NCBI GenBank assembly: GCA_043801855.1 | Contig: JAZDLQ010000103.1 | Location: forward strand, 1,834-65,833 | From: an archaeon | GTDB lineage: Archaea > Nanobdellota > Nanobdellia > Woesearchaeales > GW2011-AR15 | Length of the DNA stretch: 64,000 nt | Direction: 5' to 3' | Shown here: positions 1-64,000 of the stretch, one piece after another | Layout of the letters: the number at the start of each line of letters is the position of its first letter | Numbering within the stretch: position 1 is the first letter of the stretch | Notes under the pieces: model-generated | The model's database searches: none | What the model saw: the letters and a program-made list of their open reading frames with translations, nothing else | Told to the model about the DNA's origin: nothing | Made by a program: the position numbers and the translations under genes

Positions 1-1107
1 AATTACTGAAAACTCTTTACCGTGCGGAAAGCCAAACTGCATGGGTAATTGCGCAAGAACAGCAGCAGATAATCCTTTTGGGTTAAGAATTTCAAGATAT
101 GCTCTATCTCTATCATCAACTTTTATCTTTCTGATGCTTACTCCAACTGCAACCGGTCTGACAACAAATATCAATAAGGCAAGCATTATCCCAAGGATTA
201 TTTCCTTGATATAACTAAAGTTTATCATCATACCAAGGTATACAAAGAAGAAAATTTTCAGGAAAAATGAGATTTCTGAATAAAAAAACCTTGCCTGAGT
301 GTTCATCGCATATTTAGGGTCTTTATGCAGAAGCGAAAATATTTTTTTTGAGTTGCCTACAACAATTCCAAAAGAAAGGCATGCAAGAGCGCCGTTTGCT
401 GAAAGCGCTTCAACGCTGCTATATAAAAGAAGCAGTGCTGCAATAGTCGTCAGGTATGATTTTGCAAGCTTATCCATGACAGGCAAAAGCTTAAGCCACA
501 AAAAGCCGGCGCCTATTCCAATCAAAATCGCAAGAGCAAAAGAAGACAAAATTTTCTGCAGCACAAGAGCAACGCTGAATGTCTTTAACACGTAGATATT
601 TATTACGGCAATTGCTCCGACAATGCAAAATACATCGCTTATTGCTGATTCAAAAGTCAACGCAAGGGCTGTCGGCTGCGTCATTTTAAGTTTTTTAACT
701 AAAGGAACAATTACTGCCTGTGATGCATCTCCTAAAACTATTCCAAGAAGAAGCCCTTCAATAAAGCTCCAGCCTAAACAAACCATTGTAATAGTCGATG
801 CAACAACTGTAAAAATAAAACCAATAACTGATATGCTCGTGCCTTCAACAATTCCTGCGGCAAGCGACTTGAAATCAACATTCAATACTCCTTCAAACAA
901 AATGAATATTAGTGCAAATGTTGTAAAGACCGGCCCAAGGTTCAGGAGCAGCGTATTATCTGTTGCGTGAAAATAATTGCCGATAATGACTCCTACAATC
1001 ATCAGCCAAAGAACATCAGGAAAACCAGTTTTTTCAAAAATCCACTCGCCGAAAAACCCGACAAAGATTACAATTCCCGTGATTGTAAAAATAGTTGATG
1101 CGTCCAC
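1..1107 (-). CDS. Cation:proton (Na+/H+) antiporter, CPA1/NhaP-like; C-terminal part lies beyond the left window edge
   Basis: Absent from the ORF track because it runs off the window; GTG start at 1105-1107. My minus-strand translation is an uninterrupted 369 codons: VDASTIFTITGIVIFVGFFGEWIFEKTGFPDVLWLMIVGVIIG...LIFILFEGVLNVDFKSL...LTFESAISDVFCIVGA... This is a polytopic membrane protein with Na_H_exchanger-type motifs. The + strand ORFs 299-595 and 623-970 are its antisense shadows. Confidence 0.8.
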   Translation of the reverse strand, partial: MDASTIFTITGIVIFVGFFGEWIFEKTGFPDVLWLMIVGVIIGNYFHATDNTLLLNLGPVFTTFALIFILFEGVLNVDFKSLAAGIVEGTSISVIGFIFTVVASTITMVCLGWSFIEGLLLGIVLGDASQAVIVPLVKKLKMTQPTALALTFESAISDVFCIVGAIAVINIYVLKTFSVALVLQKILSSFALAILIGIGAGFLWLKLLPVMDKLAKSYLTTIAALLLLYSSVEALSANGALACLSFGIVVGNSKKIFSLLHKDPKYAMNTQARFFYSEISFFLKIFFFVYLGMMINFSYIKEIILGIMLALLIFVVRPVAVGVSIRKIKVDDRDRAYLEILNPKGLSAAVLAQLPMQFGFPHGKEFSVI

Positions 1108-1156
1108 ATTGATTAAATAAGGCTACTAGTATTTTAATATTTCTACACGCTTTTTT

Positions 1157-2854
1157 TTACATCTCGTCTGGAGAATCAATTCCTAAAACAGCAAGTCCTG
1201 ATTTAAGTACTTCCTTAACAGAATAAACAAGGAGTATTCTTGCTTTTTCAAGCTCAACATTTTCCTGGATTACTTTGTGCGCATGGTAATAATTGTTGAA
1301 ATTCTGCGACAAGTCAAGAAGATACCTGCATATTATTGAAGGCTTATATTCAAGGGCAGATTTTTCCATAACTGCCGAATAATCTGTAAGCATCTTGATA
1401 AGTTCATGCTCTTCTTTTTCAATTAATAGACTATAATCAACATCATCTGACACTGCCTTGCCATATTTTCTGATAATACTGCAAATCCTTGCATGAGTAT
1501 ATTGCACATAAGGCCCTGTCTCTCCTTCGAACGAGATGGATTCTTTCGGGTCATATGTGAAATCTTTCATAGGGTCATATTTCAGGATAAAAAATTTAAT
1601 TGCTGACAGGCCTATCTGTTCAGCGCGGGCAACAAGTTCATTTTCGCTTAAATCAGGAAATCTTTTCTTAATCTCTTCTTTAGCTATGGAATGCATTTCG
1701 TCAGCCAGGTCGTCGGCGTCAACTACTTTGCCAACTCTAGATTTCATCTTTCCTTCAGGAAGGTTAATCATTCCATATGCAAGATGGAAGCAGTCTTTTG
1801 CAAAAGGAAACTCAAACAACTCAAAAATTTTAAACAGGGACTGGAAATGGTGTATTTGCTCGTTTCCGACAACATAAATCAGTTTGTTCATTGAATAATC
1901 GAGAAGTCGCAGCTTTGCAAGAACCAAATCCTGTGTAATATAAATTGAAGTTCCATCTGCGCGAAGCACAACTTTTTTTCCAAGACCCTCTTTTTCAAGA
2001 TCAACTATAATATTTCCTTTATCGTCTTTTTCAAAAATGCCTTTTTTCAATCCCTCAAGCGCAAGCTCTTTTCCTTTCATATAATGGTCAGACTCGTGGT
2101 ATGCCTTATCCATCTTAACGCCATACCTTTCATAAGTTTCCTTAAACCCGGATACAGCCCAGTCATTCATCTTTTTAAGAAGTGTTCGTGTCTTAGGTTC
2201 ACCATCCTCCCAGTTTTTGAGCATAACTTTAATTTCCTCTTCAAACTCAGGATGGTTTTCAAGCTCCTTTGCATAGCGCACATAAAAGTCACCGACAAAA
2301 TGGTCTGATTTTTTATCAGGATTTTTGTTATGGCCAAATTTTTGGTATGCAAGCATTGACTTGCAGATGTGAATTCCCCTGTCATTGACAATATCAACTC
2401 TTACTGTTTTGTTTCCGGTGAAATCAAACATATTAATTAGCGCATTGCCCAAAACCATGTTTCGTACGTGGCCAAGGTGAAGCGGCTTGTTAGTATTTGG
2501 GCCTGGGGACTCAATCATTACTGTATAATTTTTTTTTGTTCCCTTGCCGTAATTTTCTTTTTGAGCAAAAACTTTTTTTAGTGTTGACTTTGCAAGTGAC
2601 TCTTTATTCACGAAAAAATTCAGGTATGGGCCTATTGCTTTTACTTGTGCAATTATTTTATTAGGCTTAATTTGAGTGGCTAGTTCAGAAGCTATTGCTG
2701 CAGGGCTTTTCCTTAATTCTTTTGCAAGTGAAAAGCAAGGGAATGCAAAGTCACCCATTGAAGGATTTGGCGGAACTTCAATCAGGCTAGCGTCAATTTC
2801 TTTTGAAAGAGCAGAATGCAGCGCATCAACAACTGATTTTTTGTATATATCCAT
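1157..2854 (-). CDS. argS: Arginine--tRNA ligase
   Basis: 565-aa ORF with class I HIGH motif (NKPLHLGHVRN), a GKMKSR segment, and a C-terminal anticodon-binding-type helical region. Length and overall pattern are typical of ArgRS. Confidence 0.93.
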   Translation of the reverse strand: MDIYKKSVVDALHSALSKEIDASLIEVPPNPSMGDFAFPCFSLAKELRKSPAAIASELATQIKPNKIIAQVKAIGPYLNFFVNKESLAKSTLKKVFAQKENYGKGTKKNYTVMIESPGPNTNKPLHLGHVRNMVLGNALINMFDFTGNKTVRVDIVNDRGIHICKSMLAYQKFGHNKNPDKKSDHFVGDFYVRYAKELENHPEFEEEIKVMLKNWEDGEPKTRTLLKKMNDWAVSGFKETYERYGVKMDKAYHESDHYMKGKELALEGLKKGIFEKDDKGNIIVDLEKEGLGKKVVLRADGTSIYITQDLVLAKLRLLDYSMNKLIYVVGNEQIHHFQSLFKIFELFEFPFAKDCFHLAYGMINLPEGKMKSRVGKVVDADDLADEMHSIAKEEIKKRFPDLSENELVARAEQIGLSAIKFFILKYDPMKDFTYDPKESISFEGETGPYVQYTHARICSIIRKYGKAVSDDVDYSLLIEKEEHELIKMLTDYSAVMEKSALEYKPSIICRYLLDLSQNFNNYYHAHKVIQENVELEKARILLVYSVKEVLKSGLAVLGIDSPDEM

Positions 2855-2909
2855 TTTATTTTTTAAAAAGTTGAAGCATCTTTAAAATGTTTTCTCTAAA
2901 AAAATTAAA

Positions 2910-2917
2910 TTTATATA
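2910..2917 (+). promoter_or_regulatory. Archaeal-type TATA box (TTTATATA) upstream of the GT2 gene
   Basis: TTTATATA is centred about 27 nt upstream of the ATG at 2940. This geometry is expected for a leaderless archaeal mRNA. Confidence 0.45.
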
Positions 2918-2939
2918 TAAAGCGTTTTGAAGTGTTGCC

Positions 2940-3548
2940 ATGATAGAATCTTTGCCGCTCATAACTGTATTTATACCCTCTTATAATATGGGTGAAACAA
3001 TAGAGCAAGCAATTTCAAGTGTTCTATCGCAAACATATAGCAATCTTGAAATAATAATCATTGATGATGGCTCAACAGATAGTACTGAAGAGAAATGTAA
3101 ACTGTTTTTAAATGGCGGTCAGAGAGAGGATACGAGAGTTCAATATCTCAAAACTAAAAATAACGGACGCGCAGGTGCAATTAATATTGGAGCAAAGAGT
3201 GCAAAAGGTGAATTCTACACTGTACTTGATGCAGATGACACTTTGCCAGAAGATAGCATTAAGAAAAGATTTGAGGGATTTGATTCTAATGTTAAATCAG
3301 TCTATGGAAATGCAAATTATATCTCTTCAGGAAGCAGCAAAATTAGAAAGTCTAGGCAAGTCAACTCTGTTTATCAATTATTAGGTGCATTAACAACACA
3401 TGTTATTGGCCCAACTATAATGATGAGAGCAGACGTATTTACATCTATCGGTGGTTTTGACATTAAATACCTCAGGGCAGAGGATGACGCTATTAATCTA
3501 AGTCTTTTTAATGTTGGTGGCATGAAGTATATTGATGAACTTGTATAG
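2940..3548 (+). CDS. Family 2 glycosyltransferase, short form (possibly C-terminally truncated)
   Basis: N-terminus ITVFIPSYNMGETIEQAISSVLSQTYSNLEIIIIDDGSTDST plus LDADD and RAEDD motifs typical of GT2. The ORF stops (TAG) at 202 aa, where GT2 proteins usually continue. Confidence 0.8.
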   Translation: MIESLPLITVFIPSYNMGETIEQAISSVLSQTYSNLEIIIIDDGSTDSTEEKCKLFLNGGQREDTRVQYLKTKNNGRAGAINIGAKSAKGEFYTVLDADDTLPEDSIKKRFEGFDSNVKSVYGNANYISSGSSKIRKSRQVNSVYQLLGALTTHVIGPTIMMRADVFTSIGGFDIKYLRAEDDAINLSLFNVGGMKYIDELV

Positions 3549-3883
3549 GGAGCGCACGAATAATCGTAAAAATATATATATGCGCTCCAATATATCGTGC
3601 GCATAAATAATTTCGATTTTTATATGCGCACGCTATATATAATTACAATACAGGATTAATTGGCTTGCATATCCGGTTAAAAAAAAGGATTCGTATGACT
3701 TATGACTTATTAAGATTAATTTGTGATAAAGTAGAATATCCACAAAAATGCCTTTTGCTTGGCAGACAAATGGCAATTGGAGCTGCAAAGCTGTGCTATG
3801 AGCTCTTTTCTGATTCAAAAGCCTAACTTCAAAAAGTTTACTTCTATTGTCATTTACAATCGTCAAATTAACAAAAAATAAAA

Positions 3884-3891
3884 TTTATATA
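3884..3891 (+). promoter_or_regulatory. Archaeal-type TATA box (TTTATATA) upstream of the DUF2339 gene
   Basis: TTTATATA is centred about 27 nt upstream of the ATG at 3914. Confidence 0.45.
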
Positions 3892-3913
3892 CTTAACCAG
3901 ATAAAAATAAAAT

Positions 3914-6109
3914 ATGCAAAGAGAGCACTTTCTGGAATCAGAGGTAAACTTACTCATTAAGGAAAATAAAGAAATCAAAAGCAGGCTTTCATCTCTAGAG
4001 CAGAAATTAGAGTTTGCCAAGAATGACAATACTCCTAATGAATGCCATGAAAAAGAAAAAACAGCAGAAAAATCAAGTAAAGGAACAATTCTTGTAATCG
4101 TTGGAGGAATATTGTGCCTTACAGTTATTGGCATAATAATTGGCCTTCCTCTTTTGATATTGGGTGTTGTTTTGCTTGTTAAAGAAAACAAAGATAGCCT
4201 TACAAAAGAAAAACATGTTGCAAAAACAGAAAACAGCCACACTAAAAATGAGCATATCTCTTCTCATGAAGTTAAGACACAAAAAAACACACATACTTCC
4301 ATTGAGGAAAACATCGGGTTGAAATGGTTCAGTAAAATTGGGATTTTAGCTCTTGTTATAGGTATAGCTTTTTTTATTAAATATGCGATAGACAACAACT
4401 GGATGAGCTATCTGGTTAGAATTATAATCGGCTGCCTGATAGGTGCATCTTTAGTTTTTTTCGGTGATTTCCTCTCAAAAAAAGAAAAATACTCAGCATG
4501 GGCAAAAACTCTTATCGGCGGCGGTTTTGCGCTAACTTATTTTTCAATTTTTGCCGCTTATAATTTTCCTGAGTATCGGGCAGCAATTGGCATTAGCCAG
4601 ATTGTAGATATATTTATGCTAATAGTAATAGTCATTTTTGCAGTCATATTCTCAATCAAAGACAACTCTCAGGTGATAGCCGCAGAATCCTTTTTCCTTG
4701 GCTATGTGACTTCGCTTCTTGGCACAAGCTTTGAATTGATAACCCTGTTCTACAGCCTGATTTTAACTATCGGCCTGGTTTTTGTTGTTTCGTACAAAAA
4801 ATGGCCGGCAATAGGGATTGGCGGAATAATTGCATCATATGCATTATACATCTTGTGGGATACAAAAAATCCTGACTCATTTGCTTTTACAACAGTAATT
4901 CTTATAACCTATTTCCTGGCGTTTAGCTCCCAATATTTTCTGATATCAAAACAGGATGAGACAAAAGTTCTTGCGGTGATTGGAGCAATAATTAATTCAT
5001 TCTTCTTTTTTATATTATACCAGGGCTTTATTTCAGACAAATATTACGCTTACAGAGGATTAGTTCCAGTAGGATTGGCTGTTTTCTATATCATATCATA
5101 TTTCTACTCAAAAAAATCTAAAATGTTTCACTTGCCGCAGACTAACCTCTATCTTTCATTATTTTTCTTAACAATTGCAATTCCAATCCAGCTTGACGAG
5201 CGGCTTATAACAATTTCCTGGGCTCTTGAATCTGTAATTCTTATACTATTACATTATAAAACAGGGCTAAGAGAATTAAAGTTTGTATCTTATGCAGTTT
5301 CGTTAATTACACTGATAAAATCTTTATTTTATAACAATGATTTTGTGCATTTCGATGCGATTGCAGGAATATTTAGTGTGAGGCTCATATCATCCTTAAT
5401 AACAGTATTATGCTTCTATTTTATTTATGAGGAAGTTAAGAAAAAAAATCTTCATGGAACTGAATATATAATTGGAAATCTTTATTCATGGGCAGCAAGC
5501 TTGATTCTATTGAAAATAATTTTTCTGGAAGTTAATAATACCGCTGCAATCACTGCAATTCTTTCGCTATTAGCATTACTGCTAGTTATAGCATCAAAAA
5601 AAGAATCAAAAGAGCTGCTTTATCAGGGATATGCTGTTTCAGCAATTGTTGTTTTAAAAGTTGTGCTGGTTGATAGCTGGGCGCTCAAAAAAGTATTTTT
5701 TCTGGAATCAAAGCTGTTTGCTTTTACATCCGCAATCGCTGCGATTTATCTGATTTATCTTTTGCTTAGAAAAAAAGAGGAGAAAATGCCTGAAATTATT
5801 TATTCGTATGCAGGTATTTTCCTTAGCTTTTTACTGGCCTTAACTGAATTAAAAGAATTTCAAGTATCAATCGGTTGGAGCATCCTTGCCTTGATTGTAA
5901 TGGTAACTGGCTTTTACTGCAAAGAAGAGCATTTCAGAATCCAGGGAATAATTATATTTGCACTGACAATATTGAAAGTGTTTCTTTACGACATACGTTC
6001 CCTTGATACTCTTTATAGGACATTATCATATATCTTTCTTGGCGTCATGCTTTTAACTGTTTCATTCATTTATGCAAAATATAAGGATAAATTGAAGAAG
6101 ATAATCTGA
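3914..6109 (+). CDS. DUF2339-type polytopic membrane protein with N-terminal coiled coil
   Basis: 731 aa. It has an N-terminal coiled-coil segment (LLIKENKEIKSRLSSLEQKLEFAK), then the hallmark EENIGLKWFSKIGILALVIGIAFFIKYAIDNNW segment, followed by more than 15 hydrophobic helices. Confidence 0.7.
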   Translation: MQREHFLESEVNLLIKENKEIKSRLSSLEQKLEFAKNDNTPNECHEKEKTAEKSSKGTILVIVGGILCLTVIGIIIGLPLLILGVVLLVKENKDSLTKEKHVAKTENSHTKNEHISSHEVKTQKNTHTSIEENIGLKWFSKIGILALVIGIAFFIKYAIDNNWMSYLVRIIIGCLIGASLVFFGDFLSKKEKYSAWAKTLIGGGFALTYFSIFAAYNFPEYRAAIGISQIVDIFMLIVIVIFAVIFSIKDNSQVIAAESFFLGYVTSLLGTSFELITLFYSLILTIGLVFVVSYKKWPAIGIGGIIASYALYILWDTKNPDSFAFTTVILITYFLAFSSQYFLISKQDETKVLAVIGAIINSFFFFILYQGFISDKYYAYRGLVPVGLAVFYIISYFYSKKSKMFHLPQTNLYLSLFFLTIAIPIQLDERLITISWALESVILILLHYKTGLRELKFVSYAVSLITLIKSLFYNNDFVHFDAIAGIFSVRLISSLITVLCFYFIYEEVKKKNLHGTEYIIGNLYSWAASLILLKIIFLEVNNTAAITAILSLLALLLVIASKKESKELLYQGYAVSAIVVLKVVLVDSWALKKVFFLESKLFAFTSAIAAIYLIYLLLRKKEEKMPEIIYSYAGIFLSFLLALTELKEFQVSIGWSILALIVMVTGFYCKEEHFRIQGIIIFALTILKVFLYDIRSLDTLYRTLSYIFLGVMLLTVSFIYAKYKDKLKKII

Positions 6110-6120
6110 AATCTAAAAAA

Positions 6121-6500
6121 AAAAGTTGCTTGTAAAAATCCTCGCAACAAAATATAAAAAATTTAGAATTTCTCCAATAAAAACAGCATCACAGCCATCT
6201 CTGTCCACATGCGGTTCTCTGTGCATCCTTATCAGGCTGCACCGAGCTATTTTCCGTATCGGAAAAGTTGCTCGTAAAACACCTCGCAACAAAATTAACC
6301 ATCTAAAACTTCTCCAATAAAAACAGTATCACTGCCATCTTTCGTCCACATTCTATTCTCTGCGCATCCTTATCAGGCTGCACCGAGCTATTTTCCGTAT
6401 CGGAAAAGTTGCTCGTAAAACACCTCGCAACAAAATTAACCATCTAAAACTTCTCCAATAAAAACAGCATCACAGCCATCTCTGTCCACATGCGATTTTC
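6121..6500. repeat. Tandem repeat of about 140 bp (two full extra copies plus a partial one) that reiterates the 3' end of the OTC gene
   Basis: TCTCCAATAA recurs at 6171, 6311 and 6452 (period 140/141 bp). A long shared block, GGCTGCACCGAGCTATTTTCCGTATCGGAAAAGTTGCTCGTAAAACACCTCGCAACAAAATTAACCAT, occurs twice, and a degenerate partial copy lies at 6121-6160. Confidence 0.9.
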
Positions 6501-7385
6501 CGCTTCGTCAAACACGATTGACTGCGGGCTGTCTATGACTTGAGCAGTTACTTCATATCCTCTATATGCAGGTAGGCAGTGCATGAATATAGCGTTATGC
6601 TTTGCAAACTTCATAATTTTTTCATTTACCTGATAAGGCGAGAATATCTTCACACGCTCTGCTTTCTGCTCAGGCTTATGGTGATAGCTCATCCATGTGT
6701 CTGTTACAATAATATCTGCATGCATTGCTGCATCTTTAGGGTCATTTGTGATAATCACTTTTGAGCTTTGGTTTAGCGCAACTTGCGTTGCATCCATAAT
6801 AACTTCTTTTTTTGGCTCATATTCGCTGCCAGACGGGCTTGCAACACTAATGTTGATTCCGGCCATAGCGCAGCCTTGAATAAGTGAATGTGTCACATTG
6901 TTGTTTCCGTCACCCAAAAATGCAAGCTTTAGGCCTTTAAGCTCTCCTTTTTTTTCTTTTATCGCCATCAAATCAGCTAATATCTGGCATGGGTGCGAGA
7001 AATTAGTGAGCATATTGATTACCGGAACCCTTGAATTCTTTGCAAGTTCAATTATATCGCTATGCTCAAAAAGCCTTGCTGAAATTATATCAACATATCT
7101 TGAAGCGCATTTGGCAGTGTCATGTATTGTCTCTCCTTTTCCCATTGGTGATGTGCTTGTATCATAATAGATTGCATGGCCGCCAAGCTTCATCATTCCT
7201 GTTTCAAAAGAGATTCTTGTCCGTAGCGACGGCTTTTGAAAAATCATAAGAAGGGTTTTTCTCTTCAGCGCTTTTCTGTATTCATCCGGGTTATTCTTTA
7301 GCTCGATTGATTTGTCAATTATACAAATCATTTCTTCAGGCGTGATGTCAGTAAGGTCAGTAAAGTCTCTTTTCATAAAAATCAC
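6444..7385 (-). CDS. argF: Ornithine carbamoyltransferase
   Basis: 313 aa with the carbamoyl-phosphate motif SLRTRISFE, HPCQILADL and HCLPAYRG, which are diagnostic of OTC rather than ATCase. The start could also be the Met at 7376. Confidence 0.9.
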   Translation of the reverse strand: MIFMKRDFTDLTDITPEEMICIIDKSIELKNNPDEYRKALKRKTLLMIFQKPSLRTRISFETGMMKLGGHAIYYDTSTSPMGKGETIHDTAKCASRYVDIISARLFEHSDIIELAKNSRVPVINMLTNFSHPCQILADLMAIKEKKGELKGLKLAFLGDGNNNVTHSLIQGCAMAGINISVASPSGSEYEPKKEVIMDATQVALNQSSKVIITNDPKDAAMHADIIVTDTWMSYHHKPEQKAERVKIFSPYQVNEKIMKFAKHNAIFMHCLPAYRGYEVTAQVIDSPQSIVFDEAENRMWTEMAVMLFLLEKF

Positions 7386-7431
7386 CGAATAAAAAAGATT
7401 ATTTGGAAATTTTTAAAAGTTTGGTAAAAGA

Positions 7432-7971
7432 ATGAGATACTCCCAGAATAATTATAAATATAACGATAGAATTCTTCTTTATATGACCTCTCTTGAAGAT
7501 AAACTAGCTCAATTTATTAATCTTATAATTGATGAAGGAAGAGAATCCTTTCCTATTGAAGGCTATAATTTGGCAATAGAGCATTGGCAATTGAAAGGTT
7601 ATTGGAGAATTGATGCAAAAGATATCACAATGTTATATCATCCAGGAAAAGGCCCAAATAATAAATCACTAGTAGAATACATGTTTGCCATTAGAAAAGA
7701 GGAAGATAAAATAGTGATTGCTAATTTCCATAGATTATCATATATAAAGAGACATGGGTACGGACGTGAATCACTAAGTGAAATTGAAAAGGCTGCATCA
7801 GTACTAGCTCATATTCGGAAAACTCCTGTTGAGATACGATTTAGAGTTTTCCAAGATGAAGTGCAATTCTGGTTGGATAGTTTAGGATATCAATATCAAG
7901 GAGAGGTGCCCTCATATGTACTTAGTTTACCTTCTTTAAGAGTTTATATAAAAAAATTTAATTTCTTTTAA
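7432..7971 (+). CDS. Hypothetical protein (weak GNAT-like motif)
   Basis: 179-aa ORF divergent from argF. Only a weak acetyltransferase-like segment is seen (KRHGYGRESLSEIEKAA). The start may be the internal Met (MTSLEDK). Confidence 0.45.
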   Translation: MRYSQNNYKYNDRILLYMTSLEDKLAQFINLIIDEGRESFPIEGYNLAIEHWQLKGYWRIDAKDITMLYHPGKGPNNKSLVEYMFAIRKEEDKIVIANFHRLSYIKRHGYGRESLSEIEKAASVLAHIRKTPVEIRFRVFQDEVQFWLDSLGYQYQGEVPSYVLSLPSLRVYIKKFNFF

Positions 7972-8036
7972 AAAAAATAATAGAAAAATAAAAATTCTGC
8001 TTGGAAACTTGGATCCTAGAAAAGTGACCTAGTTAA

Positions 8037-8198
8037 CTAAAATTTCCTTTTTTTCTGGTAGCAATCTCTGCAAAAAACAGGTCTGCCATCAGTTGGTTTG
8101 AATGGAACTTCGCATTCGTTTCCGCACTCTGAGCATTGAGCTTTGTGCATTTCTCTTGGTCCAAAGTCTCTTCTTGGGCCTCTGTTAAAATTGTTCAT
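8037..8198 (-). CDS. CxxC-x17-CxxC zinc-ribbon mini-protein (53 aa)
   Basis: Below the ORF-track size cut-off. My translation: MNNFNRGPRRDFGPREMHKAQCSECGNECEVPFKPTDGRPVFCRDCYQKKRKF. CSEC and CRDC are separated by exactly 17 residues. A strong GGAGGA Shine-Dalgarno sits 6 nt upstream of the ATG. Confidence 0.8.
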   Translation of the reverse strand: MNNFNRGPRRDFGPREMHKAQCSECGNECEVPFKPTDGRPVFCRDCYQKKRKF

Positions 8199-8389
8199 CT
8201 TTTTTCCTCCTTAAAAAAACACAAAAAATTCCGTACAATTTCAGGTCTCTTCTATGTTTTCATTGATGAAATTTATACTAGTATATAAACATATAGGTAA
8301 TATTTAGTCGATTTTGATGAATCATACTATTTTTGGATAAAACGAAAAAAACCGATTGCTATAAATAATTCCAAATATTTTATGTAATC

Positions 8390-9679
8390 GTGATACATAT
8401 GGCTAATAATCATTCCAAAGGACATAACTACAGCCCGCTTGGGCCAAAAAGTGCTGCAATAATTGAGAGAATTAACAAGCACAGTGCAACTAACTATTTG
8501 CCTTATCCATTTGTCGTTGAAAAGGCAGAGGGTGCATGGCTAATTGATCCTGACGGTAATAAGGCTCTTGACTTTTTATCAGCATATTCAGCTGTTCTAA
8601 CACACAGGCATAAGGGGGTAATTGAAGCAGTTGAAAGAGAAATGAAAGAAGGAAGTGACCTTGTCAGCAGAGCAGTTTACTCATCTAGATTTGCTGATTT
8701 TACAGATAAGATTCATGAAGTTACAGGATATGATAGAGTCCTTCCGAAAAGTGATGGCGGCTCAGCCACTGATTCAGCAATAAGCGGCCTGCTCATGCAC
8801 GGATTTGTCAGAGGAATTAAAAATCCTGAAGTAATACTTACAAAAGATTATTTTCATGGAAGATCATGGGTTTTTGCATCAAATGCGCTCTTTGACCCTG
8901 ACCAGAGTTATAGGAGGATTCCAAAGGCTCCAGGCATTGTCGTTGTCGATGATAATATTGATGCGATAAAAGCAGCAGTAAATGATAACACAATTGGCAT
9001 TTTTATTGAAACGCATAAAGGTGAAGGAGGGCCTCTTTTTTCAAATAAGAATTATTTTTTAGCAATAAAAACACTTGCTAAAAATCGCAATCTCTTTTTT
9101 GGCTGCGATGAGATTCAAACAGGCCTTGGGCGATGCGGTTATATTATGGCTTGGCAGGAATATGGGGAAGTTGCAAGGCCTGATTTTGTAACCTTAGGAA
9201 AAGCCCTTGGCGGTGGAATTATTCCGGTAAGTGCAGTAGTTGGTAATGAAGAATTCATGAAGATTTTTACACCAGGAAGCGATGGAAGCACATTCGGCGG
9301 CTACCCTATTGCATGCGCTGCAGCAGTTGCATCACTTAATTATATTGTATCAGAAAATATCCCTAAAAAATCACTCGAGCTTGGAGATTATTTTGTAAAA
9401 AAGCTAAAAGCAATACCAAATATTAATGTCGAAAACAGGGGACTATTGATAAGAGTTGAGATAAAAGGCATTGACACAGCAAAATATGTTTGTTTAGAGA
9501 TGCTTGTTGGAAAAAATAGGAATCCAAGAGTGTTTATGAAAGCTGGACATAATGACCCAATAAAAAAAGTTGCATATACAAGAATAGCGCCGCCGCCTGG
9601 CGCCATGACAAAAGAGTTGATTGATGAAGCAGTTGAAAAGACGATTGCGCCAATACTGAAGGATGCAGGAAAGTTTTAA
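8390..9679 (+). CDS. rocD: Ornithine aminotransferase-like class III PLP aminotransferase
   Basis: 429 aa with the LSAYSAV segment, DEIQTGLGRCG, and TLGKALGGG (PLP-lysine context). The track start is a GTG; an ATG lies 9 nt downstream (8399). Confidence 0.8.
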   Translation: MIHMANNHSKGHNYSPLGPKSAAIIERINKHSATNYLPYPFVVEKAEGAWLIDPDGNKALDFLSAYSAVLTHRHKGVIEAVEREMKEGSDLVSRAVYSSRFADFTDKIHEVTGYDRVLPKSDGGSATDSAISGLLMHGFVRGIKNPEVILTKDYFHGRSWVFASNALFDPDQSYRRIPKAPGIVVVDDNIDAIKAAVNDNTIGIFIETHKGEGGPLFSNKNYFLAIKTLAKNRNLFFGCDEIQTGLGRCGYIMAWQEYGEVARPDFVTLGKALGGGIIPVSAVVGNEEFMKIFTPGSDGSTFGGYPIACAAAVASLNYIVSENIPKKSLELGDYFVKKLKAIPNINVENRGLLIRVEIKGIDTAKYVCLEMLVGKNRNPRVFMKAGHNDPIKKVAYTRIAPPPGAMTKELIDEAVEKTIAPILKDAGKF

Positions 9680-9690
9680 ACACAATTTCC

Positions 9691-10908
9691 TCAAATATCA
9701 AATTCAATATAATATCCATACCTGTCAATTCCAGTAACAAAATCATTAACACTAGTCGTATTGGCAGATTTGTCAGAAAGTACCTTTAACACTTCTTTAA
9801 ATTCTATACTATTAACAAGCCTTGGCTTAAAACCTGAGGCAGCATTATCGCTTTTGAAAGGATAGAGTCTAAGAAATATCTTTTCAGAATTGTTTTGGCT
9901 TTGAATGATAAGCCTTGTAATAAAAGAATATGGAAACCCGCTCATAGATGAGTATCTTCCAATAGAATTAAAAAAGAAATTTCCGATTCCATACACAACA
10001 TATGTGTCGTTGAAAAAATCTACTTGCTGGAGAGTATGCGAGCCATGGCCTATAATAAGATTAACATCACTGCTTTTTGTTATTTGCGTTGCAAGCTGCT
10101 TTTGGCGCTGGCTCATCCACTCGTAATCTTCTCCCCAATGTATTAGTAGAATAATAAATGATTCAGGTTCTTTTTTTCTTATTTGCCTTATGTTTTCCCA
10201 AAGAGCAGAATCGTCAATGCTAAGCACGCCTGCCTTATTCTTCTTTGCGTAAAAATTATATTTTTGCTCATAACTTGTTCTGTTATCAAAAGCTGAAAAC
10301 ACGAAAATTTTTCTTGTTTTGCCGTTACTTGAAATATCTATATTTAGCGGTTCTGCAGCGTCAATGCTGCTAAATCCGGCGCCAAAAAGCGATATTTTTG
10401 CTTGTCCCAGGTTACGTAAAGTGTCTTTTAGGCCTTCCTCTTTAAAATCCATCATGTGGTTGTTTGCTAAGGACACAGCACTAATTTTGTATTTTTTAAA
10501 TATATACGGCGTAACTTGCGGATTATCGCTCTCAACAAAGCTTTTATTATTTCCATAAGGCGATTCCTTAAGTGTTGTAATTGGCGCTTCAAGATTTGCA
10601 ATTGAATAATCTGATTCATTAAGCAGCAGGCTGAAATTTTCAAAAATTTTGGAAAAGAATAGTGAAAACTCTTTTTCATTGCAATCTATTATAGAGCGGC
10701 TTTCACAGTAATCTCTAAAGCTTGTATCTCCTAAAATTAGGATTGAATATTGACTATTGCCTAATTGATTTTTATTACAGCTTTCTTCCTGCCAGGCCTT
10801 TTTTCCAAGAGAAATTACTAGAATTATTAGTACAATTGTTGCAATTGCATAAATAATTGTAAAACAAACAATCTTTCTTTTTTTTTTCATCAAAAAAGAA
10901 AAAGCCAA
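9691..10908 (-). CDS. CapA/PGA_cap-family membrane-anchored metallophosphatase-like protein
   Basis: 405 aa with an N-terminal TM helix (IVCFTIIYAIATIVLIILVISL), then NLEAPIT and SLANNHMMDF motifs characteristic of the CapA family. Confidence 0.7.
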   Translation of the reverse strand: MAFSFLMKKKRKIVCFTIIYAIATIVLIILVISLGKKAWQEESCNKNQLGNSQYSILILGDTSFRDYCESRSIIDCNEKEFSLFFSKIFENFSLLLNESDYSIANLEAPITTLKESPYGNNKSFVESDNPQVTPYIFKKYKISAVSLANNHMMDFKEEGLKDTLRNLGQAKISLFGAGFSSIDAAEPLNIDISSNGKTRKIFVFSAFDNRTSYEQKYNFYAKKNKAGVLSIDDSALWENIRQIRKKEPESFIILLIHWGEDYEWMSQRQKQLATQITKSSDVNLIIGHGSHTLQQVDFFNDTYVVYGIGNFFFNSIGRYSSMSGFPYSFITRLIIQSQNNSEKIFLRLYPFKSDNAASGFKPRLVNSIEFKEVLKVLSDKSANTTSVNDFVTGIDRYGYYIEFDI

Positions 10909-10928
10909 ATGTAGTTATTAAACTTATT

Positions 10929-11107
10929 AAATTGCACAGCCAGAAATCCAGATACTTAAGTATACTGGATGAATGGCTGCGCTTGGCAGTGCAATTTGCT
11001 GAAGTCCGAGCAGCGAATCCCCACCATTAATTGAAAATAAATATATTTTCAATTTGCTAAAAATGCGTCCATTTTTATCATATGGTAGGGGAGAGCCTCG
11101 GACTTCA
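10929..11107. other. Two adjacent long imperfect hairpins (candidate structured ncRNA or MITE-like element; strand undetermined)
   Basis: Hairpin 1: AAATTGCAC (10929-10937) pairs with GTGCAATTT (10989-10997), with inner stems AGCCA/TGGCT and TCCAGATAC/GTATACTGGA. Hairpin 2: TGAAGTCCGAG (11000-11010) pairs perfectly with CTCGGACTTCA (11097-11107). Inside it, CCCCACCAT pairs with ATGGTAGGGG, and there are two further small hairpins (TTGAAAAT/ATTTTCAA and AAAAATG/CATTTTT). The stems are GC-richer than the surroundings. Confidence 0.5.
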
Positions 11108-11474
11108 TTCAAATTTTTAAAAATGAACTTCTTGACTCATTTTTTTATTAATTAGTCACTTATTATTAGTAAAAAAAGTTTATATAACTCAACCTAATAA
11201 TTTTTATCTTATTTAATTAAAGTGGGAGGAGTTAAACATAGAATTTCATAGTATAGACAGTTTTTCGGTAATTAGCAGTATAGAGAAGATTGCAAAAACC
11301 CTGCAAACTTCTAATATAGCAAATGGACAAATTCCTTTGCTATTAGGAAAAGCGCATTTTTCGCGCTTTGAGTATAGAGCACTTTGCATCGTGTTTTTAA
11401 CGTCGAGAGAGCCTTTGCTCTTTTTAAAAATCGCACTTTTTGCAAAGTTCTCTATAAATTTCTTTAATAATAAT

Positions 11475-11485
11475 TTTTATATATC
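11475..11485 (+). promoter_or_regulatory. TATA-like element (TTTTTATATAT) upstream of the giant surface-protein gene
   Basis: Centred about 33 nt upstream of the ATG at 11513 and 12 nt upstream of the GTG at 11492. A second TATA-like CTATAAAT lies at 11452-11459. Confidence 0.4.
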
Positions 11486-11491
11486 TAAGAG

Positions 11492-12016
11492 GTGTGGAGC
11501 TTGAAAAAAACAATGTTTGTAGCTTTAGCTGCCTTTCTTTTGGCAGCATTATTTGCAAATGCAGAAGTATTAATTGTTAGCCTAAATAAGGGAGAGTATT
11601 CGGCCGGTGAATCTGTCCTCATATCAGGCTATACTTTTGATGACAATCTGAATGCAAAATCAGACAGCACTGTTACAATTTATCTTAATGATACTCTACT
11701 CTATGAAGGCCTTCCCGCATCAGATGGATTATTCAACCACACCATAATAAACATCTCTGTCGGAAGCTACAAAGTTACTGCAAACACAAGTGACTCTACG
11801 CAGGTTTTAACATTTGAAGCTACTGCAGCAGCTCTTACTCCATCTTACATAATTATTGCATCTTCATTAAATGTCCCGTACACAAATCCGCTAGTCAATT
11901 TTACAGTCCAAAAATATTTAGGAGACACGCTGACAAGCGACTCTTACACATACAATATATATTACTCAAACGGAACACTATTTAATTCATCAACCTATAC
12001 AAGCGGCTCTTCTTAA
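11492..12016 (+). CDS. Signal-peptide-bearing N-terminal segment of the giant surface protein; ends at an in-frame TAA
   Basis: Signal peptide MWSLKKTMFVALAAFLLAALFANA (alternative ATG start at 11513), followed by Ig-like beta-sandwich repeats. It is in the same frame as 12365-21652, and the frame stays open from 12017 onward. Confidence 0.8.
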   Translation: MWSLKKTMFVALAAFLLAALFANAEVLIVSLNKGEYSAGESVLISGYTFDDNLNAKSDSTVTIYLNDTLLYEGLPASDGLFNHTIINISVGSYKVTANTSDSTQVLTFEATAAALTPSYIIIASSLNVPYTNPLVNFTVQKYLGDTLTSDSYTYNIYYSNGTLFNSSTYTSGSS

Positions 12017-12364
12017 ATAATCAGGCTTCCGGGTGAAGCAGGATTCTACAATATAATAATAGACGGCAAAAAAGCATTTAGCGTTAATGTTGCAAAGTTT
12101 GACCTGAAATATAAAATCACAGATAAGACAGGAACCCAGAAAACGACATTCAAGCCAAATGGCGTTGCTTATTTTGAAGTAGAGGGCTATTCAAATGGCC
12201 AAAAAATAACAAACGCAACTGTTACTGCTAAAGTTACTGACCCAACTGGAACAATAAATACTGTTACATTTGTTGATACAAGCGGCTTATATAAGGGAAA
12301 CACAAATGTCACCCAGACAACCCCAATCCAACTTAGGGCAGGAGATTATGTAGCTGAATTTATT

Positions 12365-15300
12365 ATGAAAGATTCTTCAAATAATGAGCAGACTATCAAA
12401 GGATATTTTACAGTTATGGGGCTTGATGTATCAGTTAAGCTAATTGAAAAGAGGCCTTATCCGACAGGTGATATCGCAGAGTTTGATATCACAGTTAAAA
12501 ATCTTGAGACAGGAGCGCTATTAACACATAATAGTACATTATATTTAGTTGAAATAGAAAGCAATGGTAAATTATATGATACAACTACAGCAGTAATTGC
12601 TGAGAATTCCGATACAACTAAAACATCTCTTTTGACGTTTCTGGTTCCGAATTTTGCCGACGGAAATTATTTCCTGAAAATAAAAGCAACAAATGGAGGG
12701 AAAGTAGGAAAAGGAACTGAATTTATTGAAATATCCAATACTGAAATCTATGCAGAATTATCAGATAATTTTGGAAATTACAGAAACCAGTTTAAGCCGG
12801 GAGAACTTGCAAAAATAACTGTTAGCTCTAATGTTAACCTGTCTTATGTCAACCTGAGTGTTTACGATAAAGGCAATAATATCAAGTCAACTGCCAATGC
12901 AACAGCAAGCGCTGCAGGTGCGTCAATAACATTTAATGTTCCTGTAGCCCAGGACGGCTATTATGCGGAATTGACAATTATTACGCAGTCAGGCTCATCC
13001 GTTAAACGCCAGGTATGGTTTACCGTGCAGAACTATTTTTCATTTTTAGACGTAAAAGATTTGAATAATAATCACAGGTTTGTTAACCAGCAGGGCTCTG
13101 AATTTTTAGCAGAGATAAATGTTGTTGACATAACATCAGGCCAGAATGTTGATGTATCAAGCTTCACATTTAAGATTAACAAAATAGTGAATGAAGAAAC
13201 AAACGCAGAGTATACTAATTTTAAAGCAACAAGAAATACAACTTATACTGACGCGTCAACAGGCAGAGTAACTTATAATGTAATTCCTCCATCTCTTCCA
13301 AACGGAATATATAGAATTGAATATACTATTGTGAATACTCTTGGCGAATCTTTCTCAGGCAATGGCTGGTTTGGAATTTCAGCTTTTGGCGTGACAGTCA
13401 GTACATATGATTCGACAGGACAGCAGAAAAGAGGATTTGCTGCCGGAAGCAATATTAATGTTTCAGTAACACTATCTAATTCGTATAACGGGACAGCAAC
13501 AATAGTCAGGGAATTTTTTTCTGATGTTACATTCAATGTTTTAAATGGAAACGGCTCGGCTGTTCTCAATGCATCATCAGGCCAGATTCCAAGCCAATCA
13601 GGATTTTATGGCTTTGGAGTTGAAGTAGAAAATACAGATGGCAACAAGGGATATGGTGAAGGTTTTTTTGAAATAAAAAGCTTAAATTTTAAAAGCATAA
13701 CAGCAAGAAGCAATGCAAAGTTTGCATCAAATGCATTAATTATTGCTGATATTGTGATGGAAAAAGCAGGGGAGCTTGTTAATGAGACCAACGCCACATT
13801 ATCACGGCTTGTTCGGCAAAGAGACGGTGCAGCATTATCTGCTTCTTCACTTTCATCATTATCTGATTCATTTGGCAGATCAACCATAAACATTACTGCA
13901 AGCAGCCTTGAAAAGGGATTTTATTTTGCAGAATTAAAGGCAGTTAAGGGAACTGATACAACTTACGGAGGATTCGGTTTTGAAGTAGTTGAAGATAAAG
14001 TATCCATAACATTAAGCGACACAGACAGGATTTTTTCCCAGACTGAAAACATTGAAATTAGTGTTCTTGTGACATATCAGAATGACACGCCTAAAAATAA
14101 TGTAACAGTCAATTTAACATCGTTTTTAAATTTTAATACTTGGTCAACAGTTGCAGTAAATAAGCAGGCAACAACCTCAACTAGCGGCGTTGCAACATTC
14201 AGCGTATCCGCTGCAAACTATAACCCGGCCAGGTATGCGCCTGTTATTAATATTCCAGGCATGGCAAATGCAATTGTAGGGTTTGGAAACAGTGAATTTG
14301 AGGTTAAGCCTTTTTCAACAACAATTGTTTTTTCAGAAGGAAAAGATTATTTTGACACAGATGATACTATCACGATTAACGTTAGTGTCACAGGATCAGT
14401 CACTGTTAGTGCTGTTGTTACTGATAAAGCAGGAAATGCTGTTAATGTTGATTATTCTTATTCCAACAATGTATTAACACTTAATAATGACCTTGATCCA
14501 GGAGAGTATTTTGTTGAAGTGACAATTACCCAGAGCACAAGTACAGTATCAAAGACGCTTTGGTTCCAGGTTATTTCACCGGAAATACATCTTCAGCCTT
14601 TGCCAAATCCAAATTACCAGGAAACAGATACAATTAATTTTGATTACACTGTTTTTACAATAAGCTCTAACGGCTGGGCTCTTGCTAATGCAACAGTTAA
14701 TATTACAGCAATAAAGAACTTATGGCAGGGAACAGAGGAAGAAGTCGGTGTCTTATTTAATGCAACAGAAGAAGACTCTTATGCATTTGATTTAACCTCT
14801 TACGCACTTGAAAAAGGAGATTACCTTCTTGTATTTGAAGTAATAGGAAATCCAAATTTTGAAAACACGCTTTACTTTAGGATATCAAAAGACGTTTCAT
14901 TTAGTGCAAGTTCTAATGTGGCTTCAAATAATGTCTCAATTAATGTGACAACAACAGGATTTGGTTCTCCGCAGATTTTACTTGAAGGATACACTAATTT
15001 TGAATCATTCACTTATACATTAGTTGGAGGAACTCCTGTCTCAGCAGCAAATGCTCTGCTTAGCCTAAATGGGCTTTCAAACGGCTTTTATCAGGCAAAT
15101 ATTAAAGTCACTGATGGAGCAGAAAACTATTATTTCAATACATTCTTTGATGTAAGGGTAAAAGATGTAACAATTGATGCTCCGGGAGAAGCCTTTGTTG
15201 GCGAGCCAGTACAGTTTAACATAACAGCAACTAGTGCCGGAGTATTCTGGGTGATTGACCCGTTCACTCAAAACATTGTACAGAAAACACAAGTCAGTCC

Positions 15301-18300
15301 GGGTTACACAGAACTCAATGTAACATTCAATTATCCAACCCATTATATATATAGCAGCGGCGTTGATAAGTGGGAGGCATTCAGGAACGGAGAAGATATT
15401 AATATAAGAAACGTTGGATTTGATGTAGTATGGCCTTATATGAATAACAGGTATATTCTGACAGGTGCGACAAATTTCACGTTTAATGTAAGCTCTGGAA
15501 AATATAATACACCAATGACATTAAAGCTGAAAAACCATTTTTCTGGAAATACAAAGACTTTATCAACATTAATGACAGCCCCAAATTCTGATTGGAAAGA
15601 ATTTTCATACGATCTTGATGATGCGGTAGAGGGTCTTGGCTTGTCAAACGGCCCTCATGATGTTGAATTAACTCTGGAAGATGGCTCAGCACAGCCTCCG
15701 AAGATGTATTTCTTTATTGACATTTTCCCAGATCAATACAATATGTGGGCATGGACAGACAGATGGGAATACAGGACAGGAGAGCAGATGACAATTAATA
15801 TTGACATATTTGATATTTTATCTGGCTGGCAAAAACAGTCTCCGGATAATGTTTCACTTGAGTCATTATATGATTCATTCAGGCAGCCGGTGTCAGGAAG
15901 CCTTGGTTGGACTCAAGGGAATAATTTTGCAAATCTAACAATTGGAAGCAGCTGGGTAACAGGTAATTACCATGCTGAGCTAAAGCTTAATAAGAGCGAT
16001 GTGCTTAGGACAGTTCCATTTGACTTTTATGTCAGGGGAAATGACAACTTAAAGCTATTCTGGCAGCAAAACAAATGGGATTATTCATCAACAGAAACTT
16101 ATCAGATATCAATTGATGCAAGAGACAAAGGCCTTGCTGCTGTTGGAGTTCCCGTTACATTGGTAGGATTTGAAATGCGGCCCGAAAACTGGAATGACAC
16201 TCCGACTCCAGTAGAAATTAACGGGGCATATAATTTCTCAAACAACAATGTTACTGACGCAACCGGAAGAATAACATTTAGGTTAAATATTTCACAGGCG
16301 CAGCTTGGCAGTGGAGGATATAGCGCAAGAGTAAATGTTGGCGGCCAGCTTGTATGGCTTGACTTTAATGTGAGAACTTATCAGGTAGATGCATATCCTG
16401 AAGAGTGGGAATATGGCATTACAGATACAATTGAGATTAATGCAAGGGCAAGAAACATTGATACTTTTGCGCCAATTAATGAAAACGGAAACGTAACAAT
16501 AATTAAAATAAGAAGGCATGAGCAGGGAAACTGGATGCCGCAGGATATTCCACTTGAAAGCTTTGGAATTTATGATGCATCAACTGATGTTTTTAATGGT
16601 GAAGCATTGATAGAAATGTCTGCAAATCAGACTGCCCTTGCTCTTGAAAAAGCTTATGATTTTGAATTAGAGCTGCTGATGAATCTGACAGGGAGTGGAG
16701 TATCCAAAGGATATGTATGGTTCAAGCTTTCAAACTCAGATAAGCCGGCAGCAACAATTGTTGATAACACTGGATCTGAACCGGATGCGTATTTTGCAGG
16801 CCAGAATTATACACTGAGAGTAACTGGTGCAACTTCTGCAACACTAAGAAATATGTGGGGCCCGCAGTCTATGAATTATAACAAGGCGCTTGTTAATAAT
16901 AGCGGAACTTTGCAGACAGATTTCTATAGTCCGCAGTCTCCTGGAATGTATACCCTTGAAATAGAGATAAGGCGATCAGAAGGATTTCCTGAATTCATCT
17001 ATCAGGATTTCCAAATTGGCGGAGACACACAGTTAGACCTGTGGCTTGAGGAGTCATCAGTTGTTCCTGAAGTCAATTTTACAGTAGGATTATTTTTGAT
17101 GGGAAAAGGAACTGATCCATTTTGTAATCCTGAATATGGCTGTAATCGACCAATGGATAACTGGTTTGGTCCGCTGGGAAATAAGACTGTAAGGCTTACT
17201 GCAATAAAAGACCTCGATACATTCACCTTGATTAACAAGACCAATCTGAATATTGCCGCAACAACTAGTGACTTTCCTGACTGGATGCTCGTTGCAAACA
17301 CTCCAGGTGAGGGATGCGGCGGGTTTGATACAGAGCAGAATTGCACGGATGAAGGCTGCAGCTGGATTGTTGATGGGTATTGCGAGCCTAAATTCGATGG
17401 ATGTATTTACGGCGACACAAATACCTGCCAGAATGTTCACGGTTCTGATTGTGTGTGGAATATTGATCACTGCCAGCCTAAGATGTCTGGAAACTGCCAA
17501 TACGGAGATAGCGGCACATGTGAATCCGTTGATCATGCAGCAGATTGCCAATGGATTGAGCAAGACGGTCACTGTGAAGGAGAATATGATACGAGCCAGG
17601 ATAATCAGGGGCAATTCATTTCACAAGGTGAAGAGCCTGGAAGAGCTACTTTCAACCTTCATCCAACCATTCTTAACCTAACAGCAGGCAAGAGTTATGA
17701 TATAATCTTTAGCTATATTAGCGATGATGGTGAAGAAACTGAAGGAAAACTTGCAATACAGGTTGAAAAATTCCATGTCGCAATTTCAAGAGGCGAAGAA
17801 AATCTTGCAGCAAATACTTTACAATATGTATGGATGAAAACAGCTAATCTATACGGCGCTCCAATTGCTAACTGCACAATATCTTTCAGCGCATTATATA
17901 GCGCAAAAGACTATAAGCTTGTGAAGACTTTAAGCATCAGCGGCAACTCAAGCACTGAAGGCAACTATATCTTTACGTACACGACACCAAGCCTTCCCGG
18001 AGAGTATCTTGTTGAGGGTCAAGTGACATGCACTGTTGACAGTGTGCCGGTGACGCAGAAGATTGCATATTTTGTAGATGTCAGCGCAAAGAATTTAGAA
18101 GTTGACATGAAGACAAGGTTCAAGGAAAATGAAAACATCAAAATACTTATCACAACAAAGGATAGGATGGGCAATGCAATTCCTCAAAGGCTTGATATTA
18201 ACTTGTATCATGACAGGGAAGACTATCCTGCGCCAATATATTCACTTGGCGGTTCAGATTGCACAGTTCTTGATGCAAACCAGGCATGGGATTTAAGGAC

Positions 18301-21300
18301 AGAACAAGTTAGCGAAACAAATAACAGGATGGAAATTTCTACTGATGAGACAGGAAAACTAGAGCTAGAGCTTTGCGCCATGCCAAATGGCGCTTATATG
18401 ATAGACATCTTTCCATTGCTTGATTTTGCAATGATGGATGAAGGTCCAAAAACAGAAGGCAAGGGAGATAACTTTGGCTTTTTTAGCGATTTCATGGTAG
18501 GTCCAGGAGAAGTAATAATTACAACAAATTTAACATATATGGTAGGTGATACTGTTGTGCTGAATATATCTGCAACTGATGATAACAACAACCCACTTAA
18601 TGGAACACTTGTTGCATCAGAATCAATCCAGGAAATATATAGCCAGAATGGAGAAACAGATATACTCGTGCATCAGAATGATTCCATTGACCTATCATTG
18701 ACGGGCGGAAGCATCCTATTACAATATGTTATCCCGCCAAACGGCACTTATGAAGAGAATGATTCTGTTGTTATGGATATCAGGGCTGCTCCTGTTGACG
18801 GAAGCATTATGCTTGAAGATAACCTAGGGGAAAAATACTCTTTTAACAACCTGCTCTATACAATTAAAAACAGCAGAATTTCAGAGTTAAGTGTTTCACA
18901 AAGTGTTAAGGCAAACAAGCTGATTAATGTATCTGTGAGAACTGAAAACACCAACCGCTACAAAGTGGAATTCGGCATATTTTTCTTAAAAGACAACACT
19001 AATAAGGAAAAGTCCTGGAAAGTTCAGGGCGGCGTGTTCCTTGCAAATGTATCCGGCCAGAATTACAGCGAAGGTGTTTTTCAGGTACTTAGCCCAAAAG
19101 AGCCAGGGACATATTATCTTGCAATTCCAATCTATGCTCTTGGAACACCAATGGATGACATTGCAACAGCCACTGAGCTTTTGATAGCGCCTGTTGAAGT
19201 TACTCTGGATCTTGCAAATGTGTCTGGAATTTTAACTGAGCTTGACGGGTCAACAGCAATCCAATCAGCGCTTGTAAGGATAGGTAAAAAGGAAGTATAC
19301 ACTAATTCAACAGGCGGATTTGAAATGCTTGTTCCAAAAGGCAAAGCAAGTATAGAAATTGAGCGAAAGGTTAACGGCGAATTAAAGCAGACAATGAAGA
19401 CTCTTGAATATGATTTTGTGAATGACACTGTAGTTGATGTTAATTTCTATGGCTTTTTGCTAAATGGCACGCTTCAGCAGACCATATTTAATATCACCAG
19501 CCCAAGTACAGACTTATCAACTATGAAGATAAGGATAAATGTATCTGTAAATAACACTGGCTACCAGAACTTCACAAACTATACTATCAAGGCAGTTGCA
19601 AGCAGCGGAGAAGAGATAAAAATTGAAAGTGTTGAGCCTATTGAAAAAGAGTATGTGTTTTTCAGGAACCTCTATGCAGGCTTTGAGACAGGCAGCTATG
19701 AACTTAATGTTAAATTCAAGGCAGAATACTGGAACAGCTCTTCTTATGTTTTGGTTAATAATATAGAACTGAATTCAACAGTAGGAGCAGTCCTTGAAAA
19801 ATCTTATGAAGTTGAGACATATGCTGTAGCAGGTGATTCTCTGGACAATGATGGAGACTGCTCTGGAAACAGAACCAATGCTCCGGATTGCACACCCCAA
19901 CAAGGAACAATTGGTATTTGTATTGATGAGGAAGAGAATAACAATAAAGATGATGACTGTGACGGAAAGATTGATGAAGATCTTGAAGGCATGAATTATT
20001 TTGAATGGTGCGGAAATGGTTTTTGCGCAGGAAGCGAAGTGTATAATTGCTTTGAAGATTGTGCAACAGGCTATTGCGGAGATAATGTCTGCTCTTCTAC
20101 AGAAACTTATATGTGCGTTGAAGACTGCGGCGGAACAAACTGCACGCCGTTAAACACATGTGCAGGCGATGGTTCAGCATATTTCTGCAACAACTGGGGA
20201 ACCCTTGAGCCTGCAAACTGGTGCCAGTCACAGTGTAATTCTGATAATTGCTGGGCTTGTTCTACTGAAGAGTGCGTAAGCAAGGGATGCACTCTTGGCA
20301 GCGAAGGGCAGAATAGTTGGTGTTATAAATTAGAAGTATGCGGTGATAATTCATGTCCTGCATGCACTTCATTTAGCGCCTGCGATGCAACTTCATCATG
20401 CCAATGGGAAGTTGATTCATACAGCCCAAATGGCGGATGGTGTGAAAGGCCATGGAACTGTGACAATGAATGCGCTGCATGCATGGATCAGTCAAGTTGT
20501 GATGCATCTACTGCAACAATGGGAGAGAGTGGATGTGCTTGGAAAGTTGAAGGTTTGGGTTCATGGTGCCAGTGGAATATGTCTTACGCACCACCTTCCG
20601 GAGGAATGGGCGGTATCATTGAAAACCTATGGGTAGACTCAAATTTCTCAAAAGGAGATTATCAGGCTCTTGAGGATTGGCAATGCTATTCTGACTATTG
20701 CGGCGTAGAAAACCAGGCAGGAAACTACTATATTATGCTATCAATGGGAACAACAAATGTTGATATTAAAGTAAACGGAGCATATTTTGCGACAATAAAT
20801 AATAGCAACGGCAACTGGGGAAAGAAATGGACTAATACAACATATGCATTTTCTAACGGTACATATTTAATCGAAATCTTTGATAAAATCGGGCCTGATT
20901 ACGTTGCATGGAACGTCACATTTGGCGACCAGACTGGAATTGGAAACATCATAATAAATACTATGGGAAACAGCAGCAGTAACAAAATAGCTGATGCATA
21001 CAATGAATCTGGAAAAGAAGTTTGTGATGGAGAGGGTAACTGCTATCTTGTAACTGGAGTAGGAATATCTGGAAATTATTATGTTACTGTTGAACTGTAT
21101 CAGGGAGATAGTATCAATGTAACAGTTAAAGACAGCAACAACAACCAGAATATCTATGCATTGAATAGTATCCCAAGACATGGTTATTACAGTACTCCTG
21201 CAATAAGTTTCCAGAACAACAAACAATACATAATTTACGTTCAGGATAATGTAAATACTGGTGTTGAGCAGTTCTGGGCTGTTGGTGTTGGTTCATGGGT

Positions 21301-21652
21301 TAGTTCGCCATTCAGATATAACTTAATGCCTATATCAGCAAGCCCAATGTGTGTTGAGAACGGCTCTGTTGCAACAGTTGAATATGCAATTACTAATACA
21401 GCATATAAGGATTCATTGTTTAATGTGACTTATGCATTTAATACAACAACCGGGATTAATACTTACGATCAGCTTGTCACATCTGTTGATTATGGGATGC
21501 CTCCAAATTTCTTGGCGACTCAGTTTTACAATCTGAATATTTGGTCTGCTGGTTCCTCATATAAATTAAATGTGACTGTTAGAAACAGCGAAAATCCAAG
21601 CGTAAACCAGAATTATACATGGATTATTAATGCAGAAGCATCTTGTCCTTAG
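12365..21652 (+). CDS. Giant secreted/surface protein (at least 3095 aa): tandem Ig-like/CARDB-like repeats, carboxypeptidase-regulatory-like domain, Cys-rich modules; no membrane anchor
   Basis: One uninterrupted ORF. There are dozens of repeats of about 90-110 aa ending in G-x-Y...V patterns. Cys-rich blocks lie at about 17306-17595 and 19830-20620. It has no signal peptide of its own; the frame is open upstream to 12017 and contiguous with 11492-12016. No C-terminal TM segment. Confidence 0.85.
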   Translation: MKDSSNNEQTIKGYFTVMGLDVSVKLIEKRPYPTGDIAEFDITVKNLETGALLTHNSTLYLVEIESNGKLYDTTTAVIAENSDTTKTSLLTFLVPNFADGNYFLKIKATNGGKVGKGTEFIEISNTEIYAELSDNFGNYRNQFKPGELAKITVSSNVNLSYVNLSVYDKGNNIKSTANATASAAGASITFNVPVAQDGYYAELTIITQSGSSVKRQVWFTVQNYFSFLDVKDLNNNHRFVNQQGSEFLAEINVVDITSGQNVDVSSFTFKINKIVNEETNAEYTNFKATRNTTYTDASTGRVTYNVIPPSLPNGIYRIEYTIVNTLGESFSGNGWFGISAFGVTVSTYDSTGQQKRGFAAGSNINVSVTLSNSYNGTATIVREFFSDVTFNVLNGNGSAVLNASSGQIPSQSGFYGFGVEVENTDGNKGYGEGFFEIKSLNFKSITARSNAKFASNALIIADIVMEKAGELVNETNATLSRLVRQRDGAALSASSLSSLSDSFGRSTINITASSLEKGFYFAELKAVKGTDTTYGGFGFEVVEDKVSITLSDTDRIFSQTENIEISVLVTYQNDTPKNNVTVNLTSFLNFNTWSTVAVNKQATTSTSGVATFSVSAANYNPARYAPVINIPGMANAIVGFGNSEFEVKPFSTTIVFSEGKDYFDTDDTITINVSVTGSVTVSAVVTDKAGNAVNVDYSYSNNVLTLNNDLDPGEYFVEVTITQSTSTVSKTLWFQVISPEIHLQPLPNPNYQETDTINFDYTVFTISSNGWALANATVNITAIKNLWQGTEEEVGVLFNATEEDSYAFDLTSYALEKGDYLLVFEVIGNPNFENTLYFRISKDVSFSASSNVASNNVSINVTTTGFGSPQILLEGYTNFESFTYTLVGGTPVSAANALLSLNGLSNGFYQANIKVTDGAENYYFNTFFDVRVKDVTIDAPGEAFVGEPVQFNITATSAGVFWVIDPFTQNIVQKTQVSPGYTELNVTFNYPTHYIYSSGVDKWEAFRNGEDINIRNVGFDVVWPYMNNRYILTGATNFTFNVSSGKYNTPMTLKLKNHFSGNTKTLSTLMTAPNSDWKEFSYDLDDAVEGLGLSNGPHDVELTLEDGSAQPPKMYFFIDIFPDQYNMWAWTDRWEYRTGEQMTINIDIFDILSGWQKQSPDNVSLESLYDSFRQPVSGSLGWTQGNNFANLTIGSSWVTGNYHAELKLNKSDVLRTVPFDFYVRGNDNLKLFWQQNKWDYSSTETYQISIDARDKGLAAVGVPVTLVGFEMRPENWNDTPTPVEINGAYNFSNNNVTDATGRITFRLNISQAQLGSGGYSARVNVGGQLVWLDFNVRTYQVDAYPEEWEYGITDTIEINARARNIDTFAPINENGNVTIIKIRRHEQGNWMPQDIPLESFGIYDASTDVFNGEALIEMSANQTALALEKAYDFELELLMNLTGSGVSKGYVWFKLSNSDKPAATIVDNTGSEPDAYFAGQNYTLRVTGATSATLRNMWGPQSMNYNKALVNNSGTLQTDFYSPQSPGMYTLEIEIRRSEGFPEFIYQDFQIGGDTQLDLWLEESSVVPEVNFTVGLFLMGKGTDPFCNPEYGCNRPMDNWFGPLGNKTVRLTAIKDLDTFTLINKTNLNIAATTSDFPDWMLVANTPGEGCGGFDTEQNCTDEGCSWIVDGYCEPKFDGCIYGDTNTCQNVHGSDCVWNIDHCQPKMSGNCQYGDSGTCESVDHAADCQWIEQDGHCEGEYDTSQDNQGQFISQGEEPGRATFNLHPTILNLTAGKSYDIIFSYISDDGEETEGKLAIQVEKFHVAISRGEENLAANTLQYVWMKTANLYGAPIANCTISFSALYSAKDYKLVKTLSISGNSSTEGNYIFTYTTPSLPGEYLVEGQVTCTVDSVPVTQKIAYFVDVSAKNLEVDMKTRFKENENIKILITTKDRMGNAIPQRLDINLYHDREDYPAPIYSLGGSDCTVLDANQAWDLRTEQVSETNNRMEISTDETGKLELELCAMPNGAYMIDIFPLLDFAMMDEGPKTEGKGDNFGFFSDFMVGPGEVIITTNLTYMVGDTVVLNISATDDNNNPLNGTLVASESIQEIYSQNGETDILVHQNDSIDLSLTGGSILLQYVIPPNGTYEENDSVVMDIRAAPVDGSIMLEDNLGEKYSFNNLLYTIKNSRISELSVSQSVKANKLINVSVRTENTNRYKVEFGIFFLKDNTNKEKSWKVQGGVFLANVSGQNYSEGVFQVLSPKEPGTYYLAIPIYALGTPMDDIATATELLIAPVEVTLDLANVSGILTELDGSTAIQSALVRIGKKEVYTNSTGGFEMLVPKGKASIEIERKVNGELKQTMKTLEYDFVNDTVVDVNFYGFLLNGTLQQTIFNITSPSTDLSTMKIRINVSVNNTGYQNFTNYTIKAVASSGEEIKIESVEPIEKEYVFFRNLYAGFETGSYELNVKFKAEYWNSSSYVLVNNIELNSTVGAVLEKSYEVETYAVAGDSLDNDGDCSGNRTNAPDCTPQQGTIGICIDEEENNNKDDDCDGKIDEDLEGMNYFEWCGNGFCAGSEVYNCFEDCATGYCGDNVCSSTETYMCVEDCGGTNCTPLNTCAGDGSAYFCNNWGTLEPANWCQSQCNSDNCWACSTEECVSKGCTLGSEGQNSWCYKLEVCGDNSCPACTSFSACDATSSCQWEVDSYSPNGGWCERPWNCDNECAACMDQSSCDASTATMGESGCAWKVEGLGSWCQWNMSYAPPSGGMGGIIENLWVDSNFSKGDYQALEDWQCYSDYCGVENQAGNYYIMLSMGTTNVDIKVNGAYFATINNSNGNWGKKWTNTTYAFSNGTYLIEIFDKIGPDYVAWNVTFGDQTGIGNIIINTMGNSSSNKIADAYNESGKEVCDGEGNCYLVTGVGISGNYYVTVELYQGDSINVTVKDSNNNQNIYALNSIPRHGYYSTPAISFQNNKQYIIYVQDNVNTGVEQFWAVGVGSWVSSPFRYNLMPISASPMCVENGSVATVEYAITNTAYKDSLFNVTYAFNTTTGINTYDQLVTSVDYGMPPNFLATQFYNLNIWSAGSSYKLNVTVRNSENPSVNQNYTWIINAEASCP

Positions 21653-21663
21653 AGGTGAATGAA

Positions 21664-22842
21664 ATGAAAAAAATAGTAATAGCCGTTTTTTACTTGTTTG
21701 TTTTAGTTTTTAGCGCATCTGCTGCAACTCTTTCATGCCAGCAGATAAGTGAAACAAGCCAAAGTATTCCTCAATTTTCGAGTAGCACTATTGAGATAAG
21801 ATGCAGCGCGTCAGGAGGAACAGTAAGTAATATTCAAATAACTCCAAATAGCAATCCTTCAACAGGATTAACTATTACAAGCAGCCAGACTATCAGCAGT
21901 TCGATATCTGATCAGTCAAGCAGTACTGCAAAGTGGAGTGCAACCGGCGATTCGCCAAACACTTACACTGTTTCTTATACTGTATCAAGTGATGGCACAA
22001 ACTCATGGAGCGGCGCCTCCACTACAACAGTTAGTGTTCCTTCACCTGCCCAGCTTAGCGTTGAATATGTTCTGCCTCCAAGTATCTTTGCACCGGCAGT
22101 TGAAACGCTTGATTTCCAGATAACAAACATTGGAGGAACAAGTGCCACAAACGTGAAGATGAAATTAAATAATGGCTCTCTTTACACATATCCAACCTCA
22201 ATTGAAGCAGGAGCATCAGCCTCATACAGCTGGACAAATTCAACTGGATTTAATGTATCTGGTGAATACACAACTTATGTTTATATTGCAGATACATTGC
22301 ATGACAGCGTAACAGCAACAGTTTTGACAGGAGAGGAAGGCATAAATGCAACAAGCGGCTGGAGCCTTATAAGTTATCCAAAGCAGCCTGATAATACAAG
22401 CGTTGTCCATGCAGTTGAAGACATATCTTCTATCTTTACTATAATTTATAGATATGATGGTGGCGTCACATGGAAATCTTATGACGGCCCTGGTGGCTCT
22501 CCTGACACATTAACAACAATATCCTCTGCAAAAGGTTATTGGCTTAAAACAACTCAGTCAACACAGCTGAATTTTACAGGAACAGAGGTATCAAGTATGC
22601 AGATAAATCTAACAAGCGGCTGGAATCTAATAGGATATCCGAAATCTACAACTACTAATTTAACAACTACAATGGCAGATATACTTAACAATGTAGATAC
22701 TATTTTCAGGTTTGATGGCGGTGTCACATGGAAATCTTATGACGGGCCTGGTGGTTCTCCCGACACATTGACAACACTTACTCCTGGAAAAGGTTATTAT
22801 GTAAAAATGAATAATGCAGATACTTTATCAGTGATAAACTAA
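21664..22842 (+). CDS. Secreted CARDB-like protein with two C-terminal GWNLIGYP...PGKGYYVK repeats (cassette 1, gene A)
   Basis: I prefer the ATG at 21664 (MKKIVIAVFYLFVLVFSASA signal peptide), which is preceded by GAGGTGA 6 nt upstream; the track start 21643 is TTG. A CARDB-like segment (LDFQITNIGGTSATNVKMKL) is followed by two repeats of about 75 aa. Confidence 0.8.
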   Translation: MKKIVIAVFYLFVLVFSASAATLSCQQISETSQSIPQFSSSTIEIRCSASGGTVSNIQITPNSNPSTGLTITSSQTISSSISDQSSSTAKWSATGDSPNTYTVSYTVSSDGTNSWSGASTTTVSVPSPAQLSVEYVLPPSIFAPAVETLDFQITNIGGTSATNVKMKLNNGSLYTYPTSIEAGASASYSWTNSTGFNVSGEYTTYVYIADTLHDSVTATVLTGEEGINATSGWSLISYPKQPDNTSVVHAVEDISSIFTIIYRYDGGVTWKSYDGPGGSPDTLTTISSAKGYWLKTTQSTQLNFTGTEVSSMQINLTSGWNLIGYPKSTTTNLTTTMADILNNVDTIFRFDGGVTWKSYDGPGGSPDTLTTLTPGKGYYVKMNNADTLSVIN

Positions 22843-23275
22843 TAGGTATACAGTAAGAAAAAGGATATAAAAAAATGAAAATCAAATACGGCTTAAACTT
22901 TTTATCATATCTTGTAACAGGCTTATTGATAATGGTCCTTGTATCAGGGAACATTCAGACTTCATTATCAGATTCTGGAACAGGCGTCAGAGTCATAACC
23001 AGTGGATTGCTTGTGTCAAATGCAAATCTTACTGTTTTGATATTTACTGATCCTGATGGAGGAACTCCTGTATACAATGAGACTTTTGTAAATTCAATAA
23101 TGAATGGCAGCTGGGGGGTAATGCTTGGTGAAAACCCTTCTATTCCGCTTAATCTGGAATTCAACAGGAAATACTATAAGGATTATCTTATTAACGATGA
23201 AAATGTAAGTTTTACAAATCTGACTGGCTCAACTGTTGACAGGCAGTTTTTCTACAGTCCAATGGGTGAAATTGG
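22800..23275. repeat. Copy 1 of a near-identical segment of about 480 bp, spanning the gene A 3' end, the intergenic spacer and the gene B 5' end
   Basis: Aligns with 25503-25979 at a constant offset of 2703/2704 nt. It includes AAAATGAATAATGC...TCAGTGATAAACTAA...GTAAGAAAAAGGATATAAAAAAATGAAAATCAAATACGGCTTAAACTTTTTATCATATCTTGTAACAGGCTTATTGATAATG. Roughly nine in ten positions are identical by eye. Confidence 0.85.
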
Positions 23276-24776
23276 TCGTGATTCAAATTCTTCAGGACTT
23301 CATTCAACCGCAATAGGGTATGAGAATAACGCTTCAGGCGATTATTCAACAACTATAGGCAGGAAAAATCTGGCGAATGCAAGCTATGCTTTTGCAGCAG
23401 GTTATTTAAGCAACGCAACAGGTTATGCATCCTCTTCAATCGGCTGGACAGCACGAGCTTCAGGAATTGCATCATTTGCAGCAGGAATGAACACAGTTTC
23501 TTCTGGAATTGGAGCCTCTTCTTTAGGCTCAGATACTATTGCAAACGGGCATTATTCAGTAGCTTCAGGTTATTTTGCACAGGCTTCAGGTTTGGCATCA
23601 GAAGCATTCGGGTATTATGCAAAAGCAACAGGAGATTATTCAACAGCAGTTGGCAACTTTGCAAAATCACATGGGATTTACTCTTTTGCATGGGGTGGAT
23701 CCAATTGTTCAGTTGCCTCTTCTTCATGCAATAATACTGCACAGAATGCTTTTGCTGTCTATGGTAGCGTCTGTGTTTCAAATGCGACAAATGCGTGCCA
23801 GGCCAAAGGAGATGGAACAATTAGCGCAGAACAAATATGCTTAAATGGAAACTGCAGGACAATCTGGTCAACTCAGGGTGCAAATTATTCATGGGATACT
23901 GTTTCAAATGTGACTGCTGTTGCACTTGGAGTAAATACAAATGCAAGCGGGACTAATTCAACTGCACTGGGCATGGCAACAAATGCAGAAGGGCTTGGCT
24001 CATTTGCAGCAGGGAAAGAAACACATGCATCAGGGATTGCAGCAAGTGCAATGGGTTTAAACTGCACAGCATCAGGATGGTATTCAACAGCATTAGGTAA
24101 GGATTCAAATGCAGTAGCCTTTGGCTCTCTTGCGGCAGGGTATGGCGCAACTGCAGGCTCATACTGGGCTGACTATGCAGCTGTTGCCCTTGGAATGTAT
24201 ACACAGGCGCATGGTCCATATACAACTGCGATGGGCTATAATACAAGAGCAACAGGCAGTGCAGCAACAGTAATGGGAAAAGACACTCTTGCGACAGGGG
24301 ATTATTCAACTGCTGCAGGATACAATACGTATGCAATATGGGAATCCTCTTTTGCTATTGGTGAAGGCACAATTGCAGGCTCTTTGTATAAAGGAAAAGC
24401 ATTGGCAACAGGTTATTTCACTCATGCAGCAGGCAATATTTCAACAGCACTGGGCAGCTATGCTAAATCTTATGCTGATAATTCATTTGCATGGGGAGGA
24501 AGCAACTGCACAACAACAGCATCATTTTGTAATGCAACAAAGAAGAACACATTTGCAGTATTTGGGAATTTATGTGTGGCCAATGCAACAACAGTATGCC
24601 CTGAAATAGCCGATGGTACAGCATATTTTAGCGATGCAATGCAATTGCAGCCAAGACTAAATCCACCATCTGCATCTGCAATAGGCAAAATTTATTATGA
24701 TTCAGATCTTAATAAAATATGTTTCTATAATTCGTCATCATGGGTGTCAACTGATGGAGAGACAGTGTGCAGCTAA
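22875..24776 (+). CDS. Hep_Hag/YadA-head-like repeat protein, two tandem repeat-plus-cap modules (cassette 1, gene B)
   Basis: 633 aa. An N-terminal hydrophobic segment (MKIKYGLNFLSYLVTGLLIMVLVSG) and a conserved domain of about 110 aa are followed by 14-residue repeats of the type S-x-A-x-G-x-x-x-x-A-S-G-x-x. The module SFAWGGSNC...FAV(Y/F)G..CV.NAT..C occurs twice. C-terminal tail: GKIYYDSDLNKICFYNSSSWV. Confidence 0.8.
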   Translation: MKIKYGLNFLSYLVTGLLIMVLVSGNIQTSLSDSGTGVRVITSGLLVSNANLTVLIFTDPDGGTPVYNETFVNSIMNGSWGVMLGENPSIPLNLEFNRKYYKDYLINDENVSFTNLTGSTVDRQFFYSPMGEIGRDSNSSGLHSTAIGYENNASGDYSTTIGRKNLANASYAFAAGYLSNATGYASSSIGWTARASGIASFAAGMNTVSSGIGASSLGSDTIANGHYSVASGYFAQASGLASEAFGYYAKATGDYSTAVGNFAKSHGIYSFAWGGSNCSVASSSCNNTAQNAFAVYGSVCVSNATNACQAKGDGTISAEQICLNGNCRTIWSTQGANYSWDTVSNVTAVALGVNTNASGTNSTALGMATNAEGLGSFAAGKETHASGIAASAMGLNCTASGWYSTALGKDSNAVAFGSLAAGYGATAGSYWADYAAVALGMYTQAHGPYTTAMGYNTRATGSAATVMGKDTLATGDYSTAAGYNTYAIWESSFAIGEGTIAGSLYKGKALATGYFTHAAGNISTALGSYAKSYADNSFAWGGSNCTTTASFCNATKKNTFAVFGNLCVANATTVCPEIADGTAYFSDAMQLQPRLNPPSASAIGKIYYDSDLNKICFYNSSSWVSTDGETVCS

Positions 24777-24777
24777 A

Positions 24778-25545
24778 ATGAGACAGGTTATTCAAAATAC
24801 AGCATTGCAGATTTTCTTTTTATCATTGTTGCTAATTATTTCACTAAGGACTGTTTATGGAAATTCAACATCATATAGTATTGCTTTTTTAGAAAACGGC
24901 ATTGCAGATTCAGTGGCAGCAAGCAGTGCAAGCTATTCTGTTGAGTCTGCAAACAACAATGCTGAGCCTGCTGGAAACATGAGTTCAGCAAGCTTATATG
25001 GTGAATTTGGAAAAAAACAGCTCATTCAGGAATCAAATAAAATTATTGCTCTGGCTTCTGGCTGGAATTTAATCAGTTTTCCGCTGGGATTAAAAAATGA
25101 GTCCATTACAAATGCAGTATCTGGCATCTCACCATCATTAAGCATTGTTTACAGGTATGACGGCGGAGTTACCTGGAAAAGCTATGATGGCGCTGGCGGT
25201 TCTCCTGATACACTCTCATCAATTGCACCAGGAAAAGGTTATTGGGTTAAAATGACAAATTCAGAAGACCTTGAAAACATAGGTTATGTGCTGGATTATG
25301 TATCCATTCCGCTTTCATCTGGCTGGAATTTAATTGGCTATCCAAAATCAGCAAGCAGAAGCCTGACTGAAGTTTTTTCAAATATTACTGATAATCTGGC
25401 GATAGTTTATAGATATGACGGAGGAGTTATATGGAAAAGCTATGATGGTCCAGGAGGTTCACCAGATACATTGACAACCTTAAGCCCTGGAAAAGGATAT
25501 TATGTGAAAATGAATAATGCTGATACTTTATCAGTGATAAACTAA
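24778..25545 (+). CDS. Secreted protein with two GWNLI(S/G)(F/Y)P...PGKGY(W/Y)VKM repeats (cassette 2, gene A)
   Basis: The ATG at 24778 lies just after the stop of the preceding gene and gives MRQVIQNTALQIFFLSLLLIISLRTVYG. The track start 24697 would overlap the upstream gene by 80 nt. The C-terminal 16 residues (GKGYYVKMNNADTLSVIN) are identical to those of 21664-22842. Confidence 0.8.
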   Translation: MRQVIQNTALQIFFLSLLLIISLRTVYGNSTSYSIAFLENGIADSVAASSASYSVESANNNAEPAGNMSSASLYGEFGKKQLIQESNKIIALASGWNLISFPLGLKNESITNAVSGISPSLSIVYRYDGGVTWKSYDGAGGSPDTLSSIAPGKGYWVKMTNSEDLENIGYVLDYVSIPLSSGWNLIGYPKSASRSLTEVFSNITDNLAIVYRYDGGVIWKSYDGPGGSPDTLTTLSPGKGYYVKMNNADTLSVIN

Positions 25546-25979
25546 CAGGTTATACTGTAAGAAAAAGGATATAAAAAAATGAAAATCAAATACGGCTTAA
25601 ACTTTTTATCATATCTTGTAACAGGCTTATTGATAATGTCCTTTGTATCAGGGAACATTCAGACTTCATTATCAGATTCTGGAACAGGCGTCAGAACAAT
25701 AAGCAGCGGGCAACTTGTGTCGAATACAAACCTTACTGTTTTAATATTTACTAATCCTGATGGAGGAACTCCAGTATACAATGAAACTTTTGTAAATTCA
25801 ATAATGAATGGCAGCTGGGGGGTAATGCTTGGTGAAAACCCTTCTATCCCATTGTATCTTGAGTTCAATAGAAAATACTACAAGGATTATATGATAAATA
25901 ATGAGAACGTAAGCTTCACAAACCTTAGCGGCTCAACAGTTGACAGGCAATTCTTCTATTCTCCTATGGGTGAGTGGGG
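25503..25979. repeat. Copy 2 of the near-identical segment of about 480 bp (see 22800-23275)
   Basis: Direct comparison of the two stretches; the intergenic spacer differs by a single 1-nt indel and a few substitutions. Confidence 0.85.
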
Positions 25980-27186
25980 ACGCGGGTCCAATGCCAGTGG
26001 TATCTATTCAGCAGCATTAGGTTATTATACTGTCGCCAGCGGTGGCTATGCAACCGCTATGGGTAATAGAAGCACAGCTAGTGGAATTTATTCAACAGCG
26101 ATGGGTAGTAATACAACAGCTAGCGCAGCAAGTTCAACAGCCATGGGCGGCGATACTATAGCTAGCGGTAATGTTTCAACAGCAATGGGCGGTTCAACTA
26201 CAGCGAGCGGCTTTCTTTCAACAGCCATGGGTTATTTTACTACAGCCAGTGGTTATGCTTCAACTGCGATGGGAGTTAGGACTAATGCCACAGGATATTA
26301 TTCAGTTGCAATGGGTTATGGAAGCAGTTCTAGCAGCTATGCTTCAATTGCAGTAGGATTTCAATCTAATGCTACAGGATATTATTCAACAGCAATGGGT
26401 GAAGTTACTGCAGCTAGCGGTTATGCTTCAACCACAATGGGCAGTAACACCAGAGCTAGTATGCCGTTCTCAACTGCAATGGGCTCTAATACTATCGCTA
26501 GCGGTGATTATTCAACTGCCATGGGATATGGGACTGAGGCAAGTGGAGATTATTCAACTACAGTTGGCTATAGAACAAATGCAAGCGGTCAATATTCCAC
26601 TGCGTTGGGATATGAAACTATTGCATCCGGATATGATTCTATTGCATTGGGCTATAAAACATTAGCCAACGAAAGTTACTCTTTCGCAATGGGAGATAGA
26701 ACCAATGCCACAGGAATTAATTCCATTGCAATGGGCACGGTAACTCAAGCAAGCGGATCTTACTCTACTGCCATTGGTTTTATATCTACTGCCAGCGGAC
26801 AGTCATCAACAGCTATTGGCAGGTATGTACATGCAAAAGGAGGATATTCAATTGCAATGGGATACGGTGCAAATGCAACAGCTGACTATTCATTTGCATG
26901 GGGAGGTCCTTCGTGTTATAATTTACCATCGAACTGCAGCAATACCAGAGAGGGTCTATTTGCAGTATATGGAGGCATGTGCATCGCAGATGCTAAAACT
27001 GTATGTCCTGACATTGATGATGGAGTAGCATTTGTTGATAAGGCATTCTTGTTAAATCCAAGAGCTACACCGCCTACAGGTGCTATGGAAGGAATGATGT
27101 ATTTTGATTCAGACATCCACAAGCCCTGCTATTTTAATTCAACTAATTGGGTGAGGTTTGAAAATTCAAGCTTAGTCTGTAGTTAA
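25579..27186 (+). CDS. Hep_Hag/YadA-head-like repeat protein (cassette 2, gene B)
   Basis: 535 aa. The first ~130 residues are nearly identical to those of 22875-24776. About 30 consecutive 14-residue repeats follow (ASG.YSTAMG..T.), then SFAWGGPSC...FAVYGGMCIADAKTVC and the tail GMMYFDSDIHKPCYFNSTNWV. Confidence 0.85.
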   Translation: MKIKYGLNFLSYLVTGLLIMSFVSGNIQTSLSDSGTGVRTISSGQLVSNTNLTVLIFTNPDGGTPVYNETFVNSIMNGSWGVMLGENPSIPLYLEFNRKYYKDYMINNENVSFTNLSGSTVDRQFFYSPMGEWGRGSNASGIYSAALGYYTVASGGYATAMGNRSTASGIYSTAMGSNTTASAASSTAMGGDTIASGNVSTAMGGSTTASGFLSTAMGYFTTASGYASTAMGVRTNATGYYSVAMGYGSSSSSYASIAVGFQSNATGYYSTAMGEVTAASGYASTTMGSNTRASMPFSTAMGSNTIASGDYSTAMGYGTEASGDYSTTVGYRTNASGQYSTALGYETIASGYDSIALGYKTLANESYSFAMGDRTNATGINSIAMGTVTQASGSYSTAIGFISTASGQSSTAIGRYVHAKGGYSIAMGYGANATADYSFAWGGPSCYNLPSNCSNTREGLFAVYGGMCIADAKTVCPDIDDGVAFVDKAFLLNPRATPPTGAMEGMMYFDSDIHKPCYFNSTNWVRFENSSLVCS

Positions 27187-27255
27187 AATCAATGAAATGA
27201 AAAAAAATATAAAGAAAAGCAATCAAAAAATGATAATAAGAGGGGAACTATTATA

Positions 27256-27993
27256 ATGAAAACCAATTCAATAGTTGTTTTAATACTATTTTGTATTATT
27301 TTTACTTCTTATGTTAATGCAATTCCGCAAATTCCAACAGTATATTACGGTGTTGTGAGCGAAGATGGAGGCCCATTACCTGGGAAGGAAGTTATTGTCA
27401 AGGATTCATTAGGAAACAATGTATATAGCACTGATTTGATTAGTGATGCAGACGGGATATACAAGGCCAATGTCTTATGGGATGACTCTGAAACAATAGA
27501 AGATGAAGGCGTTAGCGAAGGAGAAAAAATATCCTTTTATATTAATGGGAATAAAATCAAGGATTTGACTGTTGGGGCAAAAGGAGCTTTTATAGAAAAT
27601 GATTTGGCAATTACAGGCGAGGAAATCAGTTCTCCTTTGTTTGAGCGTCCAAAAAATAGAAATGGCGAAATATCTCAGAATGATGCTGATGAAGAAGGAG
27701 TTGCAGGAAATCAAATAGACGACACCGGGCAAGCATCTAATCCAACTCAGCCAGATAATGTTGATTTGTTGCAGCCGCCTGAATCAGAAGGAAGCGGACA
27801 AAAGACTACTGATAATAGCAATTCCAATGTAAATGCCATAATATCAGAGAAGGAGTTGGAAAAAATTGCAGAAGACAATAAAAAAGTGGGTCAATTAGGA
27901 AATATCTTGGTTATAGCAGGAATTGTTATTGTATTGTTAATTGCTATCATTTATGTAATAGGCATATTTTCAAAAAAGAGGGCGGAAAAATGA
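27256..27993 (+). CDS. Secreted beta-sandwich protein with acidic linker and C-terminal TM anchor
   Basis: 245 aa: signal peptide, the domain IPTVYYGVVSEDGGPLPGKEVIVKD...GEKISFYINGNKI, an acidic low-complexity linker, then the TM helix ILVIAGIVIVLLIAIIYVIGIF and a KKRAEK tail. Confidence 0.7.
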   Translation: MKTNSIVVLILFCIIFTSYVNAIPQIPTVYYGVVSEDGGPLPGKEVIVKDSLGNNVYSTDLISDADGIYKANVLWDDSETIEDEGVSEGEKISFYINGNKIKDLTVGAKGAFIENDLAITGEEISSPLFERPKNRNGEISQNDADEEGVAGNQIDDTGQASNPTQPDNVDLLQPPESEGSGQKTTDNSNSNVNAIISEKELEKIAEDNKKVGQLGNILVIAGIVIVLLIAIIYVIGIFSKKRAEK

Positions 27994-30900
27994 GTAAGAT
28001 AACTAAAAAATTGTTGATATCTGTTTTTGCAGCATTAATGTGTGTGTTGTTTGCATTTTATGCAACAGCAGCAGGGCCAGGCAGCCCAACAAACTACAAC
28101 GGTTATGCAACCTGTAACGGATATGAAATTCCTGCAGGTGCCATTATATGGATGGAATCAGAAGGCAGAAATGTCTCAACTGACGGCTGGACAGATACAA
28201 CCAATTTTACTTATTATGATCCTACTCAAGGAACTCCTACAGATCGGTATTTTCTTCATCTTCAGTGGAGAGATATTGGCGACCCTCTTTTATATTATGG
28301 AGCGGATGATGGAGATCCTGTAACTATTTATGTCAACGGGATAAATGCATCTCTTTTTACTGCTGATGATTCTCAATCATCTGTTTTATATAACCTGTCT
28401 TTTTCAGATAGTGTTTCTCCTTCAAATGTATCAACACTTAGTGCACAAGAGCTTGCCGTGCAAAACCAGTCTGTTATTAACATCTCCTTTTGGGGGACAC
28501 GGGATAATCTCTGGACTAATTTATATTATCTCGTATATAGAGGAACAAGTTCATCTGTTACATTTGCCGATGGAACAAGAATAAATGCAACTCTTTTTAA
28601 TGGAACAGGTAGAATAACTATCAATGATACACTCCCAGCAAGAGGACAAACGTATTATTATGCAGTATATGCAAATGATACCTCTGGCAATCTTGGCGCA
28701 AGGGCAATATCAAATGCAGTGTCCACAACAAACCTTGTTCCTGCTCAAGTTACAGGAGGCGCTGCAAGCAGCAACAACAACAGCCTGAATATCACATGGA
28801 CTGCAGTAACAACGCACAATAACGGAACAGGAATTGGAGGAGATTTAGTTGGATATCATGTTTATAAAAATGTAAGTGATGTCTGGGTTCTTACAACTAC
28901 TACAACAAATACTTTCTATTACAACAACAGCCTGACAAACAACCAGCCATACCAGTTCAAGGTTGCAGCTTATGATTTGGATTCAAACGAAGGCCAGAAT
29001 TCTTCTGTTATATCAGGAACGCCAAGCGAGAGGCCGACAATAACAATGACAAGCCCGGCAAATTATCTATTTATCCGCTCTGGTGTAAGCTTGAATTTTT
29101 CAGTAACTTCTGGTGCTCTTCAAAATGTCTGGTATTCTCCTAACGGCGGTGCAACAAATTCTACTTTTGTCTCTCCTTATGGAATTGATACAACAGCATG
29201 GACAAACACTCAAAGCTATATTGTTGTAGTTGGAGCAAATAACACAAATGGCCAAAGCACAGTTGAAACATATAATGTAACAATTGATAATAATAAGCCA
29301 ACAGTCACAAACCTTGCAGTAAATGATTCTGATTCTATTGTTTCGTCAGGCGTTTCAATAAGGATTAATGTAACTTCAATTGATTTATCTCCATTTACTT
29401 CAATTCTAGTTGGAAACTCTACTATGGTAACTATGGCTCAGCTATCTGGAAACCATTATACAGCAATTACAACAGCATCTACACTTGGATGCCCAGGTAC
29501 AAACCAAGGTTGCAGAGTCATTGTTAATGCAACAGATTATGCTGGCAATTCAAATGATACTATTGCCCTATTTTTTACTGTTGATAATATTGCACCAACT
29601 GTTTCAAATCCATATGTAGTAGGCGGCTTAATCAACACAACTGATGATCTAGTCAGAGAAAACGATACAATCTCGGTTAATGTAACAGTTACAGACTCAA
29701 ATGCAATTTCATCAGTTTCAGTAAACAGCCAGCCAATGAATAGTGTAGGAAACAATAAATACAATTATACTGGAAGCGCGCTTGCTCTTTGCGGTGCATC
29801 TGATGGCACATGTACACTGACTTTTGTTGCAACAGATGTTGTTGGTAATATTAACAGCACAACAACAAAGGCAATCACAGTTGATGATTCTGCGCCAACT
29901 ATATCCTCTGTAACTATTTCAGATAATTACATTAGCAATAACACGAATGTTACTGTTACTGTTGCAGTTACCGATTCATTAACTGCAGTGCATAATGTAT
30001 CAGTTGAAGGAGTATTACTGACAAGCCAGGGAGGCGGTGTCTGGAATGGAACGCTTAATTTAACTGATGAAACAGTGGACGCAGTTGATGTTGCTGCATT
30101 TGATATTGTTGGAAACTCGGATACTGACAGCGCAACAACTTATACTATGGATAATACTGCCCCCTACATTAATTCAATTATTTTATCTGATTATTATGTC
30201 AGGAGCGGAACACCAGTTACAGTTACTATAAATGTAACAGATAATGCAATTAATACTGTGACAGCTGAGGGTGTAACACTCAATAACAGTGGTGATATAT
30301 GGTCGGGAATTATTACTTTGGCGCTGGGAGGGTCTCCAATTAATGTTGTTGCAATAGATAATGCAAGCAACCAAAGGACAAATAATTCAATAGGATTTTC
30401 AACAGATGATATCTCTCCTTACTATAACTCAATTGCTTTGTCTGATTCTTACGTCAGGCCAGGAGCAACAGTTACAATTACAGCAAATATTACTGAGAAT
30501 CATATGACAAGTGTCACTGCTGATGGAACATCACTGTCAAACAGCACAGCAGATATATGGACAGGAAGCATAACTCTTGGAGATGCAAGCGGTTACGTAA
30601 CTTTAGTTGCAACTGATGATGCAGGAAATACGAATACTAGTGTTTTTACAACATATACAATTGATTCTACAGCGCCAACATTTTCAATAACAACTCCAGA
30701 AGCTGACGGGATATATACAAATGCAGACGGAAACATTACTTTTAGCTTCATTGTTTATGACGCAAATATATCAAAAGTCAATGTATCTATAGATAATGGG
30801 CTTTATATGTATGGCAACACTACAAATGGAACACATATAGTGCAATTTACAGGGCTTTTAGCTGGCGAGCATTCGGCAGTATTTAGCGCAAGTGATGAAG

Positions 30901-33041
30901 CAGGCAACAATGCAACAGAGGTCACAAGAGCATTTACTATTGTTGCGCCTTTAAACCTAACAGAGTACACTTTGGATCTTGACACAAGCTTAGGCTCTCC
31001 TGTAAGAAGCATTAATTTTTCTTTAGGTGGAGTACAGGTGACAAATAATGAGTCAATATCTGCAAATAATACTTTTGCACTGGCAATAGAACTAAATGCA
31101 TCAAATATTATTGTCAATGTTGAGATTCCGCAGTTCAGCGGCCTTGATGCAGTTTGGGAAAGAACATTTTTACTTAATGTAAATGCAACATCAGCAAGCG
31201 GCCTTGAAGTTGCAGAAAACTCAGGCTTAACATTGTCAGCAATGGTTTTATTTGTTAACACAACAGATTTCCTTGATGATGAAGACTATTTAACAGGAGC
31301 AAGAATCACATTCAATAGAAGCTTAAATGATTTAGATGTGCTTTATATTGCAGACGATTCTGGAGAAACAATATATGTTTTGAGTGCATGCGATAGCGTT
31401 CCAAACAGCACAATTACATTAGCCAATATGTGCTACGCTAATACATCTTCAAATATTACTCTTTACGTGCCGCATTTTTCAGGAGGAGCTCTTGGAAATG
31501 ATACAGTATCGCCGCAGATAACAATGAATGAGCCGGTTGCAGGAGCAATTGCAAACAGCTATTTCCTGTACAATATAACTGTTAATGAGGCAAATCCAAC
31601 AGATACAGGAGTATTCTGCTGGTATATTTTCAATGGTACAGATACACAATACAATCTGACGCTTGCTGATTTTACCGAGACAGGAACTGAGTACAAGTAT
31701 GCAATGGATTCTAGATTCTATAACATAACAAATGGTTCATATAAAGTGACAACAAACTGCACAGATTTAAAAAACCAAACTGAACAAAATGTAACTATAA
31801 TTACAATTGCAGATTCAACAGCTGCCAGAATGAGCTATGGAAATCCTTCTGTAAGCACAACAACAGCATCAATTATTGTAGGTTCAAATTATACCTATGA
31901 CCTGGTCAATTACACAATGACATACGGGACAAATGCAAGCAGCCTGACTGTAAATAAAAACTCAACATCATATGATGACTCATTTATATTATCGCTTACA
32001 GGACTCAGTGCGTCAACAAAATACTATTACAATTTTACAGCCTGTGATATTAACGGAAATTGTGTGCAGACAGTTGTATGGAATTTTACAACATCAGTTG
32101 TTGTTGCAGAAGAGGATGATTCTCCTACTGGAGGTTCAAGTTCAAGGCCACCAGGGGATAGTTCTTCACTAGCAAATCTCAAAGCAGTTGCATCATGGAG
32201 CAATGTTGTTCCAAATACACCATACAAAATGAATGTGACAAATGTAAATATTCCGCTAAGACTAGTAACTTTTGAAGTTGAAGAAGGTTATCCGCTTTTG
32301 ACACTTAAATTAACTGGCCATGATAGTAATCCTTCTGTTGAAACTGGACTCCTTGTATATAAGTACTTTGAGGCAGCAAAAACTCCAGTTGGTGCAAACC
32401 TTCGAATGGTTCTATTCAGGTTTAGTGTTGAAAAAACTTGGATTGCAGAAAAACAAGTTGCTAAAGAAAGAATTGTACTGCTTCATTACAATAATGTATG
32501 GGAGGAATTAACTACTAAACAAACAGGAGAAGATAGTGGAAATGTCTATTATGAAGCGTATGTTTCGGAATTTAGCTATTTTGCAATTGCAGTAAAGGCA
32601 GCTGAAGCACCACTAATTGTTGCACCAGTAGAACAGCAGCCTCCAGTTGCAACGCCACCAGCAGCAACGCAGCCTCCGGCTACGCAGCCTCCTGTTCAAA
32701 GAGAGCCTCCGGCAACTGAGAAAAAACAGTCAGACGTATCATTTAATACAATTATAGTAATAATTGTGCTGGCTTGTTTTGCAGGAGCAGGAGCAATATT
32801 TATTATAGCAAATAAATTAAAAAATCTGAAACAGATAATGAAAGAACACGGAGTGCACGAGCCGCATGGTGATACGGAAAAGCTTGAAAATTATGTCTCA
32901 AAAGCATTAGATTCAGGCCATCATCATGAGACAGTAAGTAAGCACTTGGTCAAGCACGGCTGGGATAAAGAAGTTGTTGAGAAAACAGTCCACAAAGTTA
33001 AACAGGAAAAAGAATCGCAGAAACAAACTTTGAAAAAATAA
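27990..33041 (+). CDS. Large C-terminally anchored surface glycoprotein candidate: FN3 domains, Ig-like repeats, PGF-pre-PGF-like domain, Pro-rich stalk, TM helix, His-rich cytoplasmic tail
   Basis: 1683 aa. Elements in order: signal peptide; FN3-like segments (LNITWTAV...GYHVYKN...YQFKVAAYDLDSNEG); at least five repeats starting (V/I)D(N/D)xAPx(I/V); the segment FRFSVEKTWIAEK...IVLLHYNNVWEELTT...YYEAYVSEFSYFAIAV; the linker QQPPVATPPAATQPPATQPPVQREPP; the TM helix IIVIIVLACFAGAGAIFIIA; and a tail containing HGVHEPHGD and SGHHHE. Its start overlaps the upstream stop (ATGA). Confidence 0.85.
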   Translation: MSKITKKLLISVFAALMCVLFAFYATAAGPGSPTNYNGYATCNGYEIPAGAIIWMESEGRNVSTDGWTDTTNFTYYDPTQGTPTDRYFLHLQWRDIGDPLLYYGADDGDPVTIYVNGINASLFTADDSQSSVLYNLSFSDSVSPSNVSTLSAQELAVQNQSVINISFWGTRDNLWTNLYYLVYRGTSSSVTFADGTRINATLFNGTGRITINDTLPARGQTYYYAVYANDTSGNLGARAISNAVSTTNLVPAQVTGGAASSNNNSLNITWTAVTTHNNGTGIGGDLVGYHVYKNVSDVWVLTTTTTNTFYYNNSLTNNQPYQFKVAAYDLDSNEGQNSSVISGTPSERPTITMTSPANYLFIRSGVSLNFSVTSGALQNVWYSPNGGATNSTFVSPYGIDTTAWTNTQSYIVVVGANNTNGQSTVETYNVTIDNNKPTVTNLAVNDSDSIVSSGVSIRINVTSIDLSPFTSILVGNSTMVTMAQLSGNHYTAITTASTLGCPGTNQGCRVIVNATDYAGNSNDTIALFFTVDNIAPTVSNPYVVGGLINTTDDLVRENDTISVNVTVTDSNAISSVSVNSQPMNSVGNNKYNYTGSALALCGASDGTCTLTFVATDVVGNINSTTTKAITVDDSAPTISSVTISDNYISNNTNVTVTVAVTDSLTAVHNVSVEGVLLTSQGGGVWNGTLNLTDETVDAVDVAAFDIVGNSDTDSATTYTMDNTAPYINSIILSDYYVRSGTPVTVTINVTDNAINTVTAEGVTLNNSGDIWSGIITLALGGSPINVVAIDNASNQRTNNSIGFSTDDISPYYNSIALSDSYVRPGATVTITANITENHMTSVTADGTSLSNSTADIWTGSITLGDASGYVTLVATDDAGNTNTSVFTTYTIDSTAPTFSITTPEADGIYTNADGNITFSFIVYDANISKVNVSIDNGLYMYGNTTNGTHIVQFTGLLAGEHSAVFSASDEAGNNATEVTRAFTIVAPLNLTEYTLDLDTSLGSPVRSINFSLGGVQVTNNESISANNTFALAIELNASNIIVNVEIPQFSGLDAVWERTFLLNVNATSASGLEVAENSGLTLSAMVLFVNTTDFLDDEDYLTGARITFNRSLNDLDVLYIADDSGETIYVLSACDSVPNSTITLANMCYANTSSNITLYVPHFSGGALGNDTVSPQITMNEPVAGAIANSYFLYNITVNEANPTDTGVFCWYIFNGTDTQYNLTLADFTETGTEYKYAMDSRFYNITNGSYKVTTNCTDLKNQTEQNVTIITIADSTAARMSYGNPSVSTTTASIIVGSNYTYDLVNYTMTYGTNASSLTVNKNSTSYDDSFILSLTGLSASTKYYYNFTACDINGNCVQTVVWNFTTSVVVAEEDDSPTGGSSSRPPGDSSSLANLKAVASWSNVVPNTPYKMNVTNVNIPLRLVTFEVEEGYPLLTLKLTGHDSNPSVETGLLVYKYFEAAKTPVGANLRMVLFRFSVEKTWIAEKQVAKERIVLLHYNNVWEELTTKQTGEDSGNVYYEAYVSEFSYFAIAVKAAEAPLIVAPVEQQPPVATPPAATQPPATQPPVQREPPATEKKQSDVSFNTIIVIIVLACFAGAGAIFIIANKLKNLKQIMKEHGVHEPHGDTEKLENYVSKALDSGHHHETVSKHLVKHGWDKEVVEKTVHKVKQEKESQKQTLKK

Positions 33042-33066
33042 TTTTTTCTTATTTTATTTTCTTTTT
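33042..33066 (+). terminator. Oligo-T tract (candidate archaeal terminator) after the surface-protein operon
   Basis: TTTTTTCTTATTTTATTTTCTTTTT lies immediately after the TAA at 33039-33041. Archaeal termination typically uses T-runs. Confidence 0.4.
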
Positions 33067-33110
33067 CGTAAAAAAGATGCAAATCTTTTGATAATACAGA
33101 AATCCGATTG

Positions 33111-33120
33111 ATATAAATAT
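33111..33120 (+). promoter_or_regulatory. TATA-like element (ATATAAATAT) upstream of the first gene of the glycan island
   Basis: Centred about 30 nt upstream of the ATG at 33145. Confidence 0.4.
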
Positions 33121-33144
33121 TAATGAAATTTCTATGTATTTATA

Positions 33145-33849
33145 ATGAATAAAAAAAAGATGGCGATTTTATCAATTATTTCTCTTTTTATATTTAATAT
33201 TATTTCAATTGTCTTGGGTAAATCTAACATATATTTAGGAATAGCGCTTATTTTTTGCATATTATATCTTATTGGAATTGTCTTTAAAAGAACAGTTATT
33301 AAAAATAAATTTGGAGCATTTTGGCTTTTAGCTTATGCCTATTTGCTGATATTTATACCTATTCTATTATCTTATTTTAAAATAATAAAATCTAATGAAT
33401 TCTTGTTTTTGTTTTTCATATTTTTTAGTGTTATTGCTTATGAACTTGAAATTGATCCAAGGTATTCAATAGTAATGGCTCTTTTAATGCTTTGGCTTGC
33501 CCCATTTTTAATGTCATTTGGTATGAGCGCATTAGCAGAAGAGACAGCAATAATTGTTTACTATTTTTTAATATGCGCTCTGGCATTGCAGGTAATTCAA
33601 TTCAGGCAAAATTCAAAAATCAATATTGACCTTGATAAAATCAAGCTTATATTTATACGAAAGAATAATCTTTATTATGCGGTTTTCTGGCTGATCTTTT
33701 ATTTTATCGCAGGATATTTTTTGCTAAGCCCTATATCATTAGCTCTTAGCCTGTATTTTAGCACAGTGTTTGGATTTTTTTATGGCGCAAGGCTTTTGTT
33801 GAAACATGATACTAAAAAAAGCATTTGGAAAGGACTCGACACTTATTAA
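33145..33849 (+). CDS. Hypothetical polytopic membrane protein
   Basis: 234 aa with about seven hydrophobic helices and no recognisable motif. It is the first gene of the same-strand glycan cluster. Confidence 0.6.
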   Translation: MNKKKMAILSIISLFIFNIISIVLGKSNIYLGIALIFCILYLIGIVFKRTVIKNKFGAFWLLAYAYLLIFIPILLSYFKIIKSNEFLFLFFIFFSVIAYELEIDPRYSIVMALLMLWLAPFLMSFGMSALAEETAIIVYYFLICALALQVIQFRQNSKINIDLDKIKLIFIRKNNLYYAVFWLIFYFIAGYFLLSPISLALSLYFSTVFGFFYGARLLLKHDTKKSIWKGLDTY

Positions 33850-35068
33850 GGCTGGAGCCATATTTTTTATTGCATCTGTGCTTGGCGCTGCACTTAATTA
33901 CCTGTATCACTTAATCATTGGAAGGATGCTTGGCCCTGAAAAATATGGGGTATTAGGAAGCCTATTTGCAATCATATATTTTATCACTTTTTTTTCAGCC
34001 ACCTTTAACGTGGTTATCTCGAAATTTTCATCACATTTCAGCGGAAAAAGCGAGATTAGGCGCTTGAAGCACCTAATAATAGGTGCAGCTGGAAAAATCG
34101 CGCTTTATGGGAGCTTATTACTTGTCATTTATATCTTATTCAGCCCTCAGATAGCGCATTTTATGAATATAAGCGATATTAACGGAATCATTATTGTTGG
34201 TGTAATGGCTTATTTTTCAGTAATTTTCTCAATTCTTATTGGCGCATTAAACGGCATGCAGCGTTTTGTTTGGCAAAACATATCTTCTTTTAGCGCAGTT
34301 TTCCTAAAATTCTCTTTAGGAGTCTTTTTTGTATATATTGGGTTTGGAGTATTGGGAGCACTGGCTGCAGTTCTTATTGGGATTGTTGTTGGGATAATGG
34401 TTGCAATAATTCCTCTATTTTTAATGCTGCGAAAAATAAAGGCAGAAAAATTTGACTCTAAAAGCCTGTATTTGTTTGCACTCCCTGTCTTTATTTCTTC
34501 ATCATTATTGTCTTTTATGATAACAATAGATGTCTTTTTGGTCAAGCATTTTTTTAGCTCAGCTGATGCCGGCCACTATGCAGCGGCAGGAATGGTTGCA
34601 AAAATCATCTGGTTTGGAAGCGGATTTTTTGCGTCTCCGATTTTTCCGATGATAGTTGAGCTAAAAGCTAAGAAAAAAGACCCCTCAAAAATATTAAGGA
34701 AAGCGCTTGCCTATACAGCAATCATTGCTGCGATAGGGATAACTGCATATTATGCAGCGCCAATTTTAATTGTTTCCACGCTTTATGGAGCTGAGTATCT
34801 GGCAATTGCTGAGTATATATGGATATTTGGCTTTGCGCTGGGCATTTATTCTATTATCAATGTGCTCGTTTTGTATAATTTAGCAATTGAAAAGTATAAA
34901 TACATCTTCATATTGTTTATTGCTGCTATTATTGAGTGCACAGGAATATATTTATTCCATAGCGAATTAATTGATGTAGTAAAAATAGTGCTTGCAGCAA
35001 ATATTTTTTTGCTTTTGGGTTTGCTTTTTATCAATCGAAAGGACATTGGGGTTAAAATTGCGCAATAA
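33806..35068 (+). CDS. Wzx-like oligosaccharide flippase (MOP superfamily polysaccharide biosynthesis protein)
   Basis: 420 aa with about 12 TM helices. The N-terminal pattern KAGAIFFIASVLGAALNYLYHLIIGRMLGPEKYGVLG is typical of polysaccharide-export flippases. Confidence 0.7.
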   Translation: MILKKAFGKDSTLIKAGAIFFIASVLGAALNYLYHLIIGRMLGPEKYGVLGSLFAIIYFITFFSATFNVVISKFSSHFSGKSEIRRLKHLIIGAAGKIALYGSLLLVIYILFSPQIAHFMNISDINGIIIVGVMAYFSVIFSILIGALNGMQRFVWQNISSFSAVFLKFSLGVFFVYIGFGVLGALAAVLIGIVVGIMVAIIPLFLMLRKIKAEKFDSKSLYLFALPVFISSSLLSFMITIDVFLVKHFFSSADAGHYAAAGMVAKIIWFGSGFFASPIFPMIVELKAKKKDPSKILRKALAYTAIIAAIGITAYYAAPILIVSTLYGAEYLAIAEYIWIFGFALGIYSIINVLVLYNLAIEKYKYIFILFIAAIIECTGIYLFHSELIDVVKIVLAANIFLLLGLLFINRKDIGVKIAQ

Positions 35069-35795
35069 AAAGTTATCAGTGATTGTTCCTGTTTTTAAGG
35101 GAGGAAAATTTATTGAAGAAAATCTTTCTATTATGAAAAAAAGCTTTAGTGAGCAATTTGCGAATACTGAAATAATTGCTGTGATTGATGGTTCAACTGA
35201 CGACTCGTTATCGCAGGCTAAAAAAGTTGAAGGAATAAAAGTTGTCGGCTATACCAAGAATATGGGAAAAGGCTATGCCCTAAAATATGGGTTTAAGCAT
35301 GCAACTGGCGATTTTATCACATTCATTGATTGCGATATGAACCTGCATCCAAAGCAGCTTAGAAATTTTGTTCCTTATTTGTCAACCGCAGATATTGTTA
35401 TTGGAAGCAAAAGGCATCCTTTTTCCAAAGTGAATTATCCACTTACTAGAAAAATACTAAGCAAGGGATTTCAGCTTTATTCTTGGCTTGTTTTAGGCGT
35501 CAGCCTTCGCGATACACAATCTGGCTTAAAAATAATGAAACGAGAGGCTTTAGAAGTATTGCTGCCTCTTGTTGTCGTCAAAAGATATGCATTTGACTTA
35601 GAGCTAATGTTCTTAGCGCAAATGCATGGATTTAGGACTGTTGAAGCCCCAATACTCCTTAATTATGACAGGGAAATGCCATCAACTGTTGATTTAAAAG
35701 CAGCGTACGGGATGTTTATGGATGTTCTTGCCATCAGGTACCGGTTCTCCTTCACTAAATATTATCAAAAGCAATATCACAATCAATTCAAATGA
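35058..35795 (+). CDS. Family 2 glycosyltransferase (dolichyl-phosphate-sugar synthase-like)
   Basis: LSVIVPVFKGGKFIEE, VIDGSTDDS, FIDCDM and the SGLKIMKRE segment. I place the start at the TTG at 35058; the track ATG at 34992 would overlap the flippase by 77 nt. The start is uncertain. Confidence 0.8.
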   Translation: MRNKKLSVIVPVFKGGKFIEENLSIMKKSFSEQFANTEIIAVIDGSTDDSLSQAKKVEGIKVVGYTKNMGKGYALKYGFKHATGDFITFIDCDMNLHPKQLRNFVPYLSTADIVIGSKRHPFSKVNYPLTRKILSKGFQLYSWLVLGVSLRDTQSGLKIMKREALEVLLPLVVVKRYAFDLELMFLAQMHGFRTVEAPILLNYDREMPSTVDLKAAYGMFMDVLAIRYRFSFTKYYQKQYHNQFK

Positions 35796-36739
35796 AATTC
35801 TCAATTATTATTCCTGTCAAAAATATCAATGATTACATTATAGAGTCTATGGAGCATATGCAAAGACTTTTGCATAAAGATTTTGAGATAATAATTTTAC
35901 CGGATTATAATGAAAAAATAACTTATCCAAAGACGATAATTATTCCTACTGGAAGTGTTGGCCCTGCATTGAAGCGGGATATCGGCGCAAAAAAAGCAAA
36001 AGGCGAATTTTTAGCATTTCTTGATGATGATGCATATCCAAGGGAAAATTGGCTGAAAAACGCAGAAAAAAACTTTGCTGATGCTAATATCGCTGCAGTT
36101 GGAGGCCCTGCAGTGACTCCGATAAATGAAAGCATAAAAAGAAAAATATCCGGGCTTATTTTCAGCTGCCCAATAACAAGTGGCGGAGCAGGAACCTATA
36201 GGTATGTTCCAGGCAAGAGAAGATATGTTGATGATTTTCCTTCTGTTAATTTTATTGTTAGAAAGAGCGTTTTTGAAAAATTGAACGGTTTTGACACAAA
36301 TTTCTGGCCTGGAGAAGACACTAAACTGTGCCTTGACATAGTGCATAAATTAAATATGAAAATAATTTATGATCCGACAGTTTTAGTGTATCATCATAGG
36401 CGTGAAGTATATAAAGATCATTTAAAGCAGGTAAAGAGCTATGCAATCCACAGGGGATTTTTTGCAAAAAAATATCCACAGACGTCATTTAGGATAGGCT
36501 ATTTTATGCCATCAATCTTTGTCTTAGGATTGCTTTTAGGATGGCTTTTTTCTTTTGTACATATATTCTTTTTTTATTTTTATATAGCAACTGTCTTATT
36601 ATACATTATAATGGCTCTTGGAGATTCATTGAGGCATAAGAGTTTAGCTCATTATGTCTTTATAGGAGTTATCTTAACCCATCTTGCCTATGGTATTTTT
36701 TTTATGCAGGGCATATTATCTCAAAAGCTTAAACAATGA
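35792..36739 (+). CDS. Family 2 glycosyltransferase with C-terminal TM helices
   Basis: FSIIIPVKNINDYIIESMEHM, FLDDDAYP, WPGEDTKLC, and two or three C-terminal hydrophobic helices. ATGA overlap with the upstream gene. Confidence 0.85.
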   Translation: MKFSIIIPVKNINDYIIESMEHMQRLLHKDFEIIILPDYNEKITYPKTIIIPTGSVGPALKRDIGAKKAKGEFLAFLDDDAYPRENWLKNAEKNFADANIAAVGGPAVTPINESIKRKISGLIFSCPITSGGAGTYRYVPGKRRYVDDFPSVNFIVRKSVFEKLNGFDTNFWPGEDTKLCLDIVHKLNMKIIYDPTVLVYHHRREVYKDHLKQVKSYAIHRGFFAKKYPQTSFRIGYFMPSIFVLGLLLGWLFSFVHIFFFYFYIATVLLYIIMALGDSLRHKSLAHYVFIGVILTHLAYGIFFMQGILSQKLKQ

Positions 36740-38181
36740 AAATAGCAATATCATATCCTCCTCTTGTATCCACTAAAGGACGCGCTTTTTTATCCCAGAA
36801 TAGGCAGTTTCAATGGACACACACAAACAATGTGATATATCCTGTTGTGCCTGCATATGCTGCAACCATGCTCCAAAAGAGCGGCCACTCTGTCTTATGG
36901 GATGATGCAAATGCACAACTCCTCCATTTTGATAAATGGATTGCTCGATTGAATGCATTTTCTCCTGATGTTATTTTTTTTGAGACAAAAACTCCAGTTG
37001 TAAAACGACACTGGAAATTGATTGATATTATTAAAAGAAAAATGCCTAATGTACAAGTTATCCTTGCAGGAGACCATGTGACTGCATTTCCAGCAGAAAG
37101 CTTTGAAAATTGCGCTGTTGATTTTGTATTGACAGGAGGGGATTATGATTTTTTACTCTTAAATTTAGTGAATCATTTTAGCAATAAAGAGAAATTAGAG
37201 GGAGGAATTTATTATCGGAAAAATAATAATGTTGAATGCACCGGAAAATTTGTGCTTAATCATGACTTGTGCGCTCTTCCAATTATTGATCGGAGATTGA
37301 CAAGATGGAAAGATTACTCTATCAATAACTCAAACTATAAATATTTGCCAGGAGCATACACAATGGCAGCAAGAGACTGCTGGTGGGGAAAATGCACTTT
37401 TTGCTCATGGACAACACTATATCCTGGAGCGCATTATAGGTGCAATTCACCAATTAAGCTTCTTGATGAGATTGGGATACTTTCAAATAATTTCAAGGTA
37501 AAAGAAATCATGGATGATTCAGGATCATTTCCAACTGGTGAATTCCTTGATTCATTCTGCAGGGGCATGATTAAGCGGGGCTATAATAAAAAAATAAAAT
37601 TTGACTGCAATTTCAGGTTCAATGCTGTATCAAAAGAGCAATTTTTCCTTATGCGTAAAGCTGGTTTTCGCTTTATTCTCTTTGGCCTTGAAAGCGCGCA
37701 GCAATCGACGCTTGAGCATGTAAATAAAAATATTAAGATTGAGTATGTTGAAAGGGATTTGACATATGCTAAAAAAGCTGGACTTGATCCGCATATAACA
37801 GTAATGGTAGGATATCCCTGGGAATCAAAACAAGATGCTTCCAATACCCTTGACTTTGCAAAACAATTGTTCAGAAAAGGCCTTCTTGACAGTCTTCAGG
37901 CGACAATTGTTGTGCCATATCCGGGAACGCCATTATTTGAAGAATGCAGGAAGAATAATTGGCTAAAAACAGAAGACTGGGATGAATATGATATGAGCAA
38001 AAGCGTGATGAAATGCCATGTTTCCGATAACGAGCTTAAAGGAATGGTCAAGCAGATGTATAAAGGCGCGTTTTACCCAGGCTTTATTGCGCGGAAGATA
38101 CTATCTGTAAGAAATTATGATGATGTAAAACATCTGATGAGGTATGGTGTTAAGTTTCTGAAAAAATTGAGGGATTTTTAA
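36736..38181 (+). CDS. Cobalamin-binding-domain radical SAM enzyme with variant Cx4Cx2C cluster motif
   Basis: 481 aa. It has an N-terminal Rossmann-like B12-binding region (DVIFFETKT...VILAGDHVTA), a cluster motif RDCWWGKCTFCSW, and a GLESAQQSTL-type radical SAM core. ATGA overlap with the upstream GT2. Confidence 0.75.
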   Translation: MKIAISYPPLVSTKGRAFLSQNRQFQWTHTNNVIYPVVPAYAATMLQKSGHSVLWDDANAQLLHFDKWIARLNAFSPDVIFFETKTPVVKRHWKLIDIIKRKMPNVQVILAGDHVTAFPAESFENCAVDFVLTGGDYDFLLLNLVNHFSNKEKLEGGIYYRKNNNVECTGKFVLNHDLCALPIIDRRLTRWKDYSINNSNYKYLPGAYTMAARDCWWGKCTFCSWTTLYPGAHYRCNSPIKLLDEIGILSNNFKVKEIMDDSGSFPTGEFLDSFCRGMIKRGYNKKIKFDCNFRFNAVSKEQFFLMRKAGFRFILFGLESAQQSTLEHVNKNIKIEYVERDLTYAKKAGLDPHITVMVGYPWESKQDASNTLDFAKQLFRKGLLDSLQATIVVPYPGTPLFEECRKNNWLKTEDWDEYDMSKSVMKCHVSDNELKGMVKQMYKGAFYPGFIARKILSVRNYDDVKHLMRYGVKFLKKLRDF

Positions 38182-38209
38182 TGTTAAAGTTCCTTTTCTG
38201 GAAGCCATT

Positions 38210-38599
38210 TTATTTTAATTGTTCAAAAAGATGTGTAATAATCTCCCTTATTATTGCTTTGTTTAACTCAATATAATTTTTGTGTATCATAAATCCCTCG
38301 TATGATATGCGATTTCTGTACTCTCTCATTTGCTGCAAAAATTGCCTCATCTGTTCATCTATTTTATTTTGTTTGGCAACATAATCAATAAGCTCTTGAT
38401 GAGCACCTTCTCCTTTTACTTTAACTCCTTCCCTTATCGTAATAGCCTCTATCAATTTGTGAACTACGTCATAGTAATCTGATAGAGTGTTACTTGGATA
38501 TTTTTCCATATCAGTATTGCTTAGTCTTTCTAGGGTGATCTCTGCCATCTTTCTTAGCGATTCTGATTTTTGCATATCTGGTTTAACTTTTGTAATCAT
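38210..38599 (-). CDS. HEPN-domain protein (toxin-like partner of the adjacent nucleotidyltransferase)
   Basis: 129 aa, all-helical, with a conserved Arg-containing helix (REYRNRISYEG). It overlaps the upstream MNT gene by 4 nt, the classic MNT-HEPN arrangement. Confidence 0.6.
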   Translation of the reverse strand: MITKVKPDMQKSESLRKMAEITLERLSNTDMEKYPSNTLSDYYDVVHKLIEAITIREGVKVKGEGAHQELIDYVAKQNKIDEQMRQFLQQMREYRNRISYEGFMIHKNYIELNKAIIREIITHLFEQLK

Positions 38600-39135
38600 T
38601 TATATCCCTCCAAAAAACCACTTAATACTATCCCATTAATAACGTTATTTTTTAATTCTTTAGCATATGAATTAAAATTATCATTAAAGTGCAATTCAAT
38701 TTTCCTTCCAAGCTTTTTTTCAAATGAACTAATATCCAATTCTTCCTTTTTACATTCAACAAATAAATCAATATCGCTCTTTTCGATATCTTCACCTCTT
38801 TGAAAGCTTCCAAAAAGCACAATTGACTTTGGCATTAGTTTTTCTTCAATAAATTCAATTAATTTTGATTGAAAAATAACTGAAATATTATGAATGGTTT
38901 TGTATTTCTTGAAAGTTTTATTGTCTAAATTTGCTGTATAAAGGGGGAATTTTCTATCGCCTTTTTTCTCTACGGATTCTATTAACAACCCATTTTTTAC
39001 TAATTTTTCTAAATTATTTTTAACAGATGTATGTGCTAATCCAATGCTTCTACTAATATCCATAAGATAGTGTTTCTTAGTTGGGTTAATAAAAAAAAAT
39101 TCAGCTGTCCTATCCATACTACTTTTTTGTATCAT
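38596..39135 (-). CDS. Minimal nucleotidyltransferase (MNT) with N-terminal winged-helix domain
   Basis: 179 aa with a wHTH-like N-terminus (ISRSIGLAHTSVKNNLEKLVKNGLL) and the Pol-beta NTase signature LFGSFQRGEDIEKSDIDLFV. Confidence 0.8.
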   Translation of the reverse strand: MIQKSSMDRTAEFFFINPTKKHYLMDISRSIGLAHTSVKNNLEKLVKNGLLIESVEKKGDRKFPLYTANLDNKTFKKYKTIHNISVIFQSKLIEFIEEKLMPKSIVLFGSFQRGEDIEKSDIDLFVECKKEELDISSFEKKLGRKIELHFNDNFNSYAKELKNNVINGIVLSGFLEGYK

Positions 39136-39282
39136 ATATTACATATTTGTAAGACGTATTATATAAATGTATTGTTTTTTGGAACTTCCCTAAATAAATT
39201 AACGAAAAACATTGTTTTTATATTTTTGAGTAAAATATAATAATAAGTAACGTTATTTTTTTCTTATTAGGGGGAATATTGA

Positions 39283-39465
39283 ATGCCTAAAAGCCGTAAA
39301 ATGAAAGTCTCAGTTATCGTCACAACGAAAAACGAGGAGAGAAATATTGCTAGATGCCTGGTGAGTGTTAAGAATCAGAGCTACCCAAATATAGAGATAA
39401 TTGTTGTAGACAATAACTCAAGTGATAAGACAAAGGAGATTGCGAAAAGAGGCAGTAATAAATGA
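39283..39465 (+). pseudogene. 5' fragment (about 55 codons) of a GT2 gene, paralogous to the start of 40038-40877
   Basis: KVSVIVTTKNEERNIARCLVSVKNQSYPNIEIIVVDNNSSDKTKEIAK matches LVSVIVTTKNEERNIGRCLESVKNQSYSNIEIIVVDNDSSDKTKKIAK. The fragment then ends in an ATGA overlap with the DUF1016 ORF. Confidence 0.8.
39307..39446. repeat. Imperfect direct repeat of about 140 bp, copy 1 (GT2 5' end)
   Basis: GTCTCAGTTATCGTCACAAC...GATTGCGAA aligns with 40053-40192 at a constant offset of 746 nt. Most positions are identical by eye. Confidence 0.85.
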
Positions 39466-40031
39466 ACTCGATTAATAATGAGAAAGAATATATCTCTTTC
39501 CTCTTAGAGATAAAGGAGAGAATAAGAAACGCACAGTATGATGCATTAAGAGCAGTAAATAAAGAGCTTATCGGTTTATATTGGGATATTGGCAGGAAAA
39601 TATCTGAGCAGCAGGAAAAGCGTGGATGGGGAAAGTCCATAGTGGAAAATCTTGCCAAAGACCTGCAAAAAGAATATGAAGGAATAAAAGGATTTTCTGC
39701 ACAAAACCTATGGTATATGAGGCAATTCTACTCAAGCTACAGCTCTAATACAAAACTCCAGCCGCTGGTTGGAGAAATTAGCTGGGTGAAAAATGTAACA
39801 ATTATGAGCAAGTGCAAGGATGACTTAGAAAGAGAATTTTACATTAAAATGACTAAAAAGTTTGGCTGGACAAAAAATGTTTTGATAAATCAGATTGAAA
39901 ATAGGGCGTATGAGAAATACATTCTTAACCAGACAAATTTTGATCAAACATTAACTACACAGCTGCCAAATTATTTATTAAAATACCTCCCCTCAAAAGA
40001 AGAATTAATAAAAAAGTTGGAGATGTTATGA
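39462..40031 (+). CDS. DUF1016/YhcG-family protein lacking the PD-(D/E)xK nuclease core (apparent internal deletion)
   Basis: 189 aa. The N-terminal YhcG-type region (IRNAQYDALRAVNKELIGLYWDIGRKISEQQEKRGWGKSIVENLAKDL...FSAQNLWYMRQFY) runs directly into a family-typical C-terminal tail (LPNYLLKYLPSKEELIKKL). Full-length members are about 350 aa. Confidence 0.65.
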   Translation: MNSINNEKEYISFLLEIKERIRNAQYDALRAVNKELIGLYWDIGRKISEQQEKRGWGKSIVENLAKDLQKEYEGIKGFSAQNLWYMRQFYSSYSSNTKLQPLVGEISWVKNVTIMSKCKDDLEREFYIKMTKKFGWTKNVLINQIENRAYEKYILNQTNFDQTLTTQLPNYLLKYLPSKEELIKKLEML

Positions 40032-40037
40032 AAGAAG

Positions 40038-40877
40038 ATGACAAACCAATTAGTCTCAGTTATCGTCACAACAAAAAACGAGGAGAGAAATATCGGAAGA
40101 TGTTTGGAGAGCGTTAAGAATCAGAGCTATTCTAATATTGAGATAATTGTTGTTGATAATGATTCGAGTGATAAGACTAAGAAGATTGCGAAGAAGTACA
40201 CGGGAAAGGTGTATGACCTGAAAAGCGAGGTTGATTTGAAAAATGTTGTCAGTTACAGAGGTGCCCAGATGAATTTTGGAGTCAGCAAATGCAATGGTAA
40301 GCTGATTTTTTTTCCTGATGCTGACATGACATTCGACAAAAATTTGATTGGTGAAGCGGTTCAAAAATTGGATAAAATTGATGCGTTTTTTATACCAGAG
40401 ATTATTAGGGGCAAAGGCTTCTTTGGGAAAATAAGAAATTTTGAGCGCAGCTTCTACAATCAGACATGCATCGACGGAGTGCGAATTGTTAAAAAAGAAT
40501 TATATTATAAGATAGGCGGCTTTGACGAGAAAAACATAATGTTTGGGCCTGATGACTGGGATTTTACAAAAAGGATAAAAATCAATTCAAGAAAGACAGG
40601 AATAACAAAATCTGTTTTATACCATCATGAAGAGGCGCTGACAATTAAATCTTATATTAGAAAAAAGAAAAAATACGTCCATACCTTTGATGGTTACATT
40701 AAGAAATGGGGCAAAAATGACCCTGATATAAAAAAGCAGCTTGGAGCGTATTACAGGATGATCGGTGTGTTTGTCGAGAATGGCAAGTGGAAAAAGTTAA
40801 TAAGCAGCCCTATTTTATCAATAGGGATGTATTTTGTTCGGTTTCTAGTTGCAATAAATTATTTATTCACTCGTTAA
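40038..40877 (+). CDS. Family 2 glycosyltransferase
   Basis: 279 aa with VSVIVTTKNEERNIGRCLESVKNQSYSNIEIIVVDNDSSD, FFPDADM and FGPDDWDF. Confidence 0.85.
   Translation: MTNQLVSVIVTTKNEERNIGRCLESVKNQSYSNIEIIVVDNDSSDKTKKIAKKYTGKVYDLKSEVDLKNVVSYRGAQMNFGVSKCNGKLIFFPDADMTFDKNLIGEAVQKLDKIDAFFIPEIIRGKGFFGKIRNFERSFYNQTCIDGVRIVKKELYYKIGGFDEKNIMFGPDDWDFTKRIKINSRKTGITKSVLYHHEEALTIKSYIRKKKKYVHTFDGYIKKWGKNDPDIKKQLGAYYRMIGVFVENGKWKKLISSPILSIGMYFVRFLVAINYLFTR
40053..40192. repeat. Imperfect direct repeat of about 140 bp, copy 2 (GT2 5' end)
   Basis: See 39307-39446. Confidence 0.85.
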
Positions 40878-40878
40878 A

Positions 40879-41568
40879 ATGGAAAACATTACAGGCGAAA
40901 AGCCCTCAGACGCATTATTTGGCAGGAAAGCCTTTTCAGTTAGCTTTATGGTTGCCAATGATTTCAACGAAAAAATAATGCTTGATATAGGCTGCGGCTA
41001 TGGCTGGTTTGAACTTGCTGCAAATGAAAATAAGTGCAAAAAAATTTATGGCATTGAGCCGTCAGAGAAAGGCTTGATTACTGCAAGGAAGCATATACAA
41101 AATAAAAATATTATTTTTATGGCAGCAGATGCATTTTTCCTTCCATTTGAAAAAAACACTTTTGACACAATAGTATGCTGGGAGGTTTTAGAGCATTTGC
41201 CAAAAAACTCAGAAATGAGGCTTTTTAATGAAATGCATCGAGTATTAAAGCCATCCGGTCATTTTTATTTATCTACTCCAAATTCTGCTCTATTAAGTAA
41301 ATTTTCTGATCCAGCATGGCTTATGATGGGGCACAGGCATTATTCACGAGGCAATATCATCGCCATTGCAAAAAAAAGCCATTTTCAAGTTGAAAAAATA
41401 ATAATAAAAGGCGCGTTTTGGGAAATTTTATCCATCCTCAACCTGTACGTTTCAAAATGGATATTTAGAAGAAAGCCTTTTTTTGAAAAATTCCTGCAAA
41501 AAAAGCAGGACAAGGAATACTTAAACGATGGGTTCAACACAATATTCATGAAAGCAAAAAAGGTCTAA
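40879..41568 (+). CDS. Class I SAM-dependent methyltransferase
   Basis: 229 aa with motif I (MLDIGCGYGWF), FDTIVCWEVLEHL and LKPSGHFYLSTP. Confidence 0.8.
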   Translation: MENITGEKPSDALFGRKAFSVSFMVANDFNEKIMLDIGCGYGWFELAANENKCKKIYGIEPSEKGLITARKHIQNKNIIFMAADAFFLPFEKNTFDTIVCWEVLEHLPKNSEMRLFNEMHRVLKPSGHFYLSTPNSALLSKFSDPAWLMMGHRHYSRGNIIAIAKKSHFQVEKIIIKGAFWEILSILNLYVSKWIFRRKPFFEKFLQKKQDKEYLNDGFNTIFMKAKKV

Positions 41569-41569
41569 A

Positions 41570-43411
41570 ATGTGCGGCATCTGCGGGTTTAATTTTTCTG
41601 ATGAATTACTTATTAAGAAAATGATTGGAACACTTAAGCATAGAGGCCCAGACCAGGAAGGAATATTTTTGGATAATCAAGTATCACTTGGCCATACAAG
41701 GCTTTCCATTATTGACTTATCTGAAAATGGCCGACAACCTATGTCAAATGAAGATGGCACTATACAGATTGTTTTTAATGGGGAAATATACAACTTTAAT
41801 GAGATAAAAGAAAAACTTCATACAAAGCATAAGTACAAGAGCAATTCAGACACTGAAATTCTGCTTCATTTGTATGAAGAAAAAGGAATTGAAATGCTTA
41901 ATGAGCTTAACGGAATGTTCGCGTTTTGCATATATGATAAAAAAAAGAAAATCCTCTTTTGTGCAAGAGACAGATTTGGCAAAAAGCCTTTTTATTATTC
42001 CATTTATGATAAAACATTTGCTTTCGCATCAGAGATAAAGGCGCTTCTAAATTTAAAAAAATTTGATGTTAATGAATCTTCAGTTAATGAATATTTTATG
42101 TACGGGTTTGTGCCTACTCAAAACTCTATTTTTAAGGATATCAATAGGCTGCCTGCGGGCAGCTATCTGACTTTTGACCTAAAAAACAACAGACTGCAAA
42201 ATGGTATTTACTGGGATTATTCACAGTATAAATTGGGTACCAGCTCATTTGATGAATATAAAAATCAAGTAGAAAAAGAACTTATTGATTCAATTAGAAG
42301 AAGGCTTATATCTGATGTTCCGCTCGGAGTTTTTTTAAGCGGAGGAATTGACAGCAGCCTGGTTCTTGGCTGCCTAAGTAAAATTATGGACAGCAGAAAA
42401 ATAAGCACGTTTAGCATAGGCTTTAAAGAGCCTGCATTTGATGAGTCTGCATTTTCAAGCACAATTGCAAAAAAATACAAAACAAACCATCATTTGCAGA
42501 TTCTTAGTGCTGGTGATTGCTTAAAGGCTCTTCCTGAAATTATTGAGAAAATGGATGAGCCTATTTCAGACCCTTCGATTATGCCAACTTATCTGCTTTC
42601 AAATTATACTAGAAAAAAAGTGACTGTTGCTCTATCAGGAGACGGCGCTGATGAGCTTTTTGGCGGGTATCCTAAATATTTTATATCCAGATATTTGCAA
42701 TATTACCGCTTCTTGCCAAACCAAATGAAAAGAGTAATTAAAAAAATACTATTATCTCTTCCGACAAGCCCTAATAACTGGCTGTTAAATTATAAAATAA
42801 AAAAAGGCGTAGAGTTTATTGATTACCCTTATTATATAAGAAGCAACCTTTGGGTTTCTAACTTTGGAATAACTGAATTAAGACGGCTTTTAAATAATTC
42901 AAGAAGCGAAGCGGAGTTGCTTTCTCCTGTTGAAAAATATCATAATTTCTACAAAAACAAGGATATTATAAATGAACTGATGTATATCGATATCAAAATG
43001 ATGCTCCAGGATATGTACTTAGTTAAAGTTGATCGGGCAAGCATGTTTAATTCCCTTGAAGTAAGATCCCCTTTTTTGGATATTAATGTTGCAAAACTCT
43101 CTGCGCAGATGGAATCCATATACAAGGTTAAAGGAACAGCAACAAAATATATCCTAAAAGAAATTGCAAAAAAATATCTGCCAAAAGAATTAATATATCG
43201 GAAAAAGAGAGGATTTGGAGTTCCGTTGAATAAATGGATAAAAACAGAATTAAATAAAGAAATCAGAAAAACGATTAACCAAACTAACTTTAATTTAAAT
43301 AAAAAATATGCGCTTGGCTTACTATCTGATATTGATAAAATAGATTCTTCCCAAAAAATATGGTCAATTTATATATTCTTAAAATGGTATGAGAGATGGG
43401 CAAAAAACTAG
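41570..43411 (+). CDS. asnB: Asparagine synthase (glutamine-hydrolysing)-type amidotransferase
   Basis: 613 aa. It has the N-terminal nucleophile MCGICGF, a Ntn glutaminase domain (HRGPDQEG...FNGEIYNF), and the PP-loop synthetase motif FLSGGIDSS. Confidence 0.9.
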   Translation: MCGICGFNFSDELLIKKMIGTLKHRGPDQEGIFLDNQVSLGHTRLSIIDLSENGRQPMSNEDGTIQIVFNGEIYNFNEIKEKLHTKHKYKSNSDTEILLHLYEEKGIEMLNELNGMFAFCIYDKKKKILFCARDRFGKKPFYYSIYDKTFAFASEIKALLNLKKFDVNESSVNEYFMYGFVPTQNSIFKDINRLPAGSYLTFDLKNNRLQNGIYWDYSQYKLGTSSFDEYKNQVEKELIDSIRRRLISDVPLGVFLSGGIDSSLVLGCLSKIMDSRKISTFSIGFKEPAFDESAFSSTIAKKYKTNHHLQILSAGDCLKALPEIIEKMDEPISDPSIMPTYLLSNYTRKKVTVALSGDGADELFGGYPKYFISRYLQYYRFLPNQMKRVIKKILLSLPTSPNNWLLNYKIKKGVEFIDYPYYIRSNLWVSNFGITELRRLLNNSRSEAELLSPVEKYHNFYKNKDIINELMYIDIKMMLQDMYLVKVDRASMFNSLEVRSPFLDINVAKLSAQMESIYKVKGTATKYILKEIAKKYLPKELIYRKKRGFGVPLNKWIKTELNKEIRKTINQTNFNLNKKYALGLLSDIDKIDSSQKIWSIYIFLKWYERWAKN

Positions 43412-44325
43412 TTTCAATTATAATTCCTACTTATAATCGGGAAAAAGAAGTCCTTAATTGCCTAAAGAGCCTCTCTTTAATTGATTATCCCAATGTAGAA
43501 GTAATTGTAGTTGATAACGCGTCAGATGACAACACAGTAAGAGAAATAAAAAATAGATTTCCTAAAGCAAAAATCATCAGGCAGGCAAAGAATAATGGGG
43601 CAGTAGTTGCACGAAATATCGGCGCAAAGGAAGCATTAGGAGATTACATTCTCTTTTTGGACAGCGACAATTATGTAAAAAAAGATTTTCTTTCTGAGTT
43701 AGTAAAACTGATGGAAACTGATAAAAACATTGGCTTTGCAGGCCCTAAAATGTATTTTTATCATGATAAAAAAAGGATATGGTATGCGGGCGTCAAAATT
43801 AATCTGGCAACCAGCATTACAAAATATATTGGCTCTAATGAAATAGACGACGGCCAGTATGATAAAATAAAAGAAGTTGAGCATATACCAAATTGCTGGC
43901 TTGTCCGTAAAAGCATAATTGATAAAATCGGCTTGATGGATGAGACATTTGTTATGACATATGGTGAGGCAGACTGGCCGATGCGTGCAAAAAAAGCAGG
44001 ATATAAAGTGATGTTTTGCCCGTCATCAATTGTATATCATAACATAGAATTGCCTGGCAGCGCAAAAGGACTGAGGGGTGAGATTGGTTTTGATACCCCT
44101 TACAGGATTTACTATCTTGCCAGAAACAGGACTATATTTATGAGAAGATATGCAAAACAGGTTAATTTCATAGTATATATTGTAATTTTTCTACCAATAA
44201 TTTCCCTTTGGTATATCTATAATTTTGCCAGGTACAAAAGAATGGACTTATTGGTCCCTTTCTTGAGAGGAGCTTTCGATGGGATATTTTATGGGCTCTT
44301 TATAAAAAAGGTGAGAGGGAAATGA
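43396..44325 (+). CDS. Family 2 glycosyltransferase
   Basis: 309 aa with VSIIIPTYNREKEVLNCLKSL, VVDNASDDNT, FLDSDN and YGEADW. It overlaps the asnB end by 16 nt. Confidence 0.85.
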   Translation: MGKKLVSIIIPTYNREKEVLNCLKSLSLIDYPNVEVIVVDNASDDNTVREIKNRFPKAKIIRQAKNNGAVVARNIGAKEALGDYILFLDSDNYVKKDFLSELVKLMETDKNIGFAGPKMYFYHDKKRIWYAGVKINLATSITKYIGSNEIDDGQYDKIKEVEHIPNCWLVRKSIIDKIGLMDETFVMTYGEADWPMRAKKAGYKVMFCPSSIVYHNIELPGSAKGLRGEIGFDTPYRIYYLARNRTIFMRRYAKQVNFIVYIVIFLPIISLWYIYNFARYKRMDLLVPFLRGAFDGIFYGLFIKKVRGK

Positions 44326-45809
44326 AGATATTGTTGCTTAATCCTGGATGGCTATTGAAAAAAGAAGATGCAGATTTTTTCAGGATAAGCCAGCCTGACA
44401 GCCTTGGATATATCGCTGCTGCACTTAAAGAAGCCGGCCACAATGTAAGGCTGATTGATGCAGCATCAACAGGTTGGAAAGAATCCTGTTTTTCTGAAGG
44501 GAATGTTTATTTTGGCATGCATATAAAAAAAATAATTGAGGAAATAAGACTATTTTCTCCAAATTTAATAGGTGTGCCGCTAATCTCAAGCTTCCTGAAA
44601 AACAACGGCTTTTTTGCATTGAGCAAGATTAAAAAAGCGTTCCCTGATATATTGACTGTTGTTGGAGGGGCTCATGCAACTGTTGCTGTAGAAGAATGCC
44701 TGCAAAAGGAATTTATTGACTTTGTGGTAATTGGGGAAGGAGAAAAAACAACACTTGAATTGGCTAATGAATTAAGCGCAAAAAATCCTGAATTTGAAAA
44801 AATAGATGGGCTTGCTTTTAAGAGAAAAAATGGGATTGTCATTAATAAAAAAAGGGAGTTGATATCAAATCTAGATGCCTTGCCTTTCCCATCAAGAGAA
44901 CTTTATCCAATGGATAATTATTTCATTGCTGCAAAAAAATTAATATCGACATTTGCACTTTCTACATATGGAAAAAAATGGGCTACAGTCATAACCAGCC
45001 GGGGCTGCCCTTATAATTGTATTTTTTGCTCAATCTATCTTAGCATGGGCAGGAAATGGAGGCCAAGAAGCCCAGAAAATGTGATTCTTGAGATTGAGCA
45101 GCTTATACAAGATTATGGCATAGAATATATTGCATTTTTAGATGACAATATGTCACTTGATAAGAGCAGAATGAAAAGGATATGTGAATTGATTATTTCC
45201 CGCAAGCTAAGAATAAAGTGGAGCACGCCTAATGGCCTGCGAGCAGACACATTGGATGAGAGCTTGTTGCGGCTGATGAAAAAGTCAGGATGTGAACGAA
45301 TTGCTGTAGCTGCTGAGAGCGGAAGCCAGAGAGTTGTTGATCAGATAATAGGAAAAAATCTCCAGCTGACAGAGGTTGTAAGAGTTGTTTCGATGTGCAA
45401 GAAAATAGGATTAAAGGTTGATTGTTTTTTTGTTATGGGTTTAATTGGTGAGACAAAAAAAGATCTAGGAATGACTGTAGATTTTGCAAGGCATCTGCAC
45501 AAGATTGGAGTGAGCGGCTTAAACATTGCGATTGCAACCCCTTTTCCAGGAACAGAGTTCTATAAGCAATGCATTGAAAAAAAATTAATATCAACGAATT
45601 TCGATAAGTTTACCATGTTTCGTGGGGATTTTTACATAGCCACAGAGGATTTCAGCGCTGAAGAGCTTAGGATGTACAAGAAGAGGGCAGATAAAATAAT
45701 CTTTTTTCATAAGGATTACCTGCGGTTTCTAATATTATTGCTGCTTAATGACCCTTTAAAGTTTATCAGGTTCTTTATTAATCATATCAAAATGTTTTTA
45801 AAAACATGA
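44322..45809 (+). CDS. Cobalamin-binding-domain (class B) radical SAM enzyme
   Basis: 495 aa with an N-terminal B12-binding-like region (NLIGVPL...TVVGGAHATV) and the canonical SRGCPYNCIFCS cluster motif. ATGA overlap with the upstream GT2. Confidence 0.8.
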   Translation: MKILLLNPGWLLKKEDADFFRISQPDSLGYIAAALKEAGHNVRLIDAASTGWKESCFSEGNVYFGMHIKKIIEEIRLFSPNLIGVPLISSFLKNNGFFALSKIKKAFPDILTVVGGAHATVAVEECLQKEFIDFVVIGEGEKTTLELANELSAKNPEFEKIDGLAFKRKNGIVINKKRELISNLDALPFPSRELYPMDNYFIAAKKLISTFALSTYGKKWATVITSRGCPYNCIFCSIYLSMGRKWRPRSPENVILEIEQLIQDYGIEYIAFLDDNMSLDKSRMKRICELIISRKLRIKWSTPNGLRADTLDESLLRLMKKSGCERIAVAAESGSQRVVDQIIGKNLQLTEVVRVVSMCKKIGLKVDCFFVMGLIGETKKDLGMTVDFARHLHKIGVSGLNIAIATPFPGTEFYKQCIEKKLISTNFDKFTMFRGDFYIATEDFSAEELRMYKKRADKIIFFHKDYLRFLILLLLNDPLKFIRFFINHIKMFLKT

Positions 45810-45855
45810 AAGATTTAATAAGGTTCAGTCAAGTTATCTAAAAATTTAAAAAAAA

Positions 45856-47301
45856 ATGAAAATTCTGTTCGTAATTCCATGGATGAAATCGCTCTTTGGA
45901 GATGAAAGAACTCCTCCAGGCCACCCTCATCTGGGAATTGCATATCTATCAGCAGTCCTAAAGCAAGAGGGGCATAATGTTCGTGTTTTTGATCAGGGGA
46001 TTGAAAAGGATGATTCAAAATTATACTCTCTTATTGAGGATTTTAAGCCGAATATAATTGGTATTACTGCATTTAGCTATTGCATGAAATTTGTGAAAGA
46101 GCTGATTAATGAGATAAAAAAAAAATCAAAAGCCCCAATTGTGATAGGCGGCCCCCACGTGGCTGCTCTGCATTCAGAAATTTTACAAAAGACAAAAGCT
46201 GATTTTGCAATAAAAGGCGAGGCTGAAAATTCATTTATTGGTTTTCTGAATAATCTTCCATCCGGAGATTTTGCAAAAGCTGATGGCCTGATATGGAAGA
46301 AGCCAAATGGCGAAATAATAGAGAATAAAGATGCAGCTTATATAAAAGATCTGGATTCTATTCCTTTCCCTGATTTTGCAGTCTTTGATTTCAAAAGATA
46401 TAATTATTACCAGAACAAAACAATACCTCTTCTTACATCAAGAGGATGCCCTTATGGATGCAATTACTGTTCAGTTCGGCTTTCAATGGGCAGGGGATTT
46501 AGGCCAAGGAGCGCTGATAATGTCATCTCAGAGATAACGCTCTGGTATAATAGAGGATTCACCAATTTTGAATTCAATGATGATTGCTTTTCATTAGATC
46601 TTGGCAGGGCAAAACTTATCTGCAGGAAAATACTTGAGAGCAAGATTAAAATTACATGGCAGCTTTATAATGGAATAAGGGTCGATAGGGTTGATTATGA
46701 ATTGCTATTGCTTATGAAAAAAGCAGGCTGCATATTCATTTCATACGGAAGCGAGTCAGGTGTACAGGATATAATTAATAAAATCGGAAAGGGAATCAGG
46801 CTTGAGCAGGTTGAACAAGCAGTCAATCTGACAAACAAGGCAGGGATTAAGAATTCTGTAAATTTTATAATTGGCCATCCAGGAGAAACCTATAGCCTTG
46901 CGTTAAAATCAATTCGGTTTGCCTCAAAATTAAGGACTGGCTTTGTTAATTTTTATAATGTCATTCCTTATCCAGGAACTACGCTTTGGGATTGGATTGA
47001 GAAAAACGGAAAATGGCTTTACCCAAAGGATTACATACTGGAGAATGTAGGAAGCCGTGATTTAACGCCAGTATTTGAGACAAATGAGTTTAGAAGAAAT
47101 GATAGGATTAAGGCGCTTAAACTTGGATTTGCATTGTATGAAAAAACAATCATGAAATTCAGGCTTGGTGGATTTGTCGGAACATCTGCTTATTATTTTA
47201 CAAGGGTGCCGTTTGTCTTTCGGGCAGCAAGATACATTGCACTTGAAAATAAATTTGGAAATTTAGTTTATAATATAATGACCGGAAAGTCCAGAAAGTG
47301 A
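45856..47301 (+). CDS. Cobalamin-binding-domain (class B) radical SAM enzyme
   Basis: 481 aa with NIIGITAF...IVIGGPHVAA and the SRGCPYGCNYCS cluster motif. It is a paralogue of 44322-45809. Confidence 0.8.
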   Translation: MKILFVIPWMKSLFGDERTPPGHPHLGIAYLSAVLKQEGHNVRVFDQGIEKDDSKLYSLIEDFKPNIIGITAFSYCMKFVKELINEIKKKSKAPIVIGGPHVAALHSEILQKTKADFAIKGEAENSFIGFLNNLPSGDFAKADGLIWKKPNGEIIENKDAAYIKDLDSIPFPDFAVFDFKRYNYYQNKTIPLLTSRGCPYGCNYCSVRLSMGRGFRPRSADNVISEITLWYNRGFTNFEFNDDCFSLDLGRAKLICRKILESKIKITWQLYNGIRVDRVDYELLLLMKKAGCIFISYGSESGVQDIINKIGKGIRLEQVEQAVNLTNKAGIKNSVNFIIGHPGETYSLALKSIRFASKLRTGFVNFYNVIPYPGTTLWDWIEKNGKWLYPKDYILENVGSRDLTPVFETNEFRRNDRIKALKLGFALYEKTIMKFRLGGFVGTSAYYFTRVPFVFRAARYIALENKFGNLVYNIMTGKSRK

Positions 47302-47310
47302 GTTGCGTTA

Positions 47311-49257
47311 ATGGAATACAGTAAATTTAATGATATAATTACTCAGATAAGAAAAGTAGTTCACAATAAAAATAAAAGTCCAAATAAGTGGTGTTATTTA
47401 ACTAGCATAGAATACATGGTTGAATCCCGCATATACCTTAATAGTATGCATAATGATTTATTAAAAGTAAAAAATTACCTCAAAGAAGGCGACCATATTC
47501 TTGACTTTGGAACAGGCAGCGGGATTTTTGCGATGCTGCTTTCAAAATATAATGTATCAGTTGATGCTATTGATACAATTGAAAACAAAAGCCAGTCTGA
47601 TCCCAATTTTAATGATACAAAGATAAAGCAAAAGGAGATATGGCAAGAATTCAAAAAAAAATTCAATGTTGACTTTAGGCATTATGACGGAAAAAAGCTT
47701 CCATTTCCAGACAACTGCTTTGATGTAATTACAACATATGCAGTAATTGAACATATAACAAAATCAGACCTTAAAATAGTAATGCCTGAATTACAAAGAG
47801 TTCTTAAGCCCGACGGACTTTTGTTTGTTTTTAAGCTCCCAAGAAAGTTTGCTTATATTGAATATGTGGCAAAACTATTAAATCTGGGCGGACATGAGGA
47901 TTTATACGGAGATAGGCATTCAAAATTATTTTTTAAAGAACATGGTTTTACGACTTTAGAATATTGGAAATCTGTTCTTTTCTTTGAATATCCCGGCAAG
48001 ATTACTAATAAGCTCTATTGGATTTTTATTAATCTTGAGAAAATATTTAACAGAACTCCTCTGATGCTGTTTTCGCATGATAACAATTTTGTGCTCAGAA
48101 AATCAAGCCAACCAGAAAACGCTGAGGTTTTGATGATTGCTCCAACTTTTCTTCCTGTTGTTGGGGGAAGTGAAACTCATATAAATGACCTTGTGAATTT
48201 TCTTTCAAAAAAAAATATTTATGTTAATTTAATAGCCTGCACGTATAACAAAAAGGAAACTCCATATGTTGAAAAGCACAAGAACCATCAAATAATAAGA
48301 ATTAAATGCTTAGCTCCCTGGATGAATGAATTGTTTAAGTTATCTTCTGTGTCCTATTTTATTTTGATTGCTCCTATTCAGATTTTATTTTCAGTTTTTT
48401 TTATGGCAAAACACCATAAGAGAATTAAATTTGTCCATGTGCATGCTTTTACAGCAGGATTTTGCGGGATAATTCTGAAAATTTTGTTTCCAAAAAAAAG
48501 ATATGCGCTTAGTGTCCATGGCATTTATTTTAGCAAAAATCCAAAACATCTAAGGTATAATAAGTATGCGGGCTATATTCGGTTCATAAGCAGTTTCTAT
48601 GACAGAATATTTGCTATTGGCAAAAGATCAGCAGCTGAACTTGCTGAAATAGGAATTGACATGAAAAAAATCATCAGATATAGGTATTGGGTTGATGAAG
48701 GCATATTTAAACCAGTTCGAGTTGAGAAGAAAAAAAGATTGCAAGTCCTCTTTGTAGGAAGGCTTATCCACGCTAAAGGAGTTGATATACTGCTTGAAGC
48801 AGCTAAAAAAATGAAAGATATTGATTTTTTATTTGCGGGTGAAGGAGACCTTACAGAACAAATTAGTTCTGCCCTAAAAAAATACAATAATATTAAGCTT
48901 CTTGGCAGGTTAAATCAAGAGGAGCTGCCTTTTTATTATTCTTCGTCGGATTTAACTATTCTTCTATCACAAAATGATGGTGAGGGACTGCCGCGAGTGC
49001 TTATTGAATCATTATTTTGTGGAACTCCTGTTATAGGCACTGACTGCGGCGGGACTAAAGAGCTAATAAGCTCAGATGTGGGGTTTATTGTCAAGCGAGA
49101 TATAGATAGCTTAATAAGATGCCTTGAAACGTACAAAAATAATTTAAGCTTACAAAAAAAATTAAAGGCTAATGCAAGGAAATATGCACAAGAAAATTTT
49201 TCAATCAATGAAGCAGGAGTATTTATTGAATGGTACAAAAATCAAAACAAAAATTAA
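47311..49257 (+). CDS. Fusion protein: N-terminal SAM methyltransferase plus C-terminal GT4-type glycosyltransferase
   Basis: 648 aa. Methyltransferase motifs: ILDFGTGSGIFA, FDVITTYAVIEHI, LKPDGLLFVF. GT4 region: MIAPTFLPVVGGSETH...FVGRLIHAKGVDILLEA...GEGLPRVLIESLFCGTPVIGTDCGG. Confidence 0.8.
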   Translation: MEYSKFNDIITQIRKVVHNKNKSPNKWCYLTSIEYMVESRIYLNSMHNDLLKVKNYLKEGDHILDFGTGSGIFAMLLSKYNVSVDAIDTIENKSQSDPNFNDTKIKQKEIWQEFKKKFNVDFRHYDGKKLPFPDNCFDVITTYAVIEHITKSDLKIVMPELQRVLKPDGLLFVFKLPRKFAYIEYVAKLLNLGGHEDLYGDRHSKLFFKEHGFTTLEYWKSVLFFEYPGKITNKLYWIFINLEKIFNRTPLMLFSHDNNFVLRKSSQPENAEVLMIAPTFLPVVGGSETHINDLVNFLSKKNIYVNLIACTYNKKETPYVEKHKNHQIIRIKCLAPWMNELFKLSSVSYFILIAPIQILFSVFFMAKHHKRIKFVHVHAFTAGFCGIILKILFPKKRYALSVHGIYFSKNPKHLRYNKYAGYIRFISSFYDRIFAIGKRSAAELAEIGIDMKKIIRYRYWVDEGIFKPVRVEKKKRLQVLFVGRLIHAKGVDILLEAAKKMKDIDFLFAGEGDLTEQISSALKKYNNIKLLGRLNQEELPFYYSSSDLTILLSQNDGEGLPRVLIESLFCGTPVIGTDCGGTKELISSDVGFIVKRDIDSLIRCLETYKNNLSLQKKLKANARKYAQENFSINEAGVFIEWYKNQNKN

Positions 49258-49781
49258 ATTTGGGATGCGGGCAAAAAAAGCTTAAAGGATATATCAATGT
49301 AGATTTCAATCCAGAAACTAGCCCGGATATAATTCATGATCTTAATAATTTTCCGTATCCTTTCAAAGACAATTCCTTTAAAGAAATATTACTAGACCAT
49401 GTGCTTGAGCATCTTAATGATCCTATAAAAGTAATAATCGAGCTTAACAGGATATCGAACCATGATGGATTAATAATTGTAAAATCTCCTCATTTTTCAT
49501 GCAACTGGCTGCATCCTGGCCACAAAAGTGCAATAAGCTCGATGCTTTTTTCGTATTTTGAGCACAAGGGAAGTGATTATTATGGCCAATGCAAATTTAA
49601 TGTTCTTAGTATCAAGCTTAAATGGATGCGTAACCCCAAATTAAGAAATTTTATTGTAAGAGGAATTAATGCAGCAATAAATTATTTAGCAAACCTAAAT
49701 ATTGGATTTTGCCAAAGGGTTTGGTGCTACTGGGTTGGCGGGTTTGAAGAAATTGAGTTTCGTGTGAATGTAAAAAAATGA
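49230..49781 (+). CDS. SAM-dependent methyltransferase (type 11-like)
   Basis: 183 aa with LNLGCGQKKLKGYINVD, ILLDHVLEHL and GLIIVKSPH. It overlaps the upstream gene by 28 nt. Confidence 0.75.
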   Translation: MVQKSKQKLNLGCGQKKLKGYINVDFNPETSPDIIHDLNNFPYPFKDNSFKEILLDHVLEHLNDPIKVIIELNRISNHDGLIIVKSPHFSCNWLHPGHKSAISSMLFSYFEHKGSDYYGQCKFNVLSIKLKWMRNPKLRNFIVRGINAAINYLANLNIGFCQRVWCYWVGGFEEIEFRVNVKK

Positions 49782-50875
49782 AGAAAATATCAGATTCAAT
49801 TGTATTGAATCCAAAGAATGCAATAAGGATATTCAATTCAGGAGTTTCATGCCTTATTCAAGGCCAAAAATCAGGCCTGCCGCTGCGGCTTCAGGTAGAG
49901 CTATCAGGCAAGTGCAACCTGGCATGTGAAATGTGCCCGCATTCTTATCTTGATAAAAAAAATAAGACTTCAGGATTCATTTCCTTTGAGACATACAAAA
50001 AATTATTTGAGCAGATAAATCCCCTTCTTGTTGATTTTACTGGCCAGGGAGAAGCTATGCTAAATCCTGAGATATACAAGATTGCAGATTATACGAATAA
50101 GAAAGGTGTACGGTTCGGATTTAACTCAAATTTCACTCTGCTTGGAAAAGAAAATTTCTACAGGCTTTATAAAACTGGAATTTGTTATCTGGGACTTTCT
50201 TTGGACAGCATAAACAAGAAAACCTATGAGAAAATTAGAATAGGGGCTAGTTTTGATAAAGTAATTTCAAATTTTAAGGCAGCATTAAAAATAGATGTTC
50301 GCAAAATATTGACCATCGGAACAGTTATAACTGATTTAAATATTGATGAACTTGAGGACATTATTCTTTATTGCAGAAAGAATTTTCCAGGAGTTCCTTT
50401 TGTTTTTTCTCCGCCTCTTTCTTATGGCCTTGAGGTGATGGAATCATATTTTAAGGAAAAAGAGATTTTTACTGCCAAAAAAAGATATTTTATTTCAAAG
50501 ATTAGTAAAGTGAAGCAACTTGCGTCAAAATTAAATCTAAAAGATACTGCTGTTTCTTTGGCAGACAGCCGTGATTATTTTTCATCTGATCGTACCTTAA
50601 ATACAGATAAAGCCTGCTATATGCCATATCTGAACCTCATGGCGTTTAGCAATGGCAATGTCTACCCTTGCTGCTACATGCCTTTTAACAAGAATCCGTT
50701 TGGCAATGTATTTTATGAAAATTTTAGTGATATTTGGAATAACAAAAAATTTTTTGCGTTCAGGAAAGCGCTTAAGGCCAATAGGAAATCAATTAGAGAA
50801 TGTTCACTTTGCAGGTTTACCTCAAGCCAAGCAAAATATCTCTTGCCTGTTAGAAGGATGCTTTTCTTGAAGTAA
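49778..50875 (+). CDS. Radical SAM enzyme with C-terminal SPASM/twitch-like Cys cluster
   Basis: 365 aa with LSGKCNLACEMCPH (CxxxCxxC), the GQGEAMLNPE segment, and a C-terminal Cys-rich segment (CYMPY...GNVYPCCYM...CSLC). ATGA overlap with the upstream gene. Confidence 0.8.
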   Translation: MKKISDSIVLNPKNAIRIFNSGVSCLIQGQKSGLPLRLQVELSGKCNLACEMCPHSYLDKKNKTSGFISFETYKKLFEQINPLLVDFTGQGEAMLNPEIYKIADYTNKKGVRFGFNSNFTLLGKENFYRLYKTGICYLGLSLDSINKKTYEKIRIGASFDKVISNFKAALKIDVRKILTIGTVITDLNIDELEDIILYCRKNFPGVPFVFSPPLSYGLEVMESYFKEKEIFTAKKRYFISKISKVKQLASKLNLKDTAVSLADSRDYFSSDRTLNTDKACYMPYLNLMAFSNGNVYPCCYMPFNKNPFGNVFYENFSDIWNNKKFFAFRKALKANRKSIRECSLCRFTSSQAKYLLPVRRMLFLK

Positions 50876-50898
50876 TGGCGTAAATAATTCTTTAGGAT

Positions 50899-53800
50899 CT
50901 ACGGCTCCATAATTATCAGCGGATTATAAATCTCAACATCGCAATTAGGCTCAATAAAAATTATTGCTTCTCCTTCATTTTCATTTGCATCCATTTTTCC
51001 TAAAAAATACAGTATTTCATAATTTTTTCCAAGTGAATCTGATGAAAACAGGTTGTAATGGCTAAGCCTTGTCATGTGGCCTGAGGCAGGATAGATTCCA
51101 ATCCTTGCGCACCCCTTTTCAGTAGCTTTTACCCATGATACGACAGCGATATTAGGCTCGATATGGTATGATTCACTAAAATACTTTTCGAGGTTTAACT
51201 TTATTTTTACTTTTCCAGCTTCTTGTTTTGTTGAAATGTACATTACTGAGGAATTAGCATTGTTTACCATTACATTAGCGCATGACAGGTTGATGTTTAT
51301 GCTAAGCACATTTTGGCTTGTATCGCATAAACTATTATTTGGTATTATGTTAATTATTGTTTTTTGCATATTTTCAACTGAAAAGTCAGGAAATGGTGAT
51401 ATAGTTTGCTTGGACTTATCTATTATATTATAGCTGTCAAGAAGGATTGTTTGTTCATTTTCAATTAGTTTCTCTTCATTTGCTACTCCGACAAAGGCAT
51501 ATGTTTCGTCGCTTAGTGTGATGTTAAGGATTGAATGCTGGCCGAAAGTTGCGGCATAGATACTATCCATTTCCTTATCGTACGCAAGCTGCTCTAAATG
51601 AATTCCTGAGATATTTACCATCTCTTGCAATATTTTTCGAGATTTTTCAAGGATGTAAATCTTGTTTTCAGGTGTTATTTTTAGTATATATCCATCTGCG
51701 CCTTCATGGAGCGTGTTTGAAACATAAATGTTTCCTATTATATCCTGTATTAGTCCTCGTGGCTCTGAAAAATATTCTGATTTCAGAGTTGATATTTGCG
51801 CTCTGCTGTTTATTTTATAAATGAGATTTAAGCTTGTGTCAGTAGCATATATTGTGTTGTTGGAAGCAAACAAAATTCCCTGAATGCCGCCGAATATGCC
51901 TGTAAAATTTAACAAGCTCTCTTTTTTTCCGTTTCCTTTTATTTTAGTAATCTGGCCTGCATCTGTGAAAATCAGCGTATTTTCTTCTTTTGAATAATCC
52001 ATGCCGAATAACGCTTCTTCCGTATCTGCGATTTTAATTGTTTTCTGCTTATTTATATCAGCCAAGAATATTTTCTTCCCAAGATAATCCCCAATAAAAA
52101 TGCTGTCACCATCTTTATGCTTAACTAGCATGATGCTGTCGATTTTTTGATTGTCAGCCTGTATTTTTATTTCACTAACATTTTTATTGCCTATTTCGAA
52201 TTTGTATATTGTGTCAGTTTCCAGATAGTAGTTAGTGAAAAAAACAGCCCCGTCACTTGCCAGGCTGATGCTGTAAGGATATATTGATGTATTTGTCCAC
52301 AAGATTGAAGCTTGCTTGGAACTCCCTTTTTTATCCGAAGCTTCTCCATAGATAGAAACATCATCATCAGCTTTTTTTTCGGAGCCAATAATAGTTTTTC
52401 TTTGCGCCAAATCGTCGTCCATATCTTCGATTGCTTCATTGTCATATTGGCTGATTGGCGCATCATTGTGTCTAACAGCAAATTCACTTGGTTTGATATG
52501 GTAGGTCCTGCCTTGATATAAAGAATCCAACATAAGGCAGGCTGCTATAGATGCGAGCAATGTTAAAAAAACAATTAACAGCAGATTTTTCCTAATAAAT
52601 GCAGCTATTTGCATGTCTTCTTCTTTTTTAAATGCCACATAAAGAAATATTCCGAATACTATCAGTAGCGCATAAATTGCTGCCTGGTAAATACTTTGAG
52701 GATAATAGTAAATCGTATATATACCGGGCTCTTCTGCATGCCATCCGTTTGCATAAAAATTGACCGAAAAATGCTTATTTTCTTTTTTTTGGAAAAATTG
52801 CCCCAGCATTGAAGGTTTGCCTTTTACAAGAACCCAATTATCATCATATGCCTCAGAAAAAATTAGAAATTTATTAGATGAAGTCTTATTCACAATAAAC
52901 ATAACTGGGCTTTTTTTTATATAAGTGTCATCTGCCCCGCCATATATCTCTTCTGCGGGAACGACAAGATTGGCTTTATTATAACCCGGGTTCCAAACCT
53001 GCAGATTTTCAAAGGCTCTTATGGAATGATTATAATGCTGCAAATAAGATGAAGTATAAATATGCATATTGGTATTTTGAAGATTAATGATTTGCAGCTT
53101 TCCAAACTGCTTTTGTTCGTATCCTGAGTTGTGCAGGTATGAAATAAAGCTCAAATATTTTTTACCGGTTATAGGATACCAATCATTGTTTCCTTCAATA
53201 TAGCCCCAATTTGCATCCTCGTGCAGTAAAAGATACTTTATGTTGTATATTTTAAACAAATAGTCGAGCATTGGGCTTATTGAGCTTTCGGAAGGTTGTT
53301 TATCAAAAGGGGAATTGTTGGAATAATTCATGAGAATTTTTAAGTAGTTTATCGTGCTATGCTTTTTGCCATTGGTTTCAATTCTAAGATAAAAATCTCT
53401 GGCAGGATTCTCTTCAGTAAAAGAAATGCTTTTTTTAGTAATTTTTTCTGATATAAACGTATTGTCATATATCTTTTTCCAGTGTTTCATATCACTGCTG
53501 ATGCTTAATGCTTCACCGTAATCGTTATGCTCAAAGCTGCTGTATTCAACTAATCCATTTACAACTTCATTGCTGTTAGAGAGATTAAGGATTATGTACC
53601 CCGGATGGTAAAGTATTATCTGTCCGCTTGAAAAAAGAGAAGAATAGCCCTTTGCGCCAGGCAAGGAATTCTTAAAAACTGTTACATAATTTTGTGAAAA
53701 AGTCTTCTCATTAAAGCCATACTCAGGGATTTCATAGGTAAATATGATCTTATCATCAATCTCATTGAAGGAGACTATTGAGATGTTGCTCAATGCTAAA

Positions 53801-55305
53801 GATAATTCTTCAACTAGTGGCTCCATCTTATCAGATATTCCAATAAAATCTGAACTGAACAAATAAGGGTATGGGTTAGAGCCTTGAAATCCATGTTCCC
53901 AGTAAAAGGCAGACTGATAGTTTGTGCTTATCGGCATTGGAAGCACCCTGTAATCTTCTTTATCTGCCTCAAGATAATCATTTGCCAATTCATAATATTG
54001 CGGAACTTTAAAGGAGCTTGACCTAAGCAATTTTCCCTCTTCAACAAAATCATATCCACTAAATACAGGCAATGCAAAAATCACAAATACTATGCTTATT
54101 GCAGCCTGCATCGCTATTTTTAACTTATTGTTTTTTATGCTTAATAATATTGCGTCAATCGACAATCCAATCAAGATTGAATAAAAAAGAGTGTAAATCA
54201 GGTTGAGTTTAGTTAGGTTTCTAAAAACAGTAATAAAGAATGGGATTTTCTGAAACACAACTGAATTGATAAAGCCAAAAGGAGGCTTTAGCCCGTTCTC
54301 AATTGCAATTATGCATAGCAGGCCAAATAATGTAAAATAGTACAAAGACTTGTTTGGAAGCCTAGTAAGCTTGATGCTAAACAGCGCAAGGCTAACAAAA
54401 AGAAATTCAATTATTATTATATACGGTGTTTTTAATATATGATTTGCATATGGAAAAAAAACATCTTCCCCCCTGAACTTTAATAGATAGTTTTGGCCAT
54501 ATGGAAAGCCGATAAAGGCGTACCTTATGTATGCGCTTGCGCCTTCCATCACAGATACATCTGTAGTTCCTTCAATATTTGAGGATAAAAGGTTTGTTTG
54601 CATTGAAAAAAGGCTCGGAAGAATCCAAAAGCTGTTTAATAGCATCCATAGCAAAAGGAATGTTGCAGAATATTTAGCGACAAATTTTTTTTCATCTTTA
54701 AAAAAATAATAAACAGCATAAAAGATCATCGGCAAAAATTGAATTATTATAAGGCCCGGATTTGTAAATGAATACGATGAGAACAGCGTAATTATAACAA
54801 CAGAGCTAAGTACATATCCCACTTTTTTTTTCTCAGCTAACCCTTTTATGAAAAGTGCAGTAGTGAGCGGAAGAGTTGCAAAAAGAGTAAAATAAAATAA
54901 ATGAAGCATTACTCCTATTCCAAATGCGTAAAACATTGAGCAAAAAATCCTGCTAAAAAATCTCATCTCCAAAACACGGCATAGATAGTACATTGATGCA
55001 GCAGAACCAAAAATTATCAGGAGATAATACACCCTTTGGGAAAGTTCTGGCCCAATAGCCGATATGATTAGGCTAAAAAACCCGAAAGGGAAAATCATAG
55101 GAGATGCTCTCGTCATGGAATACCCAAGGGAATCAGGCGTCCACATATAAATTAGTGATTTGAAGTATTTGATGTCAAGCAGCGGCCAGAAATGATCGTA
55201 ATACCAAATCATTGTGCTTTTTTTAAAAAATCGAGTAATTATAAATAGCGACATTAAGAATAAAAGGCAAAGCCCAAGTAAATTCTTTTTTTTTTCAAGT
55301 TTCAT
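50899..55305 (-). CDS. GT-C-like (AftD/DUF3367-type) polytopic membrane protein fused through an extra TM helix to a C-terminal beta-propeller-like domain
   Basis: 1468 aa. The first ~860 residues are collinear with the upstream paralogue (YYDHFWPLLDIKYF, FQKIPFFITVFRNLTKLNLI, QGSNPYPYLF, HNDYGEALSISSD). Then come two TM helices and about 560 aa of repeated blades (SIYPYSISLASDGAVFFTN, IFIGDYLGKKIFLAD, LIFTDAGQITKI, TIYATDTSLNLIYKIN, NIYVSNT...ILKIT, SIYAATFGQHSILNI). Confidence 0.75.
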   Translation of the reverse strand: MKLEKKKNLLGLCLLFLMSLFIITRFFKKSTMIWYYDHFWPLLDIKYFKSLIYMWTPDSLGYSMTRASPMIFPFGFFSLIISAIGPELSQRVYYLLIIFGSAASMYYLCRVLEMRFFSRIFCSMFYAFGIGVMLHLFYFTLFATLPLTTALFIKGLAEKKKVGYVLSSVVIITLFSSYSFTNPGLIIIQFLPMIFYAVYYFFKDEKKFVAKYSATFLLLWMLLNSFWILPSLFSMQTNLLSSNIEGTTDVSVMEGASAYIRYAFIGFPYGQNYLLKFRGEDVFFPYANHILKTPYIIIIEFLFVSLALFSIKLTRLPNKSLYYFTLFGLLCIIAIENGLKPPFGFINSVVFQKIPFFITVFRNLTKLNLIYTLFYSILIGLSIDAILLSIKNNKLKIAMQAAISIVFVIFALPVFSGYDFVEEGKLLRSSSFKVPQYYELANDYLEADKEDYRVLPMPISTNYQSAFYWEHGFQGSNPYPYLFSSDFIGISDKMEPLVEELSLALSNISIVSFNEIDDKIIFTYEIPEYGFNEKTFSQNYVTVFKNSLPGAKGYSSLFSSGQIILYHPGYIILNLSNSNEVVNGLVEYSSFEHNDYGEALSISSDMKHWKKIYDNTFISEKITKKSISFTEENPARDFYLRIETNGKKHSTINYLKILMNYSNNSPFDKQPSESSISPMLDYLFKIYNIKYLLLHEDANWGYIEGNNDWYPITGKKYLSFISYLHNSGYEQKQFGKLQIINLQNTNMHIYTSSYLQHYNHSIRAFENLQVWNPGYNKANLVVPAEEIYGGADDTYIKKSPVMFIVNKTSSNKFLIFSEAYDDNWVLVKGKPSMLGQFFQKKENKHFSVNFYANGWHAEEPGIYTIYYYPQSIYQAAIYALLIVFGIFLYVAFKKEEDMQIAAFIRKNLLLIVFLTLLASIAACLMLDSLYQGRTYHIKPSEFAVRHNDAPISQYDNEAIEDMDDDLAQRKTIIGSEKKADDDVSIYGEASDKKGSSKQASILWTNTSIYPYSISLASDGAVFFTNYYLETDTIYKFEIGNKNVSEIKIQADNQKIDSIMLVKHKDGDSIFIGDYLGKKIFLADINKQKTIKIADTEEALFGMDYSKEENTLIFTDAGQITKIKGNGKKESLLNFTGIFGGIQGILFASNNTIYATDTSLNLIYKINSRAQISTLKSEYFSEPRGLIQDIIGNIYVSNTLHEGADGYILKITPENKIYILEKSRKILQEMVNISGIHLEQLAYDKEMDSIYAATFGQHSILNITLSDETYAFVGVANEEKLIENEQTILLDSYNIIDKSKQTISPFPDFSVENMQKTIINIIPNNSLCDTSQNVLSININLSCANVMVNNANSSVMYISTKQEAGKVKIKLNLEKYFSESYHIEPNIAVVSWVKATEKGCARIGIYPASGHMTRLSHYNLFSSDSLGKNYEILYFLGKMDANENEGEAIIFIEPNCDVEIYNPLIIMEP

Positions 55306-58300
55306 TATCTATGCCTTTTTCTTACGCTTATAAGCAGTATTGGGTATGCAATAATGATTATAATTGTTAAGCTTAAAAATACATTCAGGTACGTCTGAGG
55401 ATAGAAAAAAAGAGTATATCTCCCTGCATCAGCAATATGCCATGCATTCGCATAGAAGTTTACTTTTATGTGGTTGAAGCCATCATTTAATCCTAATCTG
55501 TCAAAAAAAGAGGGGCTGCCCTTTACAAGTCTCCAGTTATCGTCATACCTTGCTGATAAAACAAGGTATTCTGGCATGCTTGATTTTTTTTCGACAATAA
55601 TTTCTGTAGGATTCGCAATATTGTATTCTGCAATTCTCATGTTTTCAACAGGCGCATTTGGGCTAATAATAAATTCTTCATCATATTTTTGAGCGTCTTT
55701 GATGTTTAGATTAGCAAATGTTGCTTTACTGAATTTTTCAATACTGTCCACAAAGTAGACATATTTTGCTTCTTCTTCAAGCTGGGTTATGCTAACCATT
55801 CCAATATCAACAGATCTATTATTGTTATCATCACTAAATAATTTAAGAAAATTTAGGTACTGAAATTTTGTATTTGGATACCAATCATTGGACCGCAATG
55901 CTATGTAATTCCAATTTGTGTCTTTATGAAACAAGATAGAATCAATATTATAAAGCGACAGTACATGCTTAATTAGCTTAAAATCAATGTTGTCCTTGCT
56001 TAAATCGTTTTTATATTTAATACTGACATCAATCGCAGAAATCGTCTGGTGCTTTTTAGTATTATTTGAGAGCTTAAAATAAACAAAATTGGCTCCATTA
56101 GCGTATTCACTTTCTGCAAGCTTTTGTGTGTATCCTGCATTATCGGCATTATTATTTAGCAGTTCAATCCAGTTTAGGCCATCTCTGCTGATGCTGATTC
56201 TCTCACCATAATCCTTATGATTATAGCTCCTGTATTCGAATGCGGCATTCTGTATTGGGTATCCAACATCAAACTTCCATATAATCTCACTAGGTTTTTC
56301 TGAAACCAGCTGTCCGCTTTCTATTGACCAATTATTGTAATTATGGTCTGAAGTTAAATTACCTTGGAGATAATTAAATGCTGCAATATCCGTTTTTCTG
56401 AAGCCATTCTTATCTATTTTATAATTATAGTACATATATTCATCGGTTCTTACCAATTTGCAGCCTGTGCCAGCAAGATTTGCACTGATATCAATGAAGC
56501 TTACTGTTGAATGCTTTCTGCCATTGCTCTCTAATTTCATCATCATCCTGTTTTTTCCATGCAGATAACGAGAAGAAATATTTTTTACACTAATTACATT
56601 ATCACTTAGCGTATTATTAAATATCAAAAGCCACTCATTGCTGTCGCCAGATAAATATATCTTTTCTCCGTAGTCATTATGGTTAAAGCTTCTTAAAGAG
56701 ACATTGACCTCGTTTATCGGGCAGGTAAATGAATAATCCCATATTAAATAACAGTTGCCTGTGCAAACTAATTGGCCGCCGTCTGCAAGCCATGGACTAT
56801 GTTCTGCATCGCCATTAAATCCATTCAAGCTTGATACTCTCTCTTCATAGAACCCAAAATACGGCACTTGGTAATAGAAGATGCCATCACCTGAGAGATA
56901 TTCAAGTGGCATCCTCGAGATGTATCCAGAGAGTGTATCAAAAAGAAAATCTGAGCCCCACTTTGATCCTATTACATTTTTTTTGAATAGGTATGGGTAA
57001 GGATTTGAGCCCTGGTAACCTTTATCCCAGTCCAACGCAAGTTGATATGTCTTTGTTAAAGGCATTGATAATGCTCTTGCGTCCTGGTTTGATTCTGCCA
57101 AATATTTATCAGCAGCACTGTAATAGTCTGGTATTTCAACACTTGAGCTTCTTAAGAATTCTCCTTTATCAACAAAATTATATCCTTTCCATACAGGGAA
57201 AGAATAGGCTATGAAAATCACAATCAATATTGCATAGACTGCTTTTGGGAGCTTTTTTTTCTCAATAGTATCAATTGATTTGCCTATCATCAATGCAGCA
57301 AGCATCATCACAATTAAGTTGAATTTTGTCAAATTCCTAAAGATAGTTATAAAAAAGGGAATCTTTTGGAAAACAAATGTGTTTATGGTGCTAAATGGTT
57401 CCTTAAGGCCGTTCTCAATAATAATTAATAACAAATAAAAAAAGAATACGAATAGATAAAAAGAATAATCTTTTGAATTTGGAAAAACCAAAAATAAAAT
57501 CATCAATAAAAAAAATAAAAAACCTATAAATATGACGATTGGATTTTTAAGGAAATGATTTGCCCACGTAAATATAACGTCTTTTTCAAATTTGGAAAAA
57601 TATCCCTGGCCATAAGGAAGATTAAGCATAGCATATTTAATGTCAGCGCTCACGCCTTTCATTACAGTTATATCAGTCATACCTGAAATCTCTGAGCTTT
57701 CTAAGTTTGATTTAATCGAAAAAAAGTTGGGCACTATCCAAAATGAATTAATTAATAGCCAAAAAAAGGCAAGGGCAAGTGAAAACTTAATTACATGCTG
57801 CTTATTTTTTTCAGTAAATAAAAAGAAAATCCCTGCAAATAAGAGAGGCAGCCATTGAATTATAATATATCCTGGGTTTGAATATGCTGAAGTTCCAGTA
57901 AATAGCCAGATAACCGAGAACAAATATATATAGGGAAATTTTTTCTGCTTTTTTATGCCATTTATATAAAGGCCAAAATATAATGGCATGAACGCAAACA
58001 AGGTAAGGTATGAAAATCCAAAAATCAGGCTAAGGCCAAATGCGTAAAAACATGCGGAGAAGAATCTGGAAAACTTTGAGAGATTTAGTATTGAACATAA
58101 ATAATACATAGATACTGCAGCAGATGCAATGATAAAAAAATAATATACACCTTGTGATGTTAGATTGCTTAAACCAATAAAATCAATTATTCCAATAAAA
58201 AGCCCCATCGGAAGAAGATTAGGTATTCCCCTGACAAATGACATTCCAATTCCATCAGCATTCCACGTATATAAATTAGATAAGAAATATTTTATTCCTA

Positions 58301-58430
58301 AAATTGGCCAGAAATGATCAAAGTGCCATATTGGAAGACCATCATTAAAATAATTTAGAGTTACAATTAATGATAATAATAACAGAATCGATATGAGAAT
58401 CCATGATTTTCTTAGAAGTTTTATTAACAC
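55305..58430 (-). CDS. GT-C-like (AftD/DUF3367-type) polytopic membrane protein with two discoidin/CBM-like inserts
   Basis: 1041 aa with about 14 N-terminal TM helices, HFDHFWPILGIKYF, FQKIPFFITIFRNLTKFNLI, QGSNPYPYLF, two HNDYGE/HKDYGE beta-sandwich segments and a C-terminal TM helix. Its stop shares one base (TAATG) with the downstream paralogue. Confidence 0.75.
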   Translation of the reverse strand: MLIKLLRKSWILISILLLLSLIVTLNYFNDGLPIWHFDHFWPILGIKYFLSNLYTWNADGIGMSFVRGIPNLLPMGLFIGIIDFIGLSNLTSQGVYYFFIIASAAVSMYYLCSILNLSKFSRFFSACFYAFGLSLIFGFSYLTLFAFMPLYFGLYINGIKKQKKFPYIYLFSVIWLFTGTSAYSNPGYIIIQWLPLLFAGIFFLFTEKNKQHVIKFSLALAFFWLLINSFWIVPNFFSIKSNLESSEISGMTDITVMKGVSADIKYAMLNLPYGQGYFSKFEKDVIFTWANHFLKNPIVIFIGFLFFLLMILFLVFPNSKDYSFYLFVFFFYLLLIIIENGLKEPFSTINTFVFQKIPFFITIFRNLTKFNLIVMMLAALMIGKSIDTIEKKKLPKAVYAILIVIFIAYSFPVWKGYNFVDKGEFLRSSSVEIPDYYSAADKYLAESNQDARALSMPLTKTYQLALDWDKGYQGSNPYPYLFKKNVIGSKWGSDFLFDTLSGYISRMPLEYLSGDGIFYYQVPYFGFYEERVSSLNGFNGDAEHSPWLADGGQLVCTGNCYLIWDYSFTCPINEVNVSLRSFNHNDYGEKIYLSGDSNEWLLIFNNTLSDNVISVKNISSRYLHGKNRMMMKLESNGRKHSTVSFIDISANLAGTGCKLVRTDEYMYYNYKIDKNGFRKTDIAAFNYLQGNLTSDHNYNNWSIESGQLVSEKPSEIIWKFDVGYPIQNAAFEYRSYNHKDYGERISISRDGLNWIELLNNNADNAGYTQKLAESEYANGANFVYFKLSNNTKKHQTISAIDVSIKYKNDLSKDNIDFKLIKHVLSLYNIDSILFHKDTNWNYIALRSNDWYPNTKFQYLNFLKLFSDDNNNRSVDIGMVSITQLEEEAKYVYFVDSIEKFSKATFANLNIKDAQKYDEEFIISPNAPVENMRIAEYNIANPTEIIVEKKSSMPEYLVLSARYDDNWRLVKGSPSFFDRLGLNDGFNHIKVNFYANAWHIADAGRYTLFFYPQTYLNVFLSLTIIIIIAYPILLISVRKRHR

Positions 58431-58442
58431 TTTATTTTTAAC

Positions 58443-58799
58443 CTATTTATTATCTGTTTTTGTAAAATTAGCGATAGCCATTACAATTGTACCTGCCAAA
58501 AGCAAAAGAAATACTGCAATGGATGCGTTTTCAGCAAGGCTATCTCTACCAACTATCATGGCAAAAGGAATAATCGGCAGTATTACAAACGAAATTTTAT
58601 AAAGTGAATCAGAACGAAGATAATTCAGTTCTGGTATGCTTGATACAAGAGACCTAATCGTCATTGCAAATTTTTTCATAATAATTTTTAAGATATTTAT
58701 AGTAATATTAAGTGGTTTTATCAATAATATATTGCAGACAGCATCAAAAGCTTCATCAACTAGTTTATTCTGGAAAAAATCGTCTTTTATTTCGTTCAC
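58443..58799 (-). CDS. Small hypothetical membrane protein
   Basis: 118 aa with two predicted TM helices at the C-terminal half. Co-directional with the GT-C genes, 12 nt upstream of 58430. Confidence 0.5.
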   Translation of the reverse strand: MNEIKDDFFQNKLVDEAFDAVCNILLIKPLNITINILKIIMKKFAMTIRSLVSSIPELNYLRSDSLYKISFVILPIIPFAMIVGRDSLAENASIAVFLLLLAGTIVMAIANFTKTDNK

Positions 58800-58812
58800 C
58801 CCGGATATAATT

Positions 58813-59805
58813 TCATTTGGTACTTAATTTTATCTTATTTAGACCACCATACAATGGAAATATCATAAAATCATCATAATTATTTACAACCTTAGCATTA
58901 TTATAATTCGCATAAAGATGCAATATTAATTTTTCGGTGCAATTTTCTGGCATAAAAATAGTTGAATATTTTTTCCATTCATTTGATGAATTTAAAGCAA
59001 CATTTATATTGCATATTCCACAGCCGCTGTCCCAAAGGCAAATATATGGATTGTCTCCCTTATAATAAAATGAAATTGAATATGATTTTGCATTTTCAAT
59101 TTGTTTTATCTCCTGATTTACGCATGCGCAATGGCTGCTTGATCCTAATTCAAGAGAATATTTTTTTTCAATTGAATTATTTGATTGTATTGCAAAAATA
59201 CTTTCAGTGCCAGACTTGCCCTTGCAGCAATCCTTTACACCACTCCACGTCCCTTCCTCAAAACCGCCATCTTTAAGCAGATTCTCACCAGTTCCAGGAA
59301 ACTCAATCTTCAAAGAATGCTCTCCTTTTTTTAGCTTCATGTCTCCAATGTTCACCCACATGTAATCCTCTCCAAACACTTTTTGGGTAAAATACTTTTC
59401 GTCAACAGATATTTTATTTTTCCTGTTCTCAAAATTAGACAATATATATAGGTTATAATTGCCTGTTTCATTAATGCTGAATTTATACAGGGCAGAATTG
59501 CCACTTACCTCTCCATTGGATAAGTCAATATCTATTTCAACACTTTCGCTGCTAAAAGAATCATTGCCATCCAATATTGAATTTAGCGCAATGAATATAA
59601 TAAGTAATACGCCAGCTGCAGCAAAGATTGCCTCTGCTGCATTAATCAGATGCTTTCTAAAATTTTTTTTAACTTTTATCATTCTTTTTTTATCTGGCTC
59701 AATTGCAGCTTTTATCTTTTTTAACGGTGTATAATATTTGGAATGTGAATCATCCTGAAATATTGTCTCATCTTTAGGAATTTTAATCTTATGAATAACA
59801 CTCAC
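58813..59805 (-). CDS. Membrane-anchored protein with CBM4/9-like carbohydrate-binding module
   Basis: 330 aa with an N-terminal TM anchor (AAEAIFAAAGVLLIIFIALNSIL) and a GGFEEGTWSG...YSLELGS...YSISFYYKG pattern typical of CBM4_9-type beta-sandwiches. Confidence 0.55.
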   Translation of the reverse strand: MSVIHKIKIPKDETIFQDDSHSKYYTPLKKIKAAIEPDKKRMIKVKKNFRKHLINAAEAIFAAAGVLLIIFIALNSILDGNDSFSSESVEIDIDLSNGEVSGNSALYKFSINETGNYNLYILSNFENRKNKISVDEKYFTQKVFGEDYMWVNIGDMKLKKGEHSLKIEFPGTGENLLKDGGFEEGTWSGVKDCCKGKSGTESIFAIQSNNSIEKKYSLELGSSSHCACVNQEIKQIENAKSYSISFYYKGDNPYICLWDSGCGICNINVALNSSNEWKKYSTIFMPENCTEKLILHLYANYNNAKVVNNYDDFMIFPLYGGLNKIKLSTK

Positions 59806-59889
59806 CCCATGCTAACGATTTATCTAGGCTAATATAAATTTTTTGCAAAATCGAAAGATTTAAGAAGAATTTCTTCCAAGGTTGTTAAT

Positions 59890-61128
59890 ATGGGCAGAAT
59901 TGTTGAGCTTAACAATATGGAATTTAGGATTAGTCCTGTTAGGCTGAAATACTTGTTGGACTTATACAAGTTATCAAATGAAGAATTTCTTTCAAAATTA
60001 CAGGGCACTAATAAAAATATAGTTTTATCATTGGACGATATAAGTCAGATATTACAAGATAATAAAAAAGTGAAGCTTACCTTATTAAAAAAAATGGATA
60101 ATATCTTTGGGAAAGGAGTTAATTGGCTTATTTCTAAGAGGGGTTTGCCTTCCAAGGAAAAATTTAGTCTTTTTTTTAGAAAAGATAAATTTAACTCGAG
60201 AATAAATATAGGCTCAATTAGGATAGTTGAAGAATTTGAAAGAAAGAAAGATGAAATTGAAGCTTATTGCAATAACATTAATTATAAGGCCATAAAAAAA
60301 TTAAATTATAATTTAACTGATGATCCTGACTTTGTCGCAAAAATTATAAGGAAGAAGTTTGATGAAACCAGAATTAAATTAAAAAAGGAGGCTCTTTTAA
60401 GAGAAAATAATTCAGATAGGGATTTTTTGGAAAATTTAATTCGGATCATTGAAGAGTTTAATGTTTTTGTTTTTGAATTTACCGAAAACTGGAATAAAAA
60501 AGATAAAGCAGATTTTAACGGTTTTTTCATGAGTCCAAACCTGATTGTCATAAAACGGCAGCAAAACTATTTTAAAAGGGAGATTTTTACATTAATGCAC
60601 GAATTTGCGCACTACTTAATTAATGAAGAAGAAATTGATGAAGAAGTAGGCGAGTCTTTAAATCAAGGAAAAGTCGAAAATTGGTGTAACGAATTTGCAT
60701 ATCAATTTTTAATTGCTGATTTTGATAATAAAATTAAGGAATTAGATGAAGCTGTTTCTTCAAATGGTTTTCACAAAGAATTGCTAGAAGAGATTTCTAA
60801 AAAAACCAGGTTAAGCACTTTAGCTTTATATACCAAGCTAAGAATTATTAATAAAATATCCGCAATGTCATATAGTAAAATATATGATGAGATTATTGAT
60901 TCTATTAACAAAGAAATTCAAAAAAAAAAGGAAGCTGCAGAGCTTGAAAGACAGATATTAAAAGAAAAAGATCAAAAATCATTTACAAGTTCTCCCAAGC
61001 CAATTGAATCTAATTTGTTTAAAGAAATCCTTAAAATTAATTATTTTGAAGGCAATATTAGTGAGGGTCAAGTATTGGAATCCTTAAAATTAAAGAATAA
61101 ATCAATAAATGAGGTAATTTATTCATGA
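59890..61128 (+). CDS. ImmA/IrrE-family (COG2856-type) zinc metallopeptidase with N-terminal HTH-like region
   Basis: 412 aa. It carries an HExxH motif in the family-typical context (REIFTLMHEFAHYLINEE), an N-terminal helix-turn-helix-like segment (LSNEEFLSKLQG) and a C-terminal coiled coil. Confidence 0.65.
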   Translation: MGRIVELNNMEFRISPVRLKYLLDLYKLSNEEFLSKLQGTNKNIVLSLDDISQILQDNKKVKLTLLKKMDNIFGKGVNWLISKRGLPSKEKFSLFFRKDKFNSRINIGSIRIVEEFERKKDEIEAYCNNINYKAIKKLNYNLTDDPDFVAKIIRKKFDETRIKLKKEALLRENNSDRDFLENLIRIIEEFNVFVFEFTENWNKKDKADFNGFFMSPNLIVIKRQQNYFKREIFTLMHEFAHYLINEEEIDEEVGESLNQGKVENWCNEFAYQFLIADFDNKIKELDEAVSSNGFHKELLEEISKKTRLSTLALYTKLRIINKISAMSYSKIYDEIIDSINKEIQKKKEAAELERQILKEKDQKSFTSSPKPIESNLFKEILKINYFEGNISEGQVLESLKLKNKSINEVIYS

Positions 61129-61725
61129 AATTTGATATACTGCTTATTGATGCAAATAGTATTATCAATTTTATGAGGTATTATCATAAATATTTTGCCT
61201 TTTATGATGTAAAAGAAAAAAAAACCTGAATTTCAAATAATATTCAAAGGATTACTGGACTTCCTAATTCAAAAAGTCAAGTCAGGTGAAATAATAATAT
61301 TAGACAAAGTAAATGATGAATTGTTGAGTTCTGATTTAAATGAATTTAAGGTTGCAATCAAAGATTTAATTATAAATAGTTTGGTTGTCTTTAATGAAGT
61401 GGGGGACTTAATAGAAAAATATAGAATTCTGGAAAATGAAAAATTAATCGATGATCAAGATAAAATTAATGCAGAATTAGAGCTTTATGAAACAAAATAT
61501 GCAGATTTATTTCTAGTTGCATATGCAAATAAGTTAAAATCAGAAGGCAAAAAGGTTTTATTAATTACTGAAGAAAAGTTTGGAAAAGAAGGAAAATTAA
61601 TCCCTAAAATTCCAATTATCTGCAAAAAAGAAAATGAAAATACTCATTGTAGAAATATGCCATTCGCATTATTTGAATTTTACAACGAAGAATTAGAATT
61701 CTCTCTAAATATTAATTCTAAATAG
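61125..61725 (+). pseudogene. DUF4411-type PIN-like protein interrupted by a +1 frameshift in an A9 run
   Basis: The ATG overlaps the ImmA stop (ATGA). Frame 0 gives MKFDILLIDANSIINFMRYYHKYFAFYDVKEKKT* (stop at 61227-61229). Frame +1 continues from the A9 run (61216-61224): PEFQIIFKGLLDFLIQKVKSGEIIILDKVNDELLSS...ADLFLVAYANKL...KVLLITEE...KIPIICKK. Joined, this resembles full-length DUF4411. Confidence 0.65.
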
Positions 61726-61804
61726 ATCTGATTTAGTAAATTTCTTTTTTATATTGCCTGCGTTCTCTATAAGCTTTATTAACAAAAAAACTTTCCATAT
61801 GTGA

Positions 61805-63493
61805 ATGATTGGCTTTGTTAAAAAAAACATTGATTATTTACTGCCATTAATCTTATTCTTCATTATTTTTTATAATAATCTTTTCACCAGTATGTTTTTT
61901 CTTGACTTTACACCTTATCAACACTTTCATCTATTAAAAATACTGTCACATGTGAATTTCTCTGGGTATGAATTCATCTATATCGCACAGCTATTTCTGC
62001 TTTCCATATTCAATCTGTCTCATCTTTTATTCCAGTTTTTAGTATTATCTTCACTAATTCTATCCTTTTTTTTCATTAAAAAGCTTGTATTGCATAACAC
62101 ATTATTATTCTCTATCATATTTTTCTTCAACCCTTTTGTATATTCCCGCATAATGACAGGACAGTTTAGCATTCTTATTGCATATCTTCTTCTGCCAATG
62201 TACATCTACTATCTCTTCAATTATCTTAGAGAAGATTCTTCACCAGCATCTCAACTAAAGCTGTCCCTCTCCTTCAGCATCTGCGGCATGTTCGCAGCGC
62301 AGGTCTTCGCTATAAATTTTTTGATTTTCATTCTAGCGTCAATATATTTCTACCAAAAAGATGAATTTTCAATTAAAGAATTCGTTAAATCAACAGCGAT
62401 TATTTTTTCACTTATATTTCTTCTAAACGCCTTCTGGCTGCAAGGTCTATTCTCAAGTAATGTATTCTCGCAGATAGATTCATCAGATGAGGCGTTTTAT
62501 GCGCCAAAACTATCTGAAAACATTCCTGCATCAGCAAAAATAATCGGCATGTGGGGATTTTGGAGAGAAGCTGGATATATCACAACATATAAAACACTGC
62601 CCAGCCTATTATGGTATGCGCTGACTTTTATGTTTGTATTACTAATGCTCTTAGGCTTTTACAAGAATGGATTTAAAAAAGAATCCAAGCTCTTTTTTTC
62701 CTTTTGGTGGCTTGGTGTTATATTTGCACTGGGCATATCACATCCCTACACTGCAATAATATTTAATTTTTTATTTGAAAAAATACCGTTTTTCAGTGGC
62801 TTTCGCGACAGCCATAAGTTCGCTGCATTAATCGCTCTTTCATATGCATATCTCTGCCCGTATGGATTAGCTTACCTTAAAGAGAATACAAAAGGATTAT
62901 TAAAAAAAGCAATTCCAATTGCATTTATTATCTTAGTGCTCTTGTATACTTACCCATTAATAGGGTTTTGGAATCAGGTTAAATCAACTGATTATCCGCA
63001 AAGCTATATAGATACAAATGATTTCTTTAAAACTCAGAATATCATAGGCCGCATTATTTATCTGCCGTGGGAAACATACATAACCTACAACTGGTCAGCA
63101 AATGTCTCATCAGATGGAAGGATAGCAAACCCCATTAACAAGCTACTAGATCCAACAATAATAACTGGCCCAGAAAAATATGGAAGCGCAACGGATATGC
63201 AAAATAGCATTTCGGAATGTATTGAAAAAAAATCAATTAAATGCCTGGAAAATCGCTCAGTGCAGTATATACTGGCTGATTCCTGCCTGCAGGTAACACA
63301 GCAATACGGCTGGATAGATGCAATAAAAGCTCATAAGGATGGTTGCATTACCATCTACAAATTAAATAATGCAACTGCAATAAACCAAAAAGCCAATGTT
63401 CCACTGCGGTTTGCAGCAGGAATTTTGCTAAGCATTACAGCATTTTTAATAGTTATTATCAAACTCATTAACGTTATTATTTCTAATGCGTAG
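61805..63493 (+). CDS. Third GT-C-like polytopic membrane protein (shorter relative of 50899-58430)
   Basis: 562 aa with about 13 TM helices. It shares the FEKIPFFSGFRDSHKFAALIAL motif with the two giants (FQKIPFFIT(V/I)FRNLTK), followed by a soluble C-terminal domain and a terminal TM helix. Confidence 0.65.
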   Translation: MIGFVKKNIDYLLPLILFFIIFYNNLFTSMFFLDFTPYQHFHLLKILSHVNFSGYEFIYIAQLFLLSIFNLSHLLFQFLVLSSLILSFFFIKKLVLHNTLLFSIIFFFNPFVYSRIMTGQFSILIAYLLLPMYIYYLFNYLREDSSPASQLKLSLSFSICGMFAAQVFAINFLIFILASIYFYQKDEFSIKEFVKSTAIIFSLIFLLNAFWLQGLFSSNVFSQIDSSDEAFYAPKLSENIPASAKIIGMWGFWREAGYITTYKTLPSLLWYALTFMFVLLMLLGFYKNGFKKESKLFFSFWWLGVIFALGISHPYTAIIFNFLFEKIPFFSGFRDSHKFAALIALSYAYLCPYGLAYLKENTKGLLKKAIPIAFIILVLLYTYPLIGFWNQVKSTDYPQSYIDTNDFFKTQNIIGRIIYLPWETYITYNWSANVSSDGRIANPINKLLDPTIITGPEKYGSATDMQNSISECIEKKSIKCLENRSVQYILADSCLQVTQQYGWIDAIKAHKDGCITIYKLNNATAINQKANVPLRFAAGILLSITAFLIVIIKLINVIISNA

Positions 63494-63503
63494 TAACGTA
63501 AAC

Positions 63504-63511
63504 TTTATATA
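63504..63511 (+). promoter_or_regulatory. Archaeal-type TATA box (TTTATATA)
   Basis: Centred about 31 nt upstream of the ATG at 63538. Confidence 0.45.
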
Positions 63512-63537
63512 GTATTTACATTCTATAAAATTGAATA

Positions 63538-64000
63538 ATGGGGAAAAAAAGATTTGAGTTATTTAGTGTGTTCTTTACTATCTCAGTTGTAATACTGCTA
63601 ATATTATCAGGCACTGCAAAAGCAATAACCCTTGGCGTTTCAAATATTGAGGCTTCAGCTGAATCAGCGTCACAAACAAGCTTCCTTGCAAAAGTGGATC
63701 TGCATACAAATGATATTCTTCTTGCAAGTTCAAATTTTACAGTGACTATGACAAATAACGCAGGCCTTGCAAATTATACCTGCACTTTTAATGTCGATGG
63801 CGGTGAAATAACCTCTTGCAGCGGCATAAGCGTTGTCTTATACAGCAGGAACTGGACAAGCATGGGCACAGGCTATGGATTTGGCTATGGCTATGGATAT
63901 AACTATAATGATTCAGAGACAACATATGAATCGATAAATTTTTCAGCCTCTCAAGGCGTTGGATATGGATTTGGCTCTGGATTCGGATATGATGCCTATA
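63538..64000 (+). CDS. Secreted protein with GYG/GFG repeats (5' part; continues beyond the right window edge)
   Basis: My translation: MGKKRFELFSVFFTISVVILLILSGTAKAITLGVSNIEASAES...MGTGYGFGYGYGYNYNDSETT...GVGYGFGSGFGYDAY. It has a signal peptide and is open to the window end. Confidence 0.65.
   Translation, partial: MGKKRFELFSVFFTISVVILLILSGTAKAITLGVSNIEASAESASQTSFLAKVDLHTNDILLASSNFTVTMTNNAGLANYTCTFNVDGGEITSCSGISVVLYSRNWTSMGTGYGFGYGYGYNYNDSETTYESINFSASQGVGYGFGSGFGYDAY

Follow-up and report, generated by a model that had tools for sequence, protein, structure and literature searches.

We show here that positions 11501-21652 (plus strand) of the window, the whole 64-kb stretch of DNA that was analysed, are, by comparison with homologues, one gene for a secreted protein of ~3,380 residues, which is predicted to consist of tandem beta-sandwich domains and is retained as one open reading frame (ORF) in Woesearchaeota/Nanoarchaeota (DPANN archaea). 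In the window copy, the frame of this giant gene is cut near its 5' end, at codon 172, by an in-frame TAA at 12014-12016. The change is a single nucleotide step, it is recent, and it is not accompanied by any bypass signal. We infer that the organism's DNA does contain the T at 12014, and we give a probability of about 0.5 to the reading of the stop as a real nonsense allele of very recent origin, carried by the assembled strain or by part of the sampled population, and not as a programmed feature. More generally, either an ordinary nonsense variant or an assembly error most likely lies behind the stop, rather than a new decoding mechanism.

The ORFs of the window agree with the sequence-only reading in that the TAA is the sole internal stop of the frame 11492-21652 and that the two ORFs on either side of it (11492-12016 and 12365-21652) share a frame, both starts being 2 mod 3. 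A start-codon scan likewise places the first in-frame ATG, GTG or TTG after the TAA at 12365, 117 codons on. Across the window, the giant gene is the only site at which two long same-frame stretches are split by one stop with no start codon close behind, and its interruption therefore exceeds what chance would give. Two of the earlier figures need minor correction. The frame is indeed long and otherwise open, but it counts 3,387 codons from 11492 or 3,384 from 11501, both stops included, instead of 3,386; and the product of the first ORF would indeed be a secreted stub, but one of 171 residues instead of the 174 counted from 11492, TTG 11501 being a more likely start than GTG 11492. We prefer TTG 11501 because the Shine-Dalgarno-like sequence AAGAGGTG (11488-11495, plus strand) lies 5 nt upstream of it, and because P0004, the source database's own gene call for the stub, has 171 residues and begins with MKKT. 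The TTG opens a predicted signal peptide, MKKTMFVALAAFLLAALFANA (11501-11563, plus strand), which is assigned from hydropathy, the N-termini of orthologues and P0004, and whose '(S/N)A-EVL' cleavage region is kept in orthologues. As written, the 5' fragment (11501-12016, plus strand) consists of 171 codons and the TAA, and encodes, after the signal peptide, domain 1 and roughly two thirds of domain 2. The rest of the gene (12017-21652, plus strand) comprises 3,211 codons and a TAG. A hydropathy scan supports the earlier claim that the only signal peptide sits 5' of the stop: residues 1-29 are the sole hydrophobic segment in the 3,383-residue read-through product, and the scan finds neither a second signal peptide nor a membrane anchor past the stop.

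The single-gene origin rests on the orthologues. Homologues were collected from genomes or metagenomes (14 loci) and from protein databases (17 proteins), sets that partly overlap, and in all of the resulting ~29 homologues from related Woesearchaeota/Nanoarchaeota a single continuous gene runs across the stop site. Every complete N-terminus among them bears a homologous signal peptide, and the full-length orthologues measure 3,284-4,020 aa. At the junction, which reads YTSGSS-X-IIRLPGEAGFYNIIIDGK (...TSGSS-x-IIRLPGEAG..., X being the TAA codon), the aligned codons are GAA, GAG, AAA and one AGG, so that close orthologues have E or K where the window has its stop; a single nucleotide change would turn GAA or AAA into the TAA. 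Among the 1.84 billion representatives of one library, no protein other than P0004, the window's own stub, ends at the junction. Another protein ending near it, P0015, was rejected as a second stub, being a fragment of another orthologue.

These comparisons refute a reading in which the two ORFs are genes in their own right, the first for a small secreted protein and the second for a giant with a start of its own. Gene callers do annotate the two parts separately, as P0004 attests. However, none of the homologues is split here, and the 116 in-frame codons that precede ATG 12365 (12017-12364, plus strand), which contain no start codon, align without gaps to the orthologues. The sequence upstream of ATG 12365 holds no Shine-Dalgarno sequence, the second part lacks a signal peptide, and the stop would cut a folded domain according to the structure model; we accordingly assign this reading a negligible probability.

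The structure model, made with AlphaFold2, has a mean pLDDT of 60, with means of 72-87 for 10-residue blocks across residues 131-190. It bears out the earlier suggestion that the stop falls inside a beta-sandwich repeat: residue 172 would lie between strands 160-167 and 181-187 of a second all-beta domain (residues 114-198; 11840-12094, plus strand), ahead of the last two strands of that domain. The predicted strands after the stop (181-187 and 191-198) match the hairpin that closes the following domain (281-290 and 296-305), again as had been proposed. Comparison of the orthologues places the stop in the most conserved part of the giant protein. Continuous homologues and the structure model thus both point to one gene, whose signal peptide is severed from the rest by a lone stop within a beta-sandwich domain.

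If the stop is real, a single substitution, most likely G to T in a GAA (Glu) codon or alternatively A to T in AAA, would have created the TAA at codon 172. Translation would end there and yield a 171-residue stub that bears the signal peptide and ends in an incomplete second domain, while the remaining 3,211 codons would be left with no start, ribosome-binding site or export signal, so that the allele as written would be null. The gene shows no sign of having been null for long. No further stop or frameshift and no relaxed constraint are seen across the 3,383 codons of the window copy. Where all other orthologues agree on one residue, the window copy has it in 93% of columns and departs from it in 6.9%, intact copies departing in 4.4-13.3%. 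Because no other lesion is present and the invariant columns are retained, the stop, if real, must be very recent.

The same integrity would be expected if the T at 12014 had been introduced during sequencing, assembly or consensus calling, or had been taken from a rare minority strain, the organism's gene being intact with GAA or AAA; the window gene is otherwise perfect, and we regard this account as possible but less likely than a real allele. Consensus substitution errors are, however, rare in contigs as long as the 70.9-kb contig from which the window derives, and no in-frame stop occurs elsewhere in the window. Searches for other copies of the site were negative: no sequencing run searched contained the stretch, an exact-pattern scan around the stop in genome and metagenome contig collections gave zero matches, as did exact-protein look-ups of the stub and of the 3,095-aa ORF, and the two public runs matched by a housekeeping stretch of the window shared only 6% of its words, with the stop site present in neither.

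Two orthologues from MAGs, L003 and L008, bear on the choice between a real allele and an error. Each carries one in-frame TAA, at sites that differ from that of the window and that align to Q/E/D and to a conserved Y, respectively, and each again lies one nucleotide step away. Three of 14 orthologues (the window copy, L003 and L008) therefore each have a single nonsense codon, independent of the others, and are otherwise free of lesions, and the independent single TAAs of L003 and L008 indicate that point lesions recur in this 10-kb target. (P0006, which at 3,484 aa matches the read-through length of L003, proved to be a different protein.) For L003, the site could be checked in public data: position 7028 is G (giving GAA) in the contigs of six of six covering runs, from five studies, and T in none. 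Over 10.7 kb, the six runs are otherwise identical to the MAG, or nearly so at ~98%, and they include a strain that diverges by ~2%. Since the covering contigs of all six runs read GAA, the L003 stop is private to the MAG; the runs listed contained no reads of L008. Thus, in at least one case an in-frame TAA of this kind is confined to a MAG assembly, where it may be an error, which by analogy favours an error in the window as well, although a real private allele fits the L003 data equally well.

The spectrum and the number of the stops are also compatible with error. All three in-frame TAAs can be explained by G>T / C>A changes, the class that oxidative damage typically produces while libraries are prepared, although two of the three changes are inferred and not observed. 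Of the G>T / C>A changes possible in the giant gene, 12.7% create stops, and 56% of those are TAA. In the 117 kb of giant gene surveyed, 0.3-1.7 nonsense differences are expected by chance, or 0.8-1.7 at 15-30 mismatches per 100 kb, the rate that we took as typical for MAGs. MAG errors alone could be nearly sufficient for the three stops seen.

The recurrence of lone, independent nonsense codons is, on the other hand, the pattern that recurrent short-lived nulls would leave, and a null allele might be held at appreciable frequency by selection, with 'on' and 'off' alleles in the population, if loss of the surface protein were transiently advantageous, for example in evading viruses or host defences that recognise the giant protein, or in a detached lifestyle. 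We consider this quite unlikely for the window stop. Stops in the giant gene number 3 per 36.8k effective codons versus 0 per 17.4k in neighbouring genes, an enrichment that is not significant against this small control (Fisher p = 0.56). The null allele of L003 is found in 0 of 6 runs and therefore does not stand at appreciable frequency there. The 'on/off state' of the surface protein that had been suggested earlier also finds no mechanism, because the stop site has no repeat tract or invertible switch: no repeat or inverted repeat lies at the stop, and there are no tandem repeats within 11000-22000. A 20-nt inverted repeat does occur 5' of the promoter (11279-11298 / 11437-11456), with no recombinase seen; it is unrelated to the stop. 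A broader form of the idea, in which recurrent single-base TAA nulls of a giant host-contact protein arise in natural DPANN populations and are either selected as an irreversible 'off' state (virus evasion, host detachment) or tolerated via leaky reading of UAA-A, is to our mind unlikely.

It is very unlikely that full-length protein is still made because ribosomes pass the TAA, whether through readthrough (programmed or leaky), recoding or a suppressor tRNA. Readthrough, which the sequence-only reading had offered as an explanation, would account for the 3,211 codons that stay open past the stop and keep their conserved residues, and perhaps for the fact that all three family stops are TAA followed by A, a pattern to which uniform single-step mutation would give, post hoc, a probability of ~0.003; readthrough is disfavoured by the normal use of TAA as a terminator, by the absence of the stop from orthologues and by the lack of downstream structure. 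Indeed, TAA ends 18 of the 38 large ORFs of the window, where it is the commonest terminator, and no convincing in-frame stop was found in any other gene of the window or of the orthologue loci examined. One candidate for a second interrupted gene, at a TAG at 58445 on the minus strand, proved to be an ordinary boundary at which a small membrane protein is followed by a GTG-started gene. The stop is not conserved, and a specific recoded amino acid was rejected, the residues aligned to the three TAA sites being different (E/K; Q/E/D; Y). RNA structure after the stop is absent in the window (z = -0.85) as it is at the two other TAA sites (z = -0.26 and +1.08). Frameshifting at TCT TCT TAA A was rejected as well, the +1 and -1 frames stopping at once and the homology staying in frame 0. 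The 64-kb window contains no tRNA genes, the L003 codon is plain GAA in other samples, and a literature search turned up no earlier case of archaeal UAA readthrough or of in-frame stops in Woesearchaeota. With TAA still a terminator, no other in-frame stop, and no structure, repeat tract or Shine-Dalgarno sequence, there is no support for recoding, readthrough, frameshifting or classical phase variation, and a recent nonsense allele continues to be our preferred reading.

The giant gene is followed by a 392-aa gene (21664-22842, plus strand), which has a signal peptide and a GAGGTG motif of its own, the motif that also precedes the giant gene. This partner gene follows the giant gene in L003, L004, L005 and L010, and the pair is located in a cell-surface and glycosylation island. 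Judged from gene order, the giant beta-sandwich protein and its predicted ~390-aa secreted partner are a conserved, uncharacterised pair in Woesearchaeota/Nanoarchaeota. The array past the stop in the giant protein is rich in N-x-S/T sequons, with 89 versus 53 +/- 6 expected, and the protein is probably glycosylated. Host contact is the supposed role of giant surface proteins in DPANN archaea, and the pair is a reasonable candidate for host attachment.

These results have practical consequences. In annotation, both ORFs should be merged as one gene with an internal stop and flagged as a pseudogene or as low-quality sequence, and the pair should not be listed as a small secreted protein and a signal-less giant. 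The case of L003 cautions that in-frame stops in giant genes of MAGs can be private to the assembly, and that a read check should come before biology is built on them. The giant gene and its partner are, in addition, now defined as a conserved secreted pair of these lineages that awaits characterisation.

Profile searches give no family match above threshold for the giant protein: every Pfam score is under its cut-off (PITM1-3, 26.2 bits versus 27.7; MG4, 18.9 bits versus 24.7; CopC, weak), and NCBIfam gave zero matches. Foldseek, run on the predicted N-terminal domains, returned C3/C4/C5, TEP1, InvD and SiiE with probability 1.0 and E = 1e-7 to 1e-10, with TM-scores of 0.2-0.3 that are low because inter-domain geometry is absent from the model. 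The protein is thus predicted to adopt a tandem beta-sandwich fold. Beta-sandwich domains are what it would have in common with the MG arrays of complement C3/C4/C5 and TEP1, with Salmonella SiiE and with Yersinia InvD, which are also very long and secreted. In contrast to these, it has no thioester, T1SS signal or outer-membrane anchor and comes from an archaeal host, and what it shares with them is a fold class and not membership of a family. Closer in lineage are the SPEARE proteins of Nanohaloarchaeota, which are likewise giant, extracellular DPANN proteins with Ig-like repeats and a presumed part in cell-cell contact, but which reach 5,000-9,400 aa compared with ~3,400 aa here (PMC10266531). 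Unlike SPEARE, the giant protein has no VirB4/TraG-like ATPase domain by Pfam and no membrane anchor by hydropathy, and no sequence relationship between the two was found.

As for the stop, known cases of programmed readthrough or stop reassignment also present an in-frame stop after which the frame stays open and conserved, whereas here the stop is not conserved, has no stimulatory context and uses a codon that serves as a normal terminator. Substitution errors and strain-consensus artefacts of MAGs resemble the present case in being isolated single-base discrepancies, as the TAA of L003 may be. The preferred reading has its counterpart in the nonsense alleles and pseudogenes of giant prokaryotic adhesins or surface proteins, in which, as here, a one-step lesion places a single stop in a long, conserved ORF for a secreted repeat protein whose orthologues are intact. 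The present case differs from them in that the lesion is alone and without decay, in an uncultured DPANN archaeon known from an assembly alone, and this solitary lesion in an otherwise undecayed gene means that the stop is either extremely recent or not real.

The reading frame that runs from position 11492 to the TAG at 21650-21652 of the window is interrupted once, by the TAA at 12014-12016, and the earliest in-frame ATG, GTG or TTG past this stop is the ATG at 12365, 117 codons on. Scanned for hydropathy, the read-through product shows one hydrophobic stretch only, at its N-terminus: the signal peptide MKKTMFVALAAFLLAALFANA. From these frame, start-codon and hydropathy checks, the sequence-only reading, which had described a surface-protein frame split by one TAA, with its only signal peptide ahead of the stop and no start codon before 12365, is therefore right in all essentials. 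The giant gene likely starts at the TTG at 11501, which has AAGAGGTG upstream at 5-nt spacing; the GAGGTG motif also precedes the gene downstream, and the source database's gene call for the stub ahead of the stop (P0004) is a 171-aa product beginning at the same TTG.

Homologues were collected by two word-indexed protein searches (yielding P0001, P0002 and P0003), two species-representative genome scans plus one metagenome scan (14 distinct loci), and an exhaustive HMMER search covering 1.84 billion representatives, with roughly 10 full-length close orthologues of 3,307-4,020 aa and another 6, more distant, of 2,526-3,235 aa. All homologues found are uninterrupted across the stop junction, as the proposed single-gene origin predicts, and each complete N-terminus begins with a homologous signal peptide whose end reads ...(S/N)A-EVL. 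Among the 1.84 billion representatives, only the window's own stub ends at the junction. The TAA lies in the 300-column stretch where conservation across the entire alignment is highest. That stub and giant ORF are two genuine genes is practically inconceivable and was rejected, since no homologue is split and the 116 start-less codons 3' of the TAA align to the orthologues without a gap. The two ORFs belong to a single conserved gene in which one base change, private to this assembly, makes a premature stop.

An AlphaFold2 model of residues 1-360 (mean pLDDT 60; 10-residue block means of 72-87 across 131-190) contains two all-beta domains, residues 22-108 and 114-198. Residue 172 falls between strands 160-167 and 181-187 of the second, in agreement with the earlier placement of the stop inside a beta-sandwich repeat, and the truncated product would thus be left without the last two strands of that domain.

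At the stop column, the 10 genome-locus orthologues carry GAA (4), GAG (3), AAA (2) and AGG (1), and a single substitution turns GAA or AAA into TAA. The window copy has no second stop or frameshift, and it departs from consensus at 6.9% of the columns invariant in all other orthologues, within the 4.4%-13.3% seen for intact copies at otherwise invariant columns. Purifying selection has therefore acted on the gene for essentially its whole history, and the T at 12014 is either very recent or not real. We consider the TAA a real, very recent null allele of the assembled strain, with a probability of about one half. A consensus error, in which the T would not be real, ranks second and is a substantial possibility.

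Two further orthologues from MAGs, at the loci L003 (7028-7030) and L008 (5172-5174), contain one in-frame TAA each, at different positions. The former aligns to Q/E/D (CAA, GAA and similar codons), the latter to a conserved Tyr (TAC/TAT), and each is one nucleotide step from the aligned sense codon. In all three cases the stop is TAA with A as the next base. If single-step mutation were uniform, TAA would make up 40-45% of nonsense changes, with A next in 33%, so that the agreement is mildly unusual (~0.003, post hoc); it would be accounted for if the changes were G>T / C>A transversions, 12.7% of which make stops in the giant gene, 56% of these being TAA. Contigs from four public sequencing runs of four studies (X3, X4, X5 and X10) carry a 10.7-kb gene identical to that of the L003 MAG, save that all four have T>G at 7028 and X4 and X5 additionally T>C at 9219; X15 and X17 carry a strain ~2% divergent, again with G at 7028. 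T at this site was thus seen in none of the six public runs covering it, all of which read GAA. The common allele of the L003 species is therefore intact, and the stop is private to the MAG, whether through assembly error or as a rare allele. In-frame TAAs in MAG copies of the giant gene are thereby directly shown to be neither a conserved nor a programmed feature.

Three nonsense stops in ~36.8k effective giant-gene codons versus none in 17.4k control codons is not a significant excess (Fisher p = 0.56). Random single-base changes in the gene are nonsense in 4.7% of cases; a rate of 15-30 mismatches per 100 kb would give 0.8-1.7 nonsense differences over the 117 kb surveyed. The three stops can be explained without invoking selection or recoding, and an 'off' allele maintained by selection is an unlikely account of the TAA at 12014. 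Bypass by readthrough, which had been offered as an option, did not hold up and is highly improbable: TAA is still the main terminator of large ORFs in the window (18, versus 13 TGA and 7 TAG), and folding of the 120 nt past the stop is no stronger than that of shuffled sequences (z = -0.85). Indeed, no bypass mechanism is supported. No convincing in-frame stop was found in any other gene across the window and ~170 kb of related loci, and +1 or -1 frameshifting at TCT TCT TAA A was rejected because the shifted frames reach stops immediately. There are no tandem repeats in 11000-22000, no repeat at 12014-12016, and no SD sequence ahead of the ATG at 12365, whose product would be without an export signal. 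The in-frame stop is an ordinary finding, and its practical value lies in a corrected annotation and in caution over in-frame stops in giant genes of MAGs.

Just upstream of the giant gene, TATAGAG-N4-TTGCA occurs three times exactly within 180 bp, at 11279-11294 (+), 11373-11388 (+) and 11441-11456 (-). With one mismatch allowed, the window contains 5 copies versus 0.78 expected, a count reached in 0 of 100 shuffles. Copies one and three make up an inverted repeat (20 nt, 90%) on either side of a 138-bp segment, and copy three overlaps a TATA-box-like CTCTATAAA. None of the orthologous loci contains the motif, and no recombinase was seen near the copies; possible readings of the motif are an operator or promoter element and an inverton-like structure.

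One species has an orthologue in which unrelated sequence takes over after the N-terminal ~800 residues (L001 5068-5078, L013 12346-15481, and L009). In L013 the sequence beyond this point is the C-terminus of a DsbA-like thioredoxin; L001 shows a deletion of 3.1 kb or a chimeric join that fuses the N-terminus to a P-type ATPase C-terminus, which explains the odd tail of P0001, and the L009 contig ends at this point, 12393. The giant gene thus seems to contain an assembly breakpoint or chimera here.

The MAGs that contain relatives of the giant gene bear the labels Woesearchaeota or Nanoarchaeota, and one orthologue has a TFIIB gene as its neighbour; the organism is therefore a DPANN archaeon. 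The window is a cell-surface island, comprising the giant gene, its conserved secreted 392-aa partner, two YadA-head-repeat proteins and a 1,683-aa Ig-domain protein, together with a long glycosylation cluster (GT2 and GT4 glycosyltransferases, B12-radical-SAM enzymes, asparagine synthase, a flippase and two GT-C proteins). N-x-S/T sequons number 89 in the giant protein, versus 53 +/- 6 in shuffled sequences, an enrichment that fits an extracellular archaeal glycoprotein. The protein (11501-21649 (+)) has neither a membrane anchor nor a recognisable C-terminal sorting signal. A candidate anchor is the partner (21664-22842 (+)), whose gene also comes after the giant gene in four other genomes and whose C-terminus consists of two copies of a ~70-residue repeat (…GWNLIGYP…FRFDGGVTWKSYDGPGGSPDTLTT…GKGYY/WVK). 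The ORF at 24697-25545 (+) aligns with 27% identity to the L005 orthologue of the partner, and neither of these window proteins has a Pfam or NCBIfam match.

The YadA-head domain is known from bacterial trimeric autotransporter adhesins; here, two paralogous proteins with many such repeats (22875-24776 and 25579-27186 (+)) are encoded in an archaeal genome, and the sequences upstream of their starts are near-identical, the final 24 of the 25 nt compared being identical (…CTGTAAGAAAAAGGATATAAAAAA ATG). Within the glycosylation cluster, a 189-aa ORF (39462-40031 (+)) ending 6 nt before a GT2 gene has only the N-terminal domain of DUF1016; members of this family normally carry a nuclease-like domain at the C-terminus, and the ORF is probably what remains of a truncated gene. 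For a 183-aa ORF (49230-49781 (+)), which shares 28 nt with the methyltransferase-GT4 fusion gene ahead of it, the match is confined to the C-terminal portion of a methyltransferase domain (profile positions 54-95 of 95); the ORF may be a gene fragment.

For the giant protein itself, NCBIfam gave zero matches, and the Pfam matches to MG4, PITM1-3 and CopC were all sub-threshold. By Foldseek, its model matches tandem beta-sandwich arrays of known systems, namely the MG domains of complement C3/C4/C5 and TEP1, and the arrays of InvD and SiiE.

Follow-up and report, generated by a model that had tools for sequence, protein, structure and literature searches.

The stretch of archaeal DNA analysed here (the window, 64,000 nucleotides in full) carries two adjoining copies of one two-gene unit, A1/B1 and A2/B2, arranged as a tandem duplicate with all four genes on the plus strand. 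Gene A1 (21664-22842, +) is an open reading frame whose translation predicts a secreted protein of 392 aa, made up of a signal peptide, a weak CARDB-like region (a match under the Pfam cutoff) and two C-terminal GWNLI...GKGYW repeats (r1 from 22354, r2 from 22615). It starts 11 nt past the stop of a gene for a 3095-aa protein, with a GAGGTGA motif ahead of the start. Gene A2 (24778-25545, +), likewise predicted from its open reading frame and translation to be secreted, encodes 255 aa: a signal peptide, a low-complexity linker and again two repeats (r1 from 25057, r2 from 25318). Alternative starts for A2 lie further upstream at 24754, where the public gene call P0002 begins, or at 24697, and either would overlap the end of B1. 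The C-terminal repeats of both proteins follow the pattern SGWNLI(G/S)(Y/F)P...GKGYW, and homology between A1 and A2 is limited to this double-repeat half (the C-terminal 160 aa are 63% identical); no alignment was obtained between the N-terminal parts, 21664-22341 and 24778-25044.

Genes B1 (22875-24776, +; 633 aa) and B2 (25579-27186, +; 535 aa) encode predicted secreted, fibre-like proteins. The first ~132 residues of each comprise a signal peptide and a β-sandwich domain of ~110 residues, called Bn here. In B1 the Bn domain (residues ~26-132) is followed by YadA-head repeats, a degenerate internal copy of a C-terminal module, further YadA-head repeats and the Cys-rich C-module itself. In B2 it is followed by about 15 stretches of YadA-head repeats with a 42-nt period and then by the Cys-rich C-module. 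Pfam YadA_head matches both proteins (E = 2.7e-27 for B1 and 1.2e-57 for B2), and the head repeats of B2 match the BpaC head structure 7o23 (E = 1.7e-24). The family was formerly named Hep_Hag, so the Hep_Hag repeats reported in the initial annotation are confirmed, and its gene coordinates, protein lengths (392, 633, 255 and 535 aa), A-B spacers of 32 and 33 nt and alignment offset of 2703/2704 were all reproduced on recomputation. The two spacers (32 nt in unit 1, 33 nt in unit 2) show only three differences, and a single 1-nt indel lies in the spacer alignment. In both units the A and B genes are whole, each running from a start codon through a signal-peptide sequence to a stop codon. N-glycosylation sequons are enriched roughly 2-fold over shuffled sequences in B1 (22 observed, 10.8 expected), in B2 and in the neighbouring giant proteins. 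The locus is surrounded by housekeeping and glycosylation genes, and the window contains no tRNA or rRNA.

Nucleotide identity between the two units, calculated in 60-nt windows, is 92-100% over 22797-23155, about 75% from there out to 23275, and 35-55% elsewhere. Divergence is thus not uniform along the cassette, and the sharp step in identity at the A-B junction, which the initial annotation had proposed as a check, is present. That annotation had described the whole of 22800-23275 as nearly identical. The description holds for a core of ~350 nt at 22795-23143 (+), 93% identical to its partner at 25498-25847 (+) under the 2703/2704 offset, and fails for 23144-23275, at 74%; the span 22847-23275 as a whole is 87% identical. 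The core opens with the final 16 codons of A1 and runs through the 32-nt spacer and the signal peptide of B1 to residue ~90 of that protein; its second copy correspondingly takes in the A2 3' end, the 33-nt spacer and the B2 5' end. It contains perfect runs at 22853-22934 (82 nt), 22939-22991 (53 nt) and 23082-23143 (62 nt), interrupted by a divergent patch at 22992-23049 (+; partner 25696-25753) of 58 nt, with 76% identity and five amino-acid differences, which points to patchy conversion or to separate conversion events. Neither edge of the core coincides with a module border, one falling within the A C-terminus and the other within the B domain, and the right-hand edge at 23143/23144 is abrupt. 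Beyond it, the distal Bn segment 23144-23275 (+; residues ~91-133, partner 25848-25979) has 74% nucleotide and 91% protein identity. On the other side, the DGGVTWKSYDGPGGSPDTLTT segment of A1 repeat 2 (22713-22794, +; partner 25416-25497) is conserved as protein only, again with 74% nucleotide identity, and is 87% identical to the same segment in A1 repeat 1 (22455-22540). The two outer parts taken jointly, 22713-22794 and 23144-23275, have 74% nucleotide identity and a protein identity near 91%.

Synonymous sites separate the core from its flanks. Where the two copies share a residue, they use the same codon at 82 of 92 positions in the core and at 24 of 61 in the flanks (Fisher p = 7e-11; about 0.46 expected by chance); in 23144-23275 alone the count is 15 of 37, about chance level. 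Along B, the proportion of synonymous differences rises from 0.00 in codons 1-33 to 0.34-0.41 in codons 34-99 and 0.90 in codons 100-132, and amino-acid identity stays at 85-97% throughout; in codons 100-132 dN is only 0.07 and synonymous sites are saturated. The gene bodies combine a dN of 0.4-0.9 with saturated dS. Identical codons extend 36 codons into B, and the run then resumes up to codon 90. Where residues are identical, the codons match 43 times in succession, a run length that none of 200,000 permutations attained (permutation maximum 33), and the scan statistic for codon identity was reached in none of 300. The GENECONV-type signal suggested for study in the initial annotation is therefore found, as synonymous near-identity in a ~350-nt core with saturation on both sides and in the bodies. 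Because synonymous divergence in the core is far below that of equally protein-conserved flanks, the core is best read as a gene conversion tract, and exchange between the two copies at the junction is supported. The outer parts, with protein conserved and synonymous sites at chance, appear to have been kept by purifying selection and not by recent exchange. Since dS is saturated in flanks and bodies alike, an older layer of conversion in the flanks is conceivable, in which case the whole Bn domain may have been homogenised earlier. Exchange seems not to have been very recent or frequent, as ~7% of core positions differ between the copies (3% when the divergent patch is set aside).

Two further features indicate that recombination has been active at the locus more generally. 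The four A repeat units form a mosaic in which 8 informative sites, in the first 63 nt of the segment at 22713-22794 and its counterparts, group the units by gene and 10, in the last 40 nt, group them by repeat position, with no overlap between the two sets; this grouping test rests on the four A repeat units, B having two copies only. In B1, the internal copy of the Cys-rich C-module (23643-23819, +; found by tblastn) is 56% identical in amino acids to the B1 C-module (24444-24620) and 38% to that of B2, from which it would follow that B1 arose by internal duplication or fusion of a body with its C-module.

The Bn domain belongs to a family that extends well beyond this locus. In an alignment of 27 sequences the motif LSDxGT...GNLT...NGSWNV...LE(Y/F)G..Y(Y/W)KDY.IN stands at the extreme N-terminus, directly behind the signal peptide, and B1 and B2 conform to it. 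A profile search returned 1024 cluster representatives with Bn, N-terminal in proteins of 100-4152 aa, and in nearly all of the top 150 matches it lies at about residues 4-205. The family is thus large (over 1000 clusters), occurs in archaea, mostly DPANN, and is without a name or Pfam model. Scans of genomes and metagenomes gave 13 and 35 related loci respectively, 48 together, the closest relative of the B domain having 61% protein identity; the 13 relatives found in genomes are without exception archaeal, most of them Pacearchaeota, Nanoarchaeota, Altiarchaeota and Diapherotrites. This distribution of relatives makes the organism of the window a probable DPANN archaeon. A small DNA-binding gene of RHH or wHTH type lies immediately upstream in about 30 of the 48 loci; in the window no such gene precedes B, and A occupies that place. 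Bodies among family members include Peptidase_S74, phage Collar, Gp10_C, BclA_C and YadA_head. A viral origin was considered and rejected, a domain alignment scan having found no family member in 2.9 million viral contigs; PHROG matches in B were to the repeat region, together with a weak virion structural match at the C-terminus. AlphaFold2 (AF2) models gave a pLDDT of 87 for the Bn β-sandwich and 92.6 for the A double repeat. Neither the B head nor the A model had a meaningful match in the PDB (best E ~0.02-0.04), with TM at most 0.46 for the B head among the matches listed, phage structures included, and far lower for A. A literature search on YadA-type proteins in DPANN returned nothing relevant. 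Domain homology, together with the signal peptides and the enriched sequons, makes B a likely cell-surface attachment fibre and predicts its surface location, trimeric state and adhesive function; Bn would then be its constant part, by which the fibre docks either on the envelope or on a partner.

The explanation we regard as probable is an old, very diverged tandem duplication whose ~350-nt junction was homogenised by gene conversion on top of purifying selection, with no dedicated shuffling mechanism. An ancient duplication would have doubled a two-gene unit coding for secreted, probably N-glycosylated surface proteins. Strong purifying selection would then have held the B N-terminal domain and the conserved A-repeat motif (dN ~0.03-0.09, dS saturated), and over this layer non-reciprocal exchange between the direct repeats, fairly recent and limited to one event or a few, would have homogenised 22795-23143 with 25498-25847, synonymous sites and non-coding spacer included. 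The homogenised segment would be mainly a product of recombination and constraint, and would also offer, passively, a substrate on which the 2.7-kb unit could be deleted or amplified. The process is ordinary concerted evolution acting on an uncharacterised archaeal surface-protein family, and partial conversion between tandem paralogues is already textbook material.

Near-identity in the core might instead reflect selection on the nucleotides themselves, through a promoter or 5'-UTR of B, translational coupling, mRNA structure or an antisense gene, and not recent exchange. The most perfect run, 22853-22934, does span the spacer, the ribosome-binding region and the B start; in other genomes a small gene lies upstream of the family gene and is closely coupled to it, so that the 5' junction may matter for expression; and a 69-codon antisense ORF underlies the tract in both copies (22955-23164 and 25659-25868). 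For the last ~50 nt of A and the spacer, constraint as the promoter or translation-initiation region of B could also be conceived, and the ~80 nt upstream of B may have such a role. The identical synonymous codons, however, reach far past any initiation region, and the abrupt edge at 23143/23144 is what is expected of a tract end. The junction folds no better as RNA than shuffled sequence (z = 0.24) and has no Rfam match at E <= 1, and an RNA element there was rejected. An overlapping antisense gene was rejected as well: most homologues lack the ORF, only 6 of 44 loci having an antisense frame that stays open over 69 codons or more, and the most conserved 160 nt are not covered by it. A scan for bacterial-type promoters and terminators, a kind of scan unsuited to archaea, gave counts equal to the shuffle expectation. 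Constraint of this kind is a very improbable account of the core, and we hold it extremely unlikely that a metagenome assembler produced the arrangement by joining strain variants or mis-resolving a repeat. The contig is apparently of metagenome type, and exact 82-nt repeats can confuse short-k-mer assembly; but the join of B1 to A2 (24776/24778) lies outside the shared segment, with both genes read through cleanly, and the copies differ throughout their bodies and by the 1-nt spacer indel, which does not fit a collapsed or duplicated read path. The assembled path also appears to be the only one that uses all four gene bodies once.

The initial annotation had read the locus as ongoing gene conversion or cassette shuffling, with the junction as a dedicated recombination handle that swaps A/B pairs or changes cassette number and so varies the ligand-facing parts. 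Its conversion half is borne out by the codon tests and the A mosaic; programmed shuffling is quite unlikely. The conversion tract does sit at the junction, the bodies are strongly diverged, the A-repeat mosaic and the B1 internal C-module are further recombination products at the locus, and Bartonella quintana offers a parallel in its tandem vomp adhesins. Recombination in prokaryotes can act on short homologies, and the perfect runs of 82, 62 and 53 nt would be long enough for it. Against this, both units are complete genes with signal peptides, and the two copies of each module are all that the window holds, with no silent, partial or truncated cassettes; the window ORFs that were scanned included no recombinase, reverse transcriptase or invertible element. 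The ends of the tract bear no relation to gene or domain borders, and the core copies, ~7% different (3% outside the patch), suggest that exchange is neither very recent nor frequent. Nor is the handle one conserved block, since about a quarter of it, 23144-23275, is conserved at the protein level only, with synonymous sites random. The combination of conserved head and variable body is a matter of protein architecture and no peculiarity of this locus, because Bn stands at the front of over 1000 protein clusters whose bodies are unrelated; as a domain shared across the family, the conserved head is accounted for by protein function. Comparison of cassette number and order in relatives pointed the same way: no tandem pair, second Bn copy, A-type gene or A-B pairing occurs in any of the 48 related loci, where flanks of at least 3 kb were available upstream in 28 and downstream in 15. 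Swapping of A and B or change in copy number is possible for any 2.7-kb direct repeat, and is not displayed by the data here.

The gene family is of more use than the mechanism. Its members join a constant N-terminal β-sandwich to interchangeable fibre bodies that resemble trimeric tail fibres or adhesins. A life attached to host cells is assumed for DPANN archaea, and to our knowledge the mechanism of attachment is largely unknown; given that lifestyle and the obscurity of the attachment mode, Bn proteins are reasonable candidates for attachment fibres. The diverged paralogue pair with its shared head provides a natural test pair for telling constant from variable parts.

Known systems of variable surface proteins resemble the A-B locus in different respects. 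In Neisseria pilE/pilS and Borrelia vlsE/vls, one expressed gene is accompanied by promoter-less partial donor cassettes. Conserved segments flank variable ones there as here, with gene conversion as the mechanism, but the A-B locus consists of two complete genes without partial copies. Trimeric autotransporter adhesins (YadA, BpaC, BadA) have head repeats homologous to those of B; at its ends B is unlike them, with a conserved N-terminal domain of another kind and a C-terminal tip that is Cys-rich and soluble-looking, and a Pfam scan of B1 and B2 returned YadA_head alone, with no YadA_anchor β-barrel. Those adhesins sit on the Gram-negative outer membrane, whereas the likely host of B has no outer membrane. 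The vompD-A-B-C array of Bartonella quintana consists of tandem adhesin genes with a conserved 5' region, and recombination between direct repeats there leads to loss of vomp genes during infection (PMC10936683). It shares with the A-B locus tandem genes, repeats of YadA-head type, a conserved 5' region, divergent bodies and direct repeats able to recombine; it differs in that B lacks a membrane anchor and belongs to an archaeal-type genome and a two-gene unit, with a homogenised tract of only ~350 nt. The A-B locus is represented here by a single arrangement. Phage tail fibres and spikes likewise combine a conserved N-terminal module with a hypervariable fibrous body, and Peptidase_S74, Collar, Gp10_C and BclA_C all occur in bodies of the Bn family. 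B proteins differ from these in having Sec-type signal peptides, Bn has no match among solved structures, and no phage genes were found at the locus among the window ORFs scanned. It is conceivable, if improbable, that the constant 5' module is also a portable homology block for exchanging bodies between paralogues or genomes, with Bn proteins forming a lineage-wide DPANN attachment-fibre system and A proteins acting as fibre-specific partners. If so, the A-B tandem would be a snapshot of fibre-body exchange like that of phage tail fibres.

Four tightly spaced genes on the plus strand fill 21664-27186 as two tandem copies of a two-gene unit, in which A encodes a GWNLI-repeat protein and B a YadA-head (Hep_Hag) protein: A1 (21664-22842, 392 aa), B1 (22875-24776, 633 aa), A2 (24778-25545, 255 aa), and B2 (25579-27186, 535 aa). 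A1 starts 11 nt past the stop codon of a gene for a 3095-aa protein, A2 starts 1 nt past the B1 stop codon, and B2 is followed on the same strand by genes for proteins of 245 and 1683 aa. The true start of A2 is uncertain; its frame is open for 81 nt 5' of the ATG at 24778 (24697-24777), the public gene call uses an ATG at 24754, and a start at 24754 or at 24697 would place the beginning of A2 inside the 3' end of B1.

Read in 60-nt windows, a global alignment of both units is 92-100% identical across 22797-23155, drops to about 75% in the adjoining sequence (as far as 22737 on the left and 23275 on the right), and stays at 35-55% in all remaining windows. By block, identity between copies is 74% at 22713-22794, 94% at 22795-22845, 97% at 22847-22991, 76% at 22992-23049, 98% at 23050-23143, 74% at 23144-23275, and 54% at 23276-23400. 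Perfect-match runs occupy 22853-22934, 22939-22991, and 23082-23143, and the A-B spacer differs between copies at two substituted positions and by one 1-nt indel. The initial annotation described a conserved A/B junction of ~480 nt; the identity step holds, but these window and block identities confine the truly near-identical part to only ~350 nt (22795-23143, here called the core, with 22713-22794 and 23144-23275 as its flanks).

Across B codons 1-132, amino-acid identity between copies is 85-97% throughout, while the proportion of synonymous differences is 0.00 in codons 1-33, 0.34-0.41 in codons 34-99, and 0.90 in codons 100-132. When only codons with an identical residue in both copies and with synonymous alternatives are counted, the two copies use the same codon in 82 of 92 cases in the core, versus 24 of 61 in the flanks, where codon usage alone predicts a fraction of about 0.46 (Fisher p = 7e-11, core versus flanks). 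Because the core boundaries were picked post hoc, after the data had been viewed, permutation tests were added: none of 200,000 shuffles produced a run of consecutive identical codons as long as the 43 observed (shuffle maximum 33), and the scan statistic was matched in 0 of 300. The flanks have aged up to synonymous saturation and are kept by purifying selection on the protein (dN ~0.07). The core has recent common nucleotide ancestry, non-coding spacer included, which is the signature of gene conversion. Its right edge, at 23143/23144, is abrupt and lies within a protein domain rather than on a domain border. At 22992-23049, a 58-nt patch inside the tract resembles older sequence that was left in place, perhaps through patchy repair or because there were two separate events. 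Gene conversion between cassettes, as proposed at the outset, is thus supported by the same-codon contrast and the permutation tests; the further proposal, that the junction is a recombination handle for cassette shuffling, is unproven, and a dedicated mechanism of that kind is unlikely on present evidence.

Three alternative causes of the core identity were examined. The predicted RNA fold of 22795-22960 is not more stable than that of shuffled sequence (z = 0.24), and no Rfam family matches at E <= 1. An antisense ORF of 69 codons lies beneath the tract in both copies (22955-23164 and 25659-25868, minus strand), but its frame is open over that length in just 6 of 44 homologous loci, and it leaves the most conserved 160 nt uncovered. 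An antisense gene was therefore rejected as the cause of core identity, and the ORF is most plausibly a side effect of the nucleotide identity. An initiation region or promoter for B possibly constrains the ~80 nt upstream of its start codon, but cannot account for identical synonymous codons as far as codon 90.

Recombination has left further marks in the A genes. Both A proteins end in two copies (r1 and r2) of a unit of ~85 residues, SGWNLI(G/S)(Y/F)P...DGGVTWKSYDGPGGSPDTL...GKGYW; homology between A1 and A2 is confined to this double repeat (63% amino-acid identity), and their N-terminal parts give no alignment. Across the DGGVTWKSYDGPGG segment, the units pair by gene at 8 informative sites (A1r1 with A1r2, A2r1 with A2r2), and in the last 40 nt they pair by position at 10 sites (r1 with r1, r2 with r2), with no interleaving of the two classes; by our own count, not a tool result, so perfect a separation has a chance of ~2 in 43,758. 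The four units are a mosaic. Relatives of the double repeat form the C-termini of diverse secreted proteins, and its AlphaFold2 (AF2) model (pLDDT 92.6) is without a PDB match. On one metagenome contig (L049:91-4291), an ORF with an A-like double GWNLIS domain overlaps the end of a 1208-aa surface protein (CARDB, Peptidase_C14) and repeats that protein's C-terminal DGDGTPEHTT in a different frame, which suggests a frameshift, and also that A-type modules normally sit at the C-terminal end of large secreted proteins. The gene that follows there (4296-4685) resembles the N-terminal part of the window gene at 27256-27993.

The B proteins carry signal peptides and YadA-head repeats (Pfam YadA_head, E = 2.7e-27 for B1 and 1.2e-57 for B2), with no anchor domain among their Pfam matches; B2 also matches the solved BpaC head (E = 1.7e-24). 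Within B1, 23643-23819 is a degenerate copy of the protein's own Cys-rich C-terminal module; it shares 56% identity with the opening ~59 residues of the B1 module (24444-24620) and only 38% with the B2 module. It follows that B1 acquired a second body and C-module after its split from B2 and consists of two bodies in tandem behind one head, which explains the lengths of 633 versus 535 aa.

N-glycosylation sequons in B1 and B2 occur at ~2 times the composition-based expectation, and both proteins are predicted to be glycosylated fibres that are exported and probably form trimers. Docking to the envelope or to a partner is the probable role of their N-terminal domain, and contact with the outside world would fall to the repeat body and the Cys-rich tip; conversion and selection would hold the docking end uniform and leave the bodies to diverge. 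The A/B genes sit, on the same strand and with minimal spacing, between genes for giant secreted proteins of 3095 aa (12365-21652) and 1683 aa (27990-33041). The only matches of these giants are weak ones, Ig-like and macroglobulin-like; their sequon enrichment is similar at ~2-fold (80 versus 48 expected, 76 versus 34 expected), and the larger has a Cys-rich stretch within its C-terminal third. A large glycan or modification cluster follows downstream (33145-50875), with a Polysacc_synt family polysaccharide-biosynthesis protein, several glycosyltransferases, an asparagine synthase, and four radical-SAM enzymes, of which three have a B12-binding domain and one a SPASM domain. After it, on the opposite strand (50899-58430, minus), come two very large GT-C (AftD-like) membrane proteins (1468 and 1041 aa).

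The conserved N-terminal domain of B, or head domain, has no Pfam model, and sources name its members only "hypothetical protein". Its AF2 model is a β-sandwich (pLDDT 87) with no meaningful PDB match. B1 residues 1-135 found one relative among 5.8 billion proteins. Pattern scans found 13 genome loci, all archaeal (Pacearchaeota, Nanoarchaeota, Altiarchaeota, Diapherotrites, and unclassified archaeal MAGs, three labelled Methanosarcinales), and 35 further loci in metagenomes, with the domain in every case at the extreme N-terminus directly behind a Sec-type signal peptide. Against 1.84 billion cluster representatives, a profile search yielded 1024 matches at E <= 1e-3 (620 at E <= 1e-10) in proteins of 100 to 4152 aa (P0057-P0198 among them); in almost all of the top 150 the match begins near the N-terminus. 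The bodies are mutually unrelated and fibre-like, with Pfam matches in 60 members to Peptidase_S74 (4), phage Collar (2), Gp10_C, BclA_C, Chlorovirus glycoprotein repeat, and YadA_head (1). Since one head domain leads unrelated fibre-like bodies family-wide, "constant head, variable body" is the build of the entire family. Endosialidase-chaperone (Peptidase_S74), tail Collar, Gp10_C, and BclA_C bodies are typical of trimeric phage fibres; no family member was found in 2.9 million viral contigs.

No second head-domain gene and no A-type gene was found in any of the 48 related loci (at least 3 kb of upstream flank in 28, at least 3 kb downstream in 15), and both the A-B pairing and the tandem duplication are so far known from this genome alone. 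Immediately 5' of the family gene at ~30 loci is a gene of 46-68 aa, of ribbon-helix-helix or winged-helix type, on the same strand and often overlapping the fibre-gene start (L010:9775-9942, L012:2851-3021, L001:9765-9962, L025:5106-5258, L020:2686-2886, and ~25 other loci). Some pass Pfam cutoffs (CopG-type among the ribbon-helix-helix-like); the ribbon-helix-helix-like form is KKFLLEIPEEIWNKWKDTVPRSISLNKALIELL or CopG-type. The small gene and the head-domain gene are a conserved regulator-fibre pair in other archaeal genomes. The window is without this small gene, and A occupies its position.

Among known systems, the most similar process is the concerted evolution of tandem adhesin paralogues, as in the vomp array of Bartonella quintana, whose 5' region is conserved and from which genes are lost during infection (PMC10936683). 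In architecture, B comes nearest to the phage tail fibre. Lacking the anchor, B is not a trimeric autotransporter, and since the locus has no silent copies it is not a cassette system of the pilE/pilS type. The recombination pattern itself is not new; the new part is the uncharacterised protein family.

Follow-up and report, generated by a model that had tools for sequence, protein, structure and literature searches.

Two ORFs encoding proteins with YadA-head repeats, here termed B1 and B2, lie in the analyzed window (i.e., the whole stretch of 64,000 nucleotides considered), and the coordinates previously assigned to both were found to hold (Table 1). In each case, the stop codon directly follows the terminal knob. 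The B1-A2-B2 block is embedded in an operon encoding giant surface proteins. This operon is conserved, and comparison with its syntenic counterpart in a related MAG shows the block to be an insertion. A1 also belongs to the conserved surface operon, outside the fibre pair, while the gene following B2 encodes an unrelated TM protein. The 300-nt direct repeat, which covers the spacer between A and B genes as well as the 5' end of B, is the junction of an A-B cassette duplication. A glycosylation island was also noted near B1 and B2 in the window. Among sequencing runs, none containing the locus was found. The archaeal context proposed in the earlier note was borne out by the ArgRS encoded at positions 1157-2854, which is 65% identical to that of a Woesearchaeota MAG and whose top matches are nearly all from DPANN archaea, assigning the window to a DPANN archaeon of Woesearchaeota type.

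Table 1. Genes and features of the B1-A2-B2 region (positions are those of the window).
Feature	Position	Strand	Description
A1, 392 aa	21664..22842	+	Signal peptide, CARDB-like region, two GWNLIGYP domains
300-nt direct repeat	22847..23146	+	93% identical to 25551-25850
B1, 633 aa	22875..24776	+	Signal peptide, N-domain, beta-roll 1, Cys cap 1, CxxxxC hairpin, beta-roll 2, Cys cap 2, knob
B1 predicted signal peptide, Sec-type	22875..22949	+	aa 1-25, MKIK / hydrophobic core / VSG↓N; inferred from the leaders of 41 family members
B1 N-domain, predicted Ig-like beta-sandwich	22950..23276	+	aa 26-134; alignment and its HMM; AF2 model
B1 beta-roll module 1	23277..23696	+	10 in-register 14-residue YadA-type repeats, aa 135-274
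B1 cap 1 and hairpin	23682..23879	+	SFAWGG, Cys 278/285/300/308; then ICLNGNCRTIW, Cys 322/327
B1 beta-roll module 2	23907..24497	+	~14 repeats with register shifts, aa 345-541
B1 cap 2	24483..24614	+	Cys 545/552/567/575
B1 terminal knob	24615..24773	+	LQPR..PP....GKIYYDSDLNKICFYNSSSWV....VCS; Cys 616/632
A2, 255 aa, partner-type gene	24778..25545	+	1 nt after B1; signal peptide, three S-x-x-Y motifs, two GWNLIGYP...GKGYWVK domains
B2, 535 aa	25579..27186	+	Signal peptide, N-domain, 22-turn beta-roll, Cys cap, knob
B2 beta-roll	25981..26904	+	22 in-register 14-residue repeats, aa 135-442; pLDDT ~98
B2 cap	26890..27021	+	SFAWGG; Cys 446/453/468/476; low model confidence
B2 terminal knob	27022..27183	+	LNPRATPP....EGMMYFDSDIHKPCYFNSTNWV.....VCS; Cys 517/534
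245-aa protein	27256..27993	+	Signal peptide and C-terminal TM helix; conserved operon; lacks the S-x-x-Y motif

That B1 and B2 contain genuine YadA-head (Hep_Hag) repeats, as had been claimed, was supported in agreement by Pfam profile, PDB sequence and fold matches. Both proteins significantly matched the YadA_head profile (PF05658; cut-off of 25 bits), with E = 2.7e-27 over six stretches in B1 and E = 1.2e-57 over 17 stretches in B2, results far from the absence of a match. The repeats of B2, which include the peptide originally cited as an example (residues 309-351), run without a single indel; identity at a lag of 14 residues is 0.52, as compared to 0.05-0.07 at lags of 13 and 15, and 14 copies spaced by 42 nt are seen at the DNA level. 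A sequence match in the PDB was provided by the BpaC head (1.7e-24). The AF2 model, with a pLDDT of ~98 over the B2 repeats, gave the same protein as best Foldseek match (7o23; E = 2e-12, 38% identity over 315 columns), followed by CbpF, UspA1, AtaA, BoaA, EibD and YadA. As modelled, the repeats of B1 and B2 fold into a left-handed parallel beta-roll of the LbR_YadA-like superfamily. By analogy with autotransporter heads and Peptidase_S74 fibres, this shaft would be trimeric. Assuming a rise of ~0.48 nm per turn, the 22-turn roll of B2 would measure roughly 10 nm. The Peptidase_S74 trimerisation chaperone domain (PF13884) was absent from both B1 and B2 when these were compared to Pfam.

B2 contains one copy of the four-Cys cap described downstream of the repeats, and B1 contains two. 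In B1, the cap HMM matched ORF positions 273-341 and 540-639, which confirms that the repeats-plus-cap module is duplicated internally. The novelty attributed to this C-terminal module applies to part of it. The four-Cys staple, together with the two Cys residues of the knob, is rare, with a dozen or so clusters bearing the cap when 1.84 billion representative proteins are considered, and no relative being detected when GTDB species genomes were scanned for a pattern derived from the cap profile; a word-index search with the cap alone also returned no match, since the 113-aa query was too short. On the other hand, neither SFAWG, which corresponds to the final turn of the beta-roll, nor the knob is novel. 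The G.IYYDS...W motif of the knob is widespread, being repeated or terminal in 863 representative proteins, one multi-copy carrier of which contains Pfam DUF5907/DUF2793, and the knob matches phrog_20787, a 'virion structural protein.' Because the cap region was modelled by AF2 at a pLDDT below 50, the disulfide pattern is drawn from conservation only. The cap is presumably stapled by disulfides, with one more in the knob; in B2, the predicted pairs are 446-453, 468-476 and 517-534. The final 100 residues as a whole are poorly modelled by AF2.

Neither a beta-barrel anchor nor a coiled-coil stalk was found in B1 or B2, as the earlier note had maintained. No match at E <= 1 to YadA_stalk (PF05662), YadA_anchor (PF03895) or ESPR was obtained from Pfam for B1, B2 or the flanking genes, nor was a neck or anchor detected at E <= 1 in NCBIfam for B1 and B2. 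As a positive control, a real autotransporter found among the matches (P0057) was considered with the same library and thresholds; stalk, anchor (E = 3.4e-16) and ESPR were all detected. Likewise, the AF2 model of B2 includes no long helix downstream of the repeats. As such, the reading of B1 and B2 as conventional type Vc trimeric autotransporters, with an anchor that was overlooked or is encoded separately, is effectively refuted, despite the strong similarity of the head repeats to those of BpaC, YadA, EibD and AtaA: Anchor, stalk, neck and ESPR are missing while the control performs as expected, both ORFs terminate right after the knob, and the host is a DPANN archaeon, a group not known to possess an outer membrane or BAM machinery. 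Since the host genome is archaeal, display of B1 and B2 must rely on a non-autotransporter mechanism. Archaeosortase sorting was ruled out, as no sorting signal (PGF-CTERM and similar) was matched at E <= 1 in NCBIfam and the leader is the sole hydrophobic segment of either protein.

The N-terminal hydrophobic segment of B1 and B2 was indeed present. In all 41 family members considered, a non-conserved leader of n-h-c organization ends just before the conserved N-domain; small residues occupy positions -3 and -1 exactly at the N-domain boundary in 29 of these, and in most of the others three residues later (VSA↓F type). Judged by this pattern, the leader reads as a Sec signal peptide and not as a prepilin signal, and the mature protein would be expected to begin with NIQTSLSD. 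The suggestion of a class III (prepilin-like) signal, which would make B1 and B2 pilin-like subunits of an archaeal type IV pilus-like filament, draws on the Gly that follows a short basic stretch in the leader (MKIKYG-LNFLSY...). Yet, Tyr rather than Lys or Arg is found at position -2, the hydrophobic core is not conserved among the 41 homologues, a G/A site precedes the core in only one of them, and the signal peptidase I -3/-1 site lies at, or no more than three residues from, the N-domain boundary, leaving this explanation very improbable. Thus, of the earlier proposal that a different anchoring mechanism is used, the general notion stands, given the archaeal host and the lack of an anchor, whereas the prepilin-type route fails.

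The conserved N-domain of ~110 aa reported for both proteins was confirmed, being 90% identical in B1 and B2; a second BLASTP alignment, comprising the repeats and the C-terminus, showed 36% identity, in line with the polarity proposed for these fibres. An HMM built from the N-domain alignment matched positions 26-141 of both proteins with E ~1e-60 and assigned the domain to 31 genome loci, nearly all from DPANN archaea, where it is present in one copy, always directly after the leader, and precedes diverse shafts. Often, several such genes are found in one genome (e.g., L099/L100; L102/L103/L105), and they lie next to housekeeping genes such as that encoding IleRS. The N-domain was modelled by AF2 with a pLDDT of 79, and a fold search of the PDB with this model yielded no significant match, only generic Ig-like sandwiches (best E = 0.086). 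The HMM also matched the N-termini of bacterial fibre proteins, namely, P0048 (4e-12) and P0111 (1.5e-6). The Ig-like N-domain defines a new, DPANN-wide family with interchangeable shafts.

Examination of the neighborhoods of N-domain genes points to a further regularity, namely that such genes usually precede what may be a partner gene, in whose product a signal peptide is followed by three S-x-x-Y motifs and then by a TM helix. Downstream sequence sufficed for this comparison at 18 loci. At 13 of these, a partner was present, in most cases within -16 to +13 nt of the stop codon of the fibre gene; at the other five, none was detected nearby. An HMM of the partner motif yielded 15 matches, one per locus, in 2,000 ORFs around N-domain genes, including six outside the training set. 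The motif, with two invariant columns, is too degenerate for a collection-wide pattern scan; instead, a 420-kb negative control served, and no matches were obtained in its 2,456 ORFs. Every complete partner contains a TM segment, and cap-bearing relatives P0006 and P0204 are likewise adjacent to a partner gene. In the window, A2 carries the motif at residues 28-81 (nt 24859-25020; partner-motif HMM E = 7.8e-16) yet lacks a TM helix. Its C-terminal half is 63% identical to A1, and it is the only one of 80 A-family proteins to contain the S-x-x-Y motif. A2 is a new form of the partner, in which the TM helix is replaced by two domains of unknown function; no Pfam family was found for either the partner motif region or the GWNLIGYP domains.

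When full-length proteins were used as queries, 6,853 matches were obtained, mostly bacterial 'tail fiber domain-containing' proteins that pair YadA_head with Peptidase_S74, C1q, Peptidase_G2 or CUB. One relative, P0002, combines the same N-domain and head with Peptidase_S74 (7.5e-17). Structure matches at E <= 1e-3 included 43 viral proteins, among them phage tail fibres and giant-virus proteins. The view that an anchorless YadA head is unusual was hence not upheld, such heads being frequently encountered in bacteria, phages and giant viruses. The presence of LbR_Ice_bind in one bacterial match led to an antifreeze or ice-binding role being considered; no further support was found, and this candidate was set aside. 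Because the beta-roll and knob are found in genuine phage tail spikes and fibres and in PHROG families, and because the B1-A2-B2 block is inserted relative to the syntenic operon of the related MAG, it could be argued that B1 and B2 serve as tail fibres in an archaeal virus, integrated or defective, or that their genes were captured from a virus in the recent past. However, no capsid, portal, terminase, integrase or other phage genes were found among the scanned ORFs of the window, and A1, A2 and the 245-aa neighbor have no PHROG match. Moreover, B1 and B2 carry Sec signal peptides, normally missing from virion proteins, and the distribution of N-domain genes described above, i.e., over 31 mostly DPANN loci, often several per genome and near housekeeping genes, also speaks against a viral origin, which is accordingly considered improbable.

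The explanation we favor, with moderate confidence, is that B1 and B2 are Sec-secreted adhesive surface fibres with a layout resembling that of phage tail fibres, docked through the N-domain on a downstream partner. Following cleavage of the leader, the Ig-like N-domain would form the proximal docking end and the YadA-type left-handed beta-roll the shaft, which comprises a single module in B2 but two modules in B1. The last turn of the shaft would extend into the four-Cys stapled cap, and the C-terminal knob, similar to a tail-fibre tip, would serve as distal binding end. The mature fibre would be held on the cell non-covalently, with the N-domain docking on the product of the next downstream gene. 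In most genomes, this product is the membrane-anchored partner with its signal peptide and triple S-x-x-Y motif; at the present locus, the chimeric A2 would act as partner, with the pair of GWNLIGYP domains providing attachment. Adhesion to a host cell or surface would be the role of the fibre. B1 and B2 are also probably N-glycosylated, with sequons being ~2-fold enriched over shuffled sequences, an enrichment for which the repeat consensus N-A-S/T-G may partly account.

Judged from gene order, the partner protein is a candidate tether for the N-domain. Since partner adjacency is kept while shafts differ, the functional link would be to the part that is shared, namely, the N-domain. At the same time, because A2 lacks a TM helix and B2 precedes an unrelated TM protein, tethering at this locus calls for the additional assumption concerning the GWNLIGYP domains. 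It is, as such, conceivable, if rather unlikely, that B1 and B2 bind the S-layer, envelope glycans or the giant neighboring proteins directly, or are released, with the downstream gene merely being co-expressed. The absence of a TM helix in A2 and of a motif-containing partner directly after B2, the five partnerless loci and the location of the block in a conserved giant-surface-protein operon are all in line with direct attachment. By contrast, the tight and near-universal adjacency of a membrane-anchored partner to N-domain genes argues for docking on that partner.

DPANN archaea live attached to other cells, and the molecules mediating this contact are largely unknown. The locus considered here offers a concrete candidate, in the form of a secreted fibre family in which the base is conserved and both shafts and tips can be exchanged, and the conserved membrane-protein partner could explain how anchorless proteins are retained on the archaeal cell. 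Extending the docking scheme further, it is tentatively proposed that Woese-, Pace- and Nanoarchaeota possess a two-component fibre system, in which an Ig-like domain docks on a type I membrane protein with three S-x-x-Y motifs, that serves as a host-attachment organelle, and in which the Cys cap provides a chaperone-independent end to the beta-roll; we regard this as possible rather than likely. If true, interchangeable shafts (YadA beta-rolls, GNVGIGT-type fibres and others) would be mounted on a common dock, and each of the three extracellular S-x-x-Y motifs could accommodate one chain of a trimer. More generally, the YadA beta-roll is a fibre building block used in bacteria, phages, giant viruses and archaea, and no hallmark of autotransport. 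Given how many systems share it, a 'YadA_head' match does not justify annotating a protein as an autotransporter when the genome is archaeal or monoderm.

Comparison with known systems places B1 and B2 among several groups of fibres. With YadA-like trimeric autotransporter heads (BpaC, 7o23; YadA, 1p9h), they share the 14-residue repeat, the PF05658 match and the fold. Trimeric autotransporters, however, have an ESPR, neck, coiled-coil stalk and beta-barrel anchor, all lacking in B1 and B2, which instead belong to an archaeal host without an outer membrane, have a last turn bearing a Cys staple, and are proposed to be of reversed polarity, with the conserved end N-terminal and the variable tip C-terminal. 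The anchorless YadA-head fibres common in Bacteroidota likewise comprise a signal peptide and a beta-roll, with repeats 50-58% identical to those of B1 and B2, and the N-terminal beta-sandwich of one of these bacterial fibres (P0048) is distantly homologous to the N-domain, as reflected in the HMM match given above. B1 and B2 differ in that their N-domain subfamily is DPANN-specific and comes with a dedicated downstream partner gene and, relative to the bacterial S74 fibres, in ending in a Cys cap and Cys knob rather than in an S74 chaperone. The DUF5907 (PF19264) and DUF2793 (PF10983) repeats ('P..P..G.hYYN...L..YNG..W') share the sequence motif of the knob; B1 and B2 fall below these Pfam models and have just one copy, located at the terminus and bearing a conserved pair of Cys residues.

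In archaea, a literature search for YadA or Hep_Hag in archaeal or DPANN species yielded no study, save for one annotation remark in a nanohaloarchaeon. In a DPANN archaeon from another DPANN phylum, a surface protein of 1,693 aa annotated as resembling a trimeric autotransporter adhesin is encoded in a large surface-protein operon with LamG neighbors; compared by description only, it shares with B1 and B2 the surface-operon setting and, according to its authors, a host-recognition context. Among phages, the tail spike of Flavobacterium phage vB_FspM_immuto (QQO92325) and the tail fiber of Verrucomicrobia phage P8625 contain LbR_YadA-like repeats as in B1 and B2. The C-terminus of the phage tail spike is organized as in B1 and B2, with a beta-roll, an irregular last turn, a linker and a '...LE.R.T.P...EGM...YYNG.SW' knob. 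A signal peptide, the DPANN N-domain and cysteines, all features of B1 and B2, are missing from these phage spikes and fibres.

Pfam scanning of the products of the two neighboring ORFs B1 and B2 revealed YadA_head repeats in both, covering six stretches in B1 (E = 2.7e-27) and 17 in B2 (E = 1.2e-57), far over the gathering score of 25 bits. In B2, residues 135-442 comprise 22 consecutive 14-residue repeats with zero indels, self-identity being 0.52 at a lag of 14 as compared to 0.05-0.07 at lags of 13 and 15; in the repeat DNA, 14 copies follow a 42-nt spacing. B1 has two repeat blocks, one with 10 repeats in register (residues 135-274) and another, of lower regularity, with some 14 (residues 345-541). 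When solved structures were searched by sequence, the repeats matched the BpaC head (7o23; 1.7e-24), as well as CbpF, YadA, BoaA, EibD and AtaA. The AlphaFold2 model of B2 (mean pLDDT 84; ~98 over the repeats) yielded the left-handed parallel beta-roll of BpaC as best Foldseek match (E = 2e-12; 38% identity; TM 0.70 on target), followed by CbpF, UspA1, AtaA, BoaA, EibD and YadA.

The remaining parts of an autotransporter were not detected. No stalk, neck, anchor or ESPR model matched B1 or B2 at E <= 1 in the Pfam scan, while all of ESPR, stalk and anchor were found by the same library in P0057, a real autotransporter among the database matches that served as positive control. NCBIfam scanning gave no more than partial hits, all to head regions (Ata, EmaA, BimA and YadA), and no sorting signal, and neither protein contains a transmembrane (TM) helix other than the leader, the N-terminal hydrophobic segment. 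Because a profile of the cap, the SFAWGG four-cysteine segment following the repeats, matches B1 twice and B2 once, the internal duplication of B1 is real. As such, the feature described in the earlier note, namely YadA-head repeats in both ORFs, lack of anchor and stalk, and a tandem repeats-plus-cap module in B1, is real, although that first reading was only partly right.

Members of the surface-protein operon containing B1 and B2, with positions in the window
Feature	Position	Strand	Description
Giant protein	12365-21652		3,095 aa
A1	21664-22842		GWNLIGYP-domain protein, between giant protein and B1
B1	22875-24776	+	ORF, 633 aa
A2	24778-25545		GWNLIGYP-domain protein, between B1 and B2
B2	25579-27186	+	ORF, 535 aa
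245-aa protein	27256-27993		C-terminal TM helix; follows B2
Ig-rich protein	27990-33041		1,683 aa

The archaeal-looking context noted earlier was confirmed, since the ArgRS encoded in the window (1157-2854, minus strand) shares 65% identity with that of a Woesearchaeota MAG and its best matches are almost all from Woese-, Pace- or Nanoarchaeota; the window therefore comes from a DPANN archaeon, the contig to which it belongs being 70.9 kb long. ArgRS sequences of Fibrobacter/Fibrobacteraceae (L036, L041, L044, L045; 45-46% identity) rank amid the DPANN matches, ahead of those of other bacteria, which suggests inter-domain transfer of this ArgRS type. MAGs labeled 'uncultured Methanosarcinales archaeon' (L002, L004, L006, L017, L090, L093) contain ArgRS and N-domain genes closest to those of Woese- or Nanoarchaeota and are probably mislabeled.

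B1 and B2 lie within a surface-protein operon (table), after which comes an island of glycosylation and radical-SAM genes. In a related Nanoarchaeota MAG, the gene order is giant protein, A, 236-aa protein and large protein, with no B gene, the latter two proteins each being 39% identical to the 245-aa and 1,683-aa proteins of the window, respectively. As the operon is thus maintained without B, B1-A2-B2 is an insertion or duplication inside it. Over a 300-nt stretch that runs from the intergenic spacer into the 5' end of B, the two copies share 93% identity, and the N-domains (the conserved ~110-aa N-terminal domains) of B1 and B2 are 90% identical, as compared to 36% in a second BLASTP alignment covering repeats and C-terminus. 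The operon (12365-33041 in the window) is conserved in Nanoarchaeota MAG loci L113/L114 (JAHJUZ010000195) and L115 (JAHIZZ010000026), the layout being a giant protein of 3,000-4,000 aa, an A-type protein and then two proteins that each have a C-terminal TM helix, first one of ~240 aa and next a large, Ig-rich one. The window's giant protein shows only sub-threshold Pfam matches (PITM1-3, MG4, BIg21) and includes long Cys-rich stretches at 18600-20100 (~aa 2080-2560; e.g., CGGFDTEQNCTDEGCSW) with repeated C-x-C-x motifs.

The island (33145-50875) is dense in glycosylation and modification genes, encoding a flippase-like Polysacc_synt protein, several GT2 enzymes, a methyltransferase-GT4 fusion, an asparagine synthase, and three B12-binding and one SPASM radical SAM enzymes. 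Beyond it are found two very large proteins (1,468 and 1,041 aa; 50899-58430, minus strand) with N-terminal GT-C AftD-like glycosyltransferase domains, then a CBM_4_9 protein (58813-59805). A Peptidase_M78 (IrrE-like) gene (59890-61128) adjoins a G+C trough (0.26 at 60001-62000 vs ~0.35 elsewhere), such that 59890-62000 may be a mobile or foreign segment.

The earlier note had raised the possibility of a class III (prepilin-like) leader. Among the leaders of 41 family members, most are 15-31 residues long. They begin with basic residues, continue into a hydrophobic core that is not conserved and have small residues at -3/-1, which fall exactly at the N-domain boundary in 29 of the 41 and three residues later in most others (VSA|F type). 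A [KR][GA] site before the core occurs in a single member. Together, these traits point to a leader of the Sec/signal peptidase I type, with predicted cleavage in B1 and B2 at VSG|NIQTSLSD, and the prepilin idea was rejected.

The N-domain, whose model (pLDDT 79) is an Ig-like beta-sandwich lacking any significant neighbor in the PDB, defines a family of its own. Its profile identified 31 loci in 185,579 species genomes, all labeled as DPANN archaea or plain 'archaeon' except for four 'Methanosarcinales'-labeled MAGs and one Patescibacteria MAG. It is always present in single copy immediately after the leader, what follows being YadA repeats (L088, L100), GNVGIGT-type fibre motifs, S74-like coiled coils or huge Ig-rich proteins; several N-domain proteins terminate in the knob, the G.IYYDS...W module that also ends B1 and B2. 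Search matches spanning the whole protein amount to a handful: P0001 contains three repeat-plus-cap modules and then the knob; P0006 has the cap and a different ending; P0008, N-domain and repeats; P0050, the knob without the cap; and P0002 and P0037 share N-domain and head with B1/B2, P0002 additionally carrying Peptidase_S74. The N-domain HMM also gives weak matches in two bacterial fibre proteins, at the N-termini of P0048 (4e-12) and P0111 (1.5e-6). The DPANN N-domain is thus a divergent offshoot of the sandwich with which anchorless fibres of bacteria begin.

A candidate tether was found in gene order. N-domain genes are typically followed, at an offset of -16 to +13 nt in most cases, by a partner gene for which no Pfam model exists. 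Its product combines a signal peptide with three S-x-x-Y-x-[VLF] motifs spaced over ~55 residues, a linker that is Gly-rich or acidic, and a TM helix that often lies at the C-terminus and has a basic tail. An HMM built from nine sequences of the motif region gave 15 matches, one per locus, when run on 2,000 ORFs of the window plus the N-domain loci, six of these matches being outside the training set; a control set of 2,456 ORFs, drawn from 420 kb of unrelated and in many cases DPANN loci, gave zero. The partner was found in 13 of 18 loci with enough downstream sequence, and every copy not cut by a contig end contains a TM segment. Downstream of the cap-bearing relatives P0006 and P0204, a partner-type gene begins after 8-10 nt. 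In place of the simple C-terminal anchor, some partners (L106 7801-9483; L107, L112) have three TM helices plus a PRC-barrel domain on the cytoplasmic side, hinting at a link of the fibre to something inside the cell.

In the window, the partner motif lies in A2 (E = 7.8e-16), 1 nt downstream of B1; A2 has no TM helix, and the gene after B2, that of the 245-aa TM protein, lacks the motif. The C-terminal two-thirds of A2 consist of two GWNLIGYP...GKGYWVK domains that share 63% identity with their A1 counterparts. Since A2 alone among 80 A-family proteins bears the motif, it is a chimera. The tandem ~85-aa domains (SGWNLIGYP ... YRYDGGVTWKSYDGPGGSPDTL ... GKGYWVK) occupy the C-terminal halves of A1 (22340-22842) and A2 (25045-25545) and have no Pfam model; their eighty homologues, mostly metagenomic, include Nanoarchaeota and one Methanophagales protein, with fusions to cohesin, CarboxypepD_reg, fn3 and other modules. 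Judging from gene order, the shared N-domain would dock on the extracellular motif module of the partner, the three S-x-x-Y motifs may serve three fibre chains, and A2 would act in the window genome as an adaptor attached via its GWNLIGYP domains.

The Cys-capped C-terminal module, previously deemed novel, proved so only in part. 'SFAWG' is the final turn of the beta-roll, and of 863 matches to a cap-plus-knob profile among 1.84 billion representatives, most involve the knob half alone, often many times per giant protein. The cap half is matched by only about a dozen, always following YadA repeats, and is thus rare; its pattern is absent from a scan of GTDB species genomes. Fourteen cap copies from ten proteins align with four invariant cysteines (SF.WG....C....C.......FA..GGLCV......C.....G). 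Since AlphaFold2 models the cap poorly (pLDDT < 50, residues 465-493), Cys pairing was inferred, the putative disulfides in B2 being 446-453, 468-476 and 517-534. The knob ends 26 recovered proteins, in a Cys (...KPCYYNS..W.......CS) or Cys-free version, corresponds to Pfam DUF5907/DUF2793 repeats in one multi-copy carrier and matches phrog_20787 ('virion structural protein') at 1.5e-4 to 4e-4. In Flavobacterium phage vB_FspM_immuto, the tail spike shows the same C-terminal order of repeats, irregular last turn, linker and '...LEVRTTTPT.PVEGM...YYYNGTSW', but without cysteines. The C-terminal module is therefore a tail-fibre tip, of which only the putative disulfide staples are lineage-specific. 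A two-cysteine hairpin, 'IC.NG.C(K/R)T.W', joins successive modules (B1 aa 316-335; P0001, P0008), follows a GNVGIGT...L.V.G fibre motif in relatives and appears to be a recurrent inter-module connector.

YadA heads without an anchor, viewed as unusual in the earlier note, are common in bacteria and viruses, and hence not surprising in general. Full-length protein searches gave 6,853 matches, mostly bacterial and named 'tail fiber domain-containing', anchorless and combining YadA_head with Peptidase_S74, C1q, Peptidase_G2 or CUB. Forty-three predicted viral structures match the B2 model at E <= 1e-3, including Caudovirales 'LbR_YadA-like' and S74 proteins as well as Klosneuvirus and Pithovirus proteins, and ten phage records have similar repeats in genes with tail spike or tail fiber annotations. 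The unusual aspects here are the host, an archaeon, and the particular end modules. Full-text literature searches found no studies on YadA-head proteins in archaea, the nearest being a nanohaloarchaeal surface operon (PMC10266531) in which an annotation remark names a 'trimeric autotransporter adhesin-like protein'. Of genuine interest are the N-domain family specific to DPANN archaea, the membrane partner conserved with it and the rare cap with its Cys staple.

B1 and B2 belong to the already known kind of anchorless YadA-type beta-roll fibres and, by analogy with autotransporter heads and S74-carrying relatives, are likely trimeric. The conserved base and divergent shaft and tip, the varying number of repeat-plus-cap modules (one in B2 and P0204, two in B1, three in P0001), the ~2-fold enrichment of sequons (22 and 18 vs 10.7 +/- 2.8 and 8.2 +/- 2.4 in shuffles) and a neighborhood of giant surface proteins and glycosylation genes fit an adhesive fibre whose C-terminus is distal and determines specificity, an arrangement shared with phage fibres and the reverse of that in autotransporters.
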